Assembly (NCBI GenBank): GCA_001783805.1 | Contig: MFNS01000001.1 | Location: 342,921-406,920 of the forward strand | Direction of reading: 5' to 3' | Length of the DNA stretch: 64,000 nucleotides | Origin: Candidatus Levybacteria bacterium RIFCSPHIGHO2_01_FULL_40_16 | GTDB lineage: Bacteria > Patescibacteriota > Microgenomatia > Levybacterales > UBA12049 | Shown here: one piece after another, positions 1 through 64,000 of the stretch | How positions within the stretch are numbered: the first letter of the stretch is position 1 | How the letters are laid out: the number at the start of each line of letters is the position of its first letter | Notes under the pieces: model-generated | Database searches by the model: none | What the model was told of the DNA's origin: nothing | What the model saw: only the letters and a program-made list of their open reading frames with translations | Position numbers and translations under genes: made by a program

Positions 1-649
1 TACAAAAATACTCGAATGCATGCTTTTAACTTCTTGACTAATTGGGCTTAATGTCTTTCCAAAAAACCTATTCTTTCCTTCCACATAAGGGGTTTCTTCA
101 ACAGTAAATCCCAATCTACCAAACAATCTAGCATGACTAATGGTATAAGTAATAAATGTAATGCAGTTTTGCTTAGGCAGCTTCTTTTCATTAATTTCTA
201 TATACTTGGCCACCTTTTTCATTCCCGAAACAAGAGTTTCAAAAGTAGTTCCTTTATCGGAGTGGTTAAATGGATACAGACGTATAAAGCGTTTTCCTTT
301 TTTTAAACTTAAGCCACCATCTTTCTTAGAAACAAAGTCGTTCTCTGCTTTAGCCTCTCTAAGTAGAAAGCAGCTAATAATTTTATCGGGATTATGCCTT
401 AATAGATCCTCGTATAATGTGTTCATATATTGAGCATGTGCTTCCTCGCTCAAAATGTGACTATTGTTTACTTGATCTTCTATCCAAAAAAGGCCATTCT
501 GTATCGCTCGGCTGATTCTTGATGAGCCCATACCCTCTCGTGTTGCTAAGTTATGATTTAATACTGCAAAACGCGCCATTAAAGAGGTTTTCGGGACCTC
601 TTTAATCTCTTTTTGCTGACCTATTCGTTCTGCATTCATTGCGGGGTAA
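1..649 (-). CDS. hypothetical protein; C-terminal region vaguely GNAT/FemAB-fold-like; 3' end lies beyond the window start
   Basis: Uninterrupted minus-strand frame from ATG at 649 to position 1 (MNAERIGQQKEIKEV...FITYTISHARLFGRLGFTVEE...). Absent from the ORF track because it runs off the edge. Lies directly downstream of the beta-lactamase-like gene. Confidence 0.4.
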
Positions 650-655
650 ATTATA

Positions 656-1492
656 TTAAATCTTGGAAAAATAGTCAAAGACTCTCTTGGAGATTTGAGC
701 AATTCTCTCTTCTGCTCCCGGAGGATAACTACTCTCTGACAAAACTACGATAATATAGTCACCGGTCGGAGCATAGACAATTCCGCCGTCATGCGATAAA
801 TAGTCTATCTCTCCTGTCTTATGCGCAACAACTGTTCCTTCCGGTAGATATCTTGGCAGTTTATCATTAAGGGTCTGGGCTTTTAATAAATCCAGCATTT
901 CTTTAGTATATTGGGGATTATTAAGTTCGCCTTTGTATAACTTTTCAAAAAAAGCCGCGATATCATCAGCTGTTGATGTCGGCGTATCGCCAACATGTGA
1001 ATTATTAAAACCGTCTTTCTTCAAAAACCCGGCGACATTTAATAGCTTTATTCTATTGGTCAAAAGAAGCGCCGCATAATTATGTGAAATGGCAATCATT
1101 TGCCTTAAAGCATCCCTTACCGTTAATGTAATCGTTCCTTCCGTTAGCTCCGCAAATTCCGGATCAATATTAAGACCCTTATTCAAAACGCTCACGTCTT
1201 CCGATAATATTTCGTCTTTTGAAAGAGTGCCATTTCGGATCTGATCAAAAGATTCTGCCATAACCCACAATTTATAAAGACTGCCGACATTGTAAACTTT
1301 ATCTCCATAAAGCGAATCCCTTTTTTCATTTTCTAAATCTTCAACAACCACGCTGTATTTCCCTTTTGCACCTGACAATGAATTTAATATGGTTTTATAC
1401 AGGTTGGTATTGGAATTTATTTGCTTAAAAGTATAAAAACCAATTGTGCTAATTACAATAACGAATAACAGTAGCCATGTTCTTTTCTTCAC
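656..1492 (-). CDS. class A beta-lactamase-like / PBP-like serine hydrolase, N-terminal membrane anchor
   Basis: SxxK (SLYK), SDN-like (SHN) and KTG (KTGEI) motifs in the correct order; N-terminal hydrophobic segment. Confidence 0.7.
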   Translation of the reverse strand: MKKRTWLLLFVIVISTIGFYTFKQINSNTNLYKTILNSLSGAKGKYSVVVEDLENEKRDSLYGDKVYNVGSLYKLWVMAESFDQIRNGTLSKDEILSEDVSVLNKGLNIDPEFAELTEGTITLTVRDALRQMIAISHNYAALLLTNRIKLLNVAGFLKKDGFNNSHVGDTPTSTADDIAAFFEKLYKGELNNPQYTKEMLDLLKAQTLNDKLPRYLPEGTVVAHKTGEIDYLSHDGGIVYAPTGDYIIVVLSESSYPPGAEERIAQISKRVFDYFSKI

Positions 1493-1577
1493 GAAAAGAT
1501 TATAGCAAAATCCAGAATCTTTGTAATTAATGTTGATTTAGGCTGAAAATTCCTTCACCCTGTAGTACAATAATGTC

Positions 1578-1970
1578 GTGGCATTTAACAAGCTCACCCC
1601 AAAAGAAGCAGAAGTAATTGTAGGCAAGGGTACGGAACCGCCTTTCTCGGGAGAATATGACAAGTTTTACGAAAACGGCACTTTTATTTGCCGCAGGTGC
1701 AATGTTCCCTTATTTTCAGCAAAAAGTAAATTTGCTGCCGGATGCGGATGGCCGTCCTTTGACGAAAATTTTCCCAATGCCGTAAAACGGTTGCCGGACC
1801 CGGATGGACAAAGAACGGAGATTCAATGCGCCAATTGCCAAGCGCATTTGGGACATGTGTTTGAGGGAGAACATTTAACCGATAAAAACACCAGGCATTG
1901 CGTCAATTCTTTATCAATCCGTTTTGTTCCCGAAGGAAGGGAGCTGCCGAAAGTTTTACATGAAAAATAA
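1578..1970 (+). CDS. msrB: peptide methionine-(R)-S-oxide reductase MsrB
   Basis: CGWPSF, RTEIQCANCQAHLGHVF and RHCVNS motifs. Confidence 0.9.
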   Translation: MAFNKLTPKEAEVIVGKGTEPPFSGEYDKFYENGTFICRRCNVPLFSAKSKFAAGCGWPSFDENFPNAVKRLPDPDGQRTEIQCANCQAHLGHVFEGEHLTDKNTRHCVNSLSIRFVPEGRELPKVLHEK

Positions 1971-2529
1971 ATTGGAAACAGCAACACTTGCAGGCGGATG
2001 TTTTTGGTGTACGGAGGCAATCTTCAGAAGATTGAAAGGCGTAATATCTGTTTTGCCCGGATATGCGGGAGGAAATCCGCCAGCTGGCGGAAAAAATCCT
2101 TCTTATGCACAAGTTTGCTCCGGGAGTACGAGACATGCGGAATCTATTCAAATTGAGTTTGATCCTTCACTTCTTTCTTTTGAAAAAATCCTGGATATCT
2201 TCTGGCATACCCACAATCCCACGACTCTTAATCAACAAGGTAACGACATCGGCACACAATATCGATCGGCAATTTTTTACCACAATCAAAAGCAAAAAGA
2301 AATTGCCGAAAAATCAAAAACGGAATTTGAAGAAGAAAAAGTCTACCTGGATCCCGTTGTGACGGAAATTACTCCTTTCACAAATTTCTATATTGCTGAG
2401 AATTATCACAAAAACTATTTTGAGAGGAACAAAAACAAATCTTATTGTAATTTCGTAATTAACCCTAAAATACAAAAACTTCTCAAAAATTATGGAAATA
2501 TCATCAAGGAAGAATACAGACAATTTTAA
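1960..2529 (+). CDS. msrA: peptide methionine-(S)-S-oxide reductase MsrA
   Basis: GCFWC active-site motif. Start moved to the internal M (MKNKLETATLAGGCFWC), overlapping the msrB stop. Carries an in-frame NPPAGGK insertion. Confidence 0.9.
   Translation: MKNKLETATLAGGCFWCTEAIFRRLKGVISVLPGYAGGNPPAGGKNPSYAQVCSGSTRHAESIQIEFDPSLLSFEKILDIFWHTHNPTTLNQQGNDIGTQYRSAIFYHNQKQKEIAEKSKTEFEEEKVYLDPVVTEITPFTNFYIAENYHKNYFERNKNKSYCNFVINPKIQKLLKNYGNIIKEEYRQF
2074..2091. repeat. GC-rich 18-nt palindromic element, family 2 (AATCCGCCAGCTGGCGGA), in frame in msrA
   Basis: Encodes NPPAGG inserted between the conserved GYAGG and NPSY of MsrA. Confidence 0.8.
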
Positions 2530-2571
2530 ATCTCGCCTTTGCAGCAGGTTTTTTTGCCCTATTATTTTTAA

Positions 2572-2994
2572 TTAAGATGCTGTGATGGGGCCGACAAAAT
2601 CTTCCGGGGAAACTTCCTGATCGTGATTCTCATCCAGATCCAAATAAATCAAAACTTCACTTAATGATTTTTTATTCTCCGTATAAATTGAAAGCATTTG
2701 TTCTCCCGCAATTTCGACATACGTACCCATGGATGCTTCAGGATTTGAAGATATGTCAACCTCCTCCCCCTCGTTATCTTCCGGAGCAGCATATCTTGTT
2801 GCTCCCAGTTTCCCATTTGGGTCCGTTATTATTATTGAACCCTTATCTTTATTCAAGCTACAAATAACGGCTATCCTTGATCCTTTTCCCAAAAATTTTA
2901 CAGGCATCCAATTGCCAGAAGCAACACTATGTGAACCTATACATTTCTCTCCCCTTCTTTCACTGGTAGAGAAATAATCTACCTCCACGCTCAT
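2572..2994 (-). CDS. hypothetical protein
   Basis: 140-aa ORF with coding-like composition; no recognisable motif. Confidence 0.45.
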   Translation of the reverse strand: MSVEVDYFSTSERRGEKCIGSHSVASGNWMPVKFLGKGSRIAVICSLNKDKGSIIITDPNGKLGATRYAAPEDNEGEEVDISSNPEASMGTYVEIAGEQMLSIYTENKKSLSEVLIYLDLDENHDQEVSPEDFVGPITAS

Positions 2995-3034
2995 ATAAAT
3001 TATGAAAAGATTATATCAAAATGAAAATGATTTG

Positions 3035-3066
3035 GAAATTCGGGAGGGCTTTGCAGCCGGTTTTTT
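3035..3066 (+). repeat. intergenic G-tract motif copy 1 (GGGAGGGCTTTGCAGCCGGTTTTTT), degenerate
   Basis: Matches the 3.0-8.2 kb motif family; lies between divergent genes. Confidence 0.6.
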
Positions 3067-3112
3067 GATTTATTCAAAATATCATGTTAAAATATGCAGA
3101 TAGCATTTTATT

Positions 3113-3427
3113 ATGAATGAAAAAGAAGGATCTGAATTTGTAGTCGATGTACCTCTGGAGGCAAAAATATTCGCAGACGGACGGACATCCGTAGATTCGC
3201 TAATCTATACAACCAGTCCTGAAGCTTTGGAGAAATATAACAAAGAATGTGAAGAAAAAGGCGGCAGTCTAGTATCTCAAAAAGAACTGAAATCAGAGGA
3301 AGAATTCAGACAGGTATTAGAAAGAGCTTCAAAAAGCTATGGTTTTGCAAGATGGAATTCTTCATGGAATCCGGAAGGACCAAAGAAAAATTGGGTAGTA
3401 GCTCCCAAAAACCCCTCAAACAATTAG
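3113..3427 (+). CDS. hypothetical protein (cassette-like unit 1)
   Basis: 104-aa ORF bounded by motif copies 1 and 2. Confidence 0.45.
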   Translation: MNEKEGSEFVVDVPLEAKIFADGRTSVDSLIYTTSPEALEKYNKECEEKGGSLVSQKELKSEEEFRQVLERASKSYGFARWNSSWNPEGPKKNWVVAPKNPSNN

Positions 3428-3437
3428 TTCCGCATTT

Positions 3438-3466
3438 GAATTTTTTTTGGGGGGGGTTGCAGCCGG
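3438..3466 (+). repeat. intergenic G-tract motif copy 2 (GAATTTTTTTTGGGGGGGGTTGCAGCCGG)
   Basis: Direct reading of the sequence; sits between convergent genes. Confidence 0.85.
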
Positions 3467-3471
3467 CGTGG

Positions 3472-4020
3472 CTATTTTAATTTTTTAATTATTTCCAAAA
3501 GATAGGGGAAAGTCGTAAATCCGGTATCCGTATTTAAATGTCCGCCATCTTTTATAATTTTAGGCGCAACTCCAAGTTGATCCGCAACCATCCGTAACTC
3601 TTTCTGCGGAACATATGGATCATTATCTCCAAAGATTACAAATGAATTCTCAACATGTTTTTTTACTCTAGAGAAATCAATATGTTTTTCACTCAAAAAA
3701 TAACTATTCATTTCAGCCCCATAATCTTCTGCAAATCCTGAAACTGAGATTAATCCTATAATTTTCCTGTCAATCCCCCCTAATAGATCAAGAGCTGTCG
3801 TTACCCCCAAAGAATGACCAACTATAATAAGCTCTTGAGGATCTATGCCTTTTACTTTAACTTTTATAATTTTAAGCCATTCTTTTCTATCCGGATGGTC
3901 GGAATTTGGAAGATTCGGCATCAAAACATTGAATCCGCTCTTTATTAATTCATCATGCAGCCACTTTTGCCAATGAATACCGGCGTGTCCGCCAATTCCA
4001 TGAATAATTAACACCGTCAT
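3472..4020 (-). CDS. alpha/beta hydrolase, YdeN/RBBP9-like serine hydrolase
   Basis: GHSLG nucleophile elbow; fold-typical size of ~180 aa. Confidence 0.7.
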   Translation of the reverse strand: MTVLIIHGIGGHAGIHWQKWLHDELIKSGFNVLMPNLPNSDHPDRKEWLKIIKVKVKGIDPQELIIVGHSLGVTTALDLLGGIDRKIIGLISVSGFAEDYGAEMNSYFLSEKHIDFSRVKKHVENSFVIFGDNDPYVPQKELRMVADQLGVAPKIIKDGGHLNTDTGFTTFPYLLEIIKKLK

Positions 4021-4083
4021 AAACCAATTATATCAAAAGTGGGTTTGGGGAACTTTAGTGTTTAATGTATAATTCTAGGCCAT

Positions 4084-4749
4084 ATGCATGAGTCAATGGA
4101 ACATCGTCCTTTCTCCGAAATGGTAAGCATGGAGAGAAATCGGGATTCGCGAGACTACGCTCTGATAAATGGCTTTTCACATGCAAAAGATTTCCTTGAT
4201 TCTTTGGAAAAACAATTAATAAGGGGAGACAGAATTTTGGATATGGGATGCGGAAAAGGAAAGGCAATATCTCAAATCGGCCGAGAATTATCCTTGCAAG
4301 GTATAAATTGTCTGGCTCTAGATCGCGAGCTTCCGGAAAGACAATATAAATTTTTGGAGTATATCGACGGAACTTTTAGTGAAACGGGTCTTGAGGATAA
4401 TTCAGTAGATTTAATTGTTTCTGTATGTGGCTTACTTTACTATGCAGAAGACGAACAAGATCTTCATGAACACGTAAAAGAAACAGAAAGAATATTAGCT
4501 TCAAATGGAGAGTTGTCGGCTGTCGTAGACCCGGTTATTTATGAGCACGATCGTATGAAAATATCTCTTGCGCAATTAGCTACGCAGGAAATACGTCTTC
4601 AATCCCCCACCATTAATAATAAATCCTTCAAAATTAATGTTTGCAATTTATTAAAAGACGAAGGTTTAAGAATTGATAGACGGATATTACCAAAAGGCGG
4701 AATGATGATTGACGACGAAATTACCTTAATTATTAAAAAGGGTAAATAA
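4084..4749 (+). CDS. class I SAM-dependent methyltransferase
   Basis: Motif I ILDMGCGKGKA and an acidic residue after beta-2; the start may be an internal Met. Confidence 0.7.
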   Translation: MHESMEHRPFSEMVSMERNRDSRDYALINGFSHAKDFLDSLEKQLIRGDRILDMGCGKGKAISQIGRELSLQGINCLALDRELPERQYKFLEYIDGTFSETGLEDNSVDLIVSVCGLLYYAEDEQDLHEHVKETERILASNGELSAVVDPVIYEHDRMKISLAQLATQEIRLQSPTINNKSFKINVCNLLKDEGLRIDRRILPKGGMMIDDEITLIIKKGK

Positions 4750-4788
4750 TTTTGGTTTTTTTGGGGAGGGAGTTGCAACCGAGTTTTA
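4750..4788 (+). repeat. intergenic G-tract motif copy 3 (TTTTTTTGGGGAGGGAGTTGCAACCGAGTTTT)
   Basis: Direct reading; sits between convergent genes. Confidence 0.75.
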
Positions 4789-5550
4789 ATTTGTCCTAGC
4801 TTCTCCAACATCATTTCCATATCCGGGAAGCAAAGACTTGGCATCTTTCATATCAATAAATATTTCAACCTGCATTAGTAACATTTTTCTCTCAAAAGTA
4901 TTTTTAAAACCCCCAAAATATAATTTATGCATATTTTCTTCTCCAAATTCCTCAATAAGCTCCTTATATAGATGACTAATTTTATCTTGCTTCTCCGTGG
5001 TAGGACATTCATAGTCTCTTTCCCGATTGATCTCCTCCTGATAATATACTGTTCCCATTTCAAAAAATAATTCCGGAAGTGACCAATCCTGAAACTGATG
5101 CACTGTCTCATGTACGATGTTTGCAATAAGATTTATATAAGTCAGTTCCGTTATTGCCTGTTCTTTACTGCCAAAATATTCAATAAATTTTTCCTTTTCT
5201 GTCTGAGAAATACCCGCCCATACTTCAAGCGTATCTAGGAGAACTGTTATACCGCCCTTTTTACAAACATATGCCGTTGGATTTCTTGACTCCTCTCTCC
5301 CAAGCCAATCCTTATGAAACTTTACGTAAGATTCTTTTGTTAAGAAAAGCAGTCTATTCTCAATCCCATCTGAAATCTGGTCTTTTGTGTTTGGCATAAA
5401 TTCACCATACTTAGTTACGAGGAAATCGGACACTTCCCTAACTAATGTTCCCAAGCTTTCCTGAAAACTGTCTCTAACAACTGAATAATCACGTCTAAGA
5501 TCCCTCATTGTTTCTTTGCTTGCGATGAAATCATTTCGTTCTACTCCCAT
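4786..5550 (-). CDS. hypothetical protein with HExxH motif (putative zinc metallopeptidase-like)
   Basis: VHETVHQF contains HExxH; no other recognisable domain. Confidence 0.5.
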   Translation of the reverse strand: MGVERNDFIASKETMRDLRRDYSVVRDSFQESLGTLVREVSDFLVTKYGEFMPNTKDQISDGIENRLLFLTKESYVKFHKDWLGREESRNPTAYVCKKGGITVLLDTLEVWAGISQTEKEKFIEYFGSKEQAITELTYINLIANIVHETVHQFQDWSLPELFFEMGTVYYQEEINRERDYECPTTEKQDKISHLYKELIEEFGEENMHKLYFGGFKNTFERKMLLMQVEIFIDMKDAKSLLPGYGNDVGEARTN

Positions 5551-5605
5551 AAGTCGAAGACAATATTATACTTATTTTTCTTTTTTTGCAAGAATTAGAA
5601 TGTGA

Positions 5606-5640
5606 GAATGGGGGGGGTTGCAGCCGATTTTCTTATTTGC
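5606..5640 (+). repeat. intergenic G-tract motif copy 4 (GAATGGGGGGGGTTGCAGCCGATTTTCTTATTTGC)
   Basis: Direct reading; sits between divergent genes. Confidence 0.85.
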
Positions 5641-5672
5641 TTTTTCCGACATCCATACGTATAATCCTCTTT

Positions 5673-6401
5673 ATGGCCAATATAGAAGCACCAAAAAATC
5701 CATTAATTACTGAAACGGGGCCAAAACCATTGACGCTTGAACAAGTTGAATCAAATTCAATTCGATTAAAAATGGGCAGGATTAAAAATTTCAAATTAGG
5801 ATCGGAATCAGTATCATTCAGCAATATAGGAGGTTTTAGCATCACAGATGAGTATGATGCTGATCAATTCGGATTTAATTCTGATCCTTATTGGTCACAA
5901 GACCTTCTCCGTTTTGATCCACTTACTCACATTCTGAAGACAAATAAATATGGGAACTTAGAAGTTTATGAAACTCAAGGAGGAAAACTTATCCCAAATG
6001 GACAAAGACCAAGGATTATCATTGGAGCAAGGGACCTTAGAGAGATTGATAGGGTATACTTTATGGAAGGCGAAGTTCGTCCGTCAGGATTTGTTTTCCC
6101 AAAGCATTTTCCACGTTATCCCCTAGGCGAAGGGCGTGAAATTACTCCTGAAGAGCTCGAGCAGATGCTATTAAAAGCACAACGAGATGATAAACCCCAA
6201 TCCGATTACAATCTTCATGGTGGATTTGCAAGGGTTGACTCAAGCCTAGTTGGAAAAAGCGTTCTCTTAATTCCTTTTGACGTTACCTATAGGGATTCTA
6301 AAAATGTTATGCAAACGGATGCCGTGATAGTTGATGTAGAGGAACTGAAATTAATTCCTCGGATCTTTTATACTCTTACCCCCGAAACAAAAACGCATTA
6401 A
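5673..6401 (+). CDS. hypothetical protein
   Basis: Start moved to the internal Met (MANIEAPK), so the G-tract motif lies upstream rather than inside the CDS. Confidence 0.5.
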   Translation: MANIEAPKNPLITETGPKPLTLEQVESNSIRLKMGRIKNFKLGSESVSFSNIGGFSITDEYDADQFGFNSDPYWSQDLLRFDPLTHILKTNKYGNLEVYETQGGKLIPNGQRPRIIIGARDLREIDRVYFMEGEVRPSGFVFPKHFPRYPLGEGREITPEELEQMLLKAQRDDKPQSDYNLHGGFARVDSSLVGKSVLLIPFDVTYRDSKNVMQTDAVIVDVEELKLIPRIFYTLTPETKTH

Positions 6402-6410
6402 ACAACTTAT

Positions 6411-6441
6411 GGAATTTTAGAGGGGGGGGTTGCAGCCTGTT
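6411..6441 (+). repeat. intergenic G-tract motif copy 5 (GGAATTTTAGAGGGGGGGGTTGCAGCCTGTT)
   Basis: Direct reading. Confidence 0.85.
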
Positions 6442-6518
6442 ATTAATTCCTGTCAAGGCTATTCTTCCGATTGACAAGATTGGCTTAATACGCTAGAATA
6501 ATATTTAATAATCATCTG

Positions 6519-6543
6519 AAAATCCCCGAAAGGGGATTTTTGG
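6519..6543. terminator. bidirectional intrinsic terminator hairpin (AAATCCCC-GAAA-GGGGATTT plus T run)
   Basis: Perfect 8-bp stem with GAAA loop, flanked by A/T runs on both strands, between convergent genes. Confidence 0.55.
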
Positions 6544-6546
6544 AAT

Positions 6547-7074
6547 CTAGATTCTCTCCACAAATTCTCTTAAAGTATTGAAATTAATATATTTATTCGC
6601 AGCTTTTAAAAGTTCGTAAGAGACATGCCCTTTCGATGAAATTACAACTACTTTTTTGTCTTTGTTTTGCAGATATCTGACCAGGGCATGAAAATCGCTG
6701 TCTCCGCTCATTAGAACAGCTGTCGAATAATACTTAAGATCCTTAATGGCATCTATGGTCAGCTCCACATCCAAATTCCCTTTCTTTAAGATAGTGCCGT
6801 CAGATTGTCTAATTAATTTAACTTCTTTGGTTCTGATTTTGTAACCCCACTGTCTTAATTTCCTAAAGAATCCTTGTTGTTTTTCGTCATCTTTTAAATA
6901 TCCAAAATAGAAATAGACGTTATCCAGCTGATAATTGACCTTGAAGTAATCCATCAATTTTTTAAAATCTATCTGCCATTTTAGAGTTCTTTGGGAATAA
7001 ATTACATTAGCTGCGTCAATAAATACCGCAGCCTTAGTTGATTGGCGATAAATGATTTTTCTTATGATTGGCAT
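6547..7074 (-). CDS. NYN-domain (LabA/YacP-like) putative ribonuclease
   Basis: VFIDAANV ... LMSGDSDF acidic motifs typical of the NYN/PIN-like fold. Start moved to the internal Met. Confidence 0.65.
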   Translation of the reverse strand: MPIIRKIIYRQSTKAAVFIDAANVIYSQRTLKWQIDFKKLMDYFKVNYQLDNVYFYFGYLKDDEKQQGFFRKLRQWGYKIRTKEVKLIRQSDGTILKKGNLDVELTIDAIKDLKYYSTAVLMSGDSDFHALVRYLQNKDKKVVVISSKGHVSYELLKAANKYINFNTLREFVERI

Positions 7075-7093
7075 CTTTAAATTAATTATAACA

Positions 7094-7124
7094 GGAATTT
7101 TTTGGGGGGGGTTGCAACCGGTTT
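7094..7124 (+). repeat. intergenic G-tract motif copy 6 (GGAATTTTTTGGGGGGGGTTGCAACCGGTTT)
   Basis: Direct reading. Confidence 0.85.
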
Positions 7125-7140
7125 CCAAGAATTATCAGAT

Positions 7141-8088
7141 TTATGTCGCTATGTTCTTAGGTTTTCCATTTAGGAAACTTTCCATATTGCTAATAAAAAT
7201 TTCTTGCTTGGCTATTCTTGCCTCATCAGAGATATAACCAATTGATGGATAGAATATGCAATTTTTATATTTAGATAATCTTTTCGCTTCTTCCGGGCTT
7301 AACTCATCCGGATGATCACGAATAATAGTTATATCTTCTTTTTTAAGCCTATCTTCTAATGCCGTTAAATCTGTTATCTCATTGGTAACTGTGCTTACAG
7401 CCAAACTTCCCTTCTTAATGCTATTGATTCTTTTTCTATTTAGAAAATGTTTTGTTTGCGGAGTTTCTGCCAAATTAAGAGAAATAATATCCGCTTGAGA
7501 AATTAAACTATCGGCATCTTGATATTTAATACCTTTTTTCTCCAAATCTTCTTTTCTATGCCTCGACCAATATCTGACATCCGCGCCAAAAGTCTTGGCA
7601 ATTTCTGCTATTCTACTCCCAATTCTTCCCAGACCAATTACTCCAAATATTTTATCTTTTATCTCTGTTGCTTTAAACCCTGCTTCGGAATAATTGCCCT
7701 TACCCGCCTGCTCTTTTGCCCTGGATAAATCTCTTATCTTTTCCAAGATTACTCCAAAAACGAATTCCGCAACTGATTCCGTAGAATAACCCGGGACATT
7801 GGTCACGATTATACCCTTTTTCTTTGCATAATCTGTGTCAATTTTTCCGTAAGCGGTAGCTAAAACGCTAATATATTTTAAATTTGGAGCTGCATCTATT
7901 TCTTCTCTGCCAACAGGTATTTGAAATCCCGTTAAGATACAGTCGACGTCGACCAATTCTTTTCTTATTTGAGGGCTGTCCTTTGGGAGACATAATTTTC
8001 TTTCAACCAATTTATCTAGCTTTCCCCAATATTTCCGGTCCAAGCTATCTTCGCTAATGCTTATTGTTAACGCTTTTTTGAATTTCAT
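7141..8088 (-). CDS. D-isomer-specific 2-hydroxyacid dehydrogenase family protein (glycerate/phosphoglycerate dehydrogenase-like)
   Basis: NAD-binding GxGxxG (GVIGLGRIGSRIAEIAKTFGADV); catalytic His/Glu/Arg region. Confidence 0.85.
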   Translation of the reverse strand: MKFKKALTISISEDSLDRKYWGKLDKLVERKLCLPKDSPQIRKELVDVDCILTGFQIPVGREEIDAAPNLKYISVLATAYGKIDTDYAKKKGIIVTNVPGYSTESVAEFVFGVILEKIRDLSRAKEQAGKGNYSEAGFKATEIKDKIFGVIGLGRIGSRIAEIAKTFGADVRYWSRHRKEDLEKKGIKYQDADSLISQADIISLNLAETPQTKHFLNRKRINSIKKGSLAVSTVTNEITDLTALEDRLKKEDITIIRDHPDELSPEEAKRLSKYKNCIFYPSIGYISDEARIAKQEIFISNMESFLNGKPKNIAT

Positions 8089-8118
8089 ACCCTAACACAG
8101 AAAGTATAGCAAAAATTT

Positions 8119-8172
8119 AGAATTTTTGGGGCGATTTTTTTTGAGGGGGTTGCAGCCGGTTTTTTTTATTTG
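8119..8172 (+). repeat. intergenic G-tract motif copy 7 (GAATTTTTGGGGCGATTTTTTTTGAGGGGGTTGCAGCCGGTTTTTTTTATTTGC)
   Basis: Direct reading; last copy of the array. Confidence 0.8.
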
Positions 8173-8264
8173 CTCGATTATCTTTCAAGTCGAAATATAC
8201 CGATAAGGATTACTCCACTAATTTCTTAATACCAACTAGGTTGCTATCTATATCACAAATGGAA

Positions 8265-8528
8265 CTATTTTACAAATGATCTATAAACCTTTATAAAGAT
8301 ATAGCCGACTACCCAAGCTGTTATCGTAGATGAGATTAAACCTACGATAAATGCCGACATAGTTAAATTCCCAACGTCTAGCCTACTAAACTCAACGCCA
8401 TGAAACCATGATTGAGCGATAGCAAAAAATTCATTAGGAAATAAGCCCACCAACAGCCGACACAATACATAAATAATAGCCGTTGTAACTGCTAAGGCAT
8501 TTTGTATTGCGTATGATTGATTTTTCAT
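8265..8528 (-). CDS. small membrane protein, hypothetical
   Basis: 87 aa with two predicted TM segments. Confidence 0.4.
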   Translation of the reverse strand: MKNQSYAIQNALAVTTAIIYVLCRLLVGLFPNEFFAIAQSWFHGVEFSRLDVGNLTMSAFIVGLISSTITAWVVGYIFIKVYRSFVK

Positions 8529-8544
8529 AAATTTTCACCTCCTT

Positions 8545-8580
8545 TTGACATACACCCCCCAGGGGTATATACTATAATAT
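8545..8580 (+). promoter_or_regulatory. csoR promoter (-35 TTGACA) with a CsoR-type operator-like pseudopalindrome ACACCCCCCAGGGGTAT
   Basis: TTGACA at 8545-8550, GC-tract inverted repeat at 8551-8568, TATAAT at 8573-8578, start of csoR at 8583. Confidence 0.5.
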
Positions 8581-8582
8581 AT

Positions 8583-8852
8583 ATGAATAAAAATAAGGAT
8601 GTCAAGGGGCAAGCTCAAAAGCGTATCAATATTATCAAAGGACAGCTTGACGGTTTGCTTAAAATGATCGAAGAAGATAAATATTGTATTGATTTGCTCG
8701 ATCAAAGTTTAGCTATACAAAATTCAATCAAAAGTCTTGATGCGCTTATATTCGAAAAACATTTAGGAACACATGTCGCAGATCAATTCCGAAATGAAAG
8801 AGAAAAAGCAATCGCAGAACTGTTAAGATTATTTAAGAGGATTCATCAATAG
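8583..8852 (+). CDS. csoR: CsoR/RcnR-family metal-sensing transcriptional repressor
   Basis: DUF156 family length and conserved Cys/His (YCIDLL...HL) pattern; immediately upstream of a copper ATPase. Confidence 0.8.
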   Translation: MNKNKDVKGQAQKRINIIKGQLDGLLKMIEEDKYCIDLLDQSLAIQNSIKSLDALIFEKHLGTHVADQFRNEREKAIAELLRLFKRIHQ

Positions 8853-8866
8853 ATAGATAAATCTTT

Positions 8867-10948
8867 ATGAATGAAAAAACGTATACCTGCCCAATGGATC
8901 CGGATGTAATACGAGATACTCCTGGTAATTGTCCAAAGTGCGGAATGAAGCTTGTGCCTATAAACGCAGAGCATGAGGGGCACGAAAATCATGCCTCGAT
9001 GGAGAAAGATTTTAGAAAACGTTTCTTTATTACCTTACCTTTTGTTTTACTTATCATGCTTCTTTCGCCAAATATCCAAAAATGGTTGCATTTTAATGTA
9101 AATTTTCCAGGTATCGGATTGTTGCTTTTTGTAATAGGTGCTTTTATTTTCCTCTTTGGCGGAATACCTTTCTTTAAAGCAGCAAAAGGAGAATTATCGC
9201 AAAAAAATCCCGGAATGATGACTCTGGTAGCGTTTGCCATAGCTGTAGGATTTACTTTTTCAGTTGCCGCAACTTTCTTTTTTCCGGAAGAATCTCTTTA
9301 TTGGGAAATATCCACCCTTATCTCTGTTTTTTTATTAGGCCATTGGCTTGAAATGAGAGCGGTCAGGGGAGCAACAGGCGCTTTGGCAGAATTGACCAAA
9401 CTTATTCCCCCATCCGCTCATCTTATTAAGAATGGTGACATCACGGATGTTAAAACTAATCAATTAGTGATAGGCAATAGAGTTTTAGTTAAGCCGGGAG
9501 AAAAAATTCCGATTGACGGTACGATAATAGATGGAGAAAGTTCGGTTAATGAATCAATGGTTACCGGAGAATCAAGACCTATTAATAAGAAAAAAAACGA
9601 TAAGGTAATTGGAGGCACTATTAATCAAGACGGGTCGTTGACAATTGAAGTTGCCAAAACAGGAGCGGATACAGCCATCTCTCAAATCATGAAATTAATA
9701 CGGGAGGCCCAAGCTTCAAAACCCAATGTGCAACACTTAGCTGATAGAGCAGCCGGTGTCTTATTCTATATAGCTATTGTTGCCGGAACTGTTTCATTTA
9801 TTACCTGGGTATTTATTTTACCTCACGGAGTTGTTTTCGCAGCGACTGTGGCTGTGGCGGCAATTGTTGTCGCTTGTCCTCATGCGCTTGGACTAGCCAT
9901 TCCTACAGTTACCACGATTACTTCTACTCTTGGCGCTAAAAACGGAATTTTGATCAAGGATATGAAGGGACTGGAAATAGCCAGAAAATTGAATTATGTG
10001 GTGTTTGATAAAACAGGAACTCTGACAAAAGGAGAGTTCGGAGTAACTGACATTATTTTAAGCCAAAAATCGAGTATTAAAGATCAAGATGAATTTCTGA
10101 AATTAGCGGCCGCCGTAGAGGTTCAATCACAACACTCCATCGCTCAAGGAATCGTTAATCATGCTAGGAATAGAAAGCTAGAAATCCCGGATGTAAAAGA
10201 ATTTAAATCTTTTCCGGGTAAAGGAGCTACCGGAAAAATTGGTAATAAAAAAATTGTGGTTGGCAATAAAGCTTTAATGGAAGAATTAAAAATAAGGATA
10301 AATGAGAATGGTTGGAGAAGGAAGAGTAAGGCGAGTACGCCAGTTTTTGTTGCCATAGATAGCAAACTAGCCGGAGTAATACTTCTTGCTGATATAATCA
10401 GGGAAGAATCAAAAGAGGCGATTAAAAGACTTCACGACATGGGAATAAAAACAGCTATGCTTACGGGAGATACCCTTGATGTAGCCAGCGAGGTTGGAAA
10501 ACAACTTAATCTGGATACTGTTTTTGCCCAAGTTTTACCTGAGGATAAGGTTAATAAGGTTAAGCAATTGCAAAACGAAGGGAATATTGTAGCTATGGTG
10601 GGAGATGGTGTTAATGATGCTCCGTCTCTTACTCAATCCCACGTTGGAATTGCCATAGGCGCGGGGACAGATGTCGCAGTTGAATCGGCAGACATCGTGC
10701 TCATGAAAAATGATCCAATGGATGTAGTCAAAGCAATATCTTTAAGCCGAAAAACTAATACCAAAATGGTTCAGAATCTAATCTGGGCAACCGGCTATAA
10801 CGTCTTTGCTATCCCAACAGCGGCAGGAGTGCTCTATCCGTCATTTGACATCTTGCTTCGGCCCGAATGGGCTGCTCTTTTGATGAGCGCATCATCAATT
10901 ATTGTGGTTTTTAACGCTCTTCTGTTAAGACGGGCAAAATTGAATTAA
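8867..10948 (+). CDS. copB: copper-translocating P1B-type ATPase (CPH motif, CopB-like) with N-terminal YHS/TRASH-like metal-binding domain
   Basis: DKTGTLT, CPH (ACPHALG) and GDGVNDAP motifs; 8 TM helices. Confidence 0.9.
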   Translation: MNEKTYTCPMDPDVIRDTPGNCPKCGMKLVPINAEHEGHENHASMEKDFRKRFFITLPFVLLIMLLSPNIQKWLHFNVNFPGIGLLLFVIGAFIFLFGGIPFFKAAKGELSQKNPGMMTLVAFAIAVGFTFSVAATFFFPEESLYWEISTLISVFLLGHWLEMRAVRGATGALAELTKLIPPSAHLIKNGDITDVKTNQLVIGNRVLVKPGEKIPIDGTIIDGESSVNESMVTGESRPINKKKNDKVIGGTINQDGSLTIEVAKTGADTAISQIMKLIREAQASKPNVQHLADRAAGVLFYIAIVAGTVSFITWVFILPHGVVFAATVAVAAIVVACPHALGLAIPTVTTITSTLGAKNGILIKDMKGLEIARKLNYVVFDKTGTLTKGEFGVTDIILSQKSSIKDQDEFLKLAAAVEVQSQHSIAQGIVNHARNRKLEIPDVKEFKSFPGKGATGKIGNKKIVVGNKALMEELKIRINENGWRRKSKASTPVFVAIDSKLAGVILLADIIREESKEAIKRLHDMGIKTAMLTGDTLDVASEVGKQLNLDTVFAQVLPEDKVNKVKQLQNEGNIVAMVGDGVNDAPSLTQSHVGIAIGAGTDVAVESADIVLMKNDPMDVVKAISLSRKTNTKMVQNLIWATGYNVFAIPTAAGVLYPSFDILLRPEWAALLMSASSIIVVFNALLLRRAKLN

Positions 10949-10954
10949 AGGGAG

Positions 10955-11158
10955 GTGATTATTATGTTTGGTTTTGGAAAAAACGATAAGGCTCAGGATC
11001 CTGTTTGCGGGATGAAGGTGGATAAAAAAACTGAGTTTTCTTCAGAAAATGATGGCGCAAAATATTATTTTTGCTCAGAAAACTGCAAAGATCAATTTAA
11101 CGCCAATCCAAAGGATTACATGAAAGAAAATGCAACAAAAACCAAATCTTGTTGCTAA
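10955..11158 (+). CDS. YHS-domain copper-binding protein
   Basis: DPVCGMKVD ... YYFCSENCKDQF YHS/TRASH signature. Confidence 0.7.
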   Translation: MIIMFGFGKNDKAQDPVCGMKVDKKTEFSSENDGAKYYFCSENCKDQFNANPKDYMKENATKTKSCC

Positions 11159-11169
11159 ATCCAAGGGCG

Positions 11170-11847
11170 TTAAAGCTTGTCAATTTCGGAAGCTAATTCC
11201 TGATTTCTGATTACCATGGAAGCATCATCTCTGATAAATTTAACAATTCCTTCTTTATTAATTATTACGTAACTATGTCCGGGAAATTGACCTTTGTGCA
11301 TTGACGAAGGAAGAGTTAGAACTCCGTATTTTCGGGAAACCTCCCTATTGCTATCAAAAACTACTGTTGCAAGAGCTAGTTCCGGCATTTTATCTGTCGC
11401 TTGTTTCCAATCATTTTTAGGATCAACCGTAATGTTTAATATTACAGCTTTATTTTGCAACCCCGTGTCCTTGCCAAAAGCCGCAATCTGATTCCAGCAG
11501 GCCGGATAACACATCAATCCTTCGTTAAAGAAAAGAATGACATTTTTACCTTTTAATCCACTTAGGGTAATTTTTTTTTCATCATAACTTTCCAACGTAA
11601 AATCAGGCGCAGGTTTATTAATTAAACTATTAAAAATAGTCGTATCAACAGGCGCTCCTCCTCCATGATGATCTGCCGCAGAGTCTGTTTGCGTGCTTTT
11701 GGATAACGCATTACCTGATACTTCCTTTTCAGTCGCCTGAACAGCTTGTCTGTTAGAATTGCTAAACCGACTAACGACCAGTATTAAAACTACGACTATT
11801 CCGGTACTTAAAATTGCAATAAGCCCTGTTTTATTCATGTAAGTCAC
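11170..11847 (-). CDS. membrane-anchored thioredoxin-fold thiol-disulfide oxidoreductase (TlpA/redoxin-like), paralog 1
   Basis: CYPAC (CxxC) active site in a redoxin fold; N-terminal TM segment. Confidence 0.75.
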   Translation of the reverse strand: MTYMNKTGLIAILSTGIVVVLILVVSRFSNSNRQAVQATEKEVSGNALSKSTQTDSAADHHGGGAPVDTTIFNSLINKPAPDFTLESYDEKKITLSGLKGKNVILFFNEGLMCYPACWNQIAAFGKDTGLQNKAVILNITVDPKNDWKQATDKMPELALATVVFDSNREVSRKYGVLTLPSSMHKGQFPGHSYVIINKEGIVKFIRDDASMVIRNQELASEIDKL

Positions 11848-12721
11848 CTCCCTTGGTCTTGTTTTTCTTCAACGATACAAATTGCTTAATGGCAATATAG
11901 GTAATAAATACTACAATAGCAATGACGATGATGGCCCAAGCTGTCTCGGGAATAAATTTAGTGAATTGGCCAATGAACTCAATAAATTTTGTCAGGTATA
12001 TATTCAAGGCAATCTGGTATGAAGAGTGCGTCGTAAGCTGGCTTGTTTTTGCAAGATAAATAATAATAATTCCCAATGCAGCAAATATCAGTCCGGAAAA
12101 AAGATTAGCTAAAGTTTGCTGGATTTTTTGGCCAAGAAAAGTATAGGAGATTTTTCTTCTGAAGGCGAAAAACTTTTTGGTAAAATCGGCTTTGTCCAGG
12201 GTAAAGGCAATAATAAAAAGAGGAAGAACCATTCCTAACACATAAGCCAGGGTATAAACTCCTCCTAAGAAAACTGAACCGGGAAGCGCTGATAAGGTCA
12301 GGACTCCGGCCAGTACAGGTGCGCAGCAAGTGGTGGCAATTGCAGAAAATATACCCAAAATATAAACCGACACAAAGTCTTGCTTTTTCAGCTCCGGGTG
12401 GACAGTAAAAGGCAAAGAAAATTGCTGTCCCAAAAGCAAAGTTATGCCTAAAAACAGTAAAAAGACTCCCCCGATAAGAAAAATCGTATCATGATATTGG
12501 CTGAAGATTTGAGCCAGGAATGAAACTCCCATACCAATGGGAAGAAAGATCGATGAGATGCCAAGGAAGTAAACAAAAGTCATTAAAAATACTGTAGTTT
12601 TTTGCTTAAAAATGGAAGCAAAATAAGTTGGCAAGAGCACGGTGATGCAGCAGGGTGCAAAAAGCGCGGCAATTCCTGCGAAAAACGCGGCTATAAAAGA
12701 TGCGCTGATTAAAAGTTCCAT
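11831..12721 (-). CDS. ccdA: cytochrome c biogenesis / thiol-disulfide transporter CcdA (DsbD transmembrane family)
   Basis: FAPCCITVLLP motif; 6-8 TM helices. Confidence 0.85.
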   Translation of the reverse strand: MELLISASFIAAFFAGIAALFAPCCITVLLPTYFASIFKQKTTVFLMTFVYFLGISSIFLPIGMGVSFLAQIFSQYHDTIFLIGGVFLLFLGITLLLGQQFSLPFTVHPELKKQDFVSVYILGIFSAIATTCCAPVLAGVLTLSALPGSVFLGGVYTLAYVLGMVLPLFIIAFTLDKADFTKKFFAFRRKISYTFLGQKIQQTLANLFSGLIFAALGIIIIYLAKTSQLTTHSSYQIALNIYLTKFIEFIGQFTKFIPETAWAIIVIAIVVFITYIAIKQFVSLKKNKTKGGDLHE

Positions 12722-12724
12722 AGG

Positions 12725-13333
12725 TTAAAGTTTGTTTATTTCTGCTATTAATTCCTGATTTCTGACTGCCATGGAAACGTCATCTTTGACATATCGGACA
12801 ATTCCCTCTTTATCAATAACCACGTAGGTGTGCCCGGGAAGCTGTCCTTTATGCATGGATGAAGGAAGAGAAAGCATGTCATAGGTTATGGAAATCCGCT
12901 TGTCGGTATCAAAAAGGACTACGGCTTTAGCCAATTCCGGCATTTTTTCAATTGCCATTTTCCAGTCGCTCTTGGGATCATTGAGAATCGTCAATGCAAT
13001 AGTATCCTTACTCGCAAATTCATTATCTTTCCCAAAAGCAGCGATTTGGTCCCAGCAGGCCGGATAACACATTAGGCCTTCACTAAAAAATAGGACAACA
13101 TTTTTACCCTTGAGCTTGCTTAAGGTAACTTTTTCACCGTTGTAATTTTCCAATGTAAAATCAGGCGCTGTTTTGCCGACTAAACTATCAAGCGATATAT
13201 TTACTGTCTGACTAGTAGAAGAGCTTTGCCCGCTATTGCCATTGAATAGAAAGATCGCCGCCACAAGCATAGCAGCTGTAATTATAGAGCCCAATATAAT
13301 AATTTGTTTTTCTTTCATGAAATTATTTAACAA
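12725..13333 (-). CDS. membrane-anchored thioredoxin-fold thiol-disulfide oxidoreductase, paralog 2
   Basis: CYPAC motif; about 65% identical to paralog 1 across the thioredoxin-fold domain. Confidence 0.75.
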   Translation of the reverse strand: MLNNFMKEKQIIILGSIITAAMLVAAIFLFNGNSGQSSSTSQTVNISLDSLVGKTAPDFTLENYNGEKVTLSKLKGKNVVLFFSEGLMCYPACWDQIAAFGKDNEFASKDTIALTILNDPKSDWKMAIEKMPELAKAVVLFDTDKRISITYDMLSLPSSMHKGQLPGHTYVVIDKEGIVRYVKDDVSMAVRNQELIAEINKL

Positions 13334-13336
13334 GTT

Positions 13337-13735
13337 TTAAAGATTCCATTTAAAACTTCTTTCCGGCACTCCGCCGACATTTTTTATTATTAATTCAATC
13401 GATTTGGGCCCGGGCAAAATGGGCTTGAATTTCAAAACGCCTTCGCGGTGATGCCCTCCGGGAGGTGTTCCTTCCCAAGATATGGGCTTGTATGACTTTC
13501 TCTGATCATCTACGATTTCTGAAACAACGATCAAATCGCTGTCCAATTCTTCAGAATGAGTGCCTAATGCAATGTCAAAACTTAAGGAGGATGGGTCACT
13601 TTCTAGATCACGGGGCGTAACAGTGATCACAACAGAACCCTCGCTGTTCTCTTTTGTCTCAAAGGGCACTCCCCTAAACTTAACCGCCAGAATTATAAAC
13701 AGAATTGCAATAAAAATAATGATAATTTTTTTCAT
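13337..13735 (-). CDS. hypothetical membrane-anchored exported protein
   Basis: N-terminal TM/signal segment; GGHH motif; no known domain recognised. Confidence 0.45.
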   Translation of the reverse strand: MKKIIIIFIAILFIILAVKFRGVPFETKENSEGSVVITVTPRDLESDPSSLSFDIALGTHSEELDSDLIVVSEIVDDQRKSYKPISWEGTPPGGHHREGVLKFKPILPGPKSIELIIKNVGGVPERSFKWNL

Positions 13736-14199
13736 TATTGTTTAGAAAATCTTAGCACCTTATTTCCCAAGTAAAGTATTCCCAAAAGGTTAAAAAATAA
13801 GCCAATCCAGAAAAATTGAACCTGGTATTGACCGATAAAAGTAATTATACCTGTTATCCCGAGAATTGGCAAAATATTGGTCAAGTAATGGGCGCAGCAG
13901 GAAATCATGGCCGTAGTGGAAGTTACGCCGGTTGCGGCTAAAACTCGTCCCGTCTTAGCCTTTTGTCTAATAATCTCCTTAAGGTAACTGTAAAGGCCAA
14001 ATTGCACCCCAAAGCCCAAAGCAAGAGCTATAATAAAGTACCAGAACCGGCTAAACTGCTCCCAGGCAAACTTCCACCCGGAAACTAGAGTCAAAATCAA
14101 AAAGTAAACGGCCAAAAGAATTAGAAATGCCGCGCTTCCTTTAATAATTGATTTTCTCATAATCTTAGAGCGGGGCTTTTTCAGGGGCTCGGTTTTCAT
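13735..14199 (-). CDS. hypothetical integral membrane protein with CC motif
   Basis: Four predicted TM segments; SCCAHY in a TM segment. Confidence 0.45.
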   Translation of the reverse strand: MKTEPLKKPRSKIMRKSIIKGSAAFLILLAVYFLILTLVSGWKFAWEQFSRFWYFIIALALGFGVQFGLYSYLKEIIRQKAKTGRVLAATGVTSTTAMISCCAHYLTNILPILGITGIITFIGQYQVQFFWIGLFFNLLGILYLGNKVLRFSKQ

Positions 14200-14740
14200 T
14201 CGTTTCCATAAAGGTTTTTATTTTAACCTCATCAATTGCCTGAAGTTTAAGTAATCTCCCCCACGAGGTTAGAGCTATTGAAACATCCATCGTAGCATGG
14301 GGAACCATAATTTTTTTGCTAATTGAAACCGAATTAAAAATTTGTTTTAAGCGTTCAATATCTTGCTTAGATAAGCCATTGTACCAAAGTATGACTGCTC
14401 CATGTTCCATGCTGTGTATCAGATTTCCGTCCGGCACGCTCTTGTCATAAATACCGGCCTTTGCAGAAAGGGCATAATGAGAGCCTCCGGTAGGCGGATT
14501 GGTAAGATAAGTTACTAAAGTGCCTTCCGGTACGTGATTTGCCCCCTGGTCGGCGATGGCATCTCCCACCAAAGGTTTACTCAATTTCGCCTCTTCTTTA
14601 GCACCATTACTCCCTAAAAGCCATACGCCTCCGCCAAGGATAACAACGGTAATTATGATAATTGATATTGTTACCTTCAAACTCCGCAGCCTCCTTTTTG
14701 CTGGGGCGGCGGCGCAACTATGCCATTTTCCGTTAGCCAT
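14165..14740 (-). CDS. DUF3105-like membrane-anchored protein
   Basis: HSMEHGAVILWY-type motif; the start may lie downstream of 14740 (overlap with the next gene). Confidence 0.5.
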   Translation of the reverse strand: MANGKWHSCAAAPAKRRLRSLKVTISIIIITVVILGGGVWLLGSNGAKEEAKLSKPLVGDAIADQGANHVPEGTLVTYLTNPPTGGSHYALSAKAGIYDKSVPDGNLIHSMEHGAVILWYNGLSKQDIERLKQIFNSVSISKKIMVPHATMDVSIALTSWGRLLKLQAIDEVKIKTFMETNENRAPEKAPL

Positions 14741-16104
14741 TTTTTTACCGCTTGCGCTCCGAAAGCCGACGAAATATCCTTACCAAGAATTAGTCTGGCA
14801 TCTACATCTTTGTAGTCCTTATTTTCTTTATTTTTAAAGTACAAAGCAATGTCATAATAATTGGCGGGAAACCAAAAGGCATTGATGTATTTTGCCGCAT
14901 TATACATTTCATTTTCAGTGCCGCCTTGTGCCGCCATTAGCTCAAGCACGCCTAAAAGCGCCATTCCATGATTGCAGTCGGGAAAAGCTGTTGAATTACC
15001 GCAACATGGCCTATAAATGTTCGAGGCGACTTTGTTGACCAGATCTTCCTGCGTAGGCGTTAATGGAACTAGAGCTCTTTTTGAGTAGTAGTCGATTGCA
15101 TCGCTTTTGGCAAGCGTCCATCCTCCGGTTGAAGCAAATTTGCCAACCTGCCCTTGGCCATATTTGACCATATCCCCTTCTGTCAATATTTTTGTTTTAT
15201 TTCCAAGACCAAAAGCCCAGAAAAAGTTCAACAGAAAATAGGAGTTGTTTTGGTCTATCTTAATTTTTTTATCAGAGCCTCGGGTTAAGATCTCTTCTTG
15301 TTCCGGCGTCAGCGCCTGTTGAGATTGTTGATAAATTTGCTTAAATTTCTCCAAATCAATTACGCCCATCTCAAGCATTTTGGGACCTATATCGCCATAT
15401 TTTACATTTATTTCGTATCCTTTTGCGGGATTTATTTGAGCAAAAACAGAAGCGGCATCGGCCTTAATCTTGGAAACATTAGCAGCTGCCGCCGCGACCG
15501 TATTACTTTGAGTTTTGGCCCGATATTTGATAGGAAGTCTGGGAATAGCATAAACACTAAAAACAAAAAGAAACAAAAGTAAAAAAGGCTGTAATTGACT
15601 AAAAGTTCTTTTGTAAACGTTGGCTGACGGCTGTTTGTTCCTGCAAAACCCCAGGATGTTTTTTGAGTACTGCCAAATCGCATACGAAAGTACAACAATT
15701 GAGAATAGTTTTATTTCCAGCCCCCCGAAAGGAAAAGCGGTTAAAGACGCTGCGACTCCCAGTGTCGGTAAGAGGAAAGCGCTGCAAACAGAACAGCCTG
15801 TCACGGCAGTGGAAAAGACTAAGGATCCAAGGGTATTGAAAAAAGTCGTTTCGGATCCTTTCTTTCTCTCCTCGATCACATATAAAAGAAAAGAGATGGC
15901 AATACCTATGAGAGCGGCATTGACAATGCTTAATATAACCTGAGACCAGCTATACCAAGGAAGATTAGACTGCCAGAATGCATCCCAGGTGGTATTTTGT
16001 ATAAGAATCAGATAGTGCAGAAACAGAACGTTGAAAGCGATAGCGGCAGTGATTACGAAGTAATGGGATTTACGAAATACTTTTAAAAACGCTTTTTGAA
16101 CCAT
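14677..16104 (-). CDS. hypothetical polytopic membrane protein with CxxC (CSVCSAF) and a C-terminal Cys-rich soluble domain
   Basis: N-terminal TM domain with CxxC, reminiscent of VKOR/DsbB-type oxidoreductases; C-terminal PCCGNSTAFPDCNHG. Confidence 0.5.
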   Translation of the reverse strand: MVQKAFLKVFRKSHYFVITAAIAFNVLFLHYLILIQNTTWDAFWQSNLPWYSWSQVILSIVNAALIGIAISFLLYVIEERKKGSETTFFNTLGSLVFSTAVTGCSVCSAFLLPTLGVAASLTAFPFGGLEIKLFSIVVLSYAIWQYSKNILGFCRNKQPSANVYKRTFSQLQPFLLLFLFVFSVYAIPRLPIKYRAKTQSNTVAAAAANVSKIKADAASVFAQINPAKGYEINVKYGDIGPKMLEMGVIDLEKFKQIYQQSQQALTPEQEEILTRGSDKKIKIDQNNSYFLLNFFWAFGLGNKTKILTEGDMVKYGQGQVGKFASTGGWTLAKSDAIDYYSKRALVPLTPTQEDLVNKVASNIYRPCCGNSTAFPDCNHGMALLGVLELMAAQGGTENEMYNAAKYINAFWFPANYYDIALYFKNKENKDYKDVDARLILGKDISSAFGAQAVKKWLTENGIVAPPPQQKGGCGV

Positions 16105-16235
16105 GCCTTAAATAATACATGCTTCCCTGGATAAAAACAACTGGGAGTTTTGTCATCAAATTACTTACGCGCGTCAAAGTTTTTCATGTCCAACAATCTA
16201 TTTTTATATGAGGAATTTTAAGGAACAAAGTAAAG

Positions 16236-16379
16236 TTATTTTTTATTCACCTGCCTCCACAACCAAACCCCTAAAAGAATCAAGTCAATTAGGATTACTG
16301 CCCAAAAAATAACCATAATAGTTCCCAACCCGGAATTCATCATGTAATACCCTGATCCCCAATTTCCGAAATTCATCAT
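16236..16379 (-). CDS. small membrane peptide (47 aa), hypothetical
   Basis: Strong RBS AAAGGGGGTGA 8-10 nt upstream of ATG; single TM helix; below the ORF-track length cutoff. Confidence 0.35.
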   Translation of the reverse strand: MMNFGNWGSGYYMMNSGLGTIMVIFWAVILIDLILLGVWLWRQVNKK

Positions 16380-16404
16380 GCCATATCACCCCCTTTAAAA
16401 TAAT

Positions 16405-17214
16405 TTAAGAAAGTAAGACTCCTCCGTCAACAATAATCTGAGTTCCTGTCATATACGAAGACATGTCTGAAGCCAGAAATAAAGCAACTTTTCCAATATC
16501 ATCAGGCTCCCCCATCCTACGCATTGGAATTTTTGCCAAAAACATCTCGAGAAGCTTTGCGGGATCAACACCTGCGGTGGCAGGATGTCCCGCTTGCATC
16601 CGTTTTACTCCTTCTGTCAAAATTCCGCCCGGCGCAATTGCATTAACCCAGATTTTATGCGGAGCAAGCTCTAGTGCAACATTCTTGGTAAATCCCCACA
16701 CCCCATGCTTTGATGCATCGTAATGAGCCAGACCAACAGATGAGGGATGAAGCGCGTCAACAGAGGTAATGTTGATAATTTTTCCACCATTCCCCTGTTT
16801 AATCATTTGTTCCGCCGCATATTTTGTACACAAAAATACTCCTTTAAGATTTACCGCCAGCACTTTGTCAAAATCCCCAAGTGTCATCTGCATAACCGGA
16901 ATTGTCGGATAGATTCCCGCATTATTCACCAGAATATCTACCGATCCAAAATCCGCAACAGAGGCTGCAACCATCCTTTTGACATCTTCTTCAATGGATA
17001 CGTCTGCCTGCACTGCTTTTACTTTCCAATTCTTTTCGGTTAATTTTTTGACCGACTCGTTGGCCTCATCAAGAGAACGGGTTGCAATCACAACACTGGC
17101 TCCGGCTTCTGCTAACCGGTAGGCAATCCCAAAGCCAATTCCTACCGCGCCTGTTACAATTGCGGTTTTCCCCGATAGATCCAATAATTTACCATTTGCC
17201 GTTATCTCCATCAT
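16405..17214 (-). CDS. SDR-family oxidoreductase (3-oxoacyl-ACP reductase-like)
   Basis: TGAVGIGFGIA Rossmann motif; catalytic YDASKHGV (YxxxK). Confidence 0.85.
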   Translation of the reverse strand: MMEITANGKLLDLSGKTAIVTGAVGIGFGIAYRLAEAGASVVIATRSLDEANESVKKLTEKNWKVKAVQADVSIEEDVKRMVAASVADFGSVDILVNNAGIYPTIPVMQMTLGDFDKVLAVNLKGVFLCTKYAAEQMIKQGNGGKIINITSVDALHPSSVGLAHYDASKHGVWGFTKNVALELAPHKIWVNAIAPGGILTEGVKRMQAGHPATAGVDPAKLLEMFLAKIPMRRMGEPDDIGKVALFLASDMSSYMTGTQIIVDGGVLLS

Positions 17215-17222
17215 TTCAAATG

Positions 17223-17795
17223 TTAAGATTCTTTCGATGCCGTATTGCCCAAAAAAATTTCTCTGTCTTTTTCCGATTTTGGAAGCAGACCTTCAATAAT
17301 ATGAAAATATTTAATCGGGTTATGTATTAAATACAAAGAGGTATACTTTTCTAAATACCAGTTGTAAAGGTGTATTGTCCCGAACCCAAAAATTCTTCCA
17401 AAAAATCCCTGCTCAACTTTTACAGATCTCATTTGCGAAAATGGGTGTTTTTCCTGATTTCTCCAAACAATACCGCTCCAGTACATCAGGACATGAGGCC
17501 AAATTTCGTAATATTCAGTTATCCATCGCATAACAATATAAATAGTCAAGGCAATTTTTAGAAAAACCAGGATCAAAAAAAATGGTAAGTTATACGATAG
17601 TATTGCACTATTGATGACTTCGGGCACAAATTTATTTGTAACCGAAGAAAAATATAATATCGCTATGAATGCTGCTGTCACATCCAGAAAGATAAGTTTA
17701 AGCAGCAAAAAAAATATACTCTGCCTTATATTTATGTGGGTAACGTAAATTTTTTCGCTTTTATCACTATTTTGCACCATATTTCCGGGACGCAA
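17223..17795 (-). CDS. membrane protein with bacterial PH-like (DUF304/YdbT-like) domain
   Basis: Two N-terminal TM helices followed by a ~100-aa soluble domain. Confidence 0.4.
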   Translation of the reverse strand: MRPGNMVQNSDKSEKIYVTHINIRQSIFFLLLKLIFLDVTAAFIAILYFSSVTNKFVPEVINSAILSYNLPFFLILVFLKIALTIYIVMRWITEYYEIWPHVLMYWSGIVWRNQEKHPFSQMRSVKVEQGFFGRIFGFGTIHLYNWYLEKYTSLYLIHNPIKYFHIIEGLLPKSEKDREIFLGNTASKES

Positions 17796-18276
17796 TCCAC
17801 GGTGACAAAAATCTATCCAAACCGATACCCCCCGCAGTTTTTCCTGCCAGCATTATGAAAATTTGAAGAATCAGCAATGTCGGGTTGGTGCTGACGGTTC
17901 CGGCGTAAAGATAATTCATATTCATGAATGCTCCGAAAAATGCGGCAATTCCCGTAAATGCGCCTAGAATTAAGCCAATCCCTACAAAAAGTTCCCCGTA
18001 GGAAACCAAATAGGAAAAAATGACGGAATTTGGCAGCGCTACTGTCTTTATGAAATCCGCATACCAACTTGCAACTTGTGGATGTGCACCTGTTGTCTTG
18101 GCCAGTGAACCGGCCAAAAAACCGCTTACTGCTACTCCGGCTTTTGCTCCAACCCAGACAGGATCGATTATTTTTTCCCATCCTGCAGTAAGCCATGCCC
18201 ACCCGACATAAATTCTTATTAAAAGCCACAACCAGGAAAGTTTGGGGTTTGAAAAGAAACTGGAATTTTTTTCCAT
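17767..18276 (-). CDS. DoxX-family membrane protein
   Basis: RIYVGWAWLTAGWEKI signature; four TM helices. Confidence 0.7.
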   Translation of the reverse strand: MEKNSSFFSNPKLSWLWLLIRIYVGWAWLTAGWEKIIDPVWVGAKAGVAVSGFLAGSLAKTTGAHPQVASWYADFIKTVALPNSVIFSYLVSYGELFVGIGLILGAFTGIAAFFGAFMNMNYLYAGTVSTNPTLLILQIFIMLAGKTAGGIGLDRFLSPWIASRKYGAK

Positions 18277-18416
18277 ATTTTGACAACCTCCTTTCTTTGA
18301 TATCTCTTCTCCACCTTTTCTACAAAAAGAGTGCTACTATAATTATCTTACGCCATTTTTCTTTTAAATTGCAACCTCCGCGAATCGGCTGATGATCCTG
18401 GTCTTTTTGATTAGCC

Positions 18417-19052
18417 TCATCGATATGCATCAAGAATTTTTATTACATCTTTATCTTTAACTTGCGCAAAGCTATCGTAATATGACCCGACTGCCCCGAG
18501 GAATTTATCATCAGATGGAATCTCAAGCGCAATTAGCTCGTCTGCCTCTTTCCTCAAAATTTTTGCAGTTGATCTGGGAACGACCGGAACAGCAACGATA
18601 AGCTTTGCAGGATTATAATGTTTAATTTCCATAATGCCAACCCGAAGCGTTAAGCCGGTTGCTACGCCATCATCAACAACAACAGCTATTTTCCCCTTAG
18701 CAGATGTCATTTTTTTTCCATGCAGATATTTCTTTCTTCTTCTTGCTACCTCCAGACGTCCTTTCTTCATTTCTCTTTCCAGCCAATCTTCACCAACCAG
18801 CGCTAATTCTCTTGGGGTACCGACAATATGCCCATTTTCTGCTGTTGCCGCAATGGCGTATTCGGGATTATCCGGATGGCTAATTTTTCTGGTGATTACC
18901 AAATCCAGAACAGCATGAAGATTTCTGGCTATTTCAACTGCGGTTAGAACACCACCCCTAGGGATAGCGTAAACCACCACATCTTTATCGGCATACCCCT
19001 TTAGTTTATCTGCCAGCAATTGTCCGGCCTGTATTCTATCTTTAAATCTCAT
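18417..19052 (-). CDS. phosphoribosyltransferase-family protein
   Basis: PRPP-binding VVDDGVATGLT motif; start moved to the internal Met. Confidence 0.75.
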   Translation of the reverse strand: MRFKDRIQAGQLLADKLKGYADKDVVVYAIPRGGVLTAVEIARNLHAVLDLVITRKISHPDNPEYAIAATAENGHIVGTPRELALVGEDWLEREMKKGRLEVARRRKKYLHGKKMTSAKGKIAVVVDDGVATGLTLRVGIMEIKHYNPAKLIVAVPVVPRSTAKILRKEADELIALEIPSDDKFLGAVGSYYDSFAQVKDKDVIKILDAYR

Positions 19053-19360
19053 ATTTCTCCTTTGCGATAAAAATACGCTAACCAATATTAGCATACTTTT
19101 TGTAATTTAGATTATAAATGTAAGCTTGCGAAGCCTACCTCAACCGGATTGTCTGATAAATGTCCAGATGCTGTCAAGCTATCTTTGCAATTGTCAGGTA
19201 AAATAGTTTTATATGAACGAAGAGGATAGGAAATATTTAAGATCGGTAAAAAAACTAAGACCAAGCCTTGAGGTTTTCAAAAGAATGGTGCAAATCCTGA
19301 AGGGCGTACAGCAAAAAACAGATCAGATGCTAAAAACGCTGGTCTGACAGTTGTTTTCAT

Positions 19361-20551
19361 TTACTCATAGCGCAAGGCTTGGATTGGATCAAGTTTTGAG
19401 GCGCGGACCGCCGGAGCAACACCAAAAACGATTCCGACTATCATCGAAAATCCAAAAGACAATAGAACTGACCACCAGGTGATCGTTGTCTGTAGGAAAT
19501 TATTAATCAAAAGCGAAAGTAATATTCCCAAAACTATTCCGATTATTCCTCCTATGCCGGACAGCGTCACTGCTTCGATCAAAAATTGATTTCTGATATC
19601 CTCGGTTTGGGCTCCCAAGGCTTTTCGCAGGCCGATTTCCCTGGTTCTTTCCGTCACCGAAACCAGCATTATGTTCATAATTCCGATTCCTCCGACAATC
19701 AAAGAAATTGCGGCAATTCCTCCAAGACCCAAAGTCAAAACATTTGTAACGGTTGATATTGTAGATAGGGCCTGCTCCTGAGTTAAGACGCTAAAATCAT
19801 CTTCGGTTAATCTTTTATTTAATATCGCTTTTGCTTTGGCTTGTATGTCTTTGACGTTTTCCGCTTTTAGCGCATTTATATAAATAGTATTGGGACTGGT
19901 AATTCCAAATTGTTTTTGGGCGCTGGTTAACGGAATTAAAACAGAATTATCCTGATCTATGCCAAAGATTGATCCTCTGGAACCTGCAATTCCGATAACC
20001 ACATAATTTATTCCTGCAATCTTTATGGTCTGATTCAGAGGGGACGCTGTCCCAAAAAGATTTTTTACGACCGTTGCTCCAATGACCACTACTCTTCTTC
20101 CGCTGGTAACGTCCGCTTCATTAATAAATCTTCCTTTCTCCGTTTTCAAGCTAATTATTTTTTCGTAATTCGCCTGGACTCCGAAAATGGCTGCTCCTTT
20201 ATCGTTGATATTTAATCTTTTCAAAGTGCCTGTTTTTTGCACAACAGCGCAAACTTGCGCATCCTGTCTTAATTTATTTTTAAGATTTATCGCATCTGCA
20301 AAAGTTAATCGGTTTGCCTGGACTCCGCCCGGAGATCTTGATCCGCCTATTCTTCCCGGAACCACAATAACCAAATTGGAACCAAGACCGGCGATCTGTT
20401 TGGTAATGGTTGTTTTAAGCCCCGAAACCAAAGAGGTTAAAAGAATTACCGACAAAACCCCGATCATAATTCCCAAGATCGTTAAGAACGCCCTCATTTT
20501 ATTGGCCAGAATCGCTGCCATTGCCACCCTGAATGTTTCCAAATGATTCAT
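19361..20551 (-). CDS. ABC transporter permease, MacB/FtsX family
   Basis: N-terminal TM segment, large periplasmic domain, C-terminal FtsX-like 3-TM bundle. Confidence 0.85.
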   Translation of the reverse strand: MNHLETFRVAMAAILANKMRAFLTILGIMIGVLSVILLTSLVSGLKTTITKQIAGLGSNLVIVVPGRIGGSRSPGGVQANRLTFADAINLKNKLRQDAQVCAVVQKTGTLKRLNINDKGAAIFGVQANYEKIISLKTEKGRFINEADVTSGRRVVVIGATVVKNLFGTASPLNQTIKIAGINYVVIGIAGSRGSIFGIDQDNSVLIPLTSAQKQFGITSPNTIYINALKAENVKDIQAKAKAILNKRLTEDDFSVLTQEQALSTISTVTNVLTLGLGGIAAISLIVGGIGIMNIMLVSVTERTREIGLRKALGAQTEDIRNQFLIEAVTLSGIGGIIGIVLGILLSLLINNFLQTTITWWSVLLSFGFSMIVGIVFGVAPAVRASKLDPIQALRYE

Positions 20552-21216
20552 TTTATTTCTCCGTCTCTGACGCGAATCGTCCTTTTTGCATACCTCGCAA
20601 TATCCACCTCATGCGTAATCAAAATTATCGTCTTTCCCTCGTTATTCAATTTGCGGAAGATTTCCATAATTTGCTGTCCGGTTTTAGTATCCAAATTTCC
20701 GGTTGGTTCATCAGCCAAAATAATTTGGGGATCTGTTACCAAAGCTCTGGCAATAGCCGCTCTTTGTTGCTGGCCTCCCGAGAGTTGATTTGGACGGTTT
20801 TCCAATTTGTCCGAGAGACCGACCTGATCTAAGGCTTTTTTTGCTTTGGTTATTCTCTCTTGATTATCAATTCCGCCATAGATCAAGGGAAGCGTAACAT
20901 TATCCAAAATTGAAGTTCTATTTAACAAATTGAATTGCTGAAAAACAAAACCTATTTTCTTATTTCTTATTTCAGCCATTACTTTTTCACTTAAATGAGC
21001 TACGTCTTCCCCTTCCAATTTATACGACCCGCTGGTGGGTTTGTCCAAAAGTCCCAAAATATTCATTAAGGTAGATTTTCCGGAACCTGATGGTCCCATA
21101 ATCGCCACAAACTCACCCGAGTCAATAGACAAGCTAATATTTTTCAGAGCTTGGAATTTAAGATCGTGACTTGTTTGGTAAATTTTATTGATGTTTGAAA
21201 GATGTACGAGTAGCAT
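20548..21216 (-). CDS. ABC transporter ATP-binding protein (MacB/LolD-like)
   Basis: Walker A GPSGSGKST, signature LSGGQQQRAAIARAL, Walker B ILADEPT. Confidence 0.9.
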   Translation of the reverse strand: MLLVHLSNINKIYQTSHDLKFQALKNISLSIDSGEFVAIMGPSGSGKSTLMNILGLLDKPTSGSYKLEGEDVAHLSEKVMAEIRNKKIGFVFQQFNLLNRTSILDNVTLPLIYGGIDNQERITKAKKALDQVGLSDKLENRPNQLSGGQQQRAAIARALVTDPQIILADEPTGNLDTKTGQQIMEIFRKLNNEGKTIILITHEVDIARYAKRTIRVRDGEIK

Positions 21217-22262
21217 TATTTTAGATTATTGGGAACATCGGCCGGATTGGCAACAACTAGATCTCCTTCCTTTAAGCCTTCGCTTATTTCTGCCTGCGTG
21301 TCCGATTCCAATCCTATTCCTACTTTTTGCTTCTTCAATCCCAATGCGGTTTTGACAAAAACAGTATCGCCATTCAATAGGGCATCCAAAGGAATAGCTA
21401 GAACATTCTTTCTTTCGGCTGTAACAATATTTACCTGACCGTTAAGTCCGGCAATATTTATAATCGGTTGATTATCCAAAAGTATTTTGACTATTACGAC
21501 TGTTGTGCCATTTAAAGTAGTTTCCGTTTGCTGCAGAATTTCCGAAACTTTACCTTGAAAAATGCGGTCTCCATAAGCATTAAGGGTAACTTCCGCCGGT
21601 TGTCCAACCGCTACTTTGGATATGTCCGCCTCATCAATTTCTCCTGAAAAGACAATTGCGGAAAAATCAACAACTTGAGTGACTATATCCGTCAGGGAAA
21701 CAGTCTCACCAGGTAAAAAATCCGCTTTTGTCACTACTCCCGCAAGTGGCGAGATAATCACAGCATCCTGAAATGCTCTTTGAGCAGCTAAAACGTTATC
21801 ATAAGCATTGTCCTGAGCAACTTCGGCTGTGGTTCGGGTTTGTCTTTGGGTAAAAGTTTCAGAAGTATTGTCTTTGGTGTCGTCTTTTATCTTATCGACA
21901 ATTGCCCGTTTGTCCCGCAGGGTATTTTGCGCTTGTCTAAGGGCAATTTCAAGATCTTGAGTGTCCAATCCGGCAATTACCTGTCCTTTAATAACCTTGT
22001 CTCCGGTTTTCACTTTTACATATCCCAGGCGGCCGCTAGCTTTAAAGTGCAAACCGGCGCTATTTGTTCCGGTCAAAGTACCTGAACCTGAAATTTCCTG
22101 CCGGAGATTTTGTTTTTTAACCTGAACAAATTGCAGGGGAGCTGCTTTTCTATTGCCAAAAAACATAAAATATCCCAAGGCAACAACTGCAATCAAACCA
22201 ATAATTTTGTACTTTTGGGGAAGCTTTCTAATTTTTCTAAATAACTCACTCAAAGTTTTCAC
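21216..22262 (-). CDS. efflux periplasmic adaptor (HlyD/MacA-family membrane fusion protein)
   Basis: N-terminal TM anchor, coiled-coil and beta-barrel regions; first gene of a three-gene efflux operon. Confidence 0.8.
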   Translation of the reverse strand: MKTLSELFRKIRKLPQKYKIIGLIAVVALGYFMFFGNRKAAPLQFVQVKKQNLRQEISGSGTLTGTNSAGLHFKASGRLGYVKVKTGDKVIKGQVIAGLDTQDLEIALRQAQNTLRDKRAIVDKIKDDTKDNTSETFTQRQTRTTAEVAQDNAYDNVLAAQRAFQDAVIISPLAGVVTKADFLPGETVSLTDIVTQVVDFSAIVFSGEIDEADISKVAVGQPAEVTLNAYGDRIFQGKVSEILQQTETTLNGTTVVIVKILLDNQPIINIAGLNGQVNIVTAERKNVLAIPLDALLNGDTVFVKTALGLKKQKVGIGLESDTQAEISEGLKEGDLVVANPADVPNNLK

Positions 22263-22409
22263 GGAGTCAATTTTACCTCATCACGCTACCCAAAGCAAAC
22301 TATTGTGCTATAATTACACATTCTTTTGCAAAAACAGGTATTAAGATATAACTTGTCAGGAAAAAGTCAAGAAAAGTCCATTTAGGCAAAGTAACATGAG
22401 TTTTTAAGT

Positions 22410-23531
22410 ATGGTAATAGAAAATATCGCCTTAGCAGGCGTCATTGTTGAAAGTAAAAAGCAAGCTGTGCAGAAATTTACGTCAGTGGAAATAAATATGC
22501 ACAAGCGACAAAGCACTGTTTGGAATAAAGTTAGGCCATTTTACGAACGGGACATACTGAATATAGAAATAGCAGAAATAACAGGACTTGATTACAAACA
22601 AGTTAGTAGCGCAATAGCGCAAAATAAACGTAGACCAGAATGGAATCAGGTAAAACTTAGCGATCATAGCAGTCGAAAAACAAGAACACGCATGTTAGGA
22701 AAAGAACATAGATGGCCCATATTGAAAAATAGGGAAATGGGGGCTCAATTTGCCAATTTGCTTTTTGAATCAGGGTTAATTCCGGAAGACCTTTCAACAC
22801 GGGAAGAATTACATCAGCTTTATGCTTTACGCAATAGGAAATTACCAGAAAGTAATTTTGACAAACTTGGATTAGAAGTATTTCTGTTAGCTCAAAAGGA
22901 ACTTATCAAAGGGAATAAAAAAACTTTAAATATGTTTCAGGCGCTGGCAAGGAGAATTACTGGCGACGCTTCGCTTATACGCACAGAACAAGCGTTTGTT
23001 AAGAAAACGTTCTTAGCAGAAACTCAGTTAACATCCTATCTTAAGCGCGGATTATCAGTCGAAGAGGCAGAAATTATAGCCATTCGTCAGCTTCCCAAGG
23101 TAAGAAGAATGTTTACTCAGAATGAGGTAAATAGCATTATTTTTATTCGAGAAGCATGGAAGTTGGGACTATTAAATAATGATACTTCAGAGTGGCAAAA
23201 GCTTCCAGAATTATATAAAAGAGGGGGGAGAGTTTTGCCAAAAAGCAATTTCGACAAACTTAGGCTTGAGGCATTTTTAAGAGCAACTGTAAAGCATGAA
23301 TACGAAGGAAAATTAGAACCATTAACTTTATATAATAAATCAGGTTATGCGGTAGGCTATGAATGGTTTAAAGCAAGCCTTTCAGACGATGAACATTTTA
23401 TTAAGAATCGCGTTAGAATTGCAGGTCTTAAACAGAATAGTAACGACGATCCTGGAAAAAGAGACAGGATAAGAGAGATGGTAAGAGCAGGAACGAATGG
23501 TGACGCATATAAAAAGGGGTACGATATCTAA
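22410..23531 (+). CDS. hypothetical protein with N-terminal HTH-like segment and internal tandem repeats
   Basis: ILNIEIAEITGLDYKQVSSAI resembles a sigma-70 region 4/HTH. LPESNFDKLGLEVFL and LPKSNFDKLRLEAFL are duplicated modules. Confidence 0.5.
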   Translation: MVIENIALAGVIVESKKQAVQKFTSVEINMHKRQSTVWNKVRPFYERDILNIEIAEITGLDYKQVSSAIAQNKRRPEWNQVKLSDHSSRKTRTRMLGKEHRWPILKNREMGAQFANLLFESGLIPEDLSTREELHQLYALRNRKLPESNFDKLGLEVFLLAQKELIKGNKKTLNMFQALARRITGDASLIRTEQAFVKKTFLAETQLTSYLKRGLSVEEAEIIAIRQLPKVRRMFTQNEVNSIIFIREAWKLGLLNNDTSEWQKLPELYKRGGRVLPKSNFDKLRLEAFLRATVKHEYEGKLEPLTLYNKSGYAVGYEWFKASLSDDEHFIKNRVRIAGLKQNSNDDPGKRDRIREMVRAGTNGDAYKKGYDI

Positions 23532-23564
23532 TACGACATTCTTCAAGTCCCGACAAGTAAGTTT

Positions 23565-23690
23565 CTATCTAACTATTGTGAAGTTTAGATAAGCGTAAGC
23601 TACCAGCATTGTAGTCGCAACAACAAATAATATTAAGGCGATAAATCCATTTTTTGTCAGGGTCACCGAATCTTTTTTTGACTTTGCCAT
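23565..23690 (-). CDS. small hydrophobic peptide (41 aa; MAKSKKDSVTLTKNGFIALILFVVATTMLVAYAYLNFTIVR)
   Basis: AGGAGGTG RBS 7 nt upstream of ATG; single TM helix with charged N-terminus; below the ORF-track cutoff. Confidence 0.35.
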   Translation of the reverse strand: MAKSKKDSVTLTKNGFIALILFVVATTMLVAYAYLNFTIVR

Positions 23691-23856
23691 TTATATTTCA
23701 CCTCCTAAATTTATATTACAGTTAAATATTTGTGGGTGTCAATCCCCCTTCGTTAAAACTTCGAAGGGATTGATGCCGCCGCAGCTATTTTTCATAATTT
23801 ATTCAACGCATAAAGTTTAAAAAATACTTAAGATTAAGCGAAGGGGCATCAATATC

Positions 23857-24765
23857 TTATAACAATTCTTTCTTGGATTTAAGGAAGAAATATCCTACTG
23901 TTCCGAAAGTAACAACCGGCGAGAACCAGACCGGGATATGGTAGCCAAAACTTTCCAAAATCATAATTGACCCTAGAAATAATATCGAATACATTGCACC
24001 GTTTTTCAAATAGATGTATTTTTTTATTCTTTCTATATTGCTTATTGTTAGTTTTCGTAAAACTAATGCCCCAAGCCCGTTACCTAAAAGAATCAGGGGA
24101 ATTGAAAATGTAAAGGCAAATGCTCCGATTACTCCGTCTATCGAAAACGTTGAGTCTAGAACCTCAAGATAAGCAATTTTGCTGATATCCGACATGTTTC
24201 CCGTAATCAATTTTTTCTCTTGTTCTTCCGCAAATTGTCTAAAACCATGAATGATGAAAAATGCCGTTGATCCGACAACTGCTGCAAATCCAAGCATCGG
24301 ATCTTTTTGAAGAGCAAACCAGACAATTATAGTCAGCAAAATTGAAACGACCGCAAAAAACCAAGCTCCTTGAGCCTGAAAAAATCTTTCTCCACGTAAT
24401 CCATAATTTTTGGGCTCAATAAATAACCAATTGAAAAAAAGGAAAACCAAAAATACTCCTCCAGCCAAAAGAAGTAAGGGGGATGTTGCTGCAATAGCCT
24501 GTGCAATTTTTGGATCTTGAGAGAATGCAGCAAAAAATACGCCAATTAAGTTATATTGAGGATTTGCAAGCCACACGATAAAAAGTGGCAGCAGGCCGCG
24601 GACAATGAAAACAGCAAAAAGAATACCCCACAGAAGAAACCAACGCCTGGCTCTTTGAGTCATACCTCTTAATACTTCCGCATTGATAATCGCATTATCA
24701 ATGCTGGTGATAATCTCAAAAAACGAAAGCCCGAGGATGGTTAAAATAATAAATCCAATGTTCAT
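23857..24765 (-). CDS. TerC/DUF475-family integral membrane protein
   Basis: Repeated SIDNAI... and SIDGVIGAFAFT motifs within a polytopic membrane protein. Confidence 0.55.
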   Translation of the reverse strand: MNIGFIILTILGLSFFEIITSIDNAIINAEVLRGMTQRARRWFLLWGILFAVFIVRGLLPLFIVWLANPQYNLIGVFFAAFSQDPKIAQAIAATSPLLLLAGGVFLVFLFFNWLFIEPKNYGLRGERFFQAQGAWFFAVVSILLTIIVWFALQKDPMLGFAAVVGSTAFFIIHGFRQFAEEQEKKLITGNMSDISKIAYLEVLDSTFSIDGVIGAFAFTFSIPLILLGNGLGALVLRKLTISNIERIKKYIYLKNGAMYSILFLGSIMILESFGYHIPVWFSPVVTFGTVGYFFLKSKKELL

Positions 24766-24796
24766 CAGTTGTATTGTACCAAAAAACTTTGGGGGG

Positions 24797-25483
24797 TTAA
24801 ATCTTCTGACCGAGGATTATGGTTACAGGAACCAAGGCATCTACAGGTAATTCTTCTTCCTTAACTGTAAAAGAATTTTCAAGAACGGTTTTTAACTTAT
24901 TTAGAAAATCTTTATCCACTGCTTTTTTGGCTTTTATAATAGTATCCGTATAATCGGAATTGTCCGCATTGCCAACCGAGGACACTGTAAATCCTTCTGC
25001 CTCCAAATTGGTTTTTTGCCTTCCGGCTTCTCCATCTACACCGCTTCCATTTAGTATTTCTATTTCATATTTAGTAAAATCTATTGTTTTTGTAGGCTCG
25101 GGCGTAATTGTCGGAGTTGGACTCGAAGTTGCCACATTGATTTTTTCTCCCTTAAATATCCCTTGTTTATAAATAAAAATCCCAACAAATAGAGCTATCG
25201 CTATAATAAAAATGAAAAATATTGGCCACATATAATTCTTTTTGGGGGTGTTGCCGGATCCCAGAGATTCTTCCTTAATCATCTTTTCCTTAAAGTCGCT
25301 TAGCGCGTCCGCGGATGAAGCCCGTGAGGCAGGAACGTCGTCGACTACCTCTATATTCTCTGTCGTTTTAGTTACCACGTCGGAAATAACTACTGGTTCC
25401 TTCGGCTCGCCGGAGCCTTTGGCGGAGGAGGCTGTTTTTATTTCTTCAGGCTTTGCCTCGTGTTTCTTATGGACAGAAGTCAT
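24797..25483 (-). CDS. LytR_C-domain membrane-anchored protein
   Basis: C-terminal EILNGSGVDGEAGRQKTNLEAEGFTV typical of the LytR C-terminal domain; central TM helix. Carries the family-1 in-frame element. Confidence 0.6.
   Translation of the reverse strand: MTSVHKKHEAKPEEIKTASSAKGSGEPKEPVVISDVVTKTTENIEVVDDVPASRASSADALSDFKEKMIKEESLGSGNTPKKNYMWPIFFIFIIAIALFVGIFIYKQGIFKGEKINVATSSPTPTITPEPTKTIDFTKYEIEILNGSGVDGEAGRQKTNLEAEGFTVSSVGNADNSDYTDTIIKAKKAVDKDFLNKLKTVLENSFTVKEEELPVDALVPVTIILGQKI
25398..25434. repeat. GC-rich element, family 1 copy (CCTTCGGCTCGCCGGAGCCTTTGGCGGAGGAGGCTG), in frame in the LytR_C gene
   Basis: Encodes ASSAKGSGEPKE. Confidence 0.8.
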
Positions 25484-25533
25484 ATTTATTAATATAGTGT
25501 CTTTAGCTCAATATGTCAAATCCCTTAACCCTC

Positions 25534-25968
25534 TCAAAATAGTTTTTCTTTGTATTTTTTAAGGAAAAATGGCAATTGAGAATGAAGAGGCGTTGGAAGA
25601 TTATTAATCTTAAACCATTTTATTTCCGAATGTTTTTGCGGAACGCCGTTTTTAACTTTTTCTCTGTTAACTAAAACTTTAAAATCCAAAGCAATCCAAT
25701 GAGTCCCATTTCCCTTTTCATCAACCCTATGTACATCTCTAAATCCCAAAATTTCCGAATTTATTACATCTGTGCAATATTCTTCTCTTACTTCCCTGCT
25801 AACCGTATCCGTTACCGTTTCCCCAACCTCGACACTTCCTCCGCCCGGATCCCAGGTATCCCACTCATCTCTGCATTTTTTGGATCTTTTGCTCAATAAA
25901 ACATTTCCCTCTCCGTCATGGCAGAAAAATACAACCCCGACTCCAATACAATCAATTCCTTTTTCCAT
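25534..25968 (-). CDS. NUDIX hydrolase
   Basis: Nudix box GGGSVEVGETVTDTVSREVREEYC. Confidence 0.8.
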   Translation of the reverse strand: MEKGIDCIGVGVVFFCHDGEGNVLLSKRSKKCRDEWDTWDPGGGSVEVGETVTDTVSREVREEYCTDVINSEILGFRDVHRVDEKGNGTHWIALDFKVLVNREKVKNGVPQKHSEIKWFKINNLPTPLHSQLPFFLKKYKEKLF

Positions 25969-25991
25969 AGCCTGATTATAACAATAATTTA

Positions 25992-27035
25992 TTATTTTAA
26001 ATATTTGTCGAAAAAGTCAACGGAGCGCTGGATGGCAGTGTTAAAATTATTGGCAAGATTATGGTCATCCCCCCGGTAAATAAAGAGTTCCGATATCTTC
26101 CCCATTGCTTTTAATTCTTTATCAAGTTTTTCCGAAAATGCTATTGGAACAGATGCGTCCGCTGTCCCGTGATGCAGTTGAATTGGTCCGGACACATCTT
26201 TAAGGTAGGCGTTTGCAGAAATTGAATTCCAAAAGTTTGGATTTTCCGCTGGTGTTCCAAATTGCGCAACCAAAAGATCTCTCCACCTTCGTGCGCCGGC
26301 TGACAAAGGCGGCGGAGTAAAGGTTGATCTTCTCCAGTTATAAATCAAGTCAGGATAAGAAGCGACTACTCCACCCCAAATTACCCCTGCTTTTATATCT
26401 TTGGAAATTACCATTGAGCGAAGCGTGATAAATCCGCCCATCGAATGCCCCCACATGCCGATGCGATTCACATCAGCATCTTCAAACTTTTTAATTGAGG
26501 CAACCGCATTAAGAACATCTATCGTATATGCCGGTGAGCCATATCCGCCTATGGCTTCCCCTTCCGAATTTCCGTGCCCGCGATAATCGGATTTTAAAAC
26601 TATATAACCGTTCCTGGAAAAAGCATCCGCATACGCGATATATTTTCCCGTAGTTGAATACTCTTTTGGCGAAATGTAGCCATGGTTAAAAATGATAACC
26701 GGCCAACTTCCGCCGGCTGGCGGATTTCCAAAAGGCACAGTTAATAAAGCATAAATTTTCAACCCGTCTGATTTATATGAGGCAATATATTTATTATAAT
26801 TCGATCCACTCTGGAGAGTTTGCTCGATAGTAATTTCACTGCCCGGATATTCCTGGGAACGCATATACTCAATTGAAAGAGGATAAGGAGAGTCTACAAC
26901 TTCGCCTCTATCCTCAAGATTATTTAAGCTATCCGCAGAGTTAGTGGATTGATTTTTTTGTGATTTATTCTTAAAAACTATCAACGCGGAAATTAATATT
27001 ATTGCGATTCCTATTGCAATAATTAATCTTTTCAT
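25992..27035 (-). CDS. exported alpha/beta hydrolase (S9 peptidase / dienelactone-hydrolase-like)
   Basis: GxSxG elbow GMWGHSMGG; N-terminal signal/TM segment. Carries an in-frame NPPAGGS palindromic element. Confidence 0.75.
   Translation of the reverse strand: MKRLIIAIGIAIILISALIVFKNKSQKNQSTNSADSLNNLEDRGEVVDSPYPLSIEYMRSQEYPGSEITIEQTLQSGSNYNKYIASYKSDGLKIYALLTVPFGNPPAGGSWPVIIFNHGYISPKEYSTTGKYIAYADAFSRNGYIVLKSDYRGHGNSEGEAIGGYGSPAYTIDVLNAVASIKKFEDADVNRIGMWGHSMGGFITLRSMVISKDIKAGVIWGGVVASYPDLIYNWRRSTFTPPPLSAGARRWRDLLVAQFGTPAENPNFWNSISANAYLKDVSGPIQLHHGTADASVPIAFSEKLDKELKAMGKISELFIYRGDDHNLANNFNTAIQRSVDFFDKYLK
26709..26726. repeat. family 2 palindromic element (TCCGCCGGCTGGCGGATT), in frame in the alpha/beta hydrolase
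   Basis: Encodes NPPAGG on the minus strand. Confidence 0.75.
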
Positions 27036-27081
27036 AGAATAATGTTAAAACAAGATTTAATAATATATAATTAACTATAGT

Positions 27082-28227
27082 ATGTCAAACAATAAACGGC
27101 TGTTGTTTATTGCCCTTGGAGTTTTATTAATTTTGAGCATTGTTTATGCTAATTTTACGCAAAAAAGCAGACCGCAAATTAGTACAAATACTACATTACT
27201 AGATAGTGCTGGAGTTAATGAAACGCAAGCTAACGATCCACGATTGACAACTTTAGCGGTAAATTTAGAAATTCCGTGGGCGCTTGTTTTTCTGCCTGAT
27301 AAAAATATTTTATTTACAGAGCGTCCCGGGCGCGTGAGAATTATTGATAGTCAAGGTGTTTTAAATCCTAATCCTGTAGCTACTATTGAGGATGTTAAAC
27401 ATTTTGGTGAGGGCGGGCTTTTGGGAATTACAATTCACCCGAATTTCTCCAATAATCATTTCGTTTATTTCTATTACACTTATAGTTCCACCGGCAATGA
27501 TACCCTGAATCGAGTCGTGAGATTTAAATTTGAAAACAGTGCGTTTTCGGAAAAAACCATAATCGTTGACAAAATTCCGGGCGCGCTTTTTCACAATGGG
27601 GGACGCATAAAATTTGGTCCCGATGGTTTTTTATATATTACAACCGGCGATTCCCAAAACCCCTCTCTTGCGCAGAATAAAAATTCTCTTGCCGGGAAAA
27701 TTTTAAGAGTAACTTCTGATGGTAATCCCGCTCCGGATAATCCTTTTGGAAATTTAGTTTTCAGTTTCGGACACAGAAACCCCCAGGGAATTACCTGGGA
27801 AGGCAACACCTTGTGGGAAACCGAACACGGAGCAAGTACGTTGGATGAATTAAATGTAATTGAAAAAGGTAAAAATTATGGATGGCCGGTAATTTCGGGA
27901 AATCAAACGCGAAATGGCATGGAAACGCCGGTTATGAACAGCGGTTTTGACACATGGGCGCCAAGCGGCACAGTTTTTCTTAACGGCTCTATATTTTTTG
28001 CGGGACTGCGGGGACAAGCGCTGTTTGAATATAATATCGAAAGTAAAATTCTCACATCTCATCTCAAAGGAGAAATCGGCAGAATTAGAGAGGTGGTTGT
28101 CGGACCCGCTTCGCAGCGAGGCGAGCCGGATAATTTACTTTATATCACCACTAGTAACCGTGATGGCCGCGGAGCTCCTGATGCAACAGATGATAAAATA
28201 ATCCGCGTAAATCCAAATAAGCTTTGA
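27082..28227 (+). CDS. PQQ-dependent sugar dehydrogenase (soluble glucose/sorbosone dehydrogenase family)
   Basis: Beta-propeller signature ERPGRVRII ... GGLLGITIHP ... HNGGRIKFGPDGFLYITTGD; signal anchor. Confidence 0.8.
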   Translation: MSNNKRLLFIALGVLLILSIVYANFTQKSRPQISTNTTLLDSAGVNETQANDPRLTTLAVNLEIPWALVFLPDKNILFTERPGRVRIIDSQGVLNPNPVATIEDVKHFGEGGLLGITIHPNFSNNHFVYFYYTYSSTGNDTLNRVVRFKFENSAFSEKTIIVDKIPGALFHNGGRIKFGPDGFLYITTGDSQNPSLAQNKNSLAGKILRVTSDGNPAPDNPFGNLVFSFGHRNPQGITWEGNTLWETEHGASTLDELNVIEKGKNYGWPVISGNQTRNGMETPVMNSGFDTWAPSGTVFLNGSIFFAGLRGQALFEYNIESKILTSHLKGEIGRIREVVVGPASQRGEPDNLLYITTSNRDGRGAPDATDDKIIRVNPNKL

Positions 28228-28342
28228 CCATCCAATTTTCTTAAATCACCTCGAAGTTAATAAGAAACCAATAATTGCAATTGAAATTCCGATTCCGACA
28301 ATCGTAAACCCATATACTAATGCCTTTAAAAAACTTAAATTA

Positions 28343-29767
28343 TCAGATTTTTTCAATTTGCACTCCTTTTGGAGTATCTTTTATATTGTAACCGAGTTTT
28401 CTGATTTTGTTGCGGATATGGTCTGCTTGAGTAAAGCTCCTCTGTTTCCTCAACGCGTTCCGTTCTTCAATCAATCTTTGCACTTCCGCGGGTACGACAA
28501 TTTTTATTGATTTACTTTTTTCTTTTGCTTTATCAAAACCCAAGCCTAAAACCTGATCCATCTTCAGCAAACTTTCTGCTTTAGCACTATCCGGATAATT
28601 GGATTTAATCAGCTCCCAAACAATCGACAAAGCTTTGGACATATTTAAATCATCATTTATCGCCTCCAGAAATTTTTCTTCATATTCCGCGCAGCCGACT
28701 TTTGGATTTTTTAATTTAGAAACTTCCTCAATCAAACGCTTGTAGGCAATTTGCGCTGCTTCCAGAGCATCCCAGGTAAAATTCATTTCCTGGCGGTAAT
28801 GAGTTTGTAAATAAAGATAACGCAAAGCCAACGGATCAAAACCTTTTTTAACCACACCCTCAACAGTCCAAATATTTCCGGTACTTTTGCTCATTTTATT
28901 TCCGTCAACATGCAGAAAATTATGGTGCACCCAATATTTTACGAATTCTTTTCCGGTTGCGGCTTCGGATTGGGCAATTTCATTGGTGTGATGAATTGAG
29001 ATATGATCAATCCCGCCCGTATGAATATCCAAAGTTTCCGTATCCAAACCTTTAATCGCCATTGTCGAACACTCCATATGCCACCCAGGAAATCCTAATC
29101 CCCAAGGGCTTGCCCACTCCATCTGTCGTTTACCCTCCGATGACACCCTCGGGGTGTTTTTTGATTGCACCTTAGAATAGCTAAACTTCCACAAGGCAAA
29201 ATCTGTTAGATGCTTTTTTCCCGCGACCATTTCAATTCTTGCGCCTGCTTTTAGTTCACTTATATTCTGACCGGAAAGTTTGGTGTAATTTGGAAATTTT
29301 GAAGTATCAAAATAAATTCCGTCTGCAATTTTGTAAGTAAAGCCCTTTTGTTCCAAAGTCTGAATAAAGACGATCTGTTCTCTAATGTAGTCTGTCGCGC
29401 GCATCACAATACTTGGTGGCTGAATATTTAAAGCATTTATGGAATTGAAAAATTGTTTTTCGAATTTCTTGGCAATTTCCCAAGTGCTCATGCCAAATTT
29501 ACGCGCTCCTTTTTCCATCTTGTCTTCTCCAGTATCCGAATCAGATACCAAATGCCCAACATCCGTAATATTCATGACCTGCTTTACTTTAAATCCGTTA
29601 AATTCCAAAACCCTTATCAAAATATCATCTCCGACATACCTGCGCATGTGTCCGATATGCTGATAATCATAAACTGTCGGTCCGCAGGCATACATATTTA
29701 CAACCGGCGGATTTATCGGTATAAATTCTTCTATCTTCCGCGTTAAGGTATTATATATCTTTAACAT
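28343..29767 (-). CDS. cysS: cysteine--tRNA ligase
   Basis: HIGH (HIGHMRRY) and KMSKS (KMSKSTGN) motifs; zinc-binding Cys. Confidence 0.95.
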   Translation of the reverse strand: MLKIYNTLTRKIEEFIPINPPVVNMYACGPTVYDYQHIGHMRRYVGDDILIRVLEFNGFKVKQVMNITDVGHLVSDSDTGEDKMEKGARKFGMSTWEIAKKFEKQFFNSINALNIQPPSIVMRATDYIREQIVFIQTLEQKGFTYKIADGIYFDTSKFPNYTKLSGQNISELKAGARIEMVAGKKHLTDFALWKFSYSKVQSKNTPRVSSEGKRQMEWASPWGLGFPGWHMECSTMAIKGLDTETLDIHTGGIDHISIHHTNEIAQSEAATGKEFVKYWVHHNFLHVDGNKMSKSTGNIWTVEGVVKKGFDPLALRYLYLQTHYRQEMNFTWDALEAAQIAYKRLIEEVSKLKNPKVGCAEYEEKFLEAINDDLNMSKALSIVWELIKSNYPDSAKAESLLKMDQVLGLGFDKAKEKSKSIKIVVPAEVQRLIEERNALRKQRSFTQADHIRNKIRKLGYNIKDTPKGVQIEKI

Positions 29768-29774
29768 ATTCTTA

Positions 29775-29804
29775 AATTTCTAATTTCTAATTTTTAATTT
29801 CTAG
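29775..29804 (+). repeat. heptanucleotide tandem repeat (TAATTTC-like x4) directly upstream of the cysS start
   Basis: AATTTCTAATTTCTAATTTTTAATTTCTAG read directly. Confidence 0.7.
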
Positions 29805-29877
29805 CCAATGTCAAATTTTTAAAAATTTAATAAATAAAAATTCAATAAAAATTGAAAATTTAAAATTAAAAATTCCG

Positions 29878-30483
29878 CTATCCTGCTGCGCCTCGGAACA
29901 TTTCTGTTTTGTTTTGCTCTCTCACAATCGCCAACGGAGGCGGTTTTTTCGCTTCTTTTTGCTGCAAGTCCTGCATTTCTTTGTTTTTCTCCTGCTCTAC
30001 TTTTTCTGCGGGCCTTTCTTCTCCGCCGGCCGGCGGATTTTTTGGATTAAATGTCGGATCATAATAAACGTCTTTGTGCAATTGATTTCGCAACTCTATC
30101 AGCCTTTTTTGCTCTTCAAGAGTTTTGTCGGCAATCTGCTCTTGAAATTCGCTCGGTTTTTTACCCTCCACCGTTGCCTGCTTATTGGTTTTCAAACTTC
30201 CATCCTGCGACATGTCCGACTTGCCATAAAGATCCTTTAAAAATTTAATCCGTTCTTCATCCGATTGCCACTGCTTTTGCTTTGGCTCACTCGCCTCGCT
30301 GGAGCTTTGACGAAGCGGGCCGAAGTCCTCAGCGGAAGCGGCAGGCTTGGCTATCCCAACTTGTCCGGCTAAATCTTGTGCAATTTCTTCAGGTATTTTT
30401 ATAGCCTGTTTTGCGGTCTGTTTCGCAGTTTGTCCGAGCTGATTAAGCGCCCCTCCCAAAATTGTCGTATCATCCATATTCAA
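29878..30483 (-). CDS. hypothetical charged low-complexity protein
   Basis: 201-aa ORF rich in K/E/Q; carries an in-frame NPPAGGEE palindromic element. Confidence 0.4.
   Translation of the reverse strand: MNMDDTTILGGALNQLGQTAKQTAKQAIKIPEEIAQDLAGQVGIAKPAASAEDFGPLRQSSSEASEPKQKQWQSDEERIKFLKDLYGKSDMSQDGSLKTNKQATVEGKKPSEFQEQIADKTLEEQKRLIELRNQLHKDVYYDPTFNPKNPPAGGEERPAEKVEQEKNKEMQDLQQKEAKKPPPLAIVREQNKTEMFRGAAG
30022..30039. repeat. family 2 palindromic element (TCCGCCGGCCGGCGGATT), in frame in the hypothetical gene
   Basis: Encodes NPPAGGE on the minus strand. Confidence 0.75.
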
Positions 30484-31301
30484 ATTTTAATTGTTTGACA
30501 GGCCAAAAGCAATATGATATAAAGCAAGATTATATGGTAACTTCCAAAGAGTCTTTTGAATCCAAATTATTAGCCCATGATATTATTCTCCTCGCAAGAT
30601 TATTAGGGAAAAAACCGGAAAGATCTGTTTCATTGTCTTTTGCAACCGTTGAAGGATTTATTAAAGATGATGCGAAAGTTGAGCTTCCTCCACCCTTAAT
30701 TGATCAATTAAACCTAGAATCTTTATCTTGGGTAATTTGTAGGGAAAGGCCGATGGTAAAAACTTCTTTACCAGTTTTGTACATGGGTAAGCGCCCTCAA
30801 GAATCCAACAAATTAACTACGGACATTGCCGATGCGACTGTTACCATCATGATTGACAATACGTATCTACGGGCAGCATGGGTTGATCGTAATCAAAAAA
30901 AAATTATTGCCGCTGTCTATAAACTTATGGGAGATAAAACTCTTGCTGAGCTAAACGTGTCAATGAGGTATTTTGAATGGAAGAAATATGCAGAAGGATT
31001 GTCTAAAGATGATATTGATAGCTCAACAGTATCTATACCTACAGACATCGAAAAACCATACGAAACAGCGGGCCTCATAACAAAGATCATGTATGATCTG
31101 ACAAATGAATCGGTCTTCCAGCTTCCCAATATTGAAACTCCCCGTAGCTCTAGGGCATTAATCTTTAAGTTTAATAACAATCCTACCCTTAAAGCTCGCG
31201 GTTATCATGAAGAAAGAAAAGGTAAAATCGCAACTGTTGGTTTAACGGACAACGAAGGCTCACCCAGCTGGAGAATCGATATCCCTGGAAAACTTCAATA
31301 G
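30462..31301 (+). CDS. hypothetical protein
   Basis: 279-aa ORF with no recognisable motif; the start may be the internal Met near 30534. Confidence 0.45.
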   Translation: MSYHPYSNFNCLTGQKQYDIKQDYMVTSKESFESKLLAHDIILLARLLGKKPERSVSLSFATVEGFIKDDAKVELPPPLIDQLNLESLSWVICRERPMVKTSLPVLYMGKRPQESNKLTTDIADATVTIMIDNTYLRAAWVDRNQKKIIAAVYKLMGDKTLAELNVSMRYFEWKKYAEGLSKDDIDSSTVSIPTDIEKPYETAGLITKIMYDLTNESVFQLPNIETPRSSRALIFKFNNNPTLKARGYHEERKGKIATVGLTDNEGSPSWRIDIPGKLQ

Positions 31302-31312
31302 AAATTCGCATC

Positions 31313-31945
31313 TCAATAATCCTGCCTACCTTCCATGGCGCGTTGAAGAGTTAGTTCGTCGGCGTATTCGATGTCCGCTCCCGTCGGCAATCCCCGCCCA
31401 ATGCGGGTAATTTTTAATTTTGCTTGTCCTTCCGAAGCTTTAGCGGAGGAGGAAGTTTTGATTTGTTTACTAATATACATTGCTGTTGCCTCTCCCTCCA
31501 TGGTCGGATTCGTTGCCAAAATGATTTCACTGATTGCAGACTGATTTCCGCGGATTCGTTCAAGCAATTGATTAATGCGGATCTCATCCGGACCGATGTT
31601 GCTCAACGGATCTATTCTTCCATGAAGCACGTGATAAATCCCCTTATATTTTCCGTTTTTCTCAAGCGCCAAAACATCCAGCGGCTCCTCGACCACGCAA
31701 ATAATTGACTTATTCCGCTCCCGATTCGCACAAATACTGCAGGGGTCGCTCTCGTCTACCGAAAAGCAAATAGAACAAATAATTGTTCCTTTTTTGAGAT
31801 TTTGGATTGAATTTGAAAAGCTATCTAATTCACCTTGCGGGACATGTAAAAGGTAAAAGGTCAAACGCTGGGCGGTTTTGCTACCAATACCGGGTAACTT
31901 CTCAAAAGATTCAATTAAATTCTGTATTGCCTTGGGAATCTTCAT
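31313..31945 (-). CDS. recR: recombination protein RecR
   Basis: N-terminal HhH (LPGIGSKTAQRL), C4 zinc finger, Toprim domain. Confidence 0.95.
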   Translation of the reverse strand: MKIPKAIQNLIESFEKLPGIGSKTAQRLTFYLLHVPQGELDSFSNSIQNLKKGTIICSICFSVDESDPCSICANRERNKSIICVVEEPLDVLALEKNGKYKGIYHVLHGRIDPLSNIGPDEIRINQLLERIRGNQSAISEIILATNPTMEGEATAMYISKQIKTSSSAKASEGQAKLKITRIGRGLPTGADIEYADELTLQRAMEGRQDY

Positions 31946-31960
31946 GTTGCACTCTTATTT

Positions 31961-32851
31961 TTACATTTTTAATTGCTCAGCTATCATTTGCGACACTGAC
32001 AGAATTTGAAGTTTGGGGAATCTTTTTTCTTTAGGTATATTAATCGTGTCCGTGACAAAAACTTTTTTCAAAGAAGAATTGCTTAAAATACTTGGCGCTT
32101 GATCTGAAAAAACAGCATGAGTCGCAAAGACGAAGATTTCTTTTACTCCTTTTTTCTTTAACAAATCAGATGCGCCAACAATAGTTCCTCCTGTTGAAAT
32201 CATATCATCAATTATAACTGCATTTTCTTTGACTTTTCCCTCAATTCCATCCATCGCAACTTTTCCGGTTGCCAAGTTTCTATCTTTTTTTATGACCGCG
32301 AAAGGCATATTGCCTAACATTCTTGACAAAAGTTTTATTCTCCTTATTCCTCCGGAATCCGGAGAAATTAGCACAGTAGCTTTGCCCATTTTTTTAATCT
32401 CTTGAGCAAATATCGGAAGCGCAGACAAATGATTGAGTTTTATTTTAAAAATCTCCGGAATTTTTATAGAATGAAGGTCAAACGAGATGACCTCATCTAC
32501 CCCTCCCCATTTCAAAAGCGTTGCAATCACTTCCAAAGAAACTGCTTCTCCCTCCCTAAAAACATGATCTTGTCTTTGATATCCAAGGTATGGAATGACT
32601 GCTTTTATTTTACTGGCTCCGGATCTTCTCAAGGCATCAACGATGAAAAAAAGCTCCATATAGCTTTTATCGGGCTCGGGAGATGTTGGCTGAACCACAA
32701 CGCAATCTTCGTCAGTAACCCTTTCTAACACTCTTATTCTTTTCTCCCCGTCCGGAAAGACGTAGATTTCAAGAGGCGATAAATCTTGTCCTAATTTTTC
32801 TGCAATTTTTTGAGCCAGGGGTCTATTGGAAGTTCCGCTAAAAATCTTCAT
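31961..32851 (-). CDS. prs: ribose-phosphate pyrophosphokinase
   Basis: PRPP-binding IIDDMISTGGTI; typical Prs N-terminus. Confidence 0.9.
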   Translation of the reverse strand: MKIFSGTSNRPLAQKIAEKLGQDLSPLEIYVFPDGEKRIRVLERVTDEDCVVVQPTSPEPDKSYMELFFIVDALRRSGASKIKAVIPYLGYQRQDHVFREGEAVSLEVIATLLKWGGVDEVISFDLHSIKIPEIFKIKLNHLSALPIFAQEIKKMGKATVLISPDSGGIRRIKLLSRMLGNMPFAVIKKDRNLATGKVAMDGIEGKVKENAVIIDDMISTGGTIVGASDLLKKKGVKEIFVFATHAVFSDQAPSILSNSSLKKVFVTDTINIPKEKRFPKLQILSVSQMIAEQLKM

Positions 32852-32897
32852 AGAGTTATTCTACTATCGTAAAACCTCTTAATCAACAAGAAAAACT

Positions 32898-33188
32898 TTA
32901 CTGGCCGCCCATTCCTCCCAAAAGACCGCTTAATCCTCCCTGCATTTGCGAGAGTTTTTTGGCCGCAACTTCTTGAGACTTTTTGATTGCTTCATTAACC
33001 GCGTCTTTGATGTCATTGTCCGATTGTCCATTGGACAAAAGTTCTTTTATTTTCTGGTCTCCTGAAATAACAATGCGTACGCCATTCTTGTCAACAGTTA
33101 CCTCTTCGGCCTGGAGTTCTCTTTGAATTTGCATCGCCTGATCGCGCATTTTTTTAATTTCCCCGATTTGTTTAAATGGATTTAGCAT
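32898..33188 (-). CDS. ybaB: nucleoid-associated protein YbaB/EbfC
   Basis: Typical ~95-aa YbaB sequence; sits between dnaX and recR as in most bacteria. Confidence 0.9.
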   Translation of the reverse strand: MLNPFKQIGEIKKMRDQAMQIQRELQAEEVTVDKNGVRIVISGDQKIKELLSNGQSDNDIKDAVNEAIKKSQEVAAKKLSQMQGGLSGLLGGMGGQ

Positions 33189-33208
33189 TAATTTTTCACC
33201 CCCTTATA

Positions 33209-33246
33209 GAAACTGTTTCCAAATCTTAATTTGGAATTACAGTTTC
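33209..33246. promoter_or_regulatory. long near-perfect palindrome (GAAACTGT..TTCCAAAT-TAAG-ATTTGGAA..ACAGTTTC) in the dnaX-ybaB intergenic region
   Basis: 16-17 bp stem with one 2-nt bulge, immediately upstream of the ybaB RBS. Confidence 0.45.
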
Positions 33247-33322
33247 TTGAATCCGCCAATATTCGCTCTTTGAGCCGCGCTACGAATAGTAGCATAAGGC
33301 GAAAAGTAAGAATAGGCGGACT

Positions 33323-34807
33323 TTACCTATTTTTTAATTCTATTTCTATTTTAACATTTTTTTTCGTAATTCCTCTTAGGGCATTTTCCAATACTTCTTC
33401 AGTTTTAACTTCGCTAAGTTTGTCTTTATGAAATTTAAAATTTGTCTGCAATAATAATTTTTTACCATCGTAGCTTTTTATACTGCATCCGCGCAAAACT
33501 CCGGCTATAGAATGATTGTAGGTTTTTACTTTATCTACTAAAGCAGTCCACAAAGCATCATGCTCGCTATAATTTGAAATCCCCTGCTGGACGATATTAA
33601 TCGTTTCTTTTTTTATATCTAGTCGAGGGGTGGCGCGACTGGAGGGCGTCCCGTCGAGTGACCGCAGGGGGCTTGCGACCGAGGACGTCGGACGGGACGA
33701 AGGAGCGACAGGACCCCGAACTGATGAAGTATGGTCCGCCCCAACAGCGACTGAACACCATTCGACAATCACTAATTCCAATGGCAATTGGGGAAGCACT
33801 GCATATTTCAGCTCACTTTTTGCTTTTGCTAATAATTCAATCAGTCTTTTTATTTCTCCTATTTCTAATTTTGAATTATCCATTACGAGCACCGAATTAT
33901 CTTCTGAAAATTCCACTCCCGCTTTAAAAAGCAAACTATTATGTAAAGTTTCTATGAGCCCCTGCATGAAATACCCCATCTCAACCCCCTCGCTTGCGAG
34001 CTTTGCGACTATTCCCAATCCCCCCTTCGTATCTTTTTCTTCCAAAGATTTTATCATTTGGGCTATTTGATATTGTGTGCTGGCAATTGAATAATTTTTC
34101 TCGACCAATTCTTTGGTGATTTTTTTATTCTTGGCTAGCGTTACTATTTCTTCCAGAATTTTCGCTCCATCCCTAAAGCTTCCATCCGAAAGATTAGCAA
34201 TTAAGCGTAGGGCATCTTCCTCTGCTTCCAAATTTTCTTTTTTAATTATTTTCCCAAATGAACGGACCAGCTCTTCCTCGGTTGCTCTTTTAAATTGTAT
34301 GCGTAAACAGCGCGATATTATTGTGCCGGGAACTTTGTGGGGTTCGGTTGTACAAAGGATAAAAACCACGTGGCTTGGCGGCTCTTCCAAAGTTTTAAGA
34401 AGCGCATTGAAAGCCTCCGTAGTTAGCATGTGAACTTCATCAATAATGTAAACTTTTCTGGTCGCGCTCATTGGAGACAATTTTACTTTCTCACGAAGAT
34501 CGCGGATTTCATCTATTCCTCTATTTGATGCGCCGTCTATTTCCAGAATATCCATATTCGTTCCATTGGTTATGGATACGCATTGCTCGCATTTGTTGCA
34601 CGGCTCGATACCCTTTGTTTTCTTTTCGCAATTCAGGACTTTTGCGACAATTCTGGCTGTTGACGTTTTTCCCAAACCCTTAGAACCCGTAAAGAGAAAC
34701 GCATGCGGAACCGATGAGCTTTCCAGAACATTGTAAAGTTTTTCGCGAACTTCTTTGCTGTCAAGCTCTTCTATTTTTTGCGGACGATATTTCCGATAAA
34801 AAACCAT
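33323..34807 (-). CDS. dnaX: DNA polymerase III subunit gamma/tau
   Basis: Walker A GSKGLGKTST, zinc module CNKCEQC, clamp-loader domains. Contains a GC-rich in-frame linker insertion. Confidence 0.9.
   Translation of the reverse strand: MVFYRKYRPQKIEELDSKEVREKLYNVLESSSVPHAFLFTGSKGLGKTSTARIVAKVLNCEKKTKGIEPCNKCEQCVSITNGTNMDILEIDGASNRGIDEIRDLREKVKLSPMSATRKVYIIDEVHMLTTEAFNALLKTLEEPPSHVVFILCTTEPHKVPGTIISRCLRIQFKRATEEELVRSFGKIIKKENLEAEEDALRLIANLSDGSFRDGAKILEEIVTLAKNKKITKELVEKNYSIASTQYQIAQMIKSLEEKDTKGGLGIVAKLASEGVEMGYFMQGLIETLHNSLLFKAGVEFSEDNSVLVMDNSKLEIGEIKRLIELLAKAKSELKYAVLPQLPLELVIVEWCSVAVGADHTSSVRGPVAPSSRPTSSVASPLRSLDGTPSSRATPRLDIKKETINIVQQGISNYSEHDALWTALVDKVKTYNHSIAGVLRGCSIKSYDGKKLLLQTNFKFHKDKLSEVKTEEVLENALRGITKKNVKIEIELKNR
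33621..33765. repeat. ~145-nt GC-rich imperfectly palindromic element inserted in frame inside dnaX
   Basis: GC content far above the flanks; inverted segments CGTCCCGTCG ... CGACGGGACG; encodes a Pro/Ser/Arg-rich linker (GADHTSSVRGPVAPSSRPTSSVASPLRSLDGTPSSRATPRLD). Confidence 0.6.
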
Positions 34808-34810
34808 AGG

Positions 34811-35197
34811 TTATTCGTGGCCAATCCCTAACAGGTGCAGCATTCCGTGCTCGGTTAATTCGTCAACCTTGTCGTCCACAAGCATTTCTTCCTTAGACGC
34901 GTCTCTTATAACCTGCGGATAGGACATAACGATATCCCCAAGTCTTAATACGGCATTACCCAAGTGTGTCGATTCACCTTCGGATAAAGAAAAAGACAAA
35001 ATATTTCTGGTTTTATCCTCACCCTTGTACTTCTTGCTTAAAGCGCGCATTTTCCTATCTCCTACAATTGCAACAGAGACCTCAACTGGTCCTTTAATTT
35101 CATGCTCTGCTAACACTTTGAGGATGGTTTTTTTGATACGCTTCCTATCAACCCGATATCTGCTTTCCACAAAAATGGGGATTGTTACTTTTTCCAT
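34811..35197 (-). CDS. ybeY: rRNA maturation RNase YbeY
   Basis: HGMLHLLGIGHE (H3xH5xH) motif; start moved to the internal Met. Confidence 0.9.
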   Translation of the reverse strand: MEKVTIPIFVESRYRVDRKRIKKTILKVLAEHEIKGPVEVSVAIVGDRKMRALSKKYKGEDKTRNILSFSLSEGESTHLGNAVLRLGDIVMSYPQVIRDASKEEMLVDDKVDELTEHGMLHLLGIGHE

Positions 35198-35198
35198 A

Positions 35199-35381
35199 TT
35201 AAGCCCACATCTTCTTTGCACGCCTCGCGTCTTCCTTTTTCTGCTTTCGGGCAAGTGATGGTTTCAGGTAAAAAGCGCGTCTTTTTGCCTCAGGAATAAT
35301 TCCTTCATTTAAGACTTTTCTTTGAAATTTGCGAATTAATGTGTCATCGCTGTCTCCCGGCATTCTTCTAACCACTACCAT
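35199..35381 (-). CDS. rpsU: 30S ribosomal protein S21
   Basis: 60 aa, basic, S21-like (..LIRKFQRKV..RRAFYLKPS..RK). Confidence 0.8.
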   Translation of the reverse strand: MVVVRRMPGDSDDTLIRKFQRKVLNEGIIPEAKRRAFYLKPSLARKQKKEDARRAKKMWA

Positions 35382-35469
35382 AATTCAACACCTCGATTCT
35401 AAAAATCAGTTGTACCCTATTTTACTCCAAACCCAAAACAGAGTAAATACCCAAACCGATACACAAGAC

Positions 35470-35847
35470 TTAGGCGGACATCTCTGCAGCTTTACCCAGA
35501 GGTCCCATGAGATGGAGGTGTAAATGATCTATAATTTGCGCTCCCCCTCCATTGATGACAACACGATAGCCTTTATTTTCAAGCTTCTGCTCCTTAATCA
35601 TTTTCTGGATTACTTTTGTAAGCTTAATCATTAATCCCTGCCCGCCATTGGCTTCGCTTTCAGGCGATGGCGGGCGGGCTTTATCATTCATCATTAATAA
35701 ATCTCCAAGGTGTTTTTTGGGAATAATTAATAAATGAACAGGTTTTAACGGATGAATGTCGGGAAAAACCATAATATTAGCATCTTCGTATGTAAATTCC
35801 TTCGGAATAATTCTGTCTCTGATTTTGCAAAATATGCAAGACTTCAT
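35470..35847 (-). CDS. HIT-family protein
   Basis: Histidine triad DHLHLHLMG. Confidence 0.85.
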   Translation of the reverse strand: MKSCIFCKIRDRIIPKEFTYEDANIMVFPDIHPLKPVHLLIIPKKHLGDLLMMNDKARPPSPESEANGGQGLMIKLTKVIQKMIKEQKLENKGYRVVINGGGAQIIDHLHLHLMGPLGKAAEMSA

Positions 35848-35848
35848 T

Positions 35849-36790
35849 TTAAATTTTCTCCAACACTTTTATTATTTCTTTAATCCCCAGCTTGCTTGGA
35901 CGCATTTTTGGATTTTTGACTGATCCATTGAGAAGCATTTTTTTTCCAACATGCAGAAACCAGGTGGCATCCGGATCCAGTTTTTTCAGCTTTTCATAAA
36001 CAGGGGTCAAGTCTATATTTATTTTGCCGATGACAGGCACGGCTTTGATGCGGATGTACCCCTTTCTCGGATCTTTTCTTAAAACGATTACATAGCCCAT
36101 CTTTTGAGATAATTTGATAACCGTATCGTTTAAAGTTTCAAAGCCAATTCCTTTTCCAAATTGAGTGGTAAACTTTTGGCCATTTTCTCTGATTTCTTTT
36201 TCCGCCCAGATTCTATTTTCAAATTCGTGCAAAACCGCGTCTAATCCCTTGCTCACAAATTCAACATAATAATCATCCTGATTGGGAAATTGAAATTTAA
36301 GTCCATCCAAAATGCTTGTCAGATTAAACTCATGATAGTCTGCAACTGCATCTTTCCAAAATACTTCCTTAAAATGATCAATATCTACAATTACTCCAAT
36401 CATTCTGGAGATCGCTTCTGTTTTGCTCTTTATTTTGTCATTCTGAATTCTGAATTCTGAATTCTGAATTCTGACGTAATCCCAGGTTAGACTCGCACCG
36501 CAGACTTTGTCCGATACGGTCTGGTGATGATCCAAAGGTCCCAAACCCGTATCAACATGAATTACCTCGTCATCCTCAATGACTTCAATTGGAGACGCTT
36601 CATTTCCATTTTTCCATTTTCCGCTGTCAATCCGTTCCCCTGCCGGTACAAATCTTACAGTTGCAGTTTCCCATCCCGGTAAAAACTTTTTAATTAGCCA
36701 AACTGAAGTAATTGCATCCATATCCGGAGACGTATGCGTCACAACAATTTTCATGCTTTCAAGTATACAGCAGTATCCTCTACTTGACAA
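35849..36790 (-). CDS. DHH-family phosphoesterase
   Basis: Motif I/II VVTHTSPDMDAITS and motif III LDHHQT. Contains an in-frame heptamer repeat tract. Confidence 0.6.
   Translation of the reverse strand: MSSRGYCCILESMKIVVTHTSPDMDAITSVWLIKKFLPGWETATVRFVPAGERIDSGKWKNGNEASPIEVIEDDEVIHVDTGLGPLDHHQTVSDKVCGASLTWDYVRIQNSEFRIQNDKIKSKTEAISRMIGVIVDIDHFKEVFWKDAVADYHEFNLTSILDGLKFQFPNQDDYYVEFVSKGLDAVLHEFENRIWAEKEIRENGQKFTTQFGKGIGFETLNDTVIKLSQKMGYVIVLRKDPRKGYIRIKAVPVIGKINIDLTPVYEKLKKLDPDATWFLHVGKKMLLNGSVKNPKMRPSKLGIKEIIKVLEKI
36441..36474. repeat. (TGAATTC)n heptanucleotide tandem repeat, 4.5 copies, inside the DHH esterase CDS
   Basis: TTCTGAATTCTGAATTCTGAATTCTGAATTCTGA; encodes RIQNSEFRIQN. Confidence 0.8.
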
Positions 36791-36822
36791 ATTATTGAAA
36801 ATAAAAGACTATATTAATATCT

Positions 36823-37269
36823 ATGGATCCGCAAAAACTGTCTCAATTAGATCCCAAATTAAGAGAAGCTTATCAGCGCGTCATGGGGACCACGATTCCA
36901 ACGCCCCCGGCCGCCCCCATTCAAACGCAAGCTCCTCCGCCGTCAATTCCTTCTGACCCGACCCAAATTCCGCAGCCTCAACCGATAATAAATCCGCAGT
37001 CTCAAGCTGTTCCAATGCCAGAGTCGGTCCCTACACAACCGGCCACTAATTTCGTTCAGATGAATTCCGAAGTGCCGGCTCCTGCTCAAAATTTTACAAC
37101 TCCACCCCCAATGCCTCTAGCACAAACTATGGCTGTAAAAAAGAAAAGCGGAATAATAATGCCAATCTTGTTCGGATTTGCGGCTTTGGTTTTTATTGCA
37201 ATTTACACTCTTTTCTGGACAAAAATCTTCAATTTCAATCTTCCCTTCAAGCTCCCCTTTTTACCCTAA
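36823..37269 (+). CDS. proline-rich protein with C-terminal TM anchor, hypothetical
   Basis: PxxP-rich low-complexity N-terminus; hydrophobic C-terminus. Confidence 0.4.
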   Translation: MDPQKLSQLDPKLREAYQRVMGTTIPTPPAAPIQTQAPPPSIPSDPTQIPQPQPIINPQSQAVPMPESVPTQPATNFVQMNSEVPAPAQNFTTPPPMPLAQTMAVKKKSGIIMPILFGFAALVFIAIYTLFWTKIFNFNLPFKLPFLP

Positions 37270-38504
37270 GCCTTAAACTTCTTAATAATTTCTTCCAGCC
37301 CCAATAATTCTGATTTGGCGGATTTTCTTTCTTTAAATTCAATCTTACCTTCATTTCTTTTACTGACTACCAAACGGATTGGAATTCCGATTAAGTCGGC
37401 GTCTGCGAACTTGGCTCCCGGCGCCGCATCTTCCCTATCATCATACAAAACATCGAGTCCTGCCTTTTTCAAACTATCATAAGCCTCATCCGTTCTTTCC
37501 TTGATTCTTGATTCATTATTCGTAATTCCGATCAAATAGACATCATGCGGAGCAACTTCTTTTGGCCAGATAATTCCTTTTGCATCATTGTGTACTTCCG
37601 CAATCGCCCCCATTACTCTGGAAATGCCGATTCCGTAACAACCCATGATCACGGGGATATCCTTTCCTTCTTTATTTTTGTATGTTAATCCAAAAGCATC
37701 GGAAAATTTCGTACCCAGCGGAAAAATATTGCCAACTTCAATTGCCTTGGATTTTTTCAAAGGCCCGTGCCCCAACCTACACGCTTCTCCTTCTTTGACG
37801 GGACTTACTTCCGCATTTGCGCTAAAATCTCCCTTGGGACAATAAATAATTTCATCTTCTCCCGCATCCGTAATTACCTGGTACTCATGAGAAAACTGGC
37901 TGAACGTTCCTCCTCCCGCCAGAGTTTCTAGCGCATCAAGCCCTAATCTTTCAAAAACTTTTTTGTAGGTTTTTTTCATAATCTCATAAAACTTATTGAA
38001 ATCTTTCTCTTGAGCATGAAAAGAGTACAAGTCTTTCATCAAAAATTCCCGGCCGCGAAGTAACCCGCTTTTGGCCCGTTTTTCATCTCTAAATTTTGTC
38101 TGAATCTGATAAAGATATAGAGGTAAATCTTTGTAGGAGCTGACAAACTGTTTTACCAAGGGAACTATTACTTCTTCGTGCGTTGGCCCTAACGGATATT
38201 CTGTCTCAAGCTGAGTTTTAGCTTTCATCAATGCCCGGAATGTTTTCCACCTGCCGGTTTTTTGCCAGGATTCTTTATTTTGTAAAGCGGTTAATGACAA
38301 TTCCTGACCTCCGATAGCATTCATTTCCTCCCGAACAATATCGGCGATTTTCTTAAGAACTTTTAGTCCTAGCGGTAGAAAATTGTAAACTCCGGAAACT
38401 TCCCTGCGGATAAATCCGCTGCGAGTTAAGAGCTTGGAATTTTTACTTACCTCATCTTTCGGCGCGTCTTTGATTGTCTTTCCGAATAAAGCTGAGTACC
38501 GCAT
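37266..38504 (-). CDS. proS: proline--tRNA ligase (short form)
   Basis: Class II aaRS motifs and ProRS-specific regions; C-terminal anticodon-binding domain. Confidence 0.9.
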   Translation of the reverse strand: MRYSALFGKTIKDAPKDEVSKNSKLLTRSGFIRREVSGVYNFLPLGLKVLKKIADIVREEMNAIGGQELSLTALQNKESWQKTGRWKTFRALMKAKTQLETEYPLGPTHEEVIVPLVKQFVSSYKDLPLYLYQIQTKFRDEKRAKSGLLRGREFLMKDLYSFHAQEKDFNKFYEIMKKTYKKVFERLGLDALETLAGGGTFSQFSHEYQVITDAGEDEIIYCPKGDFSANAEVSPVKEGEACRLGHGPLKKSKAIEVGNIFPLGTKFSDAFGLTYKNKEGKDIPVIMGCYGIGISRVMGAIAEVHNDAKGIIWPKEVAPHDVYLIGITNNESRIKERTDEAYDSLKKAGLDVLYDDREDAAPGAKFADADLIGIPIRLVVSKRNEGKIEFKERKSAKSELLGLEEIIKKFKA

Positions 38505-38550
38505 AAATTTAGTATAACACGTATTCTTCCTTTTTTTCCAGATGATTACG

Positions 38551-39462
38551 TTATTTTTTCTTGACTTCTTTACTTTGAGCTAGGCGAATGGGGTGGCCGC
38601 CGAAGGCATTTCGCAGAGCCGCTATTAACTTTGCTGTGAAGGATTTTTGAATCTTTGGATTTGTTTGAGATCTTCTCCGATACTCAAGCGAACGCTCAAT
38701 AATTTCAACATCAACACCTTCTTCTTTGGCCTGTTCAATTGTCCATCCGGCTTCTCCCGATTCCGCAATAATCCCGACAATATCTGCTAACTTAGGGTCA
38801 TTTTCCAAAGCCTCTTTGGCCCGATCCAGCATGAATCCGGAAACTAAAGTTCCTTTTTGCCATAATTTAGCCACCTTAACTAAGTCGAAATTGTATTCTG
38901 CTTTTTGCAGAACTTCGAATCCCTCACCCAAAGATTGCATTATTCCATACTCAATTCCGTTGTGAACCATTTTGACAAAATGTCCTGCCCCTCCTGTTCC
39001 AAAATATTCGTGCCCGCCCTGGGGCTTTGCCAATGAATCTAAAATTGGTTTTATAAATTCATACGCGCTTTTGTCTCCGCCGACCATCAGCGGGTACCCG
39101 TTTTCAAAAGCAATAACGCCACCTGAAACTCCAATTCCCAGATATCTTATCCCTTTATTCTTAAAATCTTTAAATCTTTTTTCCGTATCTTTGAAATTAG
39201 AATTTCCCCCATCAATTACAATGTCTCCTTTGCTTACAAACTTTGATACCTCATCCAAAACATTTTGCGTCGCTTCCCCCGCCGGCACCATCGACCAAAT
39301 GATCCGCGGAGATTTTAAACTTTTTACCAATTTCTCAATGGTTGCTGCTGTTTTCAATTCGTGTTCCGACCGATTCCACACCACGACTTCGTGTCCTTCT
39401 TTTTGAAGCTTAATCACCATGCGTAATCCCATTTTCCCAAGACCTATAAAACCTAATGTCAT
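38551..39462 (-). CDS. gnd: 6-phosphogluconate dehydrogenase (short YqeC-like form)
   Basis: N-terminal GLGKMGLRM Rossmann motif; 6PGD C-terminal helical domain. Confidence 0.85.
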   Translation of the reverse strand: MTLGFIGLGKMGLRMVIKLQKEGHEVVVWNRSEHELKTAATIEKLVKSLKSPRIIWSMVPAGEATQNVLDEVSKFVSKGDIVIDGGNSNFKDTEKRFKDFKNKGIRYLGIGVSGGVIAFENGYPLMVGGDKSAYEFIKPILDSLAKPQGGHEYFGTGGAGHFVKMVHNGIEYGIMQSLGEGFEVLQKAEYNFDLVKVAKLWQKGTLVSGFMLDRAKEALENDPKLADIVGIIAESGEAGWTIEQAKEEGVDVEIIERSLEYRRRSQTNPKIQKSFTAKLIAALRNAFGGHPIRLAQSKEVKKK

Positions 39463-39701
39463 AGTCTTATTTTATTCTACTTAAATTTCCATGTAAAATA
39501 AATGCCTGCATTATTCTAATCTCTTGAGCCCACCGCTCTTTTCCAAAATGGGGAATGTTATTCATATATCTTTAATAAAACTCATGCTCCCGCAAATCAT
39601 TATTTTCATAACTTTATTCTTTCTTATTAGCAACTTTTAATTATTAATTATTCGGTAAATTACTAAATATTAATTAATATTAATTAGCTGTACAAAAGTT
39701 G

Positions 39702-39721
39702 GCTGCTATGTAGCAGCGAAC
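39702..39721. repeat. copy 1 of palindromic repeat GCTGCTATGTAGCAGCGAAC, 3' flank of the trpR-like gene
   Basis: Identical to the core of the copy at 40287-40310. Confidence 0.8.
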
Positions 39722-39732
39722 TTTATACCAGC

Positions 39733-40266
39733 TTAGCGACCGAGAAATTTTCCAATCCTTTTATGCAGTTCACTTTTTTCTTCCAGTCGATCTAAAACAT
39801 TTTTTATTTTGTCTTTTTGCCTTTGACTTGCGCTTTTTATTACCTGCTCAAGCAATAATTCCGGCCAAAAGTATAACGAATAACGCCTCTTGAAATTATC
39901 CCAGTCCGAAATTTCTTCCCAAGAATTCTGGGTTACTTGTTTGGGCAAATTGCTGATAATTTTCCTGAAACCCCCTCCTCTTTCCGAAAGCCATACGGCG
40001 ATTTTAGCTATTGTAGTATGCCCCACATGAAGATCTTGTTCGATTTCCCTGTAATCCATTCCCTTTATAAGTAGCTTTGCAATGCGTAGTCGCTTCGCAA
40101 GCATCTTGATTTCCGATTTCGTCAGCAAATCCTGAAGAAAGAGAGCCGCATCCCCGATACTTTTTGTGGAAACTATGGCATTGACCAAGTCCATAACTAA
40201 ATCTTCGTGATCCTTCTTAGTCAATTTATCCAAGCGTTTATGTTTTTCTAAATAAAGTTTCTTCAT
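39733..40266 (-). CDS. TrpR-like YerC/YecD-family DNA-binding protein
   Basis: C-terminal HTH (MDYREIEQDLHVGHTTIAKI); similar to the trp-repressor-like YerC family. Confidence 0.6.
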   Translation of the reverse strand: MKKLYLEKHKRLDKLTKKDHEDLVMDLVNAIVSTKSIGDAALFLQDLLTKSEIKMLAKRLRIAKLLIKGMDYREIEQDLHVGHTTIAKIAVWLSERGGGFRKIISNLPKQVTQNSWEEISDWDNFKRRYSLYFWPELLLEQVIKSASQRQKDKIKNVLDRLEEKSELHKRIGKFLGR

Positions 40267-40275
40267 AGCTATATT

Positions 40276-41154
40276 TTACTGCAATAGTTCGCTGCTATGT
40301 AGCAGCGAACTTACTACATAACTTTTATATTGCATATGTTTCAGGAAGAATTCAGCTGTTGCTTTGTCTGCCTGTTCTGCGTGTTTTGAATTATCGTGAA
40401 ATCCGTGTTCCCCGCCTTCAATAGTAATTAATTTCGCATTCTTAAAAAGCTTAGAATACTTAACAGAATCAGAATATGGAATATAAGAATCTTTGTCCCC
40501 GTGAATAAAGAGAATTGGATTATTAATACCTACAAGTCCTTTCCATGGCTCAAGAATTTTGATTTCATCCATAAGGTTTTTCCCAACGTTAAACCCCTTA
40601 CTTCCTATTTCTGTGAATCCAAACTTTTCTGCCCTGTCAAACGCCGGTTTCCCAAAGTATTTCTTTCCCCAAGGAGTAACGGGCGTAATCTTTGAACTAT
40701 AATCAATTCCTGCATTCCATAGGACAAGCGCTTTTACCAATTCTGAATGTTTTGAAGTGAATAAGGAAACTGCTCCGCCTCCAAAACTTGCCCCCAGAAT
40801 CCCAAACTCCCTATATTCTTTTTCCTGAAGAAATTTAATTGCTGATTCCAAATCTTCCATCTCTTTTGTAATCGTCATATCAATGCTTTTACCTTCGCTT
40901 TCACCTTGTCCACGGAAATCAAAACGGAAAACGGCAAATCCCACATCTGTTAATTTTTTAGCGAGCTGGGTAAAAACTCCATCCTCTTCTTTGTCAACAT
41001 TTCCTATTCCGTGACAAAGAATGATGCACTTATCGGTTTTTTGTTTGGGAGTTGACAAGATTCCGCAGAGTTTTAATCCGTCAGAAGTGTCAAAAAAAAC
41101 TTTTTCTTCCATGATTTTTAGATTTGGCAGAAGGCAGGATATGGTTCCAGCCAT
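40276..41154 (-). CDS. alpha/beta hydrolase (S9/dienelactone-hydrolase-like)
   Basis: GxSxG GASFGGG; the last 11 codons are encoded by the palindromic repeat copy 2. Confidence 0.75.
   Translation of the reverse strand: MAGTISCLLPNLKIMEEKVFFDTSDGLKLCGILSTPKQKTDKCIILCHGIGNVDKEEDGVFTQLAKKLTDVGFAVFRFDFRGQGESEGKSIDMTITKEMEDLESAIKFLQEKEYREFGILGASFGGGAVSLFTSKHSELVKALVLWNAGIDYSSKITPVTPWGKKYFGKPAFDRAEKFGFTEIGSKGFNVGKNLMDEIKILEPWKGLVGINNPILFIHGDKDSYIPYSDSVKYSKLFKNAKLITIEGGEHGFHDNSKHAEQADKATAEFFLKHMQYKSYVVSSLLHSSELLQ
40287..40310. repeat. copy 2 of the perfect 24-bp palindrome GTTCGCTGCTATGTAGCAGCGAAC, 5' flank of the trpR-like gene
   Basis: Perfect palindrome overlapping the 3' end of the hydrolase CDS. 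Confidence 0.8.
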
Positions 41155-42578
41155 TTCCGGCCGTCTTTCTCGATTAAAGCAAACGCTTCTTTTGGTCCCC
41201 AGCTTCCCGCCTTGTAAAATCTCGTAGGCGTTCTGTTTTTCGACAAAGAGTCAATAAATCTCCATTGCGCTTCCACTTCTTTGGAAATATTGAAAAAAGT
41301 ATGTCTTCCTGCAAAAACATCCTGCACTAATTTCTCGTAAGCATCGAATGCCTCTCCCGGAAAATAATGCTTGTAACAAAACTGCATGTAAGTTGGTTCA
41401 ACTTTTATTTCAAGGCCCGGTTTTTTGGTGAAAAGTTTTACCGCAATCCCCTCGTTGGGCTGAACCCTGATTGTCAAAACATTTCGATATGGATCTTTCC
41501 CTTTGAAGACATAAGAGATTTCCGTAAGCCACATCGCCATCTGTTTACCTGCTCGGATATAAACAGGCACATTTTTAAATCTTTCATTATTAACATTAAC
41601 CTTCATCGCAAAGAAAGTATCCGTCTGCGAATCTTTGGGAACCGAAGCTTCCTGCCGATAGGCAATCGCATCTTTTCCATGTACAACTCCTGCCGCATAT
41701 TGCCCATAAACAATATCTTTAGGATTTGCCGTAAGACTTTTTACTAATTTTATTCTCTCCCCAATCATGGCTTCATCACTATCATCTTTCGGTTGTTCCA
41801 TAGTTGCAATCGCCAGCATTTGCAGAATATGATTTTGCCCAACATCTTTTAATGCTCCTGTTGCATTATAAAATTTTCCTCTCTTGGCAATACTGAAATC
41901 TTCAGATGAAGTGATTTGAATATGATCAAGATTATTGCCGTTTAGCATCGGCTCAAAAATATTATTCTTGAATCTGAATACCAAAACATTTTCCAAAGTC
42001 TCTTTCCCCAAATAGTGATCCAGCCTAAATATTTGATCCTCCGTAAACGTTGAGGTGATAATCTTATCTAGTTTTTTTGCAGACGCCTCATCTTCTCCAA
42101 TTGGTTTTTCGATAACAACCCTCGCCCACCCGCAAGGACTTTTATTTAATCTACTTTTCTTGATATTGGCAAAAACTGTTTGATATAAAGATTGAGGAAC
42201 GCCGGCGTAAAAAAGCCTGTTCCCGCATGGCAAACCTTCCTTAACCAGCTTATCCAGATATTTTGAAAGACCAGTATAAAAATTGGGGTCAGTATTGTCA
42301 CCTTGATAAAAGTACATGTGTTTTTCCAGACTCTTAAATATGGCATTTTCTACCGAGTGCTTGTGGTGTCGGTTATCTGAAGTAAGGGAATGTTCAAAAA
42401 AGTTATAAAATTCCTCTTGCGTATATTTTCGCCCCGTTGCAATAATTGCGTAATCTTCCGGAAGATGACCTTTTTCGGCAATATCATACAAAGCGGGGTA
42501 AATTTTTTGATACGAAAGATCTCCGGATCCACCAAAGATAATTAACGCAAATGGTCCGCTTTCTTTTGAATAGATCAT
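41118..42578 (-). CDS. zwf: glucose-6-phosphate 1-dehydrogenase
   Basis: N-terminal GxxGDLS NADP motif; RIDHYLGKE active-site motif. Confidence 0.9.
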   Translation of the reverse strand: MIYSKESGPFALIIFGGSGDLSYQKIYPALYDIAEKGHLPEDYAIIATGRKYTQEEFYNFFEHSLTSDNRHHKHSVENAIFKSLEKHMYFYQGDNTDPNFYTGLSKYLDKLVKEGLPCGNRLFYAGVPQSLYQTVFANIKKSRLNKSPCGWARVVIEKPIGEDEASAKKLDKIITSTFTEDQIFRLDHYLGKETLENVLVFRFKNNIFEPMLNGNNLDHIQITSSEDFSIAKRGKFYNATGALKDVGQNHILQMLAIATMEQPKDDSDEAMIGERIKLVKSLTANPKDIVYGQYAAGVVHGKDAIAYRQEASVPKDSQTDTFFAMKVNVNNERFKNVPVYIRAGKQMAMWLTEISYVFKGKDPYRNVLTIRVQPNEGIAVKLFTKKPGLEIKVEPTYMQFCYKHYFPGEAFDAYEKLVQDVFAGRHTFFNISKEVEAQWRFIDSLSKNRTPTRFYKAGSWGPKEAFALIEKDGRKWLEPYPAFCQI

Positions 42579-42595
42579 AAATTTATTATAACAAA

Positions 42596-43774
42596 TTAAT
42601 GCCCCGCAAAAAGCTTAACTACGTCTTTAAAAGTAATTAGAACCATTAGCATCAGTAAGGCAATCATTCCTATTGTATGGGTAATCGATTCTACCCGCGG
42701 ATTGACTTTTTTGCCAGTGAATACTTCTATCAGAATAAAAAATAATCTTCCTCCATCAAGCGCCGGAATCGGCAAAACATTGAAAAAAGCTAAGGAGATT
42801 GACAAAATACCTGCCAGATTAAGAAGCCCAAGTATTTTTTCTTTTAGATTTTGTATTTCCAATATGCCTCCCGTTATGGACGCAATACCAACAGGTCCGG
42901 ATATACCTTCACTTAAAGGCTTTGTTGTTTTTTTCTCCCAAGAAACTTTAACAAGATTTCCTATAACATTTAAATTGTAGCCCATCAAATTGATCGGGTG
43001 GACAATCCCTGAGAAAATTCTTTGAACGGGAGTTTCATAATTAAGAACTGCTGTTGATATTGAAAAAAGTCCCACTCCCAGTGCTCCTTCCCGAGGGGGA
43101 GGAGAAATTCGGGGCGTTACTTTGGTTTTGTGGATTTCATTGGTCTGCAGAGTACTCCAAGTAATTTCAATTTCTTTCCCCTTATTCAAACCAACAATAT
43201 CTATAAATCCTTTTGAATCTTTTATTTTTTGCCCATTAACAGCGATGACTTTTGTTGGAACTTTTAGCCCCTGTTTTTCTGCTGGAGAATTTTTGGCAAT
43301 AGAAGAAATTATTACCTCTTGAACATTCGTCTGATTTACTCCAAAAAATTTATAATCCGAAAGAAGAGGCAAATCTGTTTTAAATCCCGACATTCCCAGA
43401 AAGATGTAGAAAATAATTGCGGCCAAAACCGCATTCATCACTACCCCTGCCACAATTACAATTGCTCTTTGCCAAGTTTTTTTTGCAAAAAACGCTCTAT
43501 TTTTATCCTTAATCCTTAATCCTTCATCCTTAATCTTTATTCTTCCTGCTCCTGCTTCGTCCTCTCCGTACAATTTCACAAATCCCCCAATTGGCAGCCA
43601 GTTGATTGAATAAATAGTTTCGCCTTTTTTGAAACTAAACATCCGCGGAGGAAAACCAAAACCAAATTCTTCCACCAGAATTCCGAATTTTTTAGCCACA
43701 AAAAAATGACCGGCCTCATGAATGAGAACTAGAACTGAAAGTAAAAGTAGGAAAACTAAAATTGTTATTATCAT
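42596..43774 (-). CDS. rseP: RIP metalloprotease RseP (site-2 protease, M50)
   Basis: HEAGHF zinc motif in TM1; PDZ domain; LDG motif in the last TM. Contains an in-frame heptad-repeat element. Confidence 0.9.
   Translation of the reverse strand: MIITILVFLLLLSVLVLIHEAGHFFVAKKFGILVEEFGFGFPPRMFSFKKGETIYSINWLPIGGFVKLYGEDEAGAGRIKIKDEGLRIKDKNRAFFAKKTWQRAIVIVAGVVMNAVLAAIIFYIFLGMSGFKTDLPLLSDYKFFGVNQTNVQEVIISSIAKNSPAEKQGLKVPTKVIAVNGQKIKDSKGFIDIVGLNKGKEIEITWSTLQTNEIHKTKVTPRISPPPREGALGVGLFSISTAVLNYETPVQRIFSGIVHPINLMGYNLNVIGNLVKVSWEKKTTKPLSEGISGPVGIASITGGILEIQNLKEKILGLLNLAGILSISLAFFNVLPIPALDGGRLFFILIEVFTGKKVNPRVESITHTIGMIALLMLMVLITFKDVVKLFAGH
43505..43546. repeat. heptad tandem-repeat element (ATCCTTA)x4 plus ATCTTTATTCTTCC, in frame inside rseP
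   Basis: Direct reading; encodes GRIKIKDEGLRIKDK. Related to the element in folC at 60474-60509. Confidence 0.75.
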
Positions 43775-43811
43775 AAGCGGAAGGGATTACTTCTGACAGG
43801 ACCCCGCAAAA

Positions 43812-44372
43812 CTAAATCTGCATTAACTCTGCTTCTTTTTTTCTCCCCATTTCGTCAACCGGAAGCATAATCTGATCGGTTATTTTTTGAATTTCCTGAT
43901 CTATTCCGTACATTTGTTCTTCAGAAATTTCCTTATTATTGTGTTGTTTTCGGACAATATTTCTCGCATCTTGCCTAATCTGGCGGATTGCAATTCTGCC
44001 ATTTTCTAACTTTTGCTTCATGAGTTTTATCAATTCTCCTCTTCTTTCTTGAGATAATGGCGGAATTGAAATTCTGATCACATTTCCGTCGGACGACGGA
44101 GTTAAGCCGATATTAGCCTCCATGATTCCTTTTTGGATTTCGCCGGTAATTGAGCCGTCAAATGGCTGAAGGACCAAAGTCTGGGGGTCGGATGCGGAAA
44201 TCGTCGCCAGCTCTTTGATTCTCAATCTTTGTGCGCCGGCATAAACGCTAACTACAACATTTTCAACCAAAGATGGCATGGCCCGGCCGGTTCTGACAGT
44301 TGAGAGGTCTTCCTGTAAAGCCATTAATGCTTTCTGCATTCTGGCCCTCATTTGTGAAACCGTATCATCCAT
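43812..44372 (-). CDS. frr: ribosome recycling factor
   Basis: Full-length RRF sequence. Confidence 0.95.
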   Translation of the reverse strand: MDDTVSQMRARMQKALMALQEDLSTVRTGRAMPSLVENVVVSVYAGAQRLRIKELATISASDPQTLVLQPFDGSITGEIQKGIMEANIGLTPSSDGNVIRISIPPLSQERRGELIKLMKQKLENGRIAIRQIRQDARNIVRKQHNNKEISEEQMYGIDQEIQKITDQIMLPVDEMGRKKEAELMQI

Positions 44373-44378
44373 AAAAAG

Positions 44379-44834
44379 TTATTCTCCAATTTCAAATCTT
44401 TGGAGTCGTTTGACCACAATGTTTTCGCCTAATTTTGCAATTGCTTCTTTTACCAAATTTCCTATGGTTCTGGAACCGTCGCGGATATACTCTTGCGCTA
44501 ATAAGGCTTTTACATCCTTCGGATTCATAGCAGCCACCTGCATACATATTTCGTGTACAAGATCTTTAAATATGTCTGTACGGGCGACAAAATCAGTCTC
44601 GCATAAAACCTCTACCAGTACTCCAACCCGGCCATTTTGATGGATATACGATTCAATCAACCCCTGAGAGGTTACCCGGTCGGATTTTTTCGCGGCCTTT
44701 TCCAAACCATTTTTCTTGAGCCAATCCAAGGCTTTCTTATAATCATTCTTTGTTTCTTCCAAAGCTTTCCTACAATCCGCAAGGGAGACCGAAGTCTCAT
44801 TCCGAAGTTTTTTGAGAAGTTTTATGTCTATCAT
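44379..44834 (-). CDS. tsf: elongation factor Ts (short form)
   Basis: N-terminal UBA-like TGAGMMDCKKAL-type region; follows rpsB. Confidence 0.85.
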   Translation of the reverse strand: MIDIKLLKKLRNETSVSLADCRKALEETKNDYKKALDWLKKNGLEKAAKKSDRVTSQGLIESYIHQNGRVGVLVEVLCETDFVARTDIFKDLVHEICMQVAAMNPKDVKALLAQEYIRDGSRTIGNLVKEAIAKLGENIVVKRLQRFEIGE

Positions 44835-44854
44835 ACGAAATTAATAATTAATAA

Positions 44855-45739
44855 TTAAGACTTTTTACTTTTTGTTTTTGTTTTTGCTTCTTTTTCAGCT
44901 TTCTTCTTTGGCTCGCCGGAGCCTTTGGCGGAGGCGGCTGCAGCCCTGGCCGCTTCTTTTTCTGCCTTAATCTTGGCTTTCTCCGCTTCTACCGCTGTCT
45001 TTTTTACTTCTTCTTCTCTAATCCTGATTCCTTCTTTTCTTCCTTCAATCCAAGCGTCAATAATGTAAGAGACTATTAATTTAATCGAACCAACCGCGTC
45101 GTCGTTGGCCGGAATCGGATAATCGATAATTGACGGGTCCGCATTGGTATCAACCAGAGCGACTGTCGGAACATGGGTTACCAAAGCCTCCCTAACTGCC
45201 AAATTTTCCAAGTGAGAATCAATTATGAAGAGGCAATCTGGCTTTTTGGTAATTTTCGCAACTCCGCCATAAAGATTCTCCAATTTGTTTTTTTCTTTTT
45301 CCCATCCGCCGACTTCTTTTTTTGTGTACCTTGATTTTACTTCGTCATCTTGTAAATCGGTGACGAAATCCGCGTATTTCTTAAAATTCTTGGAGACTTC
45401 CTGAAAATTCGTCAAAAGTCCGCCCACCCAACGGTTGGTAATGTAGAAAAGGTTCTCGCCTGAATTCTCACCTGCAGAAGCCCTTTTTACTTCCTCCTCA
45501 ACTATTGTTCTGGCTTGTCTTTTCGTACCAACAATAACCAGTACGCCGTTTTTGGCGGCTAAATCTCGGATAAAGGCAGCGGCCTCTTCCAAGCCTGCCT
45601 TTGTTTTGGCAAGATCAATAATGTGAATGTTATCACGGGCTTCAAAAATAAAATCCCGGGCTTTGGGGTTACTGCGGGTGACTTGGTGGCCAAAATGGCA
45701 ACCGGCTTCCAATAATTCTTCCAGCGTAATTTCTCTCAT
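44855..45739 (-). CDS. rpsB: 30S ribosomal protein S2 with Lys/Ala-rich C-terminal extension
   Basis: Conserved S2 core; the C-terminal tail includes the family-1 in-frame element. Confidence 0.95.
   Translation of the reverse strand: MREITLEELLEAGCHFGHQVTRSNPKARDFIFEARDNIHIIDLAKTKAGLEEAAAFIRDLAAKNGVLVIVGTKRQARTIVEEEVKRASAGENSGENLFYITNRWVGGLLTNFQEVSKNFKKYADFVTDLQDDEVKSRYTKKEVGGWEKEKNKLENLYGGVAKITKKPDCLFIIDSHLENLAVREALVTHVPTVALVDTNADPSIIDYPIPANDDAVGSIKLIVSYIIDAWIEGRKEGIRIREEEVKKTAVEAEKAKIKAEKEAARAAAASAKGSGEPKKKAEKEAKTKTKSKKS
44905..44940. repeat. GC-rich element, family 1 (TCTTTGGCTCGCCGGAGCCTTTGGCGGAGGCGGCTG), in frame in the rpsB tail
   Basis: Near-identical copies at 25398-25434 and 52246-52281; encodes AAASAKGSGEPK. 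Confidence 0.8.
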
Positions 45740-45984
45740 ATTAAAGTCTTTACCCGACTTAAATCGCTCTGTGAGGCGTGAACGAATAGTTCCTAAAGCC
45801 GAACAGCAAGATTAGGCGGGCTTCCTCCATTCAGCAATTTTAACAAGACTTAGCGCTGAATGTGTGCTGTGTCCCGTATGCACGCTCTTGTGAGGCGAGG
45901 ATGTAAACCTCGCGAACTAGTAAGTGTCATTCGGGATGATTTGGAAATTATAGCAAAGGTTGAGATTAAAAACAAGAGCAGAAT
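45740..45984 (-). promoter_or_regulatory. GC-enriched structured 5' leader and promoter of the rpsB-tsf operon
   Basis: TTGCTATAAT -10 on the minus strand (plus 45947-45956); ~190-nt leader with direct repeats GCCTCACA(A)GAGCG x2 and several hairpins; RBS before the rpsB ATG. Confidence 0.4.
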
Positions 45985-46308
45985 TTACTTAGCCTTAACC
46001 TCAGATGGGTACTTCCTTAAGAGTGATTTTATGGGTCCCCCAACCCAGTCTTCTGCTGTTATATGCAAAGGAGCATAACGTAATCTACCATTTTCAGCTC
46101 TTGAAACTTTATTATATAAAACTTTTTCGCCCACAATCTTAAACACTTCTACTGTTGGGGGAAATTCGGCATCAGCTTTTTTAATCTGGCCTGATCTGGC
46201 ATTCTTCACTATTTTCCTAACGCTTTTAAGAGTCAACGGTCTTTTATACTCGACGCCCCCTATATCTACGGTTTTTGCTACAACAACTTTTTCTTCCTCC
46301 TTAGCCAT
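45985..46308 (-). CDS. hypothetical protein (weak resemblance to ribosomal protein L19)
   Basis: 107-aa basic protein; no secure motif. Confidence 0.4.
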   Translation of the reverse strand: MAKEEEKVVVAKTVDIGGVEYKRPLTLKSVRKIVKNARSGQIKKADAEFPPTVEVFKIVGEKVLYNKVSRAENGRLRYAPLHITAEDWVGGPIKSLLRKYPSEVKAK

Positions 46309-46449
46309 AATCTGAATAAATAACTAGCTGTTTATATTATTTCTCCCTTCATTTGTCAAGCGCTCGATAATTTCCTTATCAAACAACTTAAAAATATTTA
46401 TATTGCAAAAAATATTTTCGTATGATATTCTTGTGCAATTAAATGCCAT

Positions 46450-48012
46450 ATGAATCGTATCGAACACGATCAACCGGTTATAACGCTCACCAATCCTGTT
46501 CCTACCGAAGGCGGTAAGTTTAATGGAAAAGTAACCAATGATGCCTATACGGAAACCCGGGTTCCCTCGTCAAGTCTCGCTGCGATAGACGGTGTTCTGA
46601 AGGGAGCCGGCTTCACAAAAGTATCTACCGAAGACAGCCGATTTTATCCAAAATATGGCAATTCTACCCCCGATGATATAAAAAGAATTTTTCAAAGTGA
46701 CATCGTCGGAATTAGCGGAACAAATAGAAACGCAGATTCTTCCCTTGACTTTACTCATGAGTATAAGAAGCAAAAGCCGGATGGCGTAATAATAGCAGGA
46801 GGTTTTGGTCCATCTATGGAAACTGAGAAATGGTTATTGGGAGGAGTTGATATTGTCGTACGGGGAGAAGGAGATATTACAGCGTCTTTAGTTGTAAATG
46901 CAATCAAAAATGGCGATTCTCTGGAAAACATAAAGGGAATCAGCTACCTGCGCGATGGCAAAATAATCAACAACGAAGATAATCCGCTTTTAACCGAGAA
47001 AGAGTTATCCGAAGTGCCGCTCCCCTTTTATCCTGACTATATTAAGAGAAAAAGAAGACTACATACCGTAAACGAGTCGCGGGGATGTTATGGAAAATGC
47101 AAATTTTGTTGTGTTACGGTGGCATACGGAGGCACATACAGAATGAAAACTCCGGAAAGAGTAGCCACGGAGATTGCAGATAGTAGGAACGGTGAACCCG
47201 TATTCTTTACAGGAGACAATCTTGCTCCCAGATCCAGAAGAGCGGATTCTCGGCGGCTTGCGGATACATTAATAAATAGGAAATTAGTAAGACCATATCT
47301 TGCTCAGATAGACGCTAGCTTTGCGGAAGATCTTGATTTTGTCAGGCTTTGGAAAAAAGCAGGGTTATTTTGGGTTTTTAAAGGACAGGAGTCCACCAAT
47401 ACCCTATCATTAAACAATGTTGGCAAGGCTTTCACTGCAGAACAGGGCATAAATGCAACTAATATTTTAAGGAAAGAGGGTTTTGGCGTACACGATATGT
47501 TTATTTTGGGAATCGATGGAGATACGCCGGAAACTATTAAAATGCTTAAAGACTACTTTAGAAAACGAAACAAGGCAAATACAGGTCAGCTTTTCCTATT
47601 AACGCCTTTGATTGGCACGCAAGTCGGAAGAGAAAAGCCAATTTTTGATTTTGCCAAAAACGAGAGTAATTTATTTGACGGTCAGCACCTCGTAACATAT
47701 CCTCCGCCGGAATTCACCTGTGTCGGATTACAAGATACGGCAGTCGGCCTTTATTTGGATCTTTTTAACAGCAAACATCTTTTAAACACAATTTTGACCG
47801 ATTCAAAACAATTTCTCCTTGACCGGGAAAGAGGAAAAAAACTTTTGGCATTTGATATTGCATCGCATATCTATGCCAGAAAAACAGTTGCATCAATGAA
47901 AAAAGATCCGTATTATCAAGATTTTAGGGAAAATTTAAGAAGGGAAGATGAAGCTAAAACTGCCGGGAAAGTTATTTTTGACGCAAAGACCCACAATAAA
48001 ATAGAATTATAA
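46450..48012 (+). CDS. B12-binding-domain radical SAM protein
   Basis: CxxxCxxC cluster (RGCYGKCKFCCV) preceded by a Rossmann-like B12-binding region (VIIAGGFGPS...VVRGEGD). Confidence 0.7.
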   Translation: MNRIEHDQPVITLTNPVPTEGGKFNGKVTNDAYTETRVPSSSLAAIDGVLKGAGFTKVSTEDSRFYPKYGNSTPDDIKRIFQSDIVGISGTNRNADSSLDFTHEYKKQKPDGVIIAGGFGPSMETEKWLLGGVDIVVRGEGDITASLVVNAIKNGDSLENIKGISYLRDGKIINNEDNPLLTEKELSEVPLPFYPDYIKRKRRLHTVNESRGCYGKCKFCCVTVAYGGTYRMKTPERVATEIADSRNGEPVFFTGDNLAPRSRRADSRRLADTLINRKLVRPYLAQIDASFAEDLDFVRLWKKAGLFWVFKGQESTNTLSLNNVGKAFTAEQGINATNILRKEGFGVHDMFILGIDGDTPETIKMLKDYFRKRNKANTGQLFLLTPLIGTQVGREKPIFDFAKNESNLFDGQHLVTYPPPEFTCVGLQDTAVGLYLDLFNSKHLLNTILTDSKQFLLDRERGKKLLAFDIASHIYARKTVASMKKDPYYQDFRENLRREDEAKTAGKVIFDAKTHNKIEL

Positions 48013-48468
48013 TTCCAAATGTTCCCCGGCTAACTTCTGCGCTTGAGATGTCAAGCTCCAATATTCATCTTGTTGCCCTTCTGGAATTTTTCGAATGCAA
48101 ATCCCCTGCGCTTGAAACTCTTGCAATTTCACTCTCAAAACTTTTGCGCTCATTGAATTTTCTTTGCTTTTTTCCTTTAATGCGTTTACAAGAGACTCTG
48201 TTGTACTGATTCTCAACAAAGCAAGTTGACTAACAATAATCCACTTACCGGGTTTTAATAAATGGGAAAGCGTAAGTTTTACCTCCGGTTTCGGAGTCTC
48301 TCGGCTTGCTGATATTTTTAATGTATCAATTCGTTTGATCCGTGCCGAATGCCCCGGTTGACCATATACGTCATCCGCAAACCCCTTAAATTTACCTCCC
48401 CTAAATCTTTCCCTATTATTTGTCATTATTTCATCCTTTCGAAAATTATCCAATTGGGCAATTTGCAT
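48007..48468 (-). CDS. hypothetical protein
   Basis: 153-aa ORF; no motif. Confidence 0.4.
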   Translation of the reverse strand: MQIAQLDNFRKDEIMTNNRERFRGGKFKGFADDVYGQPGHSARIKRIDTLKISASRETPKPEVKLTLSHLLKPGKWIIVSQLALLRISTTESLVNALKEKSKENSMSAKVLRVKLQEFQAQGICIRKIPEGQQDEYWSLTSQAQKLAGEHLEL

Positions 48469-48540
48469 AACTTACCAAGAAAAGCGTAAATTGTCAAGGA
48501 AAATATTGGAATAGGGGGAATTCTGAACAGAGAGTTTTTC

Positions 48541-48595
48541 CTTGCTCGCCGACTTGTCCGCCAAAGCTTCAGCGGTGGAAGCTTTAGCGAAGGTG
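48541..48595. repeat. GC-rich intergenic segment resembling a rearranged family-1 element (GCTCGCCGA...CCGCCAAAGC...GGTGGAAGC)
   Basis: Shares GCTCGCCG and the reverse complement of CTTTGGCGG with family 1; internal palindrome AAAGCTTC..GAAGCTTT. Confidence 0.35.
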
Positions 48596-48606
48596 GGACT
48601 TCTTCG

Positions 48607-49926
48607 TCAAGACAGAGGAAACTTTAAACAAAGCTTCTTGACTTCTTCGGAAATCTTAAGGAGTTTTTTATTTGCAACAATTTCTTGTTTAAATTTTTTC
48701 CAAAATTCTTTTCTTTGCTCCCTGTCTTTTGGAAAATTTTCATTTGAAATTTCATTGATAACTTCATTCATCCATTGGGCAATTTTTATCATTTCTCTTT
48801 CTTTCATTCCCCTGGTGGTGATGGCCGGAGTTCCAAGACGGATTCCCGATGGGTAAAAAGGCGGCAGTAAATCTTCGGGAACTGCATTTTTATTCACAAT
48901 AATTCCTGCAATTTCAAGGGCTAAAGCTGCCACCGCTCCATTTACTTTTTTATTGGTCAGGTCAATTAACAAAAGATGATTATCCGTTCCCCCGCTAATT
49001 AAATTAAGTCCATATTTTGTTAATTCTTCTGCCAAAACTTTCGCGTTTTTAACAATTTGCTGACCATAAGTTTTAAAAGAAGCAATACTTGCCTCTTTCA
49101 AAGCTACGGCAATTGCCGCAGTTTGGTTGTCATGCGGTCCGCCTTGCAAGCCGGGAAATACCGCTTTATCAATTTTTATTCCTAATTCGGGATCTTTTTT
49201 CAAGCCTTTTTCCGTTACCATAATCATCGCCCCCCTTGGTCCACGCAAAGTCTTGTGAGTAGTGGTCATAATAATATCTGCGTAAGATACGGGTGAGGGA
49301 TGAACTTCGGCGACTATCAAACCTGCAATGTGGGAAATATCTGCCAATAAATATGCTCCGACTTTGTCAGCAATTTCTCCAAATCTTTTGAAATCAATAA
49401 TCCTTGGATACGCGGTGGCGCCGCAAATAATAATTTTGGGTTTTTCCACAATCGCTAATCTTTCGACTTCGTCATAATCAATAATTCCCCTAACATCCAA
49501 TTTATAAGGGATAATCGTGAAATATTTTCCCGAAAAAGAAACCGGCGAACCATGGGTTAAATGCCCACCAAATGCTAAAGAAAGTCCCATGATTTTGTCT
49601 TTGGGCTCTAAAAGGGCAAAATAAATTGCCGAATTGGCCGGACTGCCTGAATATGGCTGGACATTTACATATGGGACGCCAAATAATTTTTTCGCTCTTT
49701 CTTGTGCCAGAATTTCCACATCATCGGCAAATTTTTGCCCCTGATAATAACGTTTTTTGGGATAGCCTTCGGAATATTTGTAATTGTAGATACTGCCCAA
49801 GGCCTCCAAAACAGCTTTGCTTTGAAAATTATTTGACGGAATCATTTCCAAAGTATCCGAAACACGCTTTTCTTCTTCTTTGATGAGATTGTAAACCTGC
49901 GGATCAGTTTTCTTAAGATTGCTCAT
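48607..49926 (-). CDS. glyA: serine hydroxymethyltransferase
   Basis: PLP-lysine region TTTHKTLRGPRG; full-length SHMT. Confidence 0.95.
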   Translation of the reverse strand: MSNLKKTDPQVYNLIKEEEKRVSDTLEMIPSNNFQSKAVLEALGSIYNYKYSEGYPKKRYYQGQKFADDVEILAQERAKKLFGVPYVNVQPYSGSPANSAIYFALLEPKDKIMGLSLAFGGHLTHGSPVSFSGKYFTIIPYKLDVRGIIDYDEVERLAIVEKPKIIICGATAYPRIIDFKRFGEIADKVGAYLLADISHIAGLIVAEVHPSPVSYADIIMTTTHKTLRGPRGAMIMVTEKGLKKDPELGIKIDKAVFPGLQGGPHDNQTAAIAVALKEASIASFKTYGQQIVKNAKVLAEELTKYGLNLISGGTDNHLLLIDLTNKKVNGAVAALALEIAGIIVNKNAVPEDLLPPFYPSGIRLGTPAITTRGMKEREMIKIAQWMNEVINEISNENFPKDREQRKEFWKKFKQEIVANKKLLKISEEVKKLCLKFPLS

Positions 49927-50054
49927 TGAATTAAAGCAAGTATATAAGTGTTTCCTATCTTTTTCAATAGATAAAATAAAAGCGTATTATTTAGACCGCT
50001 ATTAAAGTCTTTTCTTATATGCGTTGTTTATGCTAAAATACATTTTTATATCCT

Positions 50055-52025
50055 ATGCTAGAACAATTGAAAATTTTACCAAACCTAGACCAGCAAACAG
50101 CAGTTCCAGGAATTGCTATATTACCAGTTGACATTTTCAGCGAAAGCCCAATAAGTAGATCTGCCTGCAATAACAATGAAGCTTTATATTTGGAACAGAA
50201 AGAAATTCTCAGTCTTATCGGAAAGACAGCCAGATTGCTTAAGCCAAAATTGGTCAATTCCGACATTAAGGGTCGCGCATGGGATAAAGTAGAAAAAAGA
50301 CGATACACTATCTCCGAACAAAAAACTAATCTAATGGAGAGGATTCTAAATGACAATGAGGATAGCCCCAATGCAAATGGCATGCTTTATATGTTAAGGA
50401 CTGCCGCTGATATTCTGACGCTGCAAACCTTACGGCAGCAATCAGATTTGGTAAAAGGATCCGAATTTGCTCATGATTTCTCTTCCTTAGTGCAATTAGT
50501 TAGATTTAATTATCTAGGCAGCTTGTTCATGAAAATCGAGGACCTTTCACTTATAGACATTATTAACAATAACAATGTTGATCTTTCAAAATATTACAAA
50601 ACAACCAATAAGGCAGGGGTTGCTTTAAATAAGAATTCTTTCGAAGCAATCCAAGAGGAAAATAAACATGATTCTTTAATAGAAGAATATCCGCAGACAT
50701 CGGGACGTTTAATTCAGGATGCGTGTAAGCAAATAGCGGCCCTATCAACCGGAGATTTAGCTATTTTTGATTATGTTAAAATACCAACTAAAACTCAAAT
50801 CGAACAAGAGATTATCCTGAAAGCAAAAGAACTCTTGGAGATAACAACCGGAATTAGAATAAAACTTTGCAATGAATTATTTAATTCCCAATCATTTAGG
50901 CAGCTCGTATCGGCCTACGTAATAGGAAGCCATAAAGAAAAAGCATCCGCTTTGGGAAAACTGGGGCTTGGTATAACGCGGCTTGAGATAGGCACATACA
51001 GAGCTGCTAAAAAAATGATCAGAGAGAATGATGAGGATGCATCATTTTTTGCTAATCTTGTGGCCAATATTAAAGATTGTGCGGAAAATCAGACTCCGCT
51101 GGAAGCTGCTTATGCGCCTAAAGAAATCGGACTTTTTTTAACAGACGCGGAAATCCCAGAAAAACCCATTCCGACTTTCGAAGATTTAAAAAACATAATG
51201 AAACTTTTGCCAAAGACAGGATTAAAGCCGGAATACGTAATTACCCCCTGCGATGTTGACTACACAGTCTTTAAAGCTCCAAAGGAAGTAGTTTTTGCTC
51301 CCATTGGAAATGGACATAGCGAAGCAATAATCGGAGTAACGTTTAATGATGAGAAAAAACGGGGTTCCGGTTTTGGTTTTTACATCGATACTGAAAATAA
51401 ACATCTGGAATGGGTATTTTTGGACCGCTTCGATGATCCGGATATGTCAAGACTAGCAAAAGCCTCTATGCTGCTTACTCATTCCGTGCTTTCTTTCATA
51501 CAGAAAAAGTTGGTAAGTGAACATCCTTTGGAAAAACCAATTGTTCCTCAATCCAACAATCATACTTTGGAAAAAAAATGGCCGGTATGGACTCCGAAAA
51601 TAAAAGAGAAAAGAGAAAAACCGCAACAACCGCTATCCCCAATTCAAGAATTAATGCAGAAGAAAACAGAAAATGAAACAGGTAAAAATGGATTCAGAAA
51701 ATATATAAAAATGCCGACGGATGAAGAATTACAAAAATTGGAGAGACGTTTATCAAGAGAGATTCAGGAAGAAGTCAACGGAGCTATCGATGAATTCAAT
51801 GAAACCGGAGCAGGAAAATTCAAAATGCTTAATAGCGGAGCCAAATATAAAGGGAAAATGATTTATGAATTAATTGTTCGCGACATAAGAATTTTAATGA
51901 CATTGACTGGTGAGCAAGAGAACAAGAGTAATTCAAGAGAAAAAATAATTGAATTTAAACCTTTCGAGATCAAGCAAAAACAAAGCATTAAAAGAAAGCA
52001 GAAGAATGGATTTCACAGACGCTAA
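50055..52025 (+). CDS. large orphan protein (656 aa), hypothetical
   Basis: Long uninterrupted ORF with coding composition; no recognisable motif; K/E-rich C-terminus. Confidence 0.55.
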   Translation: MLEQLKILPNLDQQTAVPGIAILPVDIFSESPISRSACNNNEALYLEQKEILSLIGKTARLLKPKLVNSDIKGRAWDKVEKRRYTISEQKTNLMERILNDNEDSPNANGMLYMLRTAADILTLQTLRQQSDLVKGSEFAHDFSSLVQLVRFNYLGSLFMKIEDLSLIDIINNNNVDLSKYYKTTNKAGVALNKNSFEAIQEENKHDSLIEEYPQTSGRLIQDACKQIAALSTGDLAIFDYVKIPTKTQIEQEIILKAKELLEITTGIRIKLCNELFNSQSFRQLVSAYVIGSHKEKASALGKLGLGITRLEIGTYRAAKKMIRENDEDASFFANLVANIKDCAENQTPLEAAYAPKEIGLFLTDAEIPEKPIPTFEDLKNIMKLLPKTGLKPEYVITPCDVDYTVFKAPKEVVFAPIGNGHSEAIIGVTFNDEKKRGSGFGFYIDTENKHLEWVFLDRFDDPDMSRLAKASMLLTHSVLSFIQKKLVSEHPLEKPIVPQSNNHTLEKKWPVWTPKIKEKREKPQQPLSPIQELMQKKTENETGKNGFRKYIKMPTDEELQKLERRLSREIQEEVNGAIDEFNETGAGKFKMLNSGAKYKGKMIYELIVRDIRILMTLTGEQENKSNSREKIIEFKPFEIKQKQSIKRKQKNGFHRR

Positions 52026-52030
52026 TCGGT

Positions 52031-52543
52031 TTATTTTTCCAAGTCCAGAAACTTATATTTATACCCTTCGGATTCCCCCGCTTTTTCAGATATGACTGCT
52101 TTAAACTCCGAATAATCCGGAAAAAAAGTATCCGCTTCGGAGTCTCCACCAGCTGGCGGATCAATTATCGTTAAATAAAGTTTGTCCACTAATCCTTTTT
52201 TAATCGCCTGGTCATAAATCTGTCCACCTCCAATAATAAATATTTCCTTTGGCTCGCCGAAGCCTTCGGCGGAGGCGGCTGCTTTTTTAATCGATTCTTC
52301 AATTGAATTGCAAACGACAGCGCCTTCCGCCTTAAATTTAGCGTCTCGCGTTATAACAATGTTATAACGTTTTGGTAAAGGTTTTGTCGGCAGAGATTCC
52401 CAAGTTTTGCGACCCATGATAACCGGATGCCCCTTTGTGATATTTCTAAATCTTTGCAAATCTTCTTTGATGTGCCACAGCAACTTATTGTCTTTTCCCA
52501 ATTCCCGATTTTTCCCAATCGCCGCAATCGCACTTACTTTCAT
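52031..52543 (-). CDS. folA: dihydrofolate reductase
   Basis: N-terminal IAAIGKNRELG; GRKTWESLP and GGGQIY motifs. Carries two in-frame GC-rich insertions (family 1 and family 2). Confidence 0.9.
   Translation of the reverse strand: MKVSAIAAIGKNRELGKDNKLLWHIKEDLQRFRNITKGHPVIMGRKTWESLPTKPLPKRYNIVITRDAKFKAEGAVVCNSIEESIKKAAASAEGFGEPKEIFIIGGGQIYDQAIKKGLVDKLYLTIIDPPAGGDSEADTFFPDYSEFKAVISEKAGESEGYKYKFLDLEK
52145..52162. repeat. family 2 palindromic element (TCCACCAGCTGGCGGATC), in frame in folA
   Basis: Encodes DPPAGGD inserted between IID and EADTFFP of DHFR. Confidence 0.75.
52246..52281. repeat. GC-rich element, family 1 copy (CCTTTGGCTCGCCGAAGCCTTCGGCGGAGGCGGCTG), in frame in folA
   Basis: Encodes AAASAEGFGEPK, inserted before EIFIIGGG. 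Confidence 0.8.
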
Positions 52544-52609
52544 AATCTCTTCTTAATTGTCATGCTGAACTTGTTTCAGCATCTCAAAAGCATTATATAA
52601 TAAAGCAGC

Positions 52610-52903
52610 ATGCGAAGAAAGTTAATTTATTATATTTACATCTTAACAAATAAATACAATACAACTTCCTATATTGGTGTTACCAACAGTATTTTCAAAA
52701 GACTTTTTGAACATAAATTTGGCTTGATGGAAGGTTTTACAAAAAAATATAAAACCAAAAAACTTGTGTATCTCGAGGAGTACAGCGACATTAAAGAGGC
52801 TATTGCCCGAGAAAAACAATTAAAAAATTGGCATAGAGACTGGAAGATAAATTTGATTAAAAAAGCAAATCCTAAATTTGAAGATATGTCTGTTTTCGAT
52901 TAA
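52610..52903 (+). CDS. GIY-YIG nuclease-family protein (stand-alone, ~97 aa)
   Basis: YIYILTN ... YIGVTN ... R..EH GIY-YIG catalytic motifs. Confidence 0.75.
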   Translation: MRRKLIYYIYILTNKYNTTSYIGVTNSIFKRLFEHKFGLMEGFTKKYKTKKLVYLEEYSDIKEAIAREKQLKNWHRDWKINLIKKANPKFEDMSVFD

Positions 52904-52943
52904 AGTAGATCCCGAAATAAATTCGGGATGACACGGAGCAACA

Positions 52944-53936
52944 TTAAAATCCTCCCACAACCGTTACGTCTGCTTTAATCGGAGGATAAGGATTATAACC
53001 AATCAACTCAAAGTCTTCGATTTTGAAATCGTCAATATTCTTCACTTTGGGATTTAATTTCATTTTCGGAAACGGTCGGGGTTTTCTTTTCAACTGTTCT
53101 TTTACCTGATCCATGTGATTCCCATAGATATGCACATCGCCAAAAGTATGGACAAATTCTCCGGGTTTGAATCCACCGACATGCGCAAACATCATTGTTA
53201 AAAGCGCGTAGCTGGCGATATTAAATGGAACTCCTAAAAAGACATCCGAACTTCGTTGATAAAGTTGTAAGGATAATTCATTCTTGTCATTAACATTAAT
53301 TTGAAAAAAAGAATGGCAAGGAGGAAGCACAACAGACTTCTCGCGACTCGCGGCCATTTCGTAAACAAATTCGGGATTCCAAGCGGCAATCATAATATGT
53401 TTCCTGGTCGGAGTTTTTTTAAGTTTCGCAATCGCCCAAGCGATCTGGTCAATTGTCCGTCCGTCCGAAGTTTCCCATTTCCGCCATTGCCTGCCATAAA
53501 TCGGCCCCAATTCTCCCCACCTATAAGCGAATTTTTTATTCTCTTTTATTTTCTGAATAAACTCCTCTTGCGTCTTTATTTTTCGGTCGTCTTTCGTCAG
53601 CTTTGAGCTTTGAGTTTTGAACTTTGAACTTAACGCTTCCGTGAAGCGTTTATACGCCCATTCATCCCAAATATGTACATTGCGGTCAACCAGATATTTG
53701 ATATTGGAATTGCCCTGCAAAAACCACAAAAGTTCTTCGATAATTCCCCGCAGGAAAACTTTTTTCGTAGTCAAAAGTGGAAACCCTTTTGACAAATCAT
53801 AACGGGTTTGTCTGCCAAAAACACTTTTAAGTGTTATTCCTGAATTAAATTCTTTTTTTTCATGTCCATTTTCCAAAATATCCCGCAGCAAATCCAAATA
53901 CTGATACTCTCCCTCCCGATAATCATTAATTTTCAT
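52944..53936 (-). CDS. thyA: thymidylate synthase ThyA (long form)
   Basis: Catalytic Cys region (LPPCH), C-terminal FGDxHIY..H motif. The variable insert region contains a heptad-repeat tract. Confidence 0.95.
   Translation of the reverse strand: MKINDYREGEYQYLDLLRDILENGHEKKEFNSGITLKSVFGRQTRYDLSKGFPLLTTKKVFLRGIIEELLWFLQGNSNIKYLVDRNVHIWDEWAYKRFTEALSSKFKTQSSKLTKDDRKIKTQEEFIQKIKENKKFAYRWGELGPIYGRQWRKWETSDGRTIDQIAWAIAKLKKTPTRKHIMIAAWNPEFVYEMAASREKSVVLPPCHSFFQINVNDKNELSLQLYQRSSDVFLGVPFNIASYALLTMMFAHVGGFKPGEFVHTFGDVHIYGNHMDQVKEQLKRKPRPFPKMKLNPKVKNIDDFKIEDFELIGYNPYPPIKADVTVVGGF
53600..53630. repeat. heptanucleotide tandem repeat (GCTTTGA-like x4) in frame inside thyA
   Basis: GCTTTGAGCTTTGAGTTTTGAACTTTGAACT; encodes SSKFKTQSSKL within the ThyA variable insert. 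Confidence 0.7.
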
Positions 53937-54011
53937 ACTGAAAATAATAATCCAATACTACCAATAAACAAATCAACAAATCAATAGGACAAATTATTCC
54001 TTATTGGGATT

Positions 54012-55112
54012 TTATTTAGGGGCCGCTTTAGGAAAGTAATCATCTAGTTTTTCTATAATAATTTCCCTAACTTTCACGCTCTTTTTTTCATTCGCGCCAA
54101 GATGACCTTTGTTGTGTAAAGCAGTTATTCCGTGGTCCATTTCTTCTCCGGGCAAAGTCGGCCTTCCTCTCCTGACAAAAGACCGAACGATACTCAATAT
54201 TACAGGATCATTATAATTTTTTATAATAGTCGTCATTGCTCTATCTACAGATTCAGGATCATCCGACCGTCTGAATTCTTCAAAAGCAGTCCAGACTAGA
54301 AGCTCTACCACATCCGTTGCTTTTTGATCTTTTGCGATTCTTTCCTTGATTTTTTGCTCTGCTACATTAAACTCTGTTTCGCTAAGCCTCACGGTCTCAA
54401 CGTCAATGCCCTGTTCTTTAGCTACTGTCTTTTCCATTTGCGAAATGGCAGATTTTTCAAGCTGCTTTATTCGTTTTGTGGATGGAGTAAGAATTGCGTC
54501 GGGAATATTCAGAACAGGATCCATTACTGCATTTCCCTCTCTTTCCTGAAACATTACATCGTCAATGAAATCTCCTGCTGCTCCATATTTATCATGAATA
54601 GAACGGATATATTTAGCTTCTTCTGCCAAGGCCTGAAATCGGTCTATACCATCAAGATCCGGTGATTTAATTTGATCTGCTCTAAAAATATCTTTGATGG
54701 CAATCCATTTCTTCGTAAATACTTCCGGTTTTTTAATCTCAATTCCTTGCGGATGTATACCATAATACTCGGACAAGCCTAATCTTTGGATATTTGCGGC
54801 TATTTCTTCTTTCGTTCCGCGATGCCGCATCGGATCGCTTTTAAAAACAACATCCCAGAATTCTCGTGAATGCGTTGTAAGCATTTTCCAAGGCTCTTTT
54901 ATTACGTGATCGTCCCATCTGCGGAGAATCTTTTCCCCTTTACCGTCTATCCAGTTATTCCACCCCTTATTTATCTCATAAACCATTTTCCCATCAGGCT
55001 CTGTGACAATTTTCCCCCCATAAACACCAACCGTGCTCTTATATCTCTCCGACGGAAATCTATTTTTAACAAACTTATTTGCTATTTCTACAATTCCCCC
55101 AATTTCTCCCAT
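54012..55112 (-). CDS. hypothetical protein
   Basis: 366-aa ORF; no motif recognised. Confidence 0.5.
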   Translation of the reverse strand: MGEIGGIVEIANKFVKNRFPSERYKSTVGVYGGKIVTEPDGKMVYEINKGWNNWIDGKGEKILRRWDDHVIKEPWKMLTTHSREFWDVVFKSDPMRHRGTKEEIAANIQRLGLSEYYGIHPQGIEIKKPEVFTKKWIAIKDIFRADQIKSPDLDGIDRFQALAEEAKYIRSIHDKYGAAGDFIDDVMFQEREGNAVMDPVLNIPDAILTPSTKRIKQLEKSAISQMEKTVAKEQGIDVETVRLSETEFNVAEQKIKERIAKDQKATDVVELLVWTAFEEFRRSDDPESVDRAMTTIIKNYNDPVILSIVRSFVRRGRPTLPGEEMDHGITALHNKGHLGANEKKSVKVREIIIEKLDDYFPKAAPK

Positions 55113-55115
55113 AAT

Positions 55116-55604
55116 TTATTCCTTGCGCTGGTCAACCGGTCCACCGGAGTAATTTGTCTTATAAATCTGCTTACCGCCCTTACTTATTGTTTCTTCTCCT
55201 ATAAATTTCCCAATATCTCCCTGCCAATCATTTTCATACTTAAACTCACCATCCTCAAAAATCTTAGGGCCTCTTGCGGGAAAATCATCAGGCATTTGAG
55301 AAAGCGCTTTTCTCAAAGTTGGTATAGCCAAGTTAGCTTCAGTCAAATCAACTCCATAATAAACCATCATCCAATAAGGTTTTCCTTTATAAAAAACGAT
55401 TTCCCGCCCACCAAAAGGCTCTCCGCCAAACCAATTATCATGAAATTTGAAATCTCCAGACTCATATCTCGTAGAATAAGAGCCATCAGCCTCTTTTGTC
55501 GTAGTAGTTTCTCCTGAAGCATATCCTTCTCTTTTTGCTTTGATTAAAAAGCTCTTTAGCTCCTCCTTATTCATAATATCTATTTCTTTATCCATATTAC
55601 TCAT
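55116..55604 (-). CDS. hypothetical protein
   Basis: 162-aa ORF, possibly co-transcribed with the previous gene. Confidence 0.45.
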   Translation of the reverse strand: MSNMDKEIDIMNKEELKSFLIKAKREGYASGETTTTKEADGSYSTRYESGDFKFHDNWFGGEPFGGREIVFYKGKPYWMMVYYGVDLTEANLAIPTLRKALSQMPDDFPARGPKIFEDGEFKYENDWQGDIGKFIGEETISKGGKQIYKTNYSGGPVDQRKE

Positions 55605-55710
55605 CCTATTGTACTATTTTCGTCTCTTTAGGTAAACACAAAAACCTCATACGTAATACTGTAATTTCGTCTCTACAATAGCAAACTTTCTCTGTTGATG
55701 TAATGCGATA

Positions 55711-56199
55711 TTAGTCTAGTAATGCATCTTTTTCGCTAAATAATAGCTTATTTAATATTCCCAATGCGATTGAAACATATATTATTCCGTAAAGAAAAAA
55801 AATTGAGCCAAAACTAGAAACAAAAACCTTCAATAGGTTACTAAGAAAAATAGGTGATATTCTATAATCTCCCAGATTATCGCTAAAAAATTTTAAGATT
55901 CCTCCATATGCGAAAAGCAGGCTGGCATGGACAAATCTTCCGCCAGCTCTAGCAAATACATCCTTTTTTTGCTTAACTTTAACAGAAGTGGCTGCTTGAA
56001 AACATATAGCGGAAAATGCAGCAGCTAGTCCAATTGAACTAACAATAAATGTATATTTATTAGCTGAAAAAATTTGTCCAGTTAATTCAGAAGAGAAATA
56101 ATGAACGCCAACAAAATATAAAATAAGACTAGGAATAAGGAAAAAGGAAATCCTTAATAATCTCCAAATTCTTAGAATAAGCCTCTTGATAATATTCAT
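55711..56199 (-). CDS. hypothetical integral membrane protein
   Basis: Four predicted TM segments. Confidence 0.45.
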   Translation of the reverse strand: MNIIKRLILRIWRLLRISFFLIPSLILYFVGVHYFSSELTGQIFSANKYTFIVSSIGLAAAFSAICFQAATSVKVKQKKDVFARAGGRFVHASLLFAYGGILKFFSDNLGDYRISPIFLSNLLKVFVSSFGSIFFLYGIIYVSIALGILNKLLFSEKDALLD

Positions 56200-56739
56200 T
56201 TAAACTTGTTTTTCTTTTTTGTGAGCGGTGACGCGGCCGCCTTGCCATTGGCCGCGATAAAGATTTCCGCCGCCTTGAACTTCTGAAAACTGGATATGCA
56301 CAAAGCGCGCGCCCATTTCGATTTCAACCGTAATTGGGCCTTCATTTTTCAGGCCAAAAATCAATCCCCCGCAATATCCCGGCGGCACATTTCCGGTGCG
56401 GAGAAACAAGCCGGAACGGTAAGTTGTGGAGCGCGGAGTAATTGACGCGGTTAAATTTTGCGGCATGTTTACTGATTCGATTGTCTTAACCAGGTAAAAT
56501 TCTCCAGGCTTTATTTTCAGACTATTGGTCTTTTTTTGATCATATTTCTTGATCAACTCTATTTCCGCTGTTTTTCGGTGAACTTCTCCCAGAAACGCAT
56601 CCCCCCTGATGCGGTAAACTTCACCCAAACGCAAATCAAAACCCGCTCCTTCGGGATTGGTCAGTTCGCGTTCGGATAAGCCCTCGACAAGTTTCTTTGC
56701 CTTGACTAATTGTAGTAATTTTTTCGGTCCTAAAATCAT
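56200..56739 (-). CDS. dCTP deaminase/dUTPase-superfamily protein (divergent paralog)
   Basis: ITPRSTTYRSGL and GYCGGL resemble the Dcd/Dut beta-hairpin and uracil-pocket motifs. Confidence 0.65.
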   Translation of the reverse strand: MILGPKKLLQLVKAKKLVEGLSERELTNPEGAGFDLRLGEVYRIRGDAFLGEVHRKTAEIELIKKYDQKKTNSLKIKPGEFYLVKTIESVNMPQNLTASITPRSTTYRSGLFLRTGNVPPGYCGGLIFGLKNEGPITVEIEMGARFVHIQFSEVQGGGNLYRGQWQGGRVTAHKKEKQV

Positions 56740-57413
56740 ATTTTTATTTTCTCAATCATCCTCTTCGTTACTTCGTCAATGCTTCCTTCCCCATTAATTG
56801 TAATTATTTCTTGGGCAAATTTTTCGCTTAGCCAATCATAGCCCTCAATTGCCTTTTTAAGCTTTCCTTGATCTTCATAAATCTCTAGAGCATCTGCCTT
56901 ATTGGAAATCCTTTTCAAAACTGTTGGCAACGAAGCTTTGAGATAAAAAGTGTAATCCGGAACAATAAACTGATGGTACATTGAAAGCAAAGAGTGAGCG
57001 ATTAGTAGAAATTCAGCGTCTTCGTAATCATACTTTCCTTTTGTCCTGTCCAAAATTCCGTAAACAATTGCCGACCAAAAACAGCGGTCAGAAGCAATCA
57101 CATCTCCCCTTTTCAACGCCGGAATAATTACTTCTTCATGATGCGACATGCGGTCGGTAGAAAATAAATATTGGAGCGCAACGGAGGACATTTTTAATTT
57201 TCCGGTCAAGACCCTTTGAACAATGTCGCCGATTAAGCCTGTTTTTCTCGGTTCTCTGGTCTGAACTACGCTTTTTCCTTGTTTTCTGAAATATTCGGCA
57301 AGTTTCTCAACCTGCGTGGTTTTCCCGCTTCCGTCAACTCCCTCCAAAGCAATATATGTTCCTGAATACGGATTTTTCTTCAACTCAATGTCCAACTCAA
57401 CATGATACTTCAT
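56736..57413 (-). CDS. tmk: thymidylate kinase
   Basis: P-loop IALEGVDGSGKTTQ; DRxxxS LID region. Confidence 0.9.
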   Translation of the reverse strand: MKYHVELDIELKKNPYSGTYIALEGVDGSGKTTQVEKLAEYFRKQGKSVVQTREPRKTGLIGDIVQRVLTGKLKMSSVALQYLFSTDRMSHHEEVIIPALKRGDVIASDRCFWSAIVYGILDRTKGKYDYEDAEFLLIAHSLLSMYHQFIVPDYTFYLKASLPTVLKRISNKADALEIYEDQGKLKKAIEGYDWLSEKFAQEIITINGEGSIDEVTKRMIEKIKI

Positions 57414-57497
57414 ATTATTCTGCTTTGCAGAACATCATAGCACATGAAAAATAAATTTGAAATATGATAAGATAGTATTTTATAATCCTGTATTCAT

Positions 57498-58412
57498 ATG
57501 GCACGCGAGTTTGAAAGAAGACAACCGCAACCACCACTAACTCTACCTACTTTAGGCAAGGTTCTTGGGAATTTTGTAGAACAAGATGAAGATTCTAAAG
57601 CTCAAGAAATTCTTCCTACGCCGGAAAAACTAACCACAAAACAAAGATTAAAAGAAAAACTTAAAAGAAAATTCTTCCATCGAAAACAAATAATCGTAGA
57701 AAAAATCGTTGAAGGGCTAGGAATTTTTGGCGCACCGGATATTCGAGTCGGCGGTAAGGAAAATCTTGAAAAGGCATTGGAGCTTACTAAAGGTAAAAAT
57801 CTGGCATTTGTAATGAACCACACCAGTAATTTCGATACGCCTGCCCTTGAACGGAGTTTGAAAAAGATAGGATTTGGGGAAATTGTCCCAAAGCTTATCT
57901 ATCTTCAGGGAATAAAACTGGATAAAAACCCGGTTGCCAAAATTTTTCTTGGAGGATTTAATCGGATCAGGGTCTGGCCGCCGAATCTTCCGGCTGAAAA
58001 TGAAACAGAAAAAATAGAACGTAAAAAAATGACTAGGGAGAGTTTGGAGTCTGCAAAAAGAGCGCTTGGAGAAGGTTATTTTCTGGGAATATATTGTGAA
58101 GGGGGACGTAGCTATAATGGGAAATTAAAGGAGGTAGAGCCGGCAGCAATACACTACCTTACAATGCAACCGGATACCATAGTTATACCTGTAGCAATCC
58201 GCGAAACAGATAAAGTCCTGCCTCGGGGCAGTTTTATTATTTTTCCGGCCGCGCCCGTTAATGTCAATTTTGGAGAACCTATAATTATATCTTTTCTTCT
58301 GCAAGAGTACCAGAATTTGCCGAATGATGAAAAACACAAAAAAATTGGAGATTTCATTATGGGGAAAATAGCCAAACAGCTTCCGGAAGAATATCGTGGG
58401 GTTTACGTTTAA
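57498..58412 (+). CDS. lysophospholipid acyltransferase (PlsC family)
   Basis: HX4D (NHTSNFD) and EGGRS motifs. Confidence 0.7.
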   Translation: MAREFERRQPQPPLTLPTLGKVLGNFVEQDEDSKAQEILPTPEKLTTKQRLKEKLKRKFFHRKQIIVEKIVEGLGIFGAPDIRVGGKENLEKALELTKGKNLAFVMNHTSNFDTPALERSLKKIGFGEIVPKLIYLQGIKLDKNPVAKIFLGGFNRIRVWPPNLPAENETEKIERKKMTRESLESAKRALGEGYFLGIYCEGGRSYNGKLKEVEPAAIHYLTMQPDTIVIPVAIRETDKVLPRGSFIIFPAAPVNVNFGEPIIISFLLQEYQNLPNDEKHKKIGDFIMGKIAKQLPEEYRGVYV

Positions 58413-58414
58413 AC

Positions 58415-58987
58415 CTATCTTTTTTCCTGGTGAATTCTGGACTCGTCAGGGCCTTTTTGAAAAACGTATTTTGCCTGTTTCTTTTTTACATAAGGAACAT
58501 CCGCAACGCTGGAGAGTTCCTCAAAAGTCATCGCGCAAATTCGCATGCCGCAGGTTAGTGAAATTGCCATCCGGCCCAAATTCCCTAATTCCAGAACCGG
58601 CTTCCCGTCCCATCCCGGATCAAAAATCGAAGCAGTTGAATGCACAACCAACCCGAGTCTTCCCAAAGATGAACGACCCTCAAGCCTGCCCATCAAATCC
58701 GGTGCAATTTTTACATTCTCAAGTGTCACAGCTAAAACGAAATCCCCTGGCTGCATAATAAATTTCTCGCCGTTTTTAATTTTTACCTCTCTGGTGATTT
58801 CGTTACTGTAGTCTTTTTTTGAAGGATCAATGTAGGGGTTGCGGCTGTATTCAAAAATCCGGAAAATATTTCCCAACCGCAGATCAATAGAGCACGAACC
58901 GAGCTGCTCTTTAAAATTGGGCTTTGGAGAAATTTGTATTCTGCCTTGCAGAAAAGCCTTCTTAATGTCTCTATCCGCTAAAACCAT
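58415..58987 (-). CDS. dcd: dCTP deaminase
   Basis: GRSSLGRLGL and DPGWDG motifs. Confidence 0.85.
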   Translation of the reverse strand: MVLADRDIKKAFLQGRIQISPKPNFKEQLGSCSIDLRLGNIFRIFEYSRNPYIDPSKKDYSNEITREVKIKNGEKFIMQPGDFVLAVTLENVKIAPDLMGRLEGRSSLGRLGLVVHSTASIFDPGWDGKPVLELGNLGRMAISLTCGMRICAMTFEELSSVADVPYVKKKQAKYVFQKGPDESRIHQEKR

Positions 58988-59030
58988 ATGACGAGTTTAT
59001 CACAAAAAATTTTTTTTAAAAGTACCAATA

Positions 59031-59651
59031 TTACTTCAGCTTGCTTATTGCTTCTTTATAATAAGGTACAACCATATAAAGACCTTGTCTTAACGAAGGC
59101 TGACTATCTAAAAACGAAAAGACAACCAAGGGCAATGTTTTTTCATTTCCCTTGTTAAAAAACCCAAGAAAGGAAGGATCTTTTTTCACTTCTTTATAAA
59201 TAACCTCTGTTTCCTCTTGGGGTGACGGATTAGGAATTTTAGAATCATCACCGGATTCTTTTGCCTTGATGGTAGGTAATGGGGTGCCTATAATTCTGCT
59301 ATTATAATTATCAACAAACACTTTGTCCTCCCACCCGTTAATAATACCGCTTTCCAGAGAATTTATTATACTGGCTAACAATATTCCTCCAATTCCAAGT
59401 AAGAATTTGGCTGTATTTTCATGACTTAAGCCTTTAAGAACAAAATTAATATCGGGTGCAACATTTCCCCGACTTACGCCATCCAGCGTCTCCCTAACCA
59501 AATCCTTCCCAATAGATCCCATTTCTTGCGCAACTGCAACTTTTTGAGAAATCGGACGCCTCCTATCCAGGGCTACCTGCCAGAGGATTCCCGAATTCCG
59601 AACAATTTCATCAGGATCAAATCTATTTCGTTCTGATTCCAGTTCGCTCAT
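59031..59651 (-). CDS. hypothetical protein
   Basis: 206-aa ORF; no motif. Confidence 0.45.
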   Translation of the reverse strand: MSELESERNRFDPDEIVRNSGILWQVALDRRRPISQKVAVAQEMGSIGKDLVRETLDGVSRGNVAPDINFVLKGLSHENTAKFLLGIGGILLASIINSLESGIINGWEDKVFVDNYNSRIIGTPLPTIKAKESGDDSKIPNPSPQEETEVIYKEVKKDPSFLGFFNKGNEKTLPLVVFSFLDSQPSLRQGLYMVVPYYKEAISKLK

Positions 59652-59666
59652 ATTTCTTCAACTTCT

Positions 59667-61103
59667 CTAAATTTGATTTCTAATTTCACCCACCAAATAA
59701 AGAGAGCCTGTGACGACTAAAATTGACGGACTGCCAGATTGTTGAATTGTTTTAAGACCGATTTTCAAGGCTTTTTTTGAATCTTTCTCAACCACAACTT
59801 TTTTGAGTTTTGCCTGCCCGCTAGAGCCTGTGTGAAGGCGGGAGATTTGATTCTTGATTTTCGTTGCTTCCGCAGATGCATGTAAATTCAGGTCTGTTTT
59901 TGCCTGAAATTGCGTAACAATAATTTCCTCCGCCACCCTTGCAATTTCTTTGAGCATTTTTTTGATATCTTTATCAAATTTAAATCCGACGATAAATACT
60001 TTTCTCTCTTTTGGGAAAATTTTCTGAAGACTTTTGAGAAAATCCTTCATTTTTGTTGGATTGTGCGCCCCATCGAGTACAATTTTCATTTTTTTTACTT
60101 CGAATCGTCCCGGGAAAAATGCAGTTTTTAAAGCTTTGCGGATTTGTCCGTCCGGGATTTTAAATCCAAATTTTCTAAGCTCAAGAATTGTTTTTATAGC
60201 CAGGGAGGCATTTTCAGCTTGGTATTGTCCTAAAAGAGACAATTTCAAATCACTCAAAGTTTCCTCATGTGAGATAAAATCAAAATCTATTCCCGATGCA
60301 TTTTCCTTCTTTATTCTATAGCCAAAATTCCTCCATAATAAATTGAGTTTTGCCCCAACTTTTTCGCACCTGTCTTCAACAATTTTAACCACCGACGGCT
60401 GCTTCACTCCGGAGACCACAACGGGAGATTTACGATTTATGATTAATGATTTATAATCCGTAGTTGATTCGTTAATCTTAAATCTTAAATCCTCAATCTT
60501 TATTATTCCCGCTTTAGTTCTGGCGATTTTTTCAACAGTTTTTCCCAGAATATTTATATGATCCAAAGAAACGTTTGTCAAGGCAGTGATTAAAGGATTT
60601 AGCGTATTGGTCGCGTCAAATTCCCCTCCCATTCCTACTTCTGCAACCGCGATATCGACTTTTTGATCTGCAAAATATTTAAATGCCATCCCAACCAAAA
60701 TTTCAAAATACGACGGGGCGCCAACAGGCATTTTTCTCATCGTCTCAATGATTCGAATCATCGAAGTAGTAAGTTTCGCAAACGTCTCATCCGAAATTTC
60801 TTTTCCGTTTATTTGCAGTCTTTCATTAACTTTTTGCAGATGCGGAGATAAAGTCAGTCCTGTTTTGTATCCGGATACCTTAAGGATATGAGACAAAAGA
60901 TAAGCAGTTGAACCTTTTCCAGATGTTCCGCCGACCAAAATGGATTTGAATTTATTCTGGGGATTATCCAAAAGAGAAAGAAATGTCCGCATCCTTTTCA
61001 GGGGATCTTTTGAGGCTTTGACATTGAAAACAATCTTCCCGATAAAACTTTCTAAATATTTAACTGCCTTTCCGTAGGTCATGATAGTTCTTCTGCTATC
61101 CAC
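59667..61103 (-). CDS. folC: bifunctional folylpolyglutamate synthase/dihydrofolate synthase (Mur ligase family)
   Basis: P-loop GGTSGKGST; Mur ligase middle and C-terminal domains. Contains an in-frame heptad-repeat element. Confidence 0.85.
   Translation of the reverse strand: MDSRRTIMTYGKAVKYLESFIGKIVFNVKASKDPLKRMRTFLSLLDNPQNKFKSILVGGTSGKGSTAYLLSHILKVSGYKTGLTLSPHLQKVNERLQINGKEISDETFAKLTTSMIRIIETMRKMPVGAPSYFEILVGMAFKYFADQKVDIAVAEVGMGGEFDATNTLNPLITALTNVSLDHINILGKTVEKIARTKAGIIKIEDLRFKINESTTDYKSLIINRKSPVVVSGVKQPSVVKIVEDRCEKVGAKLNLLWRNFGYRIKKENASGIDFDFISHEETLSDLKLSLLGQYQAENASLAIKTILELRKFGFKIPDGQIRKALKTAFFPGRFEVKKMKIVLDGAHNPTKMKDFLKSLQKIFPKERKVFIVGFKFDKDIKKMLKEIARVAEEIIVTQFQAKTDLNLHASAEATKIKNQISRLHTGSSGQAKLKKVVVEKDSKKALKIGLKTIQQSGSPSILVVTGSLYLVGEIRNQI
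60474..60509. repeat. heptad tandem-repeat element (AATCTTA)x3 plus AATCTTTATTATTCC, in frame inside folC
   Basis: Encodes GIIKIEDLRFKIN; related to the rseP element. Confidence 0.75.
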
Positions 61104-61567
61104 CTTGAGCTTGCCGAACGGGTGACAAAAACCGGAATAATCTGCATGTTATTTTGGATTAATGTACCTATAGTTTTTGCTGTTTTTAGAACATCTTTTT
61201 TGTGCTGTATGTCTTCCACCAGATTGCCCGCGCATTCCTGATGTCCATGAACAATAATGCCCTTGGAATGGTGTTTTTCAAGAGAAATTAAGATCTTTTT
61301 CCTAATGGAATCAAGAAGAGCTCGATCTATGTTTTTTTTCGCAAGTAAGCCTACCAATCCTGCTTCAGTAATAGTATCCGCGTACTTGGCACCGAATTTT
61401 TGCTGACCGAAGGCTAAGACAGGCTCCTGTACCCGCCCATCCATACAGCCAACTGCTGTAAAAAAAGCCTGCCCGCCATCCCGATTCGATCGGGAAGGCA
61501 TTTGCAGGCGGGTTTCCCCGGCTTTCGACATAGAACTGATATTATAACAAAAACAACCCATTTGCAA
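61079..61567 (-). CDS. beta-carbonic-anhydrase-like protein
   Basis: CxDxR (GCMDGRV) and HxxC (HGHQECAG) zinc-ligand motifs in beta-CA order; the start is probably an internal Met. Confidence 0.5.
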   Translation of the reverse strand: MQMGCFCYNISSMSKAGETRLQMPSRSNRDGGQAFFTAVGCMDGRVQEPVLAFGQQKFGAKYADTITEAGLVGLLAKKNIDRALLDSIRKKILISLEKHHSKGIIVHGHQECAGNLVEDIQHKKDVLKTAKTIGTLIQNNMQIIPVFVTRSASSRWIAEELS

Positions 61568-61613
61568 TTAAAACTTGCAAAAAAGTGCGAACCTGCTACA
61601 ATTATAGGCCTAT

Positions 61614-62771
61614 ATGGCAACCGAAGGACAACATCCGGAAATTGTAAAATTTATAGAAAATATCTCAATAGCGCCACATGATCTTCTCGAAGATAATCAC
61701 AGCCAAGAGGCGGACGAGCTTAGGGGAAAATGGAAAGAAAACAAAAGAGCAGGCAAATTATATGCGCTGAGCGCATGTGGAGATGCAAGGGTAAGATTTC
61801 CGAAACCGGAAAAATACGTAACCTTAAAATCAATTGCAGCCGGTGGGAATGTGGATAGTAATATCGTTACTAACGCAGGTGTAGAATTTGCTGTTTTTGC
61901 GGGACACTATGACGGAGAAGCTTTTAAACCGGGTGAGATGCCGACCGGATGCGGAGGTCTTGGCGCAAAATATGAAGCCCTAGAACATAACAAACCTGTT
62001 CCTGTCAAAGGAATCGGATATTACATAGCAAGAAATATTGATCATCCTGATCCTTTAGTAAATGCGTTGTTAAAAGCGAATAAAATTGCAAAGATATCGA
62101 ATAAACCGCAATTAACTATTGCGCAAAATCATAGAATCGGAGAGATATTTCCGTTTGGGGTATTCATGCCTGGTCAAAGTCCACGATTTGCTATTAATAT
62201 CCTTGATTTATACGAAAAATATGATCCGAAAGAAATCTACGCAAAAGGAATTCCCGAGCTTGAAAGAAGAGTAATTCCGGAAATATTTAATGAGTTTCTG
62301 GAAGCCTGCGAAGCTCAAGTAAAAGAATCGCTGTTAACCTACCCAAACTATAAAGAGATGATGAGAGTGCAAAATCCAAGAATGGTAGTTTTGTCAACAG
62401 AAATCATGTCTGCAAAAATCCGCTATCCGAAGATCGCTAGTTTTCCGGGCATCTTGTTTAAGATTCATCTCCCAAGAATAAAAAACGGGAGTGATGTTTC
62501 GATAGACCCGGAAAAATTGCAAGATGTTATAAATCAGATTGAATACCCTATTCCACATGCTGTTGAAAATTTCGGAAAGCCAAACGAAAGTTTCTCCAAC
62601 ACGGACAGATTTTTAATCGAAACTGACGATATAGATCTGTCTAGGAAAGTCGCGCTAAGGCTTGCAGAAGAAGAATGGATGCAGAAATGGATGAATCTTG
62701 AAGGACATCAAATGCTAATCGTGCAAACACAAGAAGGAATTTCACAACTCATCGAGGAATTTAAACAGTAA
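61614..62771 (+). CDS. beta-carbonic-anhydrase-like N-terminal domain fused to a ~200-aa domain of unknown function
   Basis: CGDARV and GH...GCGG motifs with an insertion between the His and Cys ligands; divergently transcribed from the previous gene. Confidence 0.5.
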   Translation: MATEGQHPEIVKFIENISIAPHDLLEDNHSQEADELRGKWKENKRAGKLYALSACGDARVRFPKPEKYVTLKSIAAGGNVDSNIVTNAGVEFAVFAGHYDGEAFKPGEMPTGCGGLGAKYEALEHNKPVPVKGIGYYIARNIDHPDPLVNALLKANKIAKISNKPQLTIAQNHRIGEIFPFGVFMPGQSPRFAINILDLYEKYDPKEIYAKGIPELERRVIPEIFNEFLEACEAQVKESLLTYPNYKEMMRVQNPRMVVLSTEIMSAKIRYPKIASFPGILFKIHLPRIKNGSDVSIDPEKLQDVINQIEYPIPHAVENFGKPNESFSNTDRFLIETDDIDLSRKVALRLAEEEWMQKWMNLEGHQMLIVQTQEGISQLIEEFKQ

Positions 62772-62812
62772 TTGCGCAACTTGTGAATCGGAACGAGCTA
62801 GGCTAATAAACT

Positions 62813-64000
62813 TTATTTTACATCTCTTATTTGAAAACGGGAACTAAGAGCTTTAATGTGTTTAACATATCCTGACTGGTATTCCATTTCGTCTGTTGGT
62901 AATGTTCCAGGCTGTCTAAACCCTTGCGAATCTCGGAATTCTTTTGCCTTACGTGCCGCATCATCTCTAAATTTATCCCAAGGTGTTCCCCGGGCAAATT
63001 GATCCGAAACTGCACCAATTTTCCCGCTATGAATGTTAACACTCATACTTAGAATTGACATGATTGGTCCTGAAAAATATGAAGTAGGTCCATTAATTGG
63101 CATAGGAAAAATATTTAAGTTATGACTTCCTCTGCAATCTCCTGCAACCACAGGCGTTAAAGACATAGGAGAAGTTATTTCACCCGGCGCCGGCCAATCT
63201 CCCTGTGCTAATGAAACCATTACCGGGTCATCTTTACCTCCATAGCTAAACTTTCCATCTTTACTTGGGATATTATGAAGTCTTTCCGCTGAAACCACTA
63301 CTCCCAATTGTCCGGGTTTACCATTATCCTCTTTGGTAAAAATTTTCGAAACCACATAGCGGGAGCCATCCATTGTGAGACGACAAATATTATAGTAATC
63401 TTCAGGGGCACTAAGCTGAATTGTTCGCTCTGTTTTTCCCAAGCGATTCATGGTCTCATCAAGAACTTTCTGATCGCCATGCGGTATGCCCTCTTCATAA
63501 GCTCGCGCTTTCGTATTAAGATCGGTAATCTCAAAAATGTAGCCTCTGTTCATTTTTGAATCTGCGATTAATAACCCTGTATTGAAATTTGGATCAAGAT
63601 AGGATCTTGTTGTGATGTGATTGTATACTCCAGGCTCTGTTTTATCTGCATATGCAACCACAACTACCTGAGAAGGCTTGTCTTTCTCCCCTCTTGCTGG
63701 TAGAGGCAATATTGCTATTGCGGGACCCATCCCATGGGTATTGCCAGTAAAAGCATCTACCTTTAAATCTTGTCCCGGCCCATATAATCCCTGTTCCAAT
63801 GCAACTTTTTCTCCCTTTTTGAAAGCATCCCACATTAATTCGGCAACAACTTCCTGATGTTCCATCACACTTTCGTCAATGATGCCCGTTATTGCCACAT
63901 CATCACCTGTATGGGTTGCCATAAGGCTTGTAAATATTGGATTATTGTTTTTCCAGCGATTATAACGTAGAACATGATCTAGAATAGTTGCTTTCAGTCT
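62813..64000 (-). CDS. fructose-1,6-bisphosphate aldolase/phosphatase (archaeal-type class V FBPase), 5' end beyond the window
   Basis: LYGPGQDL..DAFTGNTHGMGPA and YADKTEPG...DPNFNTGLLI closely resemble the Sulfolobus/Thermoproteus bifunctional FBPA/P. The reading frame stays open to position 64000. Confidence 0.8.
   Translation of the reverse strand, partial: RLKATILDHVLRYNRWKNNNPIFTSLMATHTGDDVAITGIIDESVMEHQEVVAELMWDAFKKGEKVALEQGLYGPGQDLKVDAFTGNTHGMGPAIAILPLPARGEKDKPSQVVVVAYADKTEPGVYNHITTRSYLDPNFNTGLLIADSKMNRGYIFEITDLNTKARAYEEGIPHGDQKVLDETMNRLGKTERTIQLSAPEDYYNICRLTMDGSRYVVSKIFTKEDNGKPGQLGVVVSAERLHNIPSKDGKFSYGGKDDPVMVSLAQGDWPAPGEITSPMSLTPVVAGDCRGSHNLNIFPMPINGPTSYFSGPIMSILSMSVNIHSGKIGAVSDQFARGTPWDKFRDDAARKAKEFRDSQGFRQPGTLPTDEMEYQSGYVKHIKALSSRFQIRDVK

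Follow-up and report, generated by a model that had tools for sequence, protein, structure and literature searches.

The Levybacteria window, i.e., the whole stretch of 64,000 nt analysed here, carries four copies of a GC-rich palindrome of the type TCCGCC-AGCT-GGCGGA (Table 1). Matches to TCCGCCNGCNGGCGGA with up to two mismatches numbered four, against 0.06 expected from 100 dinucleotide shuffles, none of which reached four. All copies lie inside long ORFs, whose host genes were assigned with Pfam, and all are read in the frame that gives the peptide PPAGG, preceded by Asn in msrA, the hydrolase and the hypothetical gene, and by Asp in folA. Over the window's 17.6 thousand codons, 0.01 occurrences of the peptide were expected and four were seen. 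These results agree with the first-pass annotation, which had placed four copies in four unrelated genes, had read (N/D)PPAGG in frame in each of them, and had pointed out that either strand of the word encodes the same peptide: both strands give PPAGG in one frame. Its description of the copies as perfect palindromes holds for copies 1 and 3 only. In copy 2 the centre (GGCT) is not palindromic, and in copy 4 the arms mismatch at a single base (TCCACC), which is a G-T wobble on the coding strand. We found no further copies in 16 kb extending the window (four copies per 80 kb in total). Copy 1 is oriented opposite to copies 2-4 on a single replichore (the GC skew is monotonic). A replication-strand cause was therefore rejected, and orientation follows the gene.

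Table 1. Location and coding context of the palindrome copies and of the longer hairpin in the window.
Feature	Sequence	Position	Strand	Context
Copy 1	TCCGCCAGCTGGCGGA	2076..2091	+	perfect 16-nt palindrome; msrA ORF 1960-2529 (+); AAT CCG CCA GCT GGC GGA = NPPAGG
Copy 2	TCCGCCGGCTGGCGGA	26709..26724	-	S9/alpha-beta hydrolase gene 25992-27035 (-); AAT CCG CCA GCC GGC GGA = NPPAGG
Copy 3	TCCGCCGGCCGGCGGA	30022..30037	-	perfect 16-nt palindrome; conserved hypothetical gene 29878-30483 (-); AAT CCG CCG GCC GGC GGA = NPPAGG
Copy 4	TCCACCAGCTGGCGGA	52145..52160	-	folA 52031-52543 (-); GAT CCG CCA GCT GGT GGA = DPPAGG
52-nt hairpin	AAAGCCCGCCCGCCAT-CGCCTGAAAGCGAAGCCA-ATGGCGGGCAGGGATTAA = ARPPSPESEANGGQG	35631..35682	-	in frame in HIT-family gene 35470-35847 (-)

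The four copies sit in surface loops of their host proteins, and those in MsrA, DHFR and the hypothetical protein are, by protein alignments, lineage-specific additions. The MsrA of the window has seven residues where 114 of the 120 homologs among those listed have three, and its PDB alignments with solved structures leave a clean four-residue gap against all of them. The nearest insert-free relative (L206) reads AAT GTC AAG where copy 1 sits. At least four MsrA lineages bear the insert while their nearest relatives are free of it, and the peptide also occurs as NPPVGG, NPPADG and NPSADG. The DHFR loop has ten residues in the window and six in 104 of about 115 homologs, again with a clean four-residue gap against solved DHFRs. 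Copy 4 lies in the coil following the strand 121-128 (pLDDT block average of 66 in the AlphaFold model), which we take, from the numbering of the E. coli DHFR, to be the F-G loop. In a neighbour-joining tree the nearest neighbour of each insert-bearing DHFR is insert-free, and the position of the insert shifts by one to two codons (D-PPAGG, DS-PPAGG, DAD-PPAGG). The peptide of the hypothetical protein is absent from all 89 family representatives (NP-xKxQ-EERPAEK).

The hydrolase is different. Its loop has eight residues in 98 of 111 homologs and nine in the window, and the native eight-residue loop of the family (xGxxPxxG) already resembles the motif. PPAGG occurs in nine hydrolase homologs, always in this loop, which then has eight or nine residues. 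In a relative (L266) a perfect 16-mer occupies the loop with zero length change. The proposal that the peptide was inserted rather than ancestral is supported for three of the host proteins, and the hydrolase copy is not a clean insertion. Nor did the ortholog alignments show the indel of 6-7 aa that had been anticipated: the net additions are +4 aa in MsrA, +4 aa in DHFR, +3 aa in the hypothetical protein, and +1 aa in the hydrolase.

Presence and absence of the motif vary among close orthologs, and separate lineages carry it repeatedly at a single loop of a given protein. This was so for every occurrence in each of three protein families, and the occupied loops are flanked by conserved blocks (LYLTxID...DTFFP, GYxGG...NPxY, LLTVP...WPVIIFNHG, and YYDPTFNP...EERPAEK). 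Of the four window sites, relatives at about 80% protein identity have only one: in a related Levybacterium (L262), the ortholog of the hypothetical gene retains it, spelled AAT CCG TCA GCT GGC GGA. This copy differs from copy 3 at 3 of 15 nt, compared with 9 of 57 in the flanks, and the innermost pair covaries (G-C versus A-T). Two distant DHFR genes, with 58% (L124) and 49% (L139) protein identity to that of the window, both read GAT CCG CCA GCT GGC GGA, and the synonymous sites flanking the insert differ from those of the window folA. The second came from a metagenome scan with a DHFR alignment, in which the matches listed were mostly distant DHFRs.

Some sequences of the window only look like copies. 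NPPTGG is found at 14483-14500 in a DUF3105 protein, where it is presumably a native family motif. A site near 63187, in the FBP aldolase/phosphatase gene, had been suggested as a degenerate fifth copy. It aligns without gaps to solved enzymes (QGDWPAPGE versus QHGLPALGE), and is therefore native sequence. The window also contains other GC-rich repeats that lie in frame; the second in-frame repeat, (A/S)SAKGSGEPK, folds no better than its shuffles.

The word is not restricted to the window. We scanned 185,579 species genomes and found at least 57 loci of the Candidate Phyla Radiation (CPR) among the 120 matches listed; the CPR contribute an estimated few percent only of the bases of the species-genome collection. 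Saccharibacteria, Microgenomates, Parcubacteria, and Berkelbacteria all have the same 16 nt. Within the scan, enrichment was confined to CPR and was not seen in other AT-rich genomes. More than 20 different host proteins carry the 16-mer in other CPR genomes. The MetK, SecA, and ParB among them show a gap of +4 aa at the motif, and the DnaX of L077 has 11 residues between NC and EPCNKCE compared with seven in the DnaX of the window (manual count).

The conserved unit is 16 nt long, not 18 nt as first described: the flanks of 62 CPR copies carry at most 0.4 bit per position. The centre has two free positions, the first being A in 53 and G in 9 of these copies, and the second T in 47, C in 11, and A in 4. 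The pair is nearly always purine...pyrimidine, and the 62 copies include no CCT codons and few GCA codons. C-to-T changes recur at position 5/12, which is symmetric in the palindrome, a hint that the cytosine there may be methylated. We placed 43 of 59 CPR copies within ORFs of at least 120 aa, and counted the 16 outside any such ORF as intergenic. The frames of the former were PPAGG in 29 cases, SASWR in 9, and IRQLAD in 5 (p = 5e-6 versus thirds); the corresponding split for non-CPR matches was 7/10/12. No known RNA of Rfam overlapped the non-coding CPR copies (13 of the 16 scanned). Two orthologous glycosyltransferases (L099 and L062) have the 16-mer at the same position in different frames, NPPAGG and SASWRI. 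The repeated unit is a DNA word, not a peptide. Asn preceded PPAGG in about 22 versus 5 cases of the genome scan, a count conditioned on the search pattern; a greater tolerance of loops for Asn than for Phe or Leu can account for such an excess. In the literature we found neither palindrome string, nor any paper that treats PPAGG as such a peptide motif.

Codons for Pro (CCN) and Gly (GGN) complement each other, and this alone makes ten of the 14 core bases palindromic; these bases are forced by the peptide, and it is therefore the third positions, the other frames, and the non-coding copies that carry the case for a DNA-level unit. One could propose that selection acts on PPAGG as a peptide motif, or that codon bias produced it by chance, with no meaning at the level of DNA. 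All four window copies are indeed read as PPAGG, the window uses CCG and GGA most often for Pro and Gly, and loops rich in these residues are common. Yet, the peptide greatly exceeds its expected count, it decays after arrival (as in the MsrA variants), and its third positions are common to DHFRs that are only 49-58% identical. The same 16-mer is also found between genes and out of frame in CPR, including the two glycosyltransferases. The out-of-frame and intergenic copies and the shared third positions rule out the peptide-only explanation, which we regard as barely credible.

Palindromes might also be made locally, by template switching during replication (the quasi-palindrome mechanism) at existing Gly-Gly or Asn-Gly turn codons. 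The likeness between copies would then merely reflect which products survive selection in loops, given the complementarity of Pro and Gly codons. The copies do adjoin native Gly codons (N-G and D-G turns), the hydrolase loop already has P..GG, GGAGGA upstream in msrA is able to pair with the left arm, and the peptide alone dictates the ten core bases. However, the arms are invariably GGCGGA/TCCGCC although Gly-Gly has 16 spellings (GGC makes up 20% and GGA 47% of the Gly codons of the window), and identical 16-mers occur in spacers and in other frames. Insert-free orthologs lack any half-site, and the enrichment is confined to CPR, being absent from other AT-rich genomes in the scan. We consider this origin quite improbable.

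The reading that we favour, with somewhat less than even confidence, is that all four sites belong to a family of very small, REP/RPE-like, GC-rich palindromic repeats proliferating in CPR (Patescibacteria) genomes. The element would be a 16-nt word, TCCGCC-(A/G)GC(T/C)-GGCGGA, able to form a hairpin or cruciform. A new copy would arise when an existing one is copied to another site, usually with a net gain of 12 nt, and would persist where it does little harm: between genes or, within genes, in surface loops or disordered tails, with Pro-Pro-Ala-Gly-Gly as the best tolerated frame. After arrival it would decay like neutral sequence. The copying was probably templated (short-patch, gene-conversion-like, or hairpin-mediated) rather than a classical cut-and-paste transposition. 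This reading is favoured by the identical nucleotides, the independence from frame, the gaps of +3 and +4 aa, the patchy distribution, the decay, the enrichment, and the family context. If real, the 16-mer would be a kind of tiny repeat element without earlier description.

The family context comes in part from a longer hairpin in the window (Table 1). Its stem core, CCGCCA/TGGCGG, is identical to the stem of the 16-mer, and its DNA fold reaches -17.7 kcal/mol (z = -4.96). At the hairpin, the HIT protein of the window is 10-12 aa longer than solved HIT proteins. Another Levybacterium (P0159) has a near-identical peptide, ARLPSPEGEANGGQG, inserted in its DHFR, at the loop that carries PPAGG in the window. 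Given the common stem, the hairpin is a candidate relative of the 16-mer, which may be the loop-less member of a group of longer hairpin elements. A second palindrome, CCTGCCTGCCGGCAGGCAGG, is likewise CPR-wide: among the CPR loci retrieved because they contain the 16-mer, at least 11 have it too, and the two often lie near each other.

Several observations speak against a repeat element. The L266 hydrolase has its perfect 16-mer in a loop of unchanged length, and the net changes of 0, +1, +3 and +4 aa are not those predicted for a fixed-length unit. We found no target-site duplication around the copies, and no conserved flank or tag in the 62 CPR copies. Taken with the variable net lengths, this means that simple insertion of a fixed-length transposon is not supported. 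No transposase-like gene was found among the ORFs of the window (80 kb of a genome of about 1 Mb covered). Selfish repeats normally diverge between lineages, and the persistence of the same 16 nt throughout the radiation is unusual. The occupation of a single loop per family suggests more restriction than random insertion followed by tolerance, and the density of the copies is low.

Rickettsia palindromic elements (RPE) are in-frame palindromic repeats found in many unrelated and often essential genes of a reduced genome; they include several families and also occur between genes (PMC10969869). The parallel with RPE drawn by the first-pass annotation is apt: a palindromic repeat lies in frame in unrelated genes (four in the window and more than 20 host proteins in CPR) and the added peptide is tolerated by the fold. 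By description, RPE differ in being about 100-150 bp long, restricted to Rickettsia, and translated into a conserved peptide of tens of residues, whereas the 16-mer adds 12 nt or less, spans a super-phylum, uses the same loop in independent lineages, and sometimes causes zero length change.

In the systems known as RAYT and BIME, genomes hold several types of REP, which are clustered in operon spacers and form hairpins. REP elements of proteobacteria are short GC-rich palindromes in many copies (PMC3733652). The 16-mer is likewise a short GC-rich hairpin palindrome, and there is more than one type of palindrome, often near each other. REPs differ from it in their length (20-40 nt), in their GTAG or CGTC tag, in being species- or genus-specific, in their association with a RAYT gene, and in being extragenic by definition, whereas the 16-mer is mostly intragenic (four of four copies in the window and 43 of 59 in CPR). 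Neither tag lies beside the 16-mer in the 62 copies, whose flanks remain within 0.4 bit, and the RAYT profile (Y1_Tnp) had no match in the window ORFs or in the genes of the flanking loci (about 80 kb of a genome of about 1 Mb). MITEs have terminal inverted repeats and target-site duplications and span 50-500 bp, unlike the 16-mer, which is one palindrome with no consistent flanking direct repeat. Small GC-rich palindromes also invade AT-rich mitochondrial genomes, as the GC clusters of yeast and as the "byp" elements that the ribosome skips. In sponge mitochondria, repetitive GC-rich hairpin-forming elements occur in compact AT-rich genomes, including coding regions (PMC2800124). These mitochondrial elements are organellar and usually 30-60 nt or longer, whereas the additions of the 16-mer are multiples of three and presumably translated.

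The main rival of the repeat element, possible but in our opinion rather unlikely, is a DNA word with a function in some conserved machinery of the CPR, i.e., a motif resembling HIP1 or an uptake signal. The word could be the site of a dimeric DNA-binding protein or of a methyltransferase (HIP1-like, organising the nucleoid), or a self-recognition signal for uptake or recombination comparable to DUS and USS. Selection or molecular drive would make it accumulate, favouring whatever creates it, be it a mutation, an indel, or a short recombined patch. It would settle where the peptide is tolerated, and alleles would pass sideways among related lineages when short patches recombine homologously through the blocks that flank the loops. 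What troubles the repeat element fits this proposal: the same 16 nt throughout the radiation, the motif made without length change in the L266 hydrolase while net lengths vary elsewhere, and the repeated reoccupation of one loop per protein, always between two highly conserved blocks. The covarying innermost pair of the orthologous copies also counts in its favour. A PSADG variant occurs in MsrA and in two DHFRs from one sample; its codons could spell a putative compensated palindrome, CCGTCAGCTGACGG, reminiscent of a dialect.

The HIP1 palindrome of cyanobacteria (GCGATCGC) is over-represented across that phylum, mostly intragenic, and placed in tolerated frames, and, long without an assigned function, is thought to be linked to a methyltransferase, to chromosome structure, or to transformation (PMC5861425; PMC4390886; bioRxiv 10.1101/2024.09.10.611283). 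It provides a precedent for a palindrome selected phylum-wide, recognised by a methylase, and aiding natural transformation (PMC5861425; bioRxiv 10.1101/2024.09.10.611283). The 16-mer shares its strong and phylum-wide over-representation, both in the window and among the matches listed, which come from many CPR classes. HIP1 differs in its 8 nt and in its density of up to more than one per gene, whereas the 16-mer occurs about once per 20 kb, often comes as 12 added nt, and shows rapid turnover among relatives. HIP1 is conserved between orthologs, from which selection has been deduced. For the 16-mer we found no conservation between orthologs beyond neutral in a small sample (the single shared site and the divergence of copy 3 given above).

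DUS of Neisseria and USS of Pasteurellaceae are short words found lineage-wide in genes, in tolerated frames and with dialects, and are spread by recombination. The frame bias of the 16-mer agrees with the one described for such uptake sequences. These are non-palindromic, have a density of about one per kb, and demonstrably bias uptake; the 16-mer is palindromic and has four copies per 80 kb. Known uptake sequences are at least ten times denser, which counts against a functional word. An exact 12-nt addition is impossible by point mutation, so that templated copying is still required. Constraint on sites is weak: only one of the four is shared with close relatives, it evolves about like its flanks, and MsrA copies decay. 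The co-occurrence of at least two unrelated palindromes and of longer hairpins resembles a population of repeat elements rather than one recognition site, and we saw no DNA methyltransferase or candidate binding protein in the window.

More specific roles and origins fared less well. One copy lies inside parB, adjoining parA, in L074, a locus where canonical parS is absent, which would suit a functional word. The 16-mer is unrelated to the parS consensus (TGTTNCACGTGAAACA), and canonical parS is absent from the window and from all loci examined. Using the ParA and ParB of L074 as probes, we found no other locus with them, so that the parS idea remains anecdotal. An intrinsic terminator was rejected: only copy 3 is followed by T6, on the antisense strand, and intergenic CPR copies lack T-runs and have mixed gene contexts. 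A phage origin was also discarded. There were 55 matching stretches in viral contigs, of which the high-GC ones were in the IRQLA(D/E) frame and background-like, with no CPR-phage signal.

A bolder reading, which we think unlikely, can also be put forward. Some CPR process would actively write one 16-bp palindrome by templated short-patch conversion, as a self-recognition tag used throughout the super-phylum for DNA uptake, recombination, or chromosome handling in episymbiotic, DNA-scavenging cells. The PPAGG loops of essential enzymes would be its footprint.

If the repeat element is real, none smaller is known that adds residues to proteins, and no repeat or motif had been shown before to be common to CPR, which make up a large share of bacterial diversity and whose genome biology is little known. 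The recurrent and homoplastic four-residue indels affect conserved marker proteins (DHFR, MsrA, SecA, MetK, ParB, DnaX, and DnaK), and can cause errors when CPR proteins are aligned, placed in phylogenies, or annotated from structure. The 16-mer is a concrete and testable handle on how the tiny genomes of these bacteria exchange, mark, or organise their DNA.

All four GC-rich palindromes described in the first-pass annotation were read in the window where it had placed them. Pfam assigned three of the host ORFs to MsrA (PF01625), dihydrofolate reductase (DHFR, the folA product, PF00186) and an S9/alpha-beta hydrolase, and the protein encoded by the hypothetical gene had no match in Pfam. The excess over composition is clear: the pattern TCCGCCNGCNGGCGGA, with up to two mismatches, matched four times against 0.06 expected from dinucleotide shuffles of the window (39% G+C), and the peptide PPAGG, encoded by the 16-mer in one frame, had an expectation of 0.01 over the window's 17.6 thousand codons and was found four times. 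Copies 1 and 3 are the perfect palindromes that had been announced for all, whereas copies 2 and 4 are imperfect. The genome is that of a Levybacterium, a member of the Candidate Phyla Radiation (CPR, Patescibacteria), and occurs in metagenomes from Rifle groundwater and elsewhere. A possible fifth copy in the FBP aldolase/phosphatase gene was rejected, as the protein aligns to solved homologs without a gap. A DUF3105 protein carries NPPTGG, whose DNA (AATCCGCCTACCGGAGGC) has its first 8 nt in common with the 16-mer; we take it to be a native motif of that family and not a copy.

Positions of the features discussed (window positions unless a fetched locus, L, is named)
Feature	Position	Sequence	Codons or strand
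16-mer copy 1, msrA	2076-2091	TCCGCCAGCTGGCGGA	AAT CCG CCA GCT GGC GGA
16-mer copy 2, S9/alpha-beta hydrolase	26709-26724	TCCGCCGGCTGGCGGA	AAT CCG CCA GCC GGC GGA
16-mer copy 3, hypothetical gene	30022-30037	TCCGCCGGCCGGCGGA	AAT CCG CCG GCC GGC GGA
16-mer copy 4, folA	52145-52160	TCCACCAGCTGGCGGA	GAT CCG CCA GCT GGT GGA
NPPTGG, DUF3105 protein	14483-14500	AATCCGCCTACCGGAGGC	
HIT-family gene	35470-35847		
Hairpin in HIT-family gene	35631-35682		
Match to HIT hairpin arm	61464-61495	AAAGCCTGCCCGCCATC	
Second palindrome	L013 132-151, L019 405-424, L086 1074-1093, L052 134, L074 3656, L076 1965, others	CCTGCCTGCCGGCAGGCAGG	
Second in-frame repeat, including variant	25399-25425, 44914-44940, 52255-52284; weaker 30319-30333		
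dnaX-like gene	33323-34807		
G+C island in dnaX-like gene	33622-33696		
T-run/G-tract copies	3448-3466, 5609-5627, 6420-6439, 7104-7121, about 8143-8160		+
CsoR/RcnR-type repressor	8517-8852		
Copper ATPase	8867-10948		
GIY-YIG genes	window 52610-52903; L264 12897-13151, 17647-17901		
Tandem ATTCTGA	36438-36472		
ORFs overlapping at ATTCTGA repeat	35849-36790; 36579-36956		-; +
Stretch without called genes	L264 about 17900-19860		

Codons for Pro (CCN) and Gly (GGN) complement each other, and any PPAGG peptide thereby makes 10 of the 14 core bases palindromic; the case for a DNA-level unit must therefore rest on other evidence. Several results say that the repeated unit is DNA and not peptide. 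Two DHFRs that are 58% (L124) and 49% (L139, from an organism of 50% G+C) identical to that of the window both spell the insert GAT CCG CCA GCT GGC GGA, and the synonymous sites beside it differ. Orthologous GT4 glycosyltransferases (L099 and L062, about 50% identical) share an aligned 16-mer, read as NPPAGG in one and as SASWRI in the other. We scanned one genome per GTDB species with the pattern AATCCGCCNGCNGGCGGA and obtained at least 120 loci. Among the 120 listed, at least 57 came from many classes of Patescibacteria, i.e., Saccharibacteria, seven Microgenomates groups, many Parcubacteria groups, Berkelbacteria and Kerfeldbacteria. By our estimate, no more than a few percent of the collection's bases come from CPR genomes. 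Among these listed loci, ORFs of 120 aa or more in CPR genomes read the 16-mer as PPAGG (29), SASWR (9) or IRQLAD (5), a split that departs from equal thirds (p = 5e-6); in non-CPR genomes it was 7/10/12. Enrichment in a single frame was seen for PPAGG in CPR ORFs, but copies in other frames and outside ORFs exist: 16 of the 59 CPR copies listed are not contained in an ORF of 120 aa or more. These were counted as intergenic and have mixed spacer contexts; Rfam matched no known RNA over the 13 that were scanned. No position in the flanks of 62 oriented CPR copies holds more than 0.4 bit, which leaves the 16-mer as the unit; it reaches the 18 nt originally described only when the flanking A/T are counted. 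Its free centre positions in these copies (A53/G9 and T47/C11/A4) are nearly always purine...pyrimidine. High-G+C viral and bacterial matches, mostly in the IRQLA(D/E) frame, look like ordinary background. An explanation by peptide alone or by chance is poorly supported, and we regard it as very improbable.

The palindromes had also been described as inserted rather than ancestral, with indels of 6-7 aa expected on alignment with orthologs. Net additions were found, but of four (MsrA), four (DHFR), three (hypothetical protein) and one (hydrolase) residues. MsrA has a clean gap against all solved structures (GYANGNT----KNPSY): 114 of the 120 homologs listed have three residues between GG and NPxY, and among them only five others have seven (IPPAGGE, NPPVGGE, NPPADGE and, twice, NPSADGE). 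The peptide is absent from the closest listed homolog (84% identical), in which AAT GTC AAG takes the place of AAT CCG CCA GCT GGC GGA AAA of the window. DHFR, likewise gapped against solved structures, has six residues (D[AG]xFDA) in 104 of about 115 homologs. Longer segments read DPPAGGDSEA in the window and, in homologs, DPPAGGGFDA (twice), DSPPAGGFEA, DAPSADGF[DE]A (twice) and DPPDGKTGFDA, and two further homologs have much longer inserts. In the AlphaFold model of the window DHFR (mean pLDDT 87), PPAGGDSEAD lies in a coil after strand 121-128 (the local pLDDT block averages 66), which by E. coli numbering is the F-G loop. An exhaustive profile-free search gave 194 relatives of the hypothetical protein; all 89 aligned representatives have the segment NP-xKxQ-EERPAEK, which in the window is NP-KNPPAGG-EERPAEK. 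The hydrolase fits insertion less well. Its native loop of eight residues (xGxxPxxG) precedes WPVIIFNHG in 98 of 111 homologs, and nine homologs have PPAGG in loops of 8 or 9 residues.

Other CPR genomes have the 16-mer in loops or tails of conserved proteins, including CysRS, DnaX, ParB, the TopA zinc ribbon, TsaD, RecJ, MetK, PolA 5'-exonuclease, Pth, SecA and DnaK (twice in the C-terminal tail of one protein). MetK, SecA and ParB show four-residue gaps in PDB alignments, and by our own count the DnaX of L077 has 11 residues where that of the window has 7; a net addition of 12 nt is therefore the mode. It is the commonest outcome, not a rule: the L139 DHFR gains 3 aa, and the L266 hydrolase has a perfect palindrome in a native-length loop (AAT GGT GAT CCG CCA GCT GGC GGA TGG, against CAA GGA GAA AAA CCA AGC GGG GGA TGG in a relative). 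We found neither a target-site duplication nor a conserved flank at the copies compared, including the 62 CPR copies. Whether the 16-mer spreads as a repeat element or as a functional word, an exact 12-nt addition must be templated from another copy. Local template switching is poorly supported as the source of the copies, and improbable.

The 16-mer has GC-rich company. The HIT-family gene contains an in-frame 52-nt hairpin (DNA fold z = -4.96) encoding ARPPSPESEANGGQG, where the protein is 10-12 aa longer than solved HIT proteins. Its stem core, CCGCCA/TGGCGG, is that of the 16-mer, and the DHFR of another Levybacterium has a near-identical peptide (ARLPSPEGEANGGQG) inserted at the loop that bears PPAGG in the window. 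Elsewhere, AAAGCCTGCCCGCCATC agrees with the 5' arm of the HIT hairpin at 16 of 17 nt, encodes NRDGGQA on its reverse complement in a minus-strand Pro_CA_2 gene and adjoins a separate hairpin with 6-bp arms (TCCCGATTCGATCGGGA); this may be what is left of a long HIT-type element after decay. The dominant GC-rich hairpin arms in 423 kb of CPR loci were TCCGCC, for which the search had selected, and CCTGCC, for which it had not. The latter is part of a second, 20-nt palindrome that recurs in at least 11 CPR loci fetched for the 16-mer, mostly intergenic and often 8-130 nt from a 16-mer copy; in L076 both lie inside one 510-aa ORF. The NPPAGG-bearing Pth of L094 has an Ala/Gly/Leu/Pro-rich C-terminal tail (AGLPAGLPAKALASAGARRAKAGE) that resembles translated copies of this second family. 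A LytR_C protein and the C-terminus of ribosomal protein S2 (rpsB) both contain (A/S)SAKGSGEPK, the product of a second in-frame repeat, CTCGCCGGAGCCTTTGGCGGAGG, whose copies are identical at 25 of 27 nt. This repeat folds no better than shuffles. Its variant SAEGFGEPK is a seven-residue insertion in DHFR relative to solved structures, with perfect 8-bp arms (CGCCGAAG/CTTCGGCG). A 75-nt island of very high G+C in the dnaX-like gene encodes a Ser/Pro/Arg-rich linker (SRPTSSVASPLRSLDGTPSSRATPRL; modest folding z-score, -1.95) and may be another inserted segment.

The window and its flank hold other features. A T-run followed by G5-G8 and TTGCA(G/A)CC occurs five times within 5 kb. Most of these copies lie in intergenic spacers or at their margins, and the group is just upstream of genes for a CsoR/RcnR-type repressor and a copper ATPase; the perfect palindrome GGTTGCAACC is part of the copy at 7104. 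This repressor family typically uses G/C-tract operators, so the five copies may be operator sites. Within 20 kb there are three small GIY-YIG nuclease genes that stand alone. They encode 97, 84 and 84 aa, with about 50% identity between the two shorter products, and one of them directly adjoins folA and thyA; such multiplicity suggests that they are selfish or mobile. Five tandem copies of the 7-nt unit ATTCTGA sit where two ORFs overlap. Immediately to the right of the window, a stretch of about 2 kb that lacks called genes and has many GC hairpins is probably a structured RNA gene.

The 16-mer is patchily distributed among relatives. In a neighbour-joining tree of 120 DHFR sequences, with the insert masked, each insert-bearing sequence adjoins an insert-free one, and the same juxtaposition occurs in at least four MsrA lineages. 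The DHFR insert lies one or two codons apart between lineages, which argues for separate events, and in each family every occurrence is confined to one loop between highly conserved blocks. Site conservation is weak: only one of the four window sites, that of the hypothetical gene, also occurs in a Levybacterium (protein identity about 80-85%), where it is spelled CCG TCA GCT GGC GGA. This copy differs at 3 of 15 nt (against 9 of 57 in the flanks), and the innermost pair G-C has become A-T. In MsrA, drift has produced NPPVGG, NPPADG and NPSADG. PSADG, found in MsrA and in two different DHFRs of one sample, would be a compensated palindrome if spelled CCGTCAGCTGACGG.

We tentatively favour, at a little under an even chance, a population of very small palindromic repeats copied into new places, in which new copies would be made by templated short-patch copying and selection would filter them after arrival. 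A serious rival, though on balance unlikely, is a functional word linked to conserved machinery of the cell, with short-patch recombination as its means of spread. Similar explanations have been proposed for uptake sequences. One such has been put forward for cyanobacterial HIP1 (PMC5861425; bioRxiv 10.1101/2024.09.10.611283). A functional word accommodates the length-neutral and variable-length cases better than a repeat element does, as well as the lack of any transposon hallmark, the same 16-mer unchanged across a super-phylum and the recurrent occupation of one loop per protein. It is at odds with the fast turnover of sites, the visible decay of copies, their sparseness (4 per 80 kb) and the presence alongside them of several unrelated palindromes; we therefore chose the repeat-element reading.

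The nearest models for the 16-mer are REP and RPE elements. The parallel with Rickettsia palindromic elements (RPE) drawn in the first-pass annotation extends to in-frame palindromic DNA in unrelated genes, but not to size or taxon. Like REPs, the repeats are short GC-rich hairpins of several types clustered in spacers, but the 16-mer lacks the REP tag and the extragenic location, and no RAYT gene was seen in the 80 kb covered. It also lacks the terminal inverted repeats and target-site duplication of MITEs, and shares with HIP1 its phylum-wide over-representation but not its site conservation. Literature searches for both palindrome strings found neither, and those for palindromic in-frame insertion in the CPR found nothing relevant. 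The 16-mer fits among the small palindromic repeats, though the possibility that it is of a more unusual kind is a real one.

Follow-up and report, generated by a model that had tools for sequence, protein, structure and literature searches.

Short-repeat systems and the Levybacteria array

Integron cassettes are mostly promoterless and co-oriented and rely on a common promoter, while clusters of attC sites that lack an integrase are known as CALINs. The attC site is an imperfect palindrome of 55-140 nt that folds as a single strand (R''-L''/L'-R'). The pdif modules of Acinetobacter plasmids are small, include toxin-antitoxin modules, and are bounded by ~28-bp sites served by a recombinase encoded elsewhere; in dif-like sites two 11-bp inverted arms surround a 6-bp spacer, and successive pdif sites point in alternating directions. 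Other elements integrate at dif, at the replication terminus, by means of Xer. Tandem integrative islands, either tRNA-targeting or of the Prochlorococcus tycheposon type, carry cargo modules and co-oriented direct repeats from successive site-specific integrations, and many of the modules have no integrase of their own. In tRNA/tmRNA islands the repeat copies the 3' end of the adjacent tRNA or tmRNA gene. In the naturally transformable Neisseria, dRS3-bounded mosaic elements and minimal mobile elements use short repeats as exchange points, and genes between conserved flanks are swapped. The dRS3 units enclose non-coding repeats and have inverted-repeat ends, and minimal mobile elements are defined by their flanking genes.

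The locus described here occupies 3.0-8.2 kb of a 64,000-nt stretch of DNA (the window) from the CPR bacterium Candidatus Levybacteria bacterium RIFCSPHIGHO2_01_FULL_40_16. How CPR bacteria acquire accessory genes is poorly understood, given their tiny genomes and the great scarcity of mobile elements recognised in them. Because relatives hold different genes between the same motifs, the array behaves like an integron cassette array, without integron-type sites or a nearby integrase. With sedentary chromosomal integrons and CALINs it shares mostly single-gene, unrelated units, a co-oriented repeat between them, strain variability at a fixed site, a toxin-antitoxin unit, some ORF-less units and, as in CALINs, the absence of an adjacent integrase. 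In contrast to those systems, it has no IntI, its genes lie on both strands with their own promoter-like sites, and one unit contains two genes. An integron was rejected because no intI (a tyrosine recombinase gene) and no Phage_integrase or further recombinase family of Pfam is recorded for the called genes from -9.3 to ~+60 kb, in agreement with the initial annotation, which had reported no recombinase in the window. Its statement that the motif is not attC-like was likewise borne out: folds are non-significant (z = -0.6 to +1.6 versus shuffles; RNA and DNA, 71-146 nt around the copies, both strands), and no copy has dyad symmetry, a significant hairpin or a nearby inverted-repeat partner, so that attC sites of the integron or CALIN kind were rejected. 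Co-oriented promoterless cassettes do not describe the locus either, since three plus-strand and four minus-strand genes lie between copies 1 and 7 and promoter-like sites are present inside units.

Small gene modules, including toxin-antitoxin, bounded by short sites also recall pdif/Xer systems. Unlike pdif sites, the array motif lacks dyad symmetry and its copies are all direct, and an Xer/pdif origin was rejected on these grounds (consensus T6-8 G8 TTGCAGCC GG T5-8; 16/16 copies direct). Across -9 to +62 kb the GC skew stays negative and changes almost monotonically, without switching at the array, which therefore does not lie at a chromosomal terminus, and a dif-site element was set aside accordingly. 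Tandem att islands resemble the locus in their variable cargo modules split by co-oriented short direct repeats, whereas the units here are far smaller (0.4-1.3 kb, one gene). A tRNA/tmRNA-associated island was also rejected: ARAGORN detects no tRNA or tmRNA in the 64 kb, no gene has the repeat in its terminal sequence, and neither the motif nor the 64-kb window has an Rfam match. Neisseria elements are comparable in having short repeats at exchange points in a variable region; however, the repeats here enclose genes, unlike dRS3, and stand at gene boundaries, unlike the features that define minimal mobile elements. REP/MITE repeats, which are palindromic or inverted-repeat-ended and dispersed through a genome, were rejected for want of a hairpin and of copies outside the array in ~73 kb, arrays being the only low-GC multi-copy matches in a metagenome scan. 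An intrinsic terminator was rejected because copies also occupy divergent junctions, folds are non-significant and a hairpin is present at copy 2 only, where a small private one lies at 3461-3473.

Organization of the array

The array contains seven plus-strand copies of a motif of the form T(5-8) G(5-8) TTGCA[A/G]CC(GG) followed by a T-run, with TTGCA starting at 3051, 3457, 4773, 5618, 6430, 7112 and 8150. A second, older motif, c2 (GGTTTGGGGAATTTTAYC), is associated with it. The features are as follows, with L153 and L292 denoting arrays of relatives.

2572..2994, minus strand: left flank, 140-aa protein with no family, divergent from copy 1
3034..3072, plus strand: motif copy 1, the array's left end, of degenerate terminal 'd-type' GGGAGGGCTTTGCAGCCGGTTTTTTGATTTATTC; 25.2 bits
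3113..3427, plus strand: unit 1, 104-aa protein with no family
3438..3469, plus strand: motif copy 2 (T8 G8 TTGCAGCCGG), breakpoint of a strain-level variant; 26.3 bits
3472..4020, minus strand: unit 2a, serine hydrolase (PF06821), missing from the L153 and L292 arrays
4040..4057, plus strand: degenerate c2 motif (GGTTTGGGGAACTTTAG; GGTTTGGGGAACTTTA), weak at 8.0 bits
4084..4749, plus strand: unit 2b, SAM methyltransferase, 83% at the amino-acid level to its L153 counterpart
4754..4792, plus strand: motif copy 3, degenerate G-run GGGGAGGGAG TTGCAACCGAG; 24.1 bits
4786..5550, minus strand: unit 3, 254-aa orphan protein, not in L153 or L292
5602..5638, plus strand: motif copy 4 (G8 TTGCAGCCGA TTTTCTTATTTGC); 27.7 bits
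5673..6401, plus strand: unit 4, 242-aa protein with no family
6409..6450, plus strand: motif copy 5 (G8 TTGCAGCCTG), left end of the L292-shared NYN block; 26.4 bits
6547..7074, minus strand: unit 5, NYN-domain nuclease; a hairpin terminator of its own lies at 6521-6545
7093..7133, plus strand: motif copy 6 (T6 G8 TTGCAACCGG), the top score at 32.9 bits
7141..8088, minus strand: unit 6, D-2-hydroxyacid dehydrogenase (DH)
8132..8177, plus strand: motif copy 7 (GAGGGGG TTGCAGCC GGTTTTTTTTATTTGCTCGATTAT), the array's right end; 25.7 bits
8265..8852: right flank, DUF5676 (minus strand) then csoR (plus strand), the start of the conserved copper locus

The gene functions given by the initial annotation hold (Ser_hydrolase, methyltransferase, NYN and 2-Hacid_dh, with four family-less proteins), as does its placement of the motif at divergent, convergent and tandem junctions alike. 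Three of its structural claims need correction. The motif was said to fill every intergenic gap, but the divergent gap between hydrolase and methyltransferase (4020-4084) has no copy and holds the degenerate c2 instead; consequently, the interval 3466-4750 contains two ORFs rather than the single one claimed for each; and the array does not end exactly where csoR begins, since the DUF5676 gene intervenes. The 254-aa protein of unit 3 has no homologue in a search of 5.8 billion proteins, and a promoter-like TTGCTT-17-TATAAT (5637-5665) precedes unit 4. The 140-aa protein of the left flank is not recombinase-like, and L153 and L292 do not have it.

Sequence and distribution of the motif

The motif is an asymmetric, unstructured element of ~30 nt, T(6-8) G8 TTGCA-RCCGG T(5-8), whose right half is longer and AT-rich in some copies. 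Degenerate forms occur at copies 1 and 3 (GGGAGGGCTTTGCAGCC, GGGGAGGGAGTTGCAACC), and the G-run of copy 7 is G5. Copy 1 resembles the terminal sites that adjoin the copper locus in L153 and L292, while copy 7 is a fusion of the main motif's left half to a terminal-site right half that is orthologous to the same sites.

The seven co-oriented copies noted initially were recovered by a loose pattern with 8 hits against 0.42 expected (0/100 shuffles reach 8); further loose matches at 16963 and 33667 are intragenic and lack the motif flanks. A profile HMM trained on 16 copies scores the array copies at 24-33 bits and finds nothing else above 7.8 bits in the 64-kb window and 9.3 kb upstream (~73 kb), which upholds the claim that no copy lies elsewhere in the 64 kb. 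In a metagenome scan all real matches are arrays, with no other low-GC multi-copy match. The motif is thus not a generic intergenic element. The array sequence, including the G8 length, is unchanged across eight independent assemblies of the strain, so the motif array is not an assembly artefact.

The orientation of the main motif is the same in 16/16 copies from three species regardless of gene strand, and only 8 of the 16 precede a gene encoded on the matching strand, which points to a DNA-level rather than a transcriptional function. The core is identical across species despite flanking genes of only ~76% DNA identity, implying that it is maintained by selection or by ongoing exchange.

Exchange of units among relatives

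Three further arrays in close relatives, seen in independent assemblies, carry the same motif beside the copper locus and different genes. The window-type array is represented by at least 24 contigs. L098 and L153 hold the same array (99.98% identical, NCBI versus JGI assembly), L292, L151, L148, L293 and L294 are of one array type, and L162 is a strain variant. The copper locus adjoins the array in all three species.

Alignment to these relatives, a check that the initial annotation had proposed, demonstrates that motif-bounded units are gained, lost and re-ordered (window versus L153, L292 and L162), with the exchange point in or beside the G8-TTGCA core. Its cassette idea is upheld in this respect, although its rule of a single ORF for each repeat and a repeat in each gap overstated the pattern. 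The unit order is 104-aa protein, hydrolase-methyltransferase, 254-aa protein, 242-aa protein, NYN and DH in the window; methyltransferase, DH and 207-aa protein with toxin-antitoxin in L153; and 239-aa protein, 194-aa protein, NYN, 220-aa protein, toxin-antitoxin and 198-aa protein in L292. The shared units (DH, methyltransferase, NYN and a PhD-PIN toxin-antitoxin pair) have different neighbours among arrays. The cargo is typical of cassette arrays, with orphan genes, the PhD-PIN pair and two ORF-less units in L292.

The homology blocks mostly end at or near a motif copy: about 17 of 19 ends are no more than 36 nt away from one, many of them inside the core (counted from block ends). L162 is 99.9% identical to window positions 1-3460 and diverges directly after GGGGGGGGTTGC (G8TTGC, copy 2). 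The methyltransferase block (window 4044-4786, L153 6071-6808) ends on the left at the c2 copy and on the right at copy 3, and in L153 the methyltransferase adjoins DH. The NYN block (window 6453-7119, L292 7775-8441) is 96.7% identical; the protein is 98.9% identical at the amino-acid level in L151/L292, where the next unit differs. Homology at the right end of NYN runs through G8TTGCA, homology at the left end of DH begins at G8TTGCAACCGG, and homology to L153 and to L292 breaks at copy 6. DH is motif-flanked on both sides in the window and in L153. Relative to the window, L153 has a 1.4-kb insert bordered by TTGCAGCCG... and ...TTTGTAGCCG, the arrangement expected if integration took place at the core. 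Third-codon divergence between window and L153 is 22-25% in DH and the methyltransferase and 33-47% in four flanking core genes, and this value, lower by about half in the shared units, fits exchange after the species split. The array is the same in most samples of the strain, so turnover is slow.

Several boundaries behave otherwise. The ends of the toxin-antitoxin unit and of the 207/194-aa unit differ between L153 and L292, and the left boundary of NYN is the main motif in the window versus c2 in L292. The more distant relatives L128, L166 and L296 have c2 only, and at three orthologous boundaries, upstream and downstream of DH and to the left of NYN, a c2 remnant directly adjoins the core. 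At the ancestral DH-NYN junction the core substitutes ~20 nt in place with unchanged neighbours (L296 versus window); thus, the core can arise or disappear without a cassette event.

Proposed mode of exchange

The explanation favoured here, to which we give about an even chance, is that the locus is a strain-variable accessory-gene array whose units recombine at a new unstructured site of ~30 nt, through an enzyme that is either encoded elsewhere or not dedicated to the task. If a dedicated enzyme operates, the motif would be a double-stranded recombination site, and conservative site-specific recombination between its direct repeats would move the units as circles; the related terminal site beside the copper locus would serve as the entry point, and the recombinase would act in trans from another part of the genome. 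No recombinase domain is on record in 20 kb of L292, and none is seen among the ORFs of L153's 10 kb.

A more specific version is put forward tentatively: the array may represent an undescribed CPR gene-capture platform, parallel to the integron in function, with a double-stranded site that is short, linear and asymmetric (T-run, G8, TTGCA-GCCGG, T-run), a copper-adjacent terminal entry site, a non-IntI recombinase encoded elsewhere, and c2 as the ancestral version of the site. Several observations weigh against the favoured explanation: no recombinase domain is on record in the stretches named above, the dyad symmetry typical of tyrosine or small serine recombinase sites is missing from the motif, unit boundaries are not always carried along with the unit, the core can change in place, turnover is slow, and the length of the shared core suits homology-driven exchange equally well.

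At this locus close relatives have swapped single-gene units at a short, defined sequence, which makes gene flow in an uncultivated phylum open to concrete tests. A dedicated enzyme, if real, would make it a second independent invention of the cassette-array strategy, with a simple double-stranded site, bearing on integron evolution and possibly providing a compact recombination tool. If there is no such enzyme, short repeats would organise homology-driven gene turnover.

Alternative explanations

Exchange may proceed with no dedicated recombinase at all, the motif being a conserved island boundary element. DNA of relatives would be taken up and integrated by homologous, microhomology-mediated or template-switch recombination, motifs and shared units acting as anchors and gene conversion keeping the copies alike. 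This possibility is rather unlikely, yet several results agree with it: no recombinase lies nearby, breakpoints spread from the G-run to CCGG rather than falling on one base, the core originated in situ between DH and NYN, several unit ends stay behind when the unit moves, and the shared core (13-16 nt) suits it equally well. CPR bacteria are, moreover, thought to rely on DNA uptake. Shuffling of integron cassettes by natural transformation has been described (PMC12614218). On the other side, the identical stretch here is only ~13-30 nt, which equals or falls short of what RecA-dependent exchange commonly requires. Homology alone would also leave unexplained why every newly acquired unit bears the same asymmetric motif in the same orientation, and why the non-G part TTGCAGCCGG is strongly conserved.

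Alternatively, a small site-specific mobile element might have left the motif as its footprint or use it as its target. The G8-TTGCAGCCGG core would insert beside the older c2 (GGTTTGGGGAATTTTAYC) and would have spread across the island, with the genes reshuffled afterwards as copies recombine. The position of the core beside c2 remnants, the relatives with c2 only and the ~20-nt substitution at an otherwise conserved junction are compatible with such an origin, which is nevertheless improbable given that there are no terminal inverted repeats or target-site duplication, no transposase nearby, no copy outside the array in ~73 kb and only arrays among the real metagenome matches.

A transcription signal shared by the genes of the island, whether a terminator (hairpin-less or factor-dependent), an insulator or a promoter element acting in both directions, is highly improbable. 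T-runs flank the core, parts of the motif's right half overlap -35-like hexamers of two plus-strand genes (3065-3093; 5637-5665), and minus-strand transcripts would contain a C8 tract; however, neither strand folds stably, promoter-like sites (24 versus 21.2 expected) and terminator-like sites (5 versus 4.8) are not enriched, copies keep one orientation whether the junction is divergent, convergent or tandem, the motif is missing from the other 60 kb of genes, and the homology breaks at the core would be unexplained. These results, with half of the copies not upstream on the matching strand, tell against the terminator or regulator alternative of the initial annotation.

Its suggestion of phase-variable homopolymeric G tracts, which would switch the expression of neighbouring genes, is unsupported by the assembled sequence and very improbable. 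Tracts of eight G are prone to slippage, L162 differs by a single base in one T-run, and the G5 of copy 7 in the window corresponds to G8 in L153, but the conserved TTGCAGCCGG would be unexplained, the tracts are not constantly placed relative to -10/-35 elements or start codons, and G-run length is constant at all copies in the assembled consensus of eight assemblies.

Organization of the array

The array at 3.0-8.2 kb of the window is punctuated by a main motif of ~30 nt, for which sequence reading across 2700-8500, anchored on TTGCA[AG]CC, gives seven plus-strand copies, each composed of a T-run, a G-run, TTGCA[A/G]CC(GG) and a further T-run.

Main-motif copies in the window (start of TTGCA, strand)
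3051, +, copy 1
3457, +, copy 2
4773, +, copy 3
5618, +, copy 4
6430, +, copy 5
7112, +, copy 6
8150, +, copy 7

A loose form of the pattern, with two mismatches allowed, matches eight times against 0.42 expected, and a repeat search of the window returns the same seven copies as its top family. With a profile HMM derived from 16 copies they reach 24-33 bits, whereas the next best site in the window and the 9.3 kb upstream stays below 8 bits. Every copy, G8 length included, is identical in eight independent assemblies of the strain. The seven co-oriented copies described in the initial annotation are therefore present, and their placement at divergent, convergent and tandem junctions alike (2, 3 and 2, respectively) is also seen. 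Its statements that the motif fills every intergenic gap and that each interval holds exactly one ORF require correction: the divergent gap 4020-4084 lacks a copy, and two genes, a hydrolase and a methyltransferase, consequently share the interval from copy 2 to copy 3.

The cargo consists mostly of orphan proteins, together with an NYN nuclease, the methyltransferase, the hydrolase, a D-2-hydroxyacid dehydrogenase (DH) and a PhD-PIN pair. Searches of the orphan cargo in PHROGs, PADLOC and Pfam returned only NYN, a weak methyltransferase match and PhD-PIN, and a protein homologue search found no homologue of the 254-aa orphan. Within window 6469-6550, a near-consensus plus-strand promoter, TTGACA-17-TAGAAT, is directed immediately at a strong hairpin terminator, AAAATCCCCGAAAGGGGATTTTT, located where the NYN gene ends (3' end). 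The promoter-terminator pair, also kept in the NYN unit of a related array (L292, 7794-7866), could yield a very short transcript or antisense RNA.

Variation among related arrays

The array is modular, bounded by the motif and variable both between and within species, with exchange points at the G8-TTGCA core and copies that are co-oriented. Three further arrays in total were compared. L098 was found through a genome-collection scan with GGGGGGGTTGCARCCG, a pattern too loose, with high-GC noise among the matches listed, and the others came from a metagenome scan by design. L098 and L153 are the NCBI and JGI copies, 99.98% identical, of Levybacteria RIFCSPLOWO2_12_FULL_37_14. Their order is enolase, PPDK, methyltransferase, motif, DH, motif, a 207-aa ORF with a PhD-PIN pair, a degenerate terminal site, DUF5676, csoR and copA. 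Compared with the window, this array lacks the three units that copies 3 and 6 enclose, and the resulting junction falls within the motif; it also has an extra 1.4 kb at copy 7, bounded by TTGCAGCCG... and ...TTTGTAGCCG.

L292, a single sequence recovered in five assemblies (also L151, L148, L293 and L294), carries all its motif copies on one strand. It reads PPDK, 239 aa, motif, 194 aa, c2 (a second boundary motif), NYN, motif, 160 nt, motif, 220 aa, motif, 250 nt, motif, PhD-PIN, motif, 198 aa, motif plus terminal site, and copper genes. Its NYN gene is 96.7% identical in nucleotides to that of the window, and its 194-aa gene 84% to the 207-aa ORF of L153. Two of its motif-bounded units (8434-8594, which holds the hairpin ACATCCTTAAA...TTTAAGGATGT, and 9370-9622) have no ORF and resemble the ORF-less cassettes of integrons.

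Within the strain, L162 is 99.9% identical to window 1-3460 and diverges straight after GGGGGGGGTTGC of copy 2; its 96 nt past that copy match no other sequence compared. These arrangements are real structural variants: a repeat of 16-30 nt cannot cause false joins in assemblies made at k-141, and every arrangement was recovered independently more than once. The gain and loss of motif-bounded units in relatives, raised by the initial annotation, are observed in L153, L292 and L162, together with their re-ordering. Further look-ups with two window proteins, DUF5676 and the 104-aa protein, showed only the standard arrangement.

Boundaries and age of the units

Counted from block ends, ~17 of ~19 shared-block ends lie no more than 36 nt from a motif copy, many of them inside the core. 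The NYN unit of the window and L292 keeps the left-hand T6G8TTGCA, followed by ACCGGTTTCC (DH) or GCCAGCTCC (a different unit), and the DH unit is bordered in both the window and L153 by ACCGGTTTCCAAG at one end and GGGGCGATTTTTTTT-G-run at the opposite end. Such ends would be expected if each unit end carried half a site. This pattern is not universal: the ends of the toxin-antitoxin unit and of the 207/194-aa unit differ between L153 and L292, and NYN is bordered on its left by the main motif in the window but by c2 in L292.

Third-codon differences between the window and L153 amount to 22% for DH and 25% for the methyltransferase, against 33-47% for DUF5676, CsoR, CopA and a redoxin. On this comparison of two units with four flanking core genes, the shared units probably postdate the species split, consistent with exchange between lineages.

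An older boundary motif and the terminal site

More distant Levybacteria, with DH at 76-80% aa identity, carry co-oriented copies of c2, GGTTTGGGGAATTTTAYC, at accessory-gene boundaries instead of the main motif, flanking Fic, AbiEii, PhD-PIN, ROK, DH and NYN genes.

Copies of c2 (contig and position, strand, setting)
L128 687-9969, -, five copies, confined to the accessory half of the locus
L166 185-2468, -, three copies around ROK kinase and DH
L296 4311-8919, -, four to five copies around AbiEii, PhD-PIN, DH and NYN
L153 2369-2394 and 6065-6087, +, with c2 as the left limit of this array
L292 7755-7782, +, left boundary of NYN
Window 4040-4057, degenerate, in the only gap that lacks the main motif
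~850 nt upstream of window position 1 (L158 12321-12343), precedes the core gene ychF

The main motif is limited to a narrow clade, as it is absent from the loci with DH homologues of 72-80% identity (L128, L130, L134, L166 and L296). At orthologous boundaries its core lies directly beside a c2 remnant, and in the conserved junction of DH and NYN it takes the place of ~20 nt, with length and neighbours unchanged. The main motif thus appears to be a derived element laid over an older boundary system, able to arise or vanish in place. Although 10 of 13 c2 copies precede a same-strand gene, this says nothing of a promoter role, because ~71% of genes there already lie on that strand. In some c2 copies, multiple T2-4G4 runs might fold into a G-quadruplex (e.g., L292 6861-6890).

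The terminal site, GCTTTRYAGCCGGTTTTYYTGATTTGCTCRATWAT, adjoins the copper locus in L153 and L292. Copy 7 of the window joins the left half of the main motif to the right half of the terminal site, which is explained by exchange between the two within their shared TTGCAGCC core. Copy 1, at the opposite end of the array, is also of the terminal-site type, and the terminal site may represent the entry site of the array.

Proposed mechanism and alternatives

It is proposed, with about an even chance of being correct, that direct motif copies would recombine by conservative site-specific recombination, that units would pass through circular intermediates, and that the recombinase would act in trans. 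A less probable but substantial alternative is homology-driven or template-switch exchange of DNA acquired by uptake from relatives, in which the motif serves as an anchor and gene conversion homogenises the copies. The lack of a nearby enzyme, the spread of breakpoints across ~15 nt and the origin of the core in place all favour such exchange; however, the identical stretch is very short, and why each new unit should bring the same oriented, asymmetric sequence is left unexplained. The spread of a small insertion beside c2 is improbable.

A role as a transcription signal is more doubtful still. Only half of the copies from three species (8/16) precede a gene of the matching strand, whereas all 16 share one orientation, which argues for a signal read on DNA rather than via transcription. 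Promoter-like and terminator-like sites in window 2500-8700 occur at shuffle levels. Folding of the motif gives z-scores of -0.6 to +1.6 on both strands (RNA, 71-76 nt; DNA, 146 nt), which rules out an attC-like site or a terminator hairpin; the absence of attC-like structure noted initially is borne out, and the suggested shared terminator or regulatory element is not. Phase variation of the G tracts is very improbable, with no length variation in the assembled sequence of eight assemblies of the strain.

The last ~23 nt of the unrelated 104-aa and 242-aa ORFs (window 3406-3428 and 6388-6410, +), directly preceding copies 2 and 5, are alike (CAAAAACnCnTnAAACAAnTTA), and each has a C-run upstream that is able to pair with G8; their folds are not significant.

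In its behaviour the locus resembles a chromosomal integron or CALIN, a cluster of attC sites without an integrase, but it shows none of the defining features tested: an adjacent IntI, attC structure, or cassettes that lack promoters and share one orientation. Xer/pdif, dif-terminus, tRNA-att, REP/MITE and terminator readings each failed when tested on the locus. GC skew, negative nearly throughout and without a sign switch at the array, rules out a replication terminus. A KOPS- or Chi-like polarity signal was rejected, as the G-rich strand of the motif lies on the C-rich (lagging) strand and copies are clustered rather than dispersed. Scans of viral contigs gave only chance or unrelated single matches and no related site, which provides no link to phage. 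The literature searched, by subject and with the motif sequence, yielded no description of the motif. A categorically new recombination system is a possibility, though less likely than not.

Genomic surroundings

Both a 526-kb ENA contig and NCBI MFOJ01000018.1 contain the window sequence, and a protein of Candidatus Levybacteria bacterium RIFCSPHIGHO2_12_FULL matches its DH with 100% identity. Precomputed Pfam annotation of all called genes from -9.3 to ~+60 kb of the window places housekeeping genes, the copper locus and a YafQ/PhD pair around the array and includes no recombinase, transposase or integrase, in agreement with the initial annotation as regards recombinases and integrases in the window. 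Scans of the window detected neither a tRNA nor an Rfam family.

The PhD/YafQ pair lies upstream of the window (L158 13605-14145). Among same-strain assemblies (L159, L161 and L162 versus L158), its YafQ-like toxin is called at 88 aa in one and 70-71 aa in others, which points to a frameshift or a polymorphic start site in the toxin gene. A tandem heptamer, TTCTGAA x5, occurs within a coding region at window 36441-36475 and also at L155 3294-3321. The interval between thymidylate synthase and dihydrofolate reductase is a classic position of free-standing homing endonucleases, and a 97-aa ORF with a GIY-YIG domain lies there in the window (~52610-52903, +).

Follow-up and report, generated by a model that had tools for sequence, protein, structure and literature searches.

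Why do three unrelated genes in one stretch of a Levybacteria genome carry nearly the same short, GC-rich sequence in frame? The window, i.e., the whole 64-kb stretch of DNA that was analysed, was searched with a 31-mer, allowing at most three mismatches. This search returned exactly three sites (25404-25434, 44910-44940 and 52251-52281), while 100 dinucleotide-preserving shuffles of the sequence gave no match at all. A repeat finder grouped the three copies into one family (D6), with 92-100% identity over 36 nt. Copy 1 (25400-25432) is found in the N-terminal cytoplasmic segment of a membrane protein with a LytR_C domain (24797-25483; Pfam PF13399, E = 2.3e-12), where it reads ASSAKGSGEPK. 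Copy 2 (44906-44938) encodes AASAKGSGEPK in the Lys/Glu/Ala-rich C-terminal tail of ribosomal protein S2, the product of rpsB (44855-45739; PF00318, Ribosomal_S2, E = 1.5e-72). Copy 3 (52247-52279) encodes AASAEGFGEPK in the loop of dihydrofolate reductase (DHFR) that precedes EIFIIGGG; the gene is folA (52031-52543; PF00186, DHFR_1, E = 8.2e-48). All three copies and their host genes are on the minus strand. The original prediction had described near-identical, GC-rich elements of approximately 36 nt in these three genes, each encoding A(A/S)SA(K/E)G(S/F)GEPK. The hosts, the near-identity and the three in-frame translations are as described, and the elements are indeed GC-rich and repeated, but the conserved unit that is left after trimming is 33 nt or 11 codons long, with pairwise identities of 31/33, 29/33 and 31/33. 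In the Levybacteria lineage this unit is usually preceded by GCA. An example of the peptide across the element junction is ...KKAAASAEGFGEPKEIFIIGGG.

The composition of the copies differs from that of their surroundings. Their GC content is about 68-69%, compared to 36-43% for the window, and they use the codons GCC, TCC and GGC, which are disfavoured by the genes of the window. With the codon usage of the window, the probability of finding the exact element codons given the peptide is approximately 9e-8 per copy, which excludes convergent evolution of a linker peptide. Short segments of simple composition in metagenome-assembled genomes could suggest that low-complexity Ala/Ser/Gly linkers resemble each other by chance or that the assembly is faulty or chimeric. 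Such an explanation has next to no probability, as it is already refuted by the shuffles, by the codon odds and by the recovery of the identical locus from independent assemblies and sources; moreover, conserved genes sequenced in many projects contain the element in frame. The DHFR, S2, LytR_C and RecR proteins of the window are identical to those of Candidatus Levybacteria bacterium RIFCSPLOWO2_01_FULL_39_24 (Microgenomates, Patescibacteria/CPR).

Evidence for insertion comes from orthologues of the host proteins. Among 33 aligned DHFR orthologues, the closest one (P0002/L118, 80% identical) lacks the element: it reads KA-GSND-EIFIIGGG, versus KA-AASAEGFGEPK-EIFIIGGG in the window, and the DNA of its empty site is AAA GCA GGG AGC AAT GAC GAA. 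In an AlphaFold model (mean pLDDT 87), the insert is located between the helix formed by residues 81-92 and the strand formed by residues 100-104, and the mean pLDDT drops to 70 for residues 91-100. The original prediction had described the insert as lengthening the DHFR loop before EIFIIGGG. The DHFR gene of L120, of which the protein is 66% identical, has an element that is identical in 33/33 positions at the same place, and the element in the DHFR gene of L119 is a variant with a different closing pair (ACC...TCA). In a neighbour-joining tree from which the loop columns were left out, the DHFR carriers are found in three separate clades, each having insert-free nearest neighbours. In all three clades the element is present at the same position, GCA|...|GAA, with three to five ancestral loop residues replaced. 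Random insertion with subsequent selection explains this shared position no better than does lateral exchange or an insertion process that is site-specific or assisted by homology. Other DHFR orthologues have unrelated inserts in the same loop, i.e., LKQVQHD, SIKYYVLSSKY...IHDTKYMI, SGQARMT and LPLPKGEDRGEG, and the loop is therefore a recurrent landing place. The 3′ end of the element (GGC GAG .. .. | GAA) is similar to the ancestral G-x-x-E loop of DHFR.

In ribosomal protein S2, the intact peptide is present in three of the 120 best homologues, and mutated or interrupted versions occur in about nine more; the closest homologues among these 120 (92% and 90% identical) are without the peptide. 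The rpsB copy of L243 is identical to copy 2 in 33/33 positions, and the one in L244 equals that of L243 plus two substitutions. The RpsB tail of L120 is empty and exactly 11 residues shorter, its junction being IKKES|EKAV versus IKKEA[...]EKTA in filled tails. Comparing this empty tail to the filled one of L245 reveals a clean insertion between KKE(A/S) and EK. In LytR_C orthologues, the site directly upstream of EPVVVSD is occupied by intact, point-mutated, internally deleted (AASGEPK, AASAEPK) or nested-insert versions of the element, or the element is absent. Aligning orthologues, which had been proposed as a check of the indel, thus yielded relatives without the element for DHFR, RpsB and LytR_C. 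A matching empty site in a sister strain had been proposed as well, but near-identical strains did not differ in the presence or absence of the element: every cluster member is filled, and the single close relative retrieved, L122, represents the same genome (99.99% identity). The argument for insertion is therefore based on orthologues at 66-92% amino-acid identity. One further sequence, P0126, was considered as an N-terminally truncated sister and rejected, being the same genome with a scaffold gap.

When the window is compared to L120 for DHFR and to L243 for RpsB, the element codons are 11/11 identical, versus 52-54% for codons of the same residues elsewhere in the gene. The element is therefore younger than its carrier lineages or constrained at the nucleotide level, and it does not behave as a peptide that is conserved without nucleotide identity, an outcome that the original prediction had named as counting against itself. 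The other half of this outcome, that only three copies exist, does not apply either: at least 125 distinct copies are found elsewhere (see below), and the window itself contains a fourth, split copy (30280-30342) on the minus strand of a hypothetical gene (29878-30483). The 5′ half of this copy (30319-30342, AASAEDFG) is separated from its 3′ end (30280-30288, GAG CCA AAG = EPK) by a nested 30-nt insert (30289-30318, PLRQSSSEAS), a different GC-rich mini-element that splits the copy at GGC^GAG. After rejoining, the halves are identical to copy 3 in 29/33 positions. The fourth copy is older than the three intact ones and brings the element load of the window to four copies per 64 kb. The rpsB copy of L245 is interrupted at the very same point, GGC^GAG, by a nested insert of 21 nt. 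A 19-mer related to the nested 30-nt insert is present in the GSDH gene (28103-28125).

Across 125 listed low-GC copies, conservation spans positions -5 to +27 relative to CTCCGCC, i.e., 33 nt, and the consensus in the coding sense is N-CC-GCC-TCC-GCC-RAA-GGC-TNC-GGC-GAG-N'-CR-ARG, flanked by A-rich Lys/Glu codons. The encoded peptide, with the pattern x-A-S-A-K/E-G-S/F/Y-G-E-x-K/R, is small, hydrophilic and rich in Gly, Ser and Ala. The minimum-energy fold of the window copies (ViennaRNA) is a two-tier hairpin. Its outer stem of 6 bp, NCCGCC/GGCG(A)GN', has one bulged A and is followed inward by a 3x3 internal loop, an inner stem GCC/GGC and a loop of 3 nt. The bases that close the outer stem, N and N' (the base after GAG), are Watson-Crick complementary in 117 of the 125 copies (C-G 71, G-C 29, T-A 14 and A-T 3), and the closing-pair pattern of the high-GC copies is as in this low-GC set. 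In an alignment of 120 rows (CG 68, GC 27, UA 14 and AU 3, with 44 double changes), the covariation of the closing pair was reached by none of 500 shuffles. The evidence from covariation concerns one pair only, because the other stem positions are mostly fixed by the search patterns. Fold energies are no better than those of shuffles and are uninformative for such GC-rich 39-mers. The two small internal hairpins that had been predicted are present in the letters, but covariation supports the two-tier hairpin instead. A simple palindrome, CTC(C)GCCRAAG/CTYCGGCGAG, with or without its extension, was rejected as it shows no covariation beyond shuffles; it is also disfavoured by the free variation of the inner positions (K/E/Q and S/F/Y). 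Likewise, a strand asymmetry in G-U wobbles, suggested by the window copies, was not borne out by an unbiased scan.

The changes at the closing pair replace residues of the peptide (A..P, P..A, S..T and T..S) and retain the pairing, which argues that the nucleic acid rather than the peptide is conserved. This bears on the possibility that the peptide is the unit of selection, i.e., that xASAKGSGExK is a linker or recognition tag spread by short-patch recombination or gene conversion. The Gly/Ser/Ala-rich, hydrophilic nature of the peptide would suit such a role, and some synonymous variants do retain it (L103, with TCG GCT). However, the codons are conserved despite being GC-rich and atypical for the host, the loops and tails in which the peptide is found share no function, and the same DNA occurs, apparently non-coding, within REP-like repeats of high-GC bacteria. 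The use of reading frames is informative here as well. All six frames of the element are free of stop codons, and the ASAKGSGE frame is used in 98 of the 122 copies among the matches listed, a strong bias that speaks for selection on the peptide. Another 15 of these 122 are called in the antisense frame SP(E/K)P(L/S)AE, and some antisense calls in the genome-scan loci are spurious ORFs. Yet three antisense-strand copies lie in real genes, encoding a TatD-like protein, NusA (in its tail) and a glycosyltransferase. Taken together, we consider it very unlikely that the peptide is the unit of selection. The copies in the TatD-like and NusA genes use the SP(E/K)P(L/S)AE frame, and the glycosyltransferase copy uses another antisense frame.

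To determine how widespread the element is, two scans were conducted. The first, with the 22-mer core and one genome per species, gave at least 117 loci; the second, in metagenomes and with the inner positions left free, gave at least 120 further loci. Both scans together contain at least 125 distinct copies in low-GC DNA, mostly of Patescibacteria (CPR). About 50 of the listed genome-scan loci belong to many Patescibacteria classes, and the carriers among the matches listed include Levy-, Davies-, Staskawicz-, Nomura-, Falkow-, Yanofsky-, Zambryski-, Kaiser-, Sungii- and Saccharibacteria. The remaining genome-scan matches listed are mostly from high-GC Vicinamibacterales and other Acidobacteriota. 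The element is not restricted to the Levybacteria genome but spans the CPR, with its core also present in acidobacterial REP-like repeats. The same repeat lies inside well over 100 other genes across Patescibacteria, many of which are housekeeping genes. In total, 86 scanned host ORFs matched 122 Pfam families. The host families include RpoC (RNA polymerase beta'), DnaK (6), class I tRNA synthetases, S1 and L25, as well as TopA (topoisomerase I), GyrA, RecA, NusA and TGT. Among the matches listed, nearly all CPR copies are inside ORFs. Copies occur at various positions in the host proteins and are somewhat overrepresented near the ends; those of the CPR, like those of the window, are single units rather than inverted pairs. 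No 22-mer match was found in the viral contigs of IMG/VR, and there is therefore no sign of a phage vector.

A hairpin that is conserved at the nucleotide level could also be a functional nucleic-acid signal under selection instead of a selfish mobile element, e.g., a site where proteins bind DNA, an element that governs mRNA stability or pausing, or a site recognized by a conserved factor of the CPR. Its genic location would then be a by-product of genomes with almost no intergenic DNA. Several observations are in line with such a function. Near-identical nucleotides are found in acidobacterial repeats and in Patescibacteria classes that are very distant from each other, and covariation of the closing base pair extends to all four Watson-Crick types. 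The synonymous sites of the element do not change, in contrast to those of the host gene, and the same DHFR loop carries the element in three clades. On the other hand, copies decay freely in place by point changes, internal deletions and nested inserts, close orthologues do without the element, and neither the host genes nor the positions within them have anything in common. Outside the window the density is low: 54 loci, each at most about 8 kb long, contained two additional, diverged copies. In addition, no Rfam match at the gathering score was found in the window, with only noise around copy 3, and the element is therefore not a fragment of a known structured RNA. A functional signal is thus an unlikely explanation, though not as unlikely as selection on the peptide, and we infer that the element is selfish or mobile rather than functional.

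The reading that we prefer, and that we consider probable, is that the 33-nt element is a non-autonomous, REP-like mobile hairpin, which survives where the small, flexible peptide that it adds is tolerated. The original prediction of a proliferating mini-element tolerated in protein loops and tails is supported by the at least 125 copies in unrelated genes, by the polyphyletic carriers and by the empty orthologues. In the proposed mechanism, the element would fold into the two-tier hairpin as single-stranded DNA or RNA and would be copied into new chromosomal sites without target-site duplication. In the copies compared, none of the offset pairs showed a conspicuous duplication of 2-4 nt. As the element is 11 codons long and has no stop codon in any frame, its insertion never breaks the reading frame of the host. 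The gene-dense, AT-rich genomes of Patescibacteria would retain those copies that lie in surface loops or disordered tails and that are translated, in the appropriate frame, into a small, hydrophilic and flexible peptide; the frame bias would thus be caused by selection on the peptide after insertion. Subsequently, the copies would be subject to ordinary coding evolution, resulting in point changes, internal in-frame deletions and nested inserts of other mini-elements.

As to the enzyme, one may speculate about an IS200-like, RAYT-type HUH tyrosine transposase that would move the element via a single-stranded DNA intermediate. Neither a rough scan for the HUH-Y motif nor a search with a local HMM detected a transposase in the 64-kb window. 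In about 150 element-anchored CPR loci (approximately 0.98 Mb of low-GC DNA), five ORFs of one RAYT-like family were found. The three of these that were scanned match Pfam Y1_Tnp (E = 1e-8 to 1e-10), and their best NCBIfam match is the REP-associated tyrosine transposase, at a score below the curated cut-off. The distance between the RAYT-like ORFs and the element is 2-7 kb; the ORFs do not have the element on either side, and no REPtron arrangement is seen. As candidates for the mobilising enzyme, the genes near these five copies are only a lead. As in REPIN/RAYT and IS200/IS605 systems, the hairpin of the element contains an extrahelical base, and the target is not duplicated upon insertion; the Y1_Tnp/RAYT-like genes on element-bearing CPR contigs are a circumstantial likeness to the REPIN/RAYT system. 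It differs from the latter by lacking the REPtron arrangement, inverted REP pairs and a conserved tetranucleotide foot, and by the lack of an enzyme in the window.

Several other known systems resemble the element in part. GTAG- and CGTC-tagged REPs are GC-rich stem-loop repeats of 20-40 nt, and the 33-nt element is a palindromic stem-loop of this kind. Some copies of these REPs are located in ORFs, in frame, adding a short peptide to otherwise normal proteins (PMC3733652), and many of the host proteins of intragenic REPs are involved in replication, repair or RNA binding (Di Nocera et al., 2013; PMC3733652). However, REPs are predominantly extragenic and present in high copy number, whereas the CPR copies are almost all intragenic. 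The CPR copies form one sequence family that spans a superphylum instead of a genus or species, and they are single rather than inverted dimers. Lastly, CPR copies have neither the GTAG nor the CGTC tetranucleotide: no conserved tetranucleotide was found outside positions -5 to +27 in the 125 low-GC copies. The tag is seen only in a composite from Vicinamibacterales, where the same hairpin is the first of two within an outer covarying stem and is preceded by CGTAG, the whole forming a GTAG-tagged REP-like repeat of approximately 85 nt. The cross-phylum identity of the sequence could be due to horizontal spread, to one conserved enzyme or to a function of the hairpin itself.

Rickettsia palindromic elements (RPE) are found in frame in unrelated, often essential genes, according to the account of the original study that PMC3733652 gives (Ogata et al., 2000). 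As far as that account extends, they share with the CPR element that a palindromic repeat of a small-genome bacterium is present in many unrelated ORFs and encodes a peptide compatible with folding. The CPR element is nevertheless much shorter and far more widespread, being a 33-nt (11-residue), GC-rich repeat in AT-rich genomes across Patescibacteria. RPE-1, by comparison, is approximately 100-150 bp long and confined to Rickettsia. MITEs are characterized by terminal inverted repeats and a target-site duplication and have a length of 70-300 bp, and the 33-nt element, which is without such a duplication, is not one of them. Short GC-rich palindromes have also proliferated in AT-rich, compact organellar genomes, as exemplified by the GC clusters of yeast mitochondria and by organellar hairpin elements (PMC4464245, PMC2800124, PMC6649704). 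These, too, are occasionally tolerated inside coding sequences. They are an analogy only, being organellar and from unrelated lineages. Moreover, M-class GC clusters show a small target duplication, which the 33-nt element does not have.

In-frame palindromic mini-repeats are thus known, and what is new here is the size of the element, the missing tag, the almost exclusively intragenic location and the range across a superphylum. A literature search found no prior description in CPR/Patescibacteria; the coverage of this search is incomplete and its outcome is no proof of novelty. If confirmed, the element would mean that the reduced, gene-dense genomes of the CPR are invaded by tiny hairpins that become part of essential proteins. 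It would also explain, in a direct and datable way, how the insertions in loops and tails arose by which CPR proteins differ from their homologues. The core shared with the GTAG repeats of Acidobacteriota, together with the RAYT-like genes on CPR contigs, makes REP-like movement testable in a new lineage. On the practical side, the element could serve as a marker for strain typing and for the dating of insertions. It also gives rise to false "conserved motifs" when protein families are modelled, and to false ORFs on the opposite strand.

A broader reading is more tentative, and we incline somewhat against it. It states that the element belongs to a hitherto undescribed, superphylum-wide class of protein-invading mobile DNA, of which its 11 codons would make it the shortest known, with sister families such as PPAGG, KQVQHD and AKASADK, among others. 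If this were true, in-frame insertion of mini-elements would be a major and ongoing source of protein-length variation in the CPR. In such a scenario, the loops and tails of RpoC, DnaK, tRNA synthetases, S2 and DHFR would have been remodelled repeatedly. The hairpin, common to acidobacterial REP-like repeats as well, would then have remained identical from Levybacteria to Saccharibacteria owing to its recognition by one conserved enzyme acting on single-stranded DNA or to horizontal movement.

Besides the 33-nt element, two sequences in the window belong to related families and not to the family of the element itself. The first is an intergenic sequence just downstream of glyA (48541-48600, no strand assigned), which the original prediction had noted at 48541-48595 as a rearranged relative. 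The relation is real, as the sequence has the end motifs CTTGCTCGCCGA... and ...GAAGCTTTAGCGAAGGTGG in common with the element, but it is only partial: the sequence has an inverted repeat of its own (48559-48570/48578-48589) and represents a different family, listed as D7 by the repeat finder. Words that it encodes (AKAS.. and ALADKSA) are found in frame in the tails of orthologues. The second is a putative insert, TSSSAKASEGQAK, in RecR (31418-31456, minus strand), which is located between the Toprim and RecR_C domains and is assigned to repeat family D7.

The DHFR loop that carries the 33-nt GC-rich element (the 33-mer) also accommodates other sequences. In the alignment of DHFR orthologues, at least four other, unrelated inserts occupy this loop in different proteins, namely LKQVQHD, SIKYYVLSSKY...IHDTKYMI, SGQARMT and LPLPKGEDRGEG, found in P0020/P0030/P0031, P0023/P0040/P0052/P0091/P0120, P0009 and P0117. 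The two that were tagged on the DHFR tree, KQVQ and YVLSSKY, are polyphyletic. Mini-element insertion has a general hot spot in this loop. In a related Levybacteria contig, a gene for a 125-aa 23S_rRNA_IVP/bAvd-like four-helix bundle lies directly 5′ of the DHFR gene bearing the 33-mer (locus L120, 2768-3145; locus L121, 4385-4762); this gene is missing from the corresponding place upstream of DHFR in the window.

A second mini-palindrome family in the window consists of ATCCGCCAGCTGGCGGAT and its variants (2071-2092, 26708-26729, 30019-30039 and ~52143-52161), with (D/N)PPAGG as the in-frame reading. The DHFR of the window owes four extra residues to this element (IDPPAGGD), and the insert occurs in four separate branches of DHFR orthologues (the window, P0005, P0006 and P0046) as well as in the RpsB tail of P0158.

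Another GC-rich hairpin family, CCGCTTCGCAGCGAGGCGA, stands alone in the glucose/sorbosone dehydrogenase (GSDH) gene at 28103-28125. Members of this family are additionally nested within the 33-mer, at 30289-30318 in the window and in the RpsB tail of a locus from another genome (L245, 1-3368). As the internal point of insertion, GGC^GAG, is identical in these two unrelated genes from two genomes, the sequences suggest that the stem of the 33-mer is itself a preferred target for insertion.

Outside CPR, several Vicinamibacterales loci (among the matches listed, L007, L016, L022, L045 and some 15 more) contain an ~85-nt composite repeat. In it, CGTAG is followed by an outer stem, GTCCGGCTTCC...GGCAGCCGGAC, which shows covariation between copies and encloses two hairpins; the first of these matches the core of the CPR 33-mer exactly.

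Five Patescibacteria-like contigs among the matches listed, retrieved solely for carrying the 33-mer, encode an IS200-like Y1 (HUH) protein of 190-240 aa (L145, 4235-4924; L155, 4809-5474; L193, 6189-6755; L233, 10885-11613; L242, 2796-3476), at 2-7 kb from the element. For the three of these five proteins that were scanned, the top NCBIfam match was the REP-associated tyrosine transposase, with a score under the cut-off.

The gene dnaX occupies 33323-34807 on the minus strand, and within the linker of DnaX lies a 102-nt island with a GC content of 71% (33618-33719). The island encodes a Ser/Pro/Arg-rich segment (…SSVRGPVAPSSRPTSSVASPLRSLDGTPSSRATPRLD), contains an inverted repeat of 9 bp, CGTCCCGTC/GACGGGACG, and resembles an inserted element that is longer and belongs to a different family. 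Elsewhere in the window, a G-run with a near-palindrome, GGGGGGGGTTGCAGCCGG, occurs six times within 5 kb (3441-3471, 4757-4787, 5602-5632, 6414-6444, 7096-7126 and 8134-8164), often with T-runs after it. Two 36-nt palindromic sequences (…GTTGGCTGCTATGTAGCAGCGAAC…; 39693-39728 and 40282-40317), 89% identical and spaced 589 nt apart, flank an ORF at 39733-40266. Lastly, 11169-11633 and 12724-13191 share stretches of 257 and 166 nt that are 72-75% identical at an offset of ~1555 nt, probably representing a paralogous gene pair (11170-11847 and 12725-13333).
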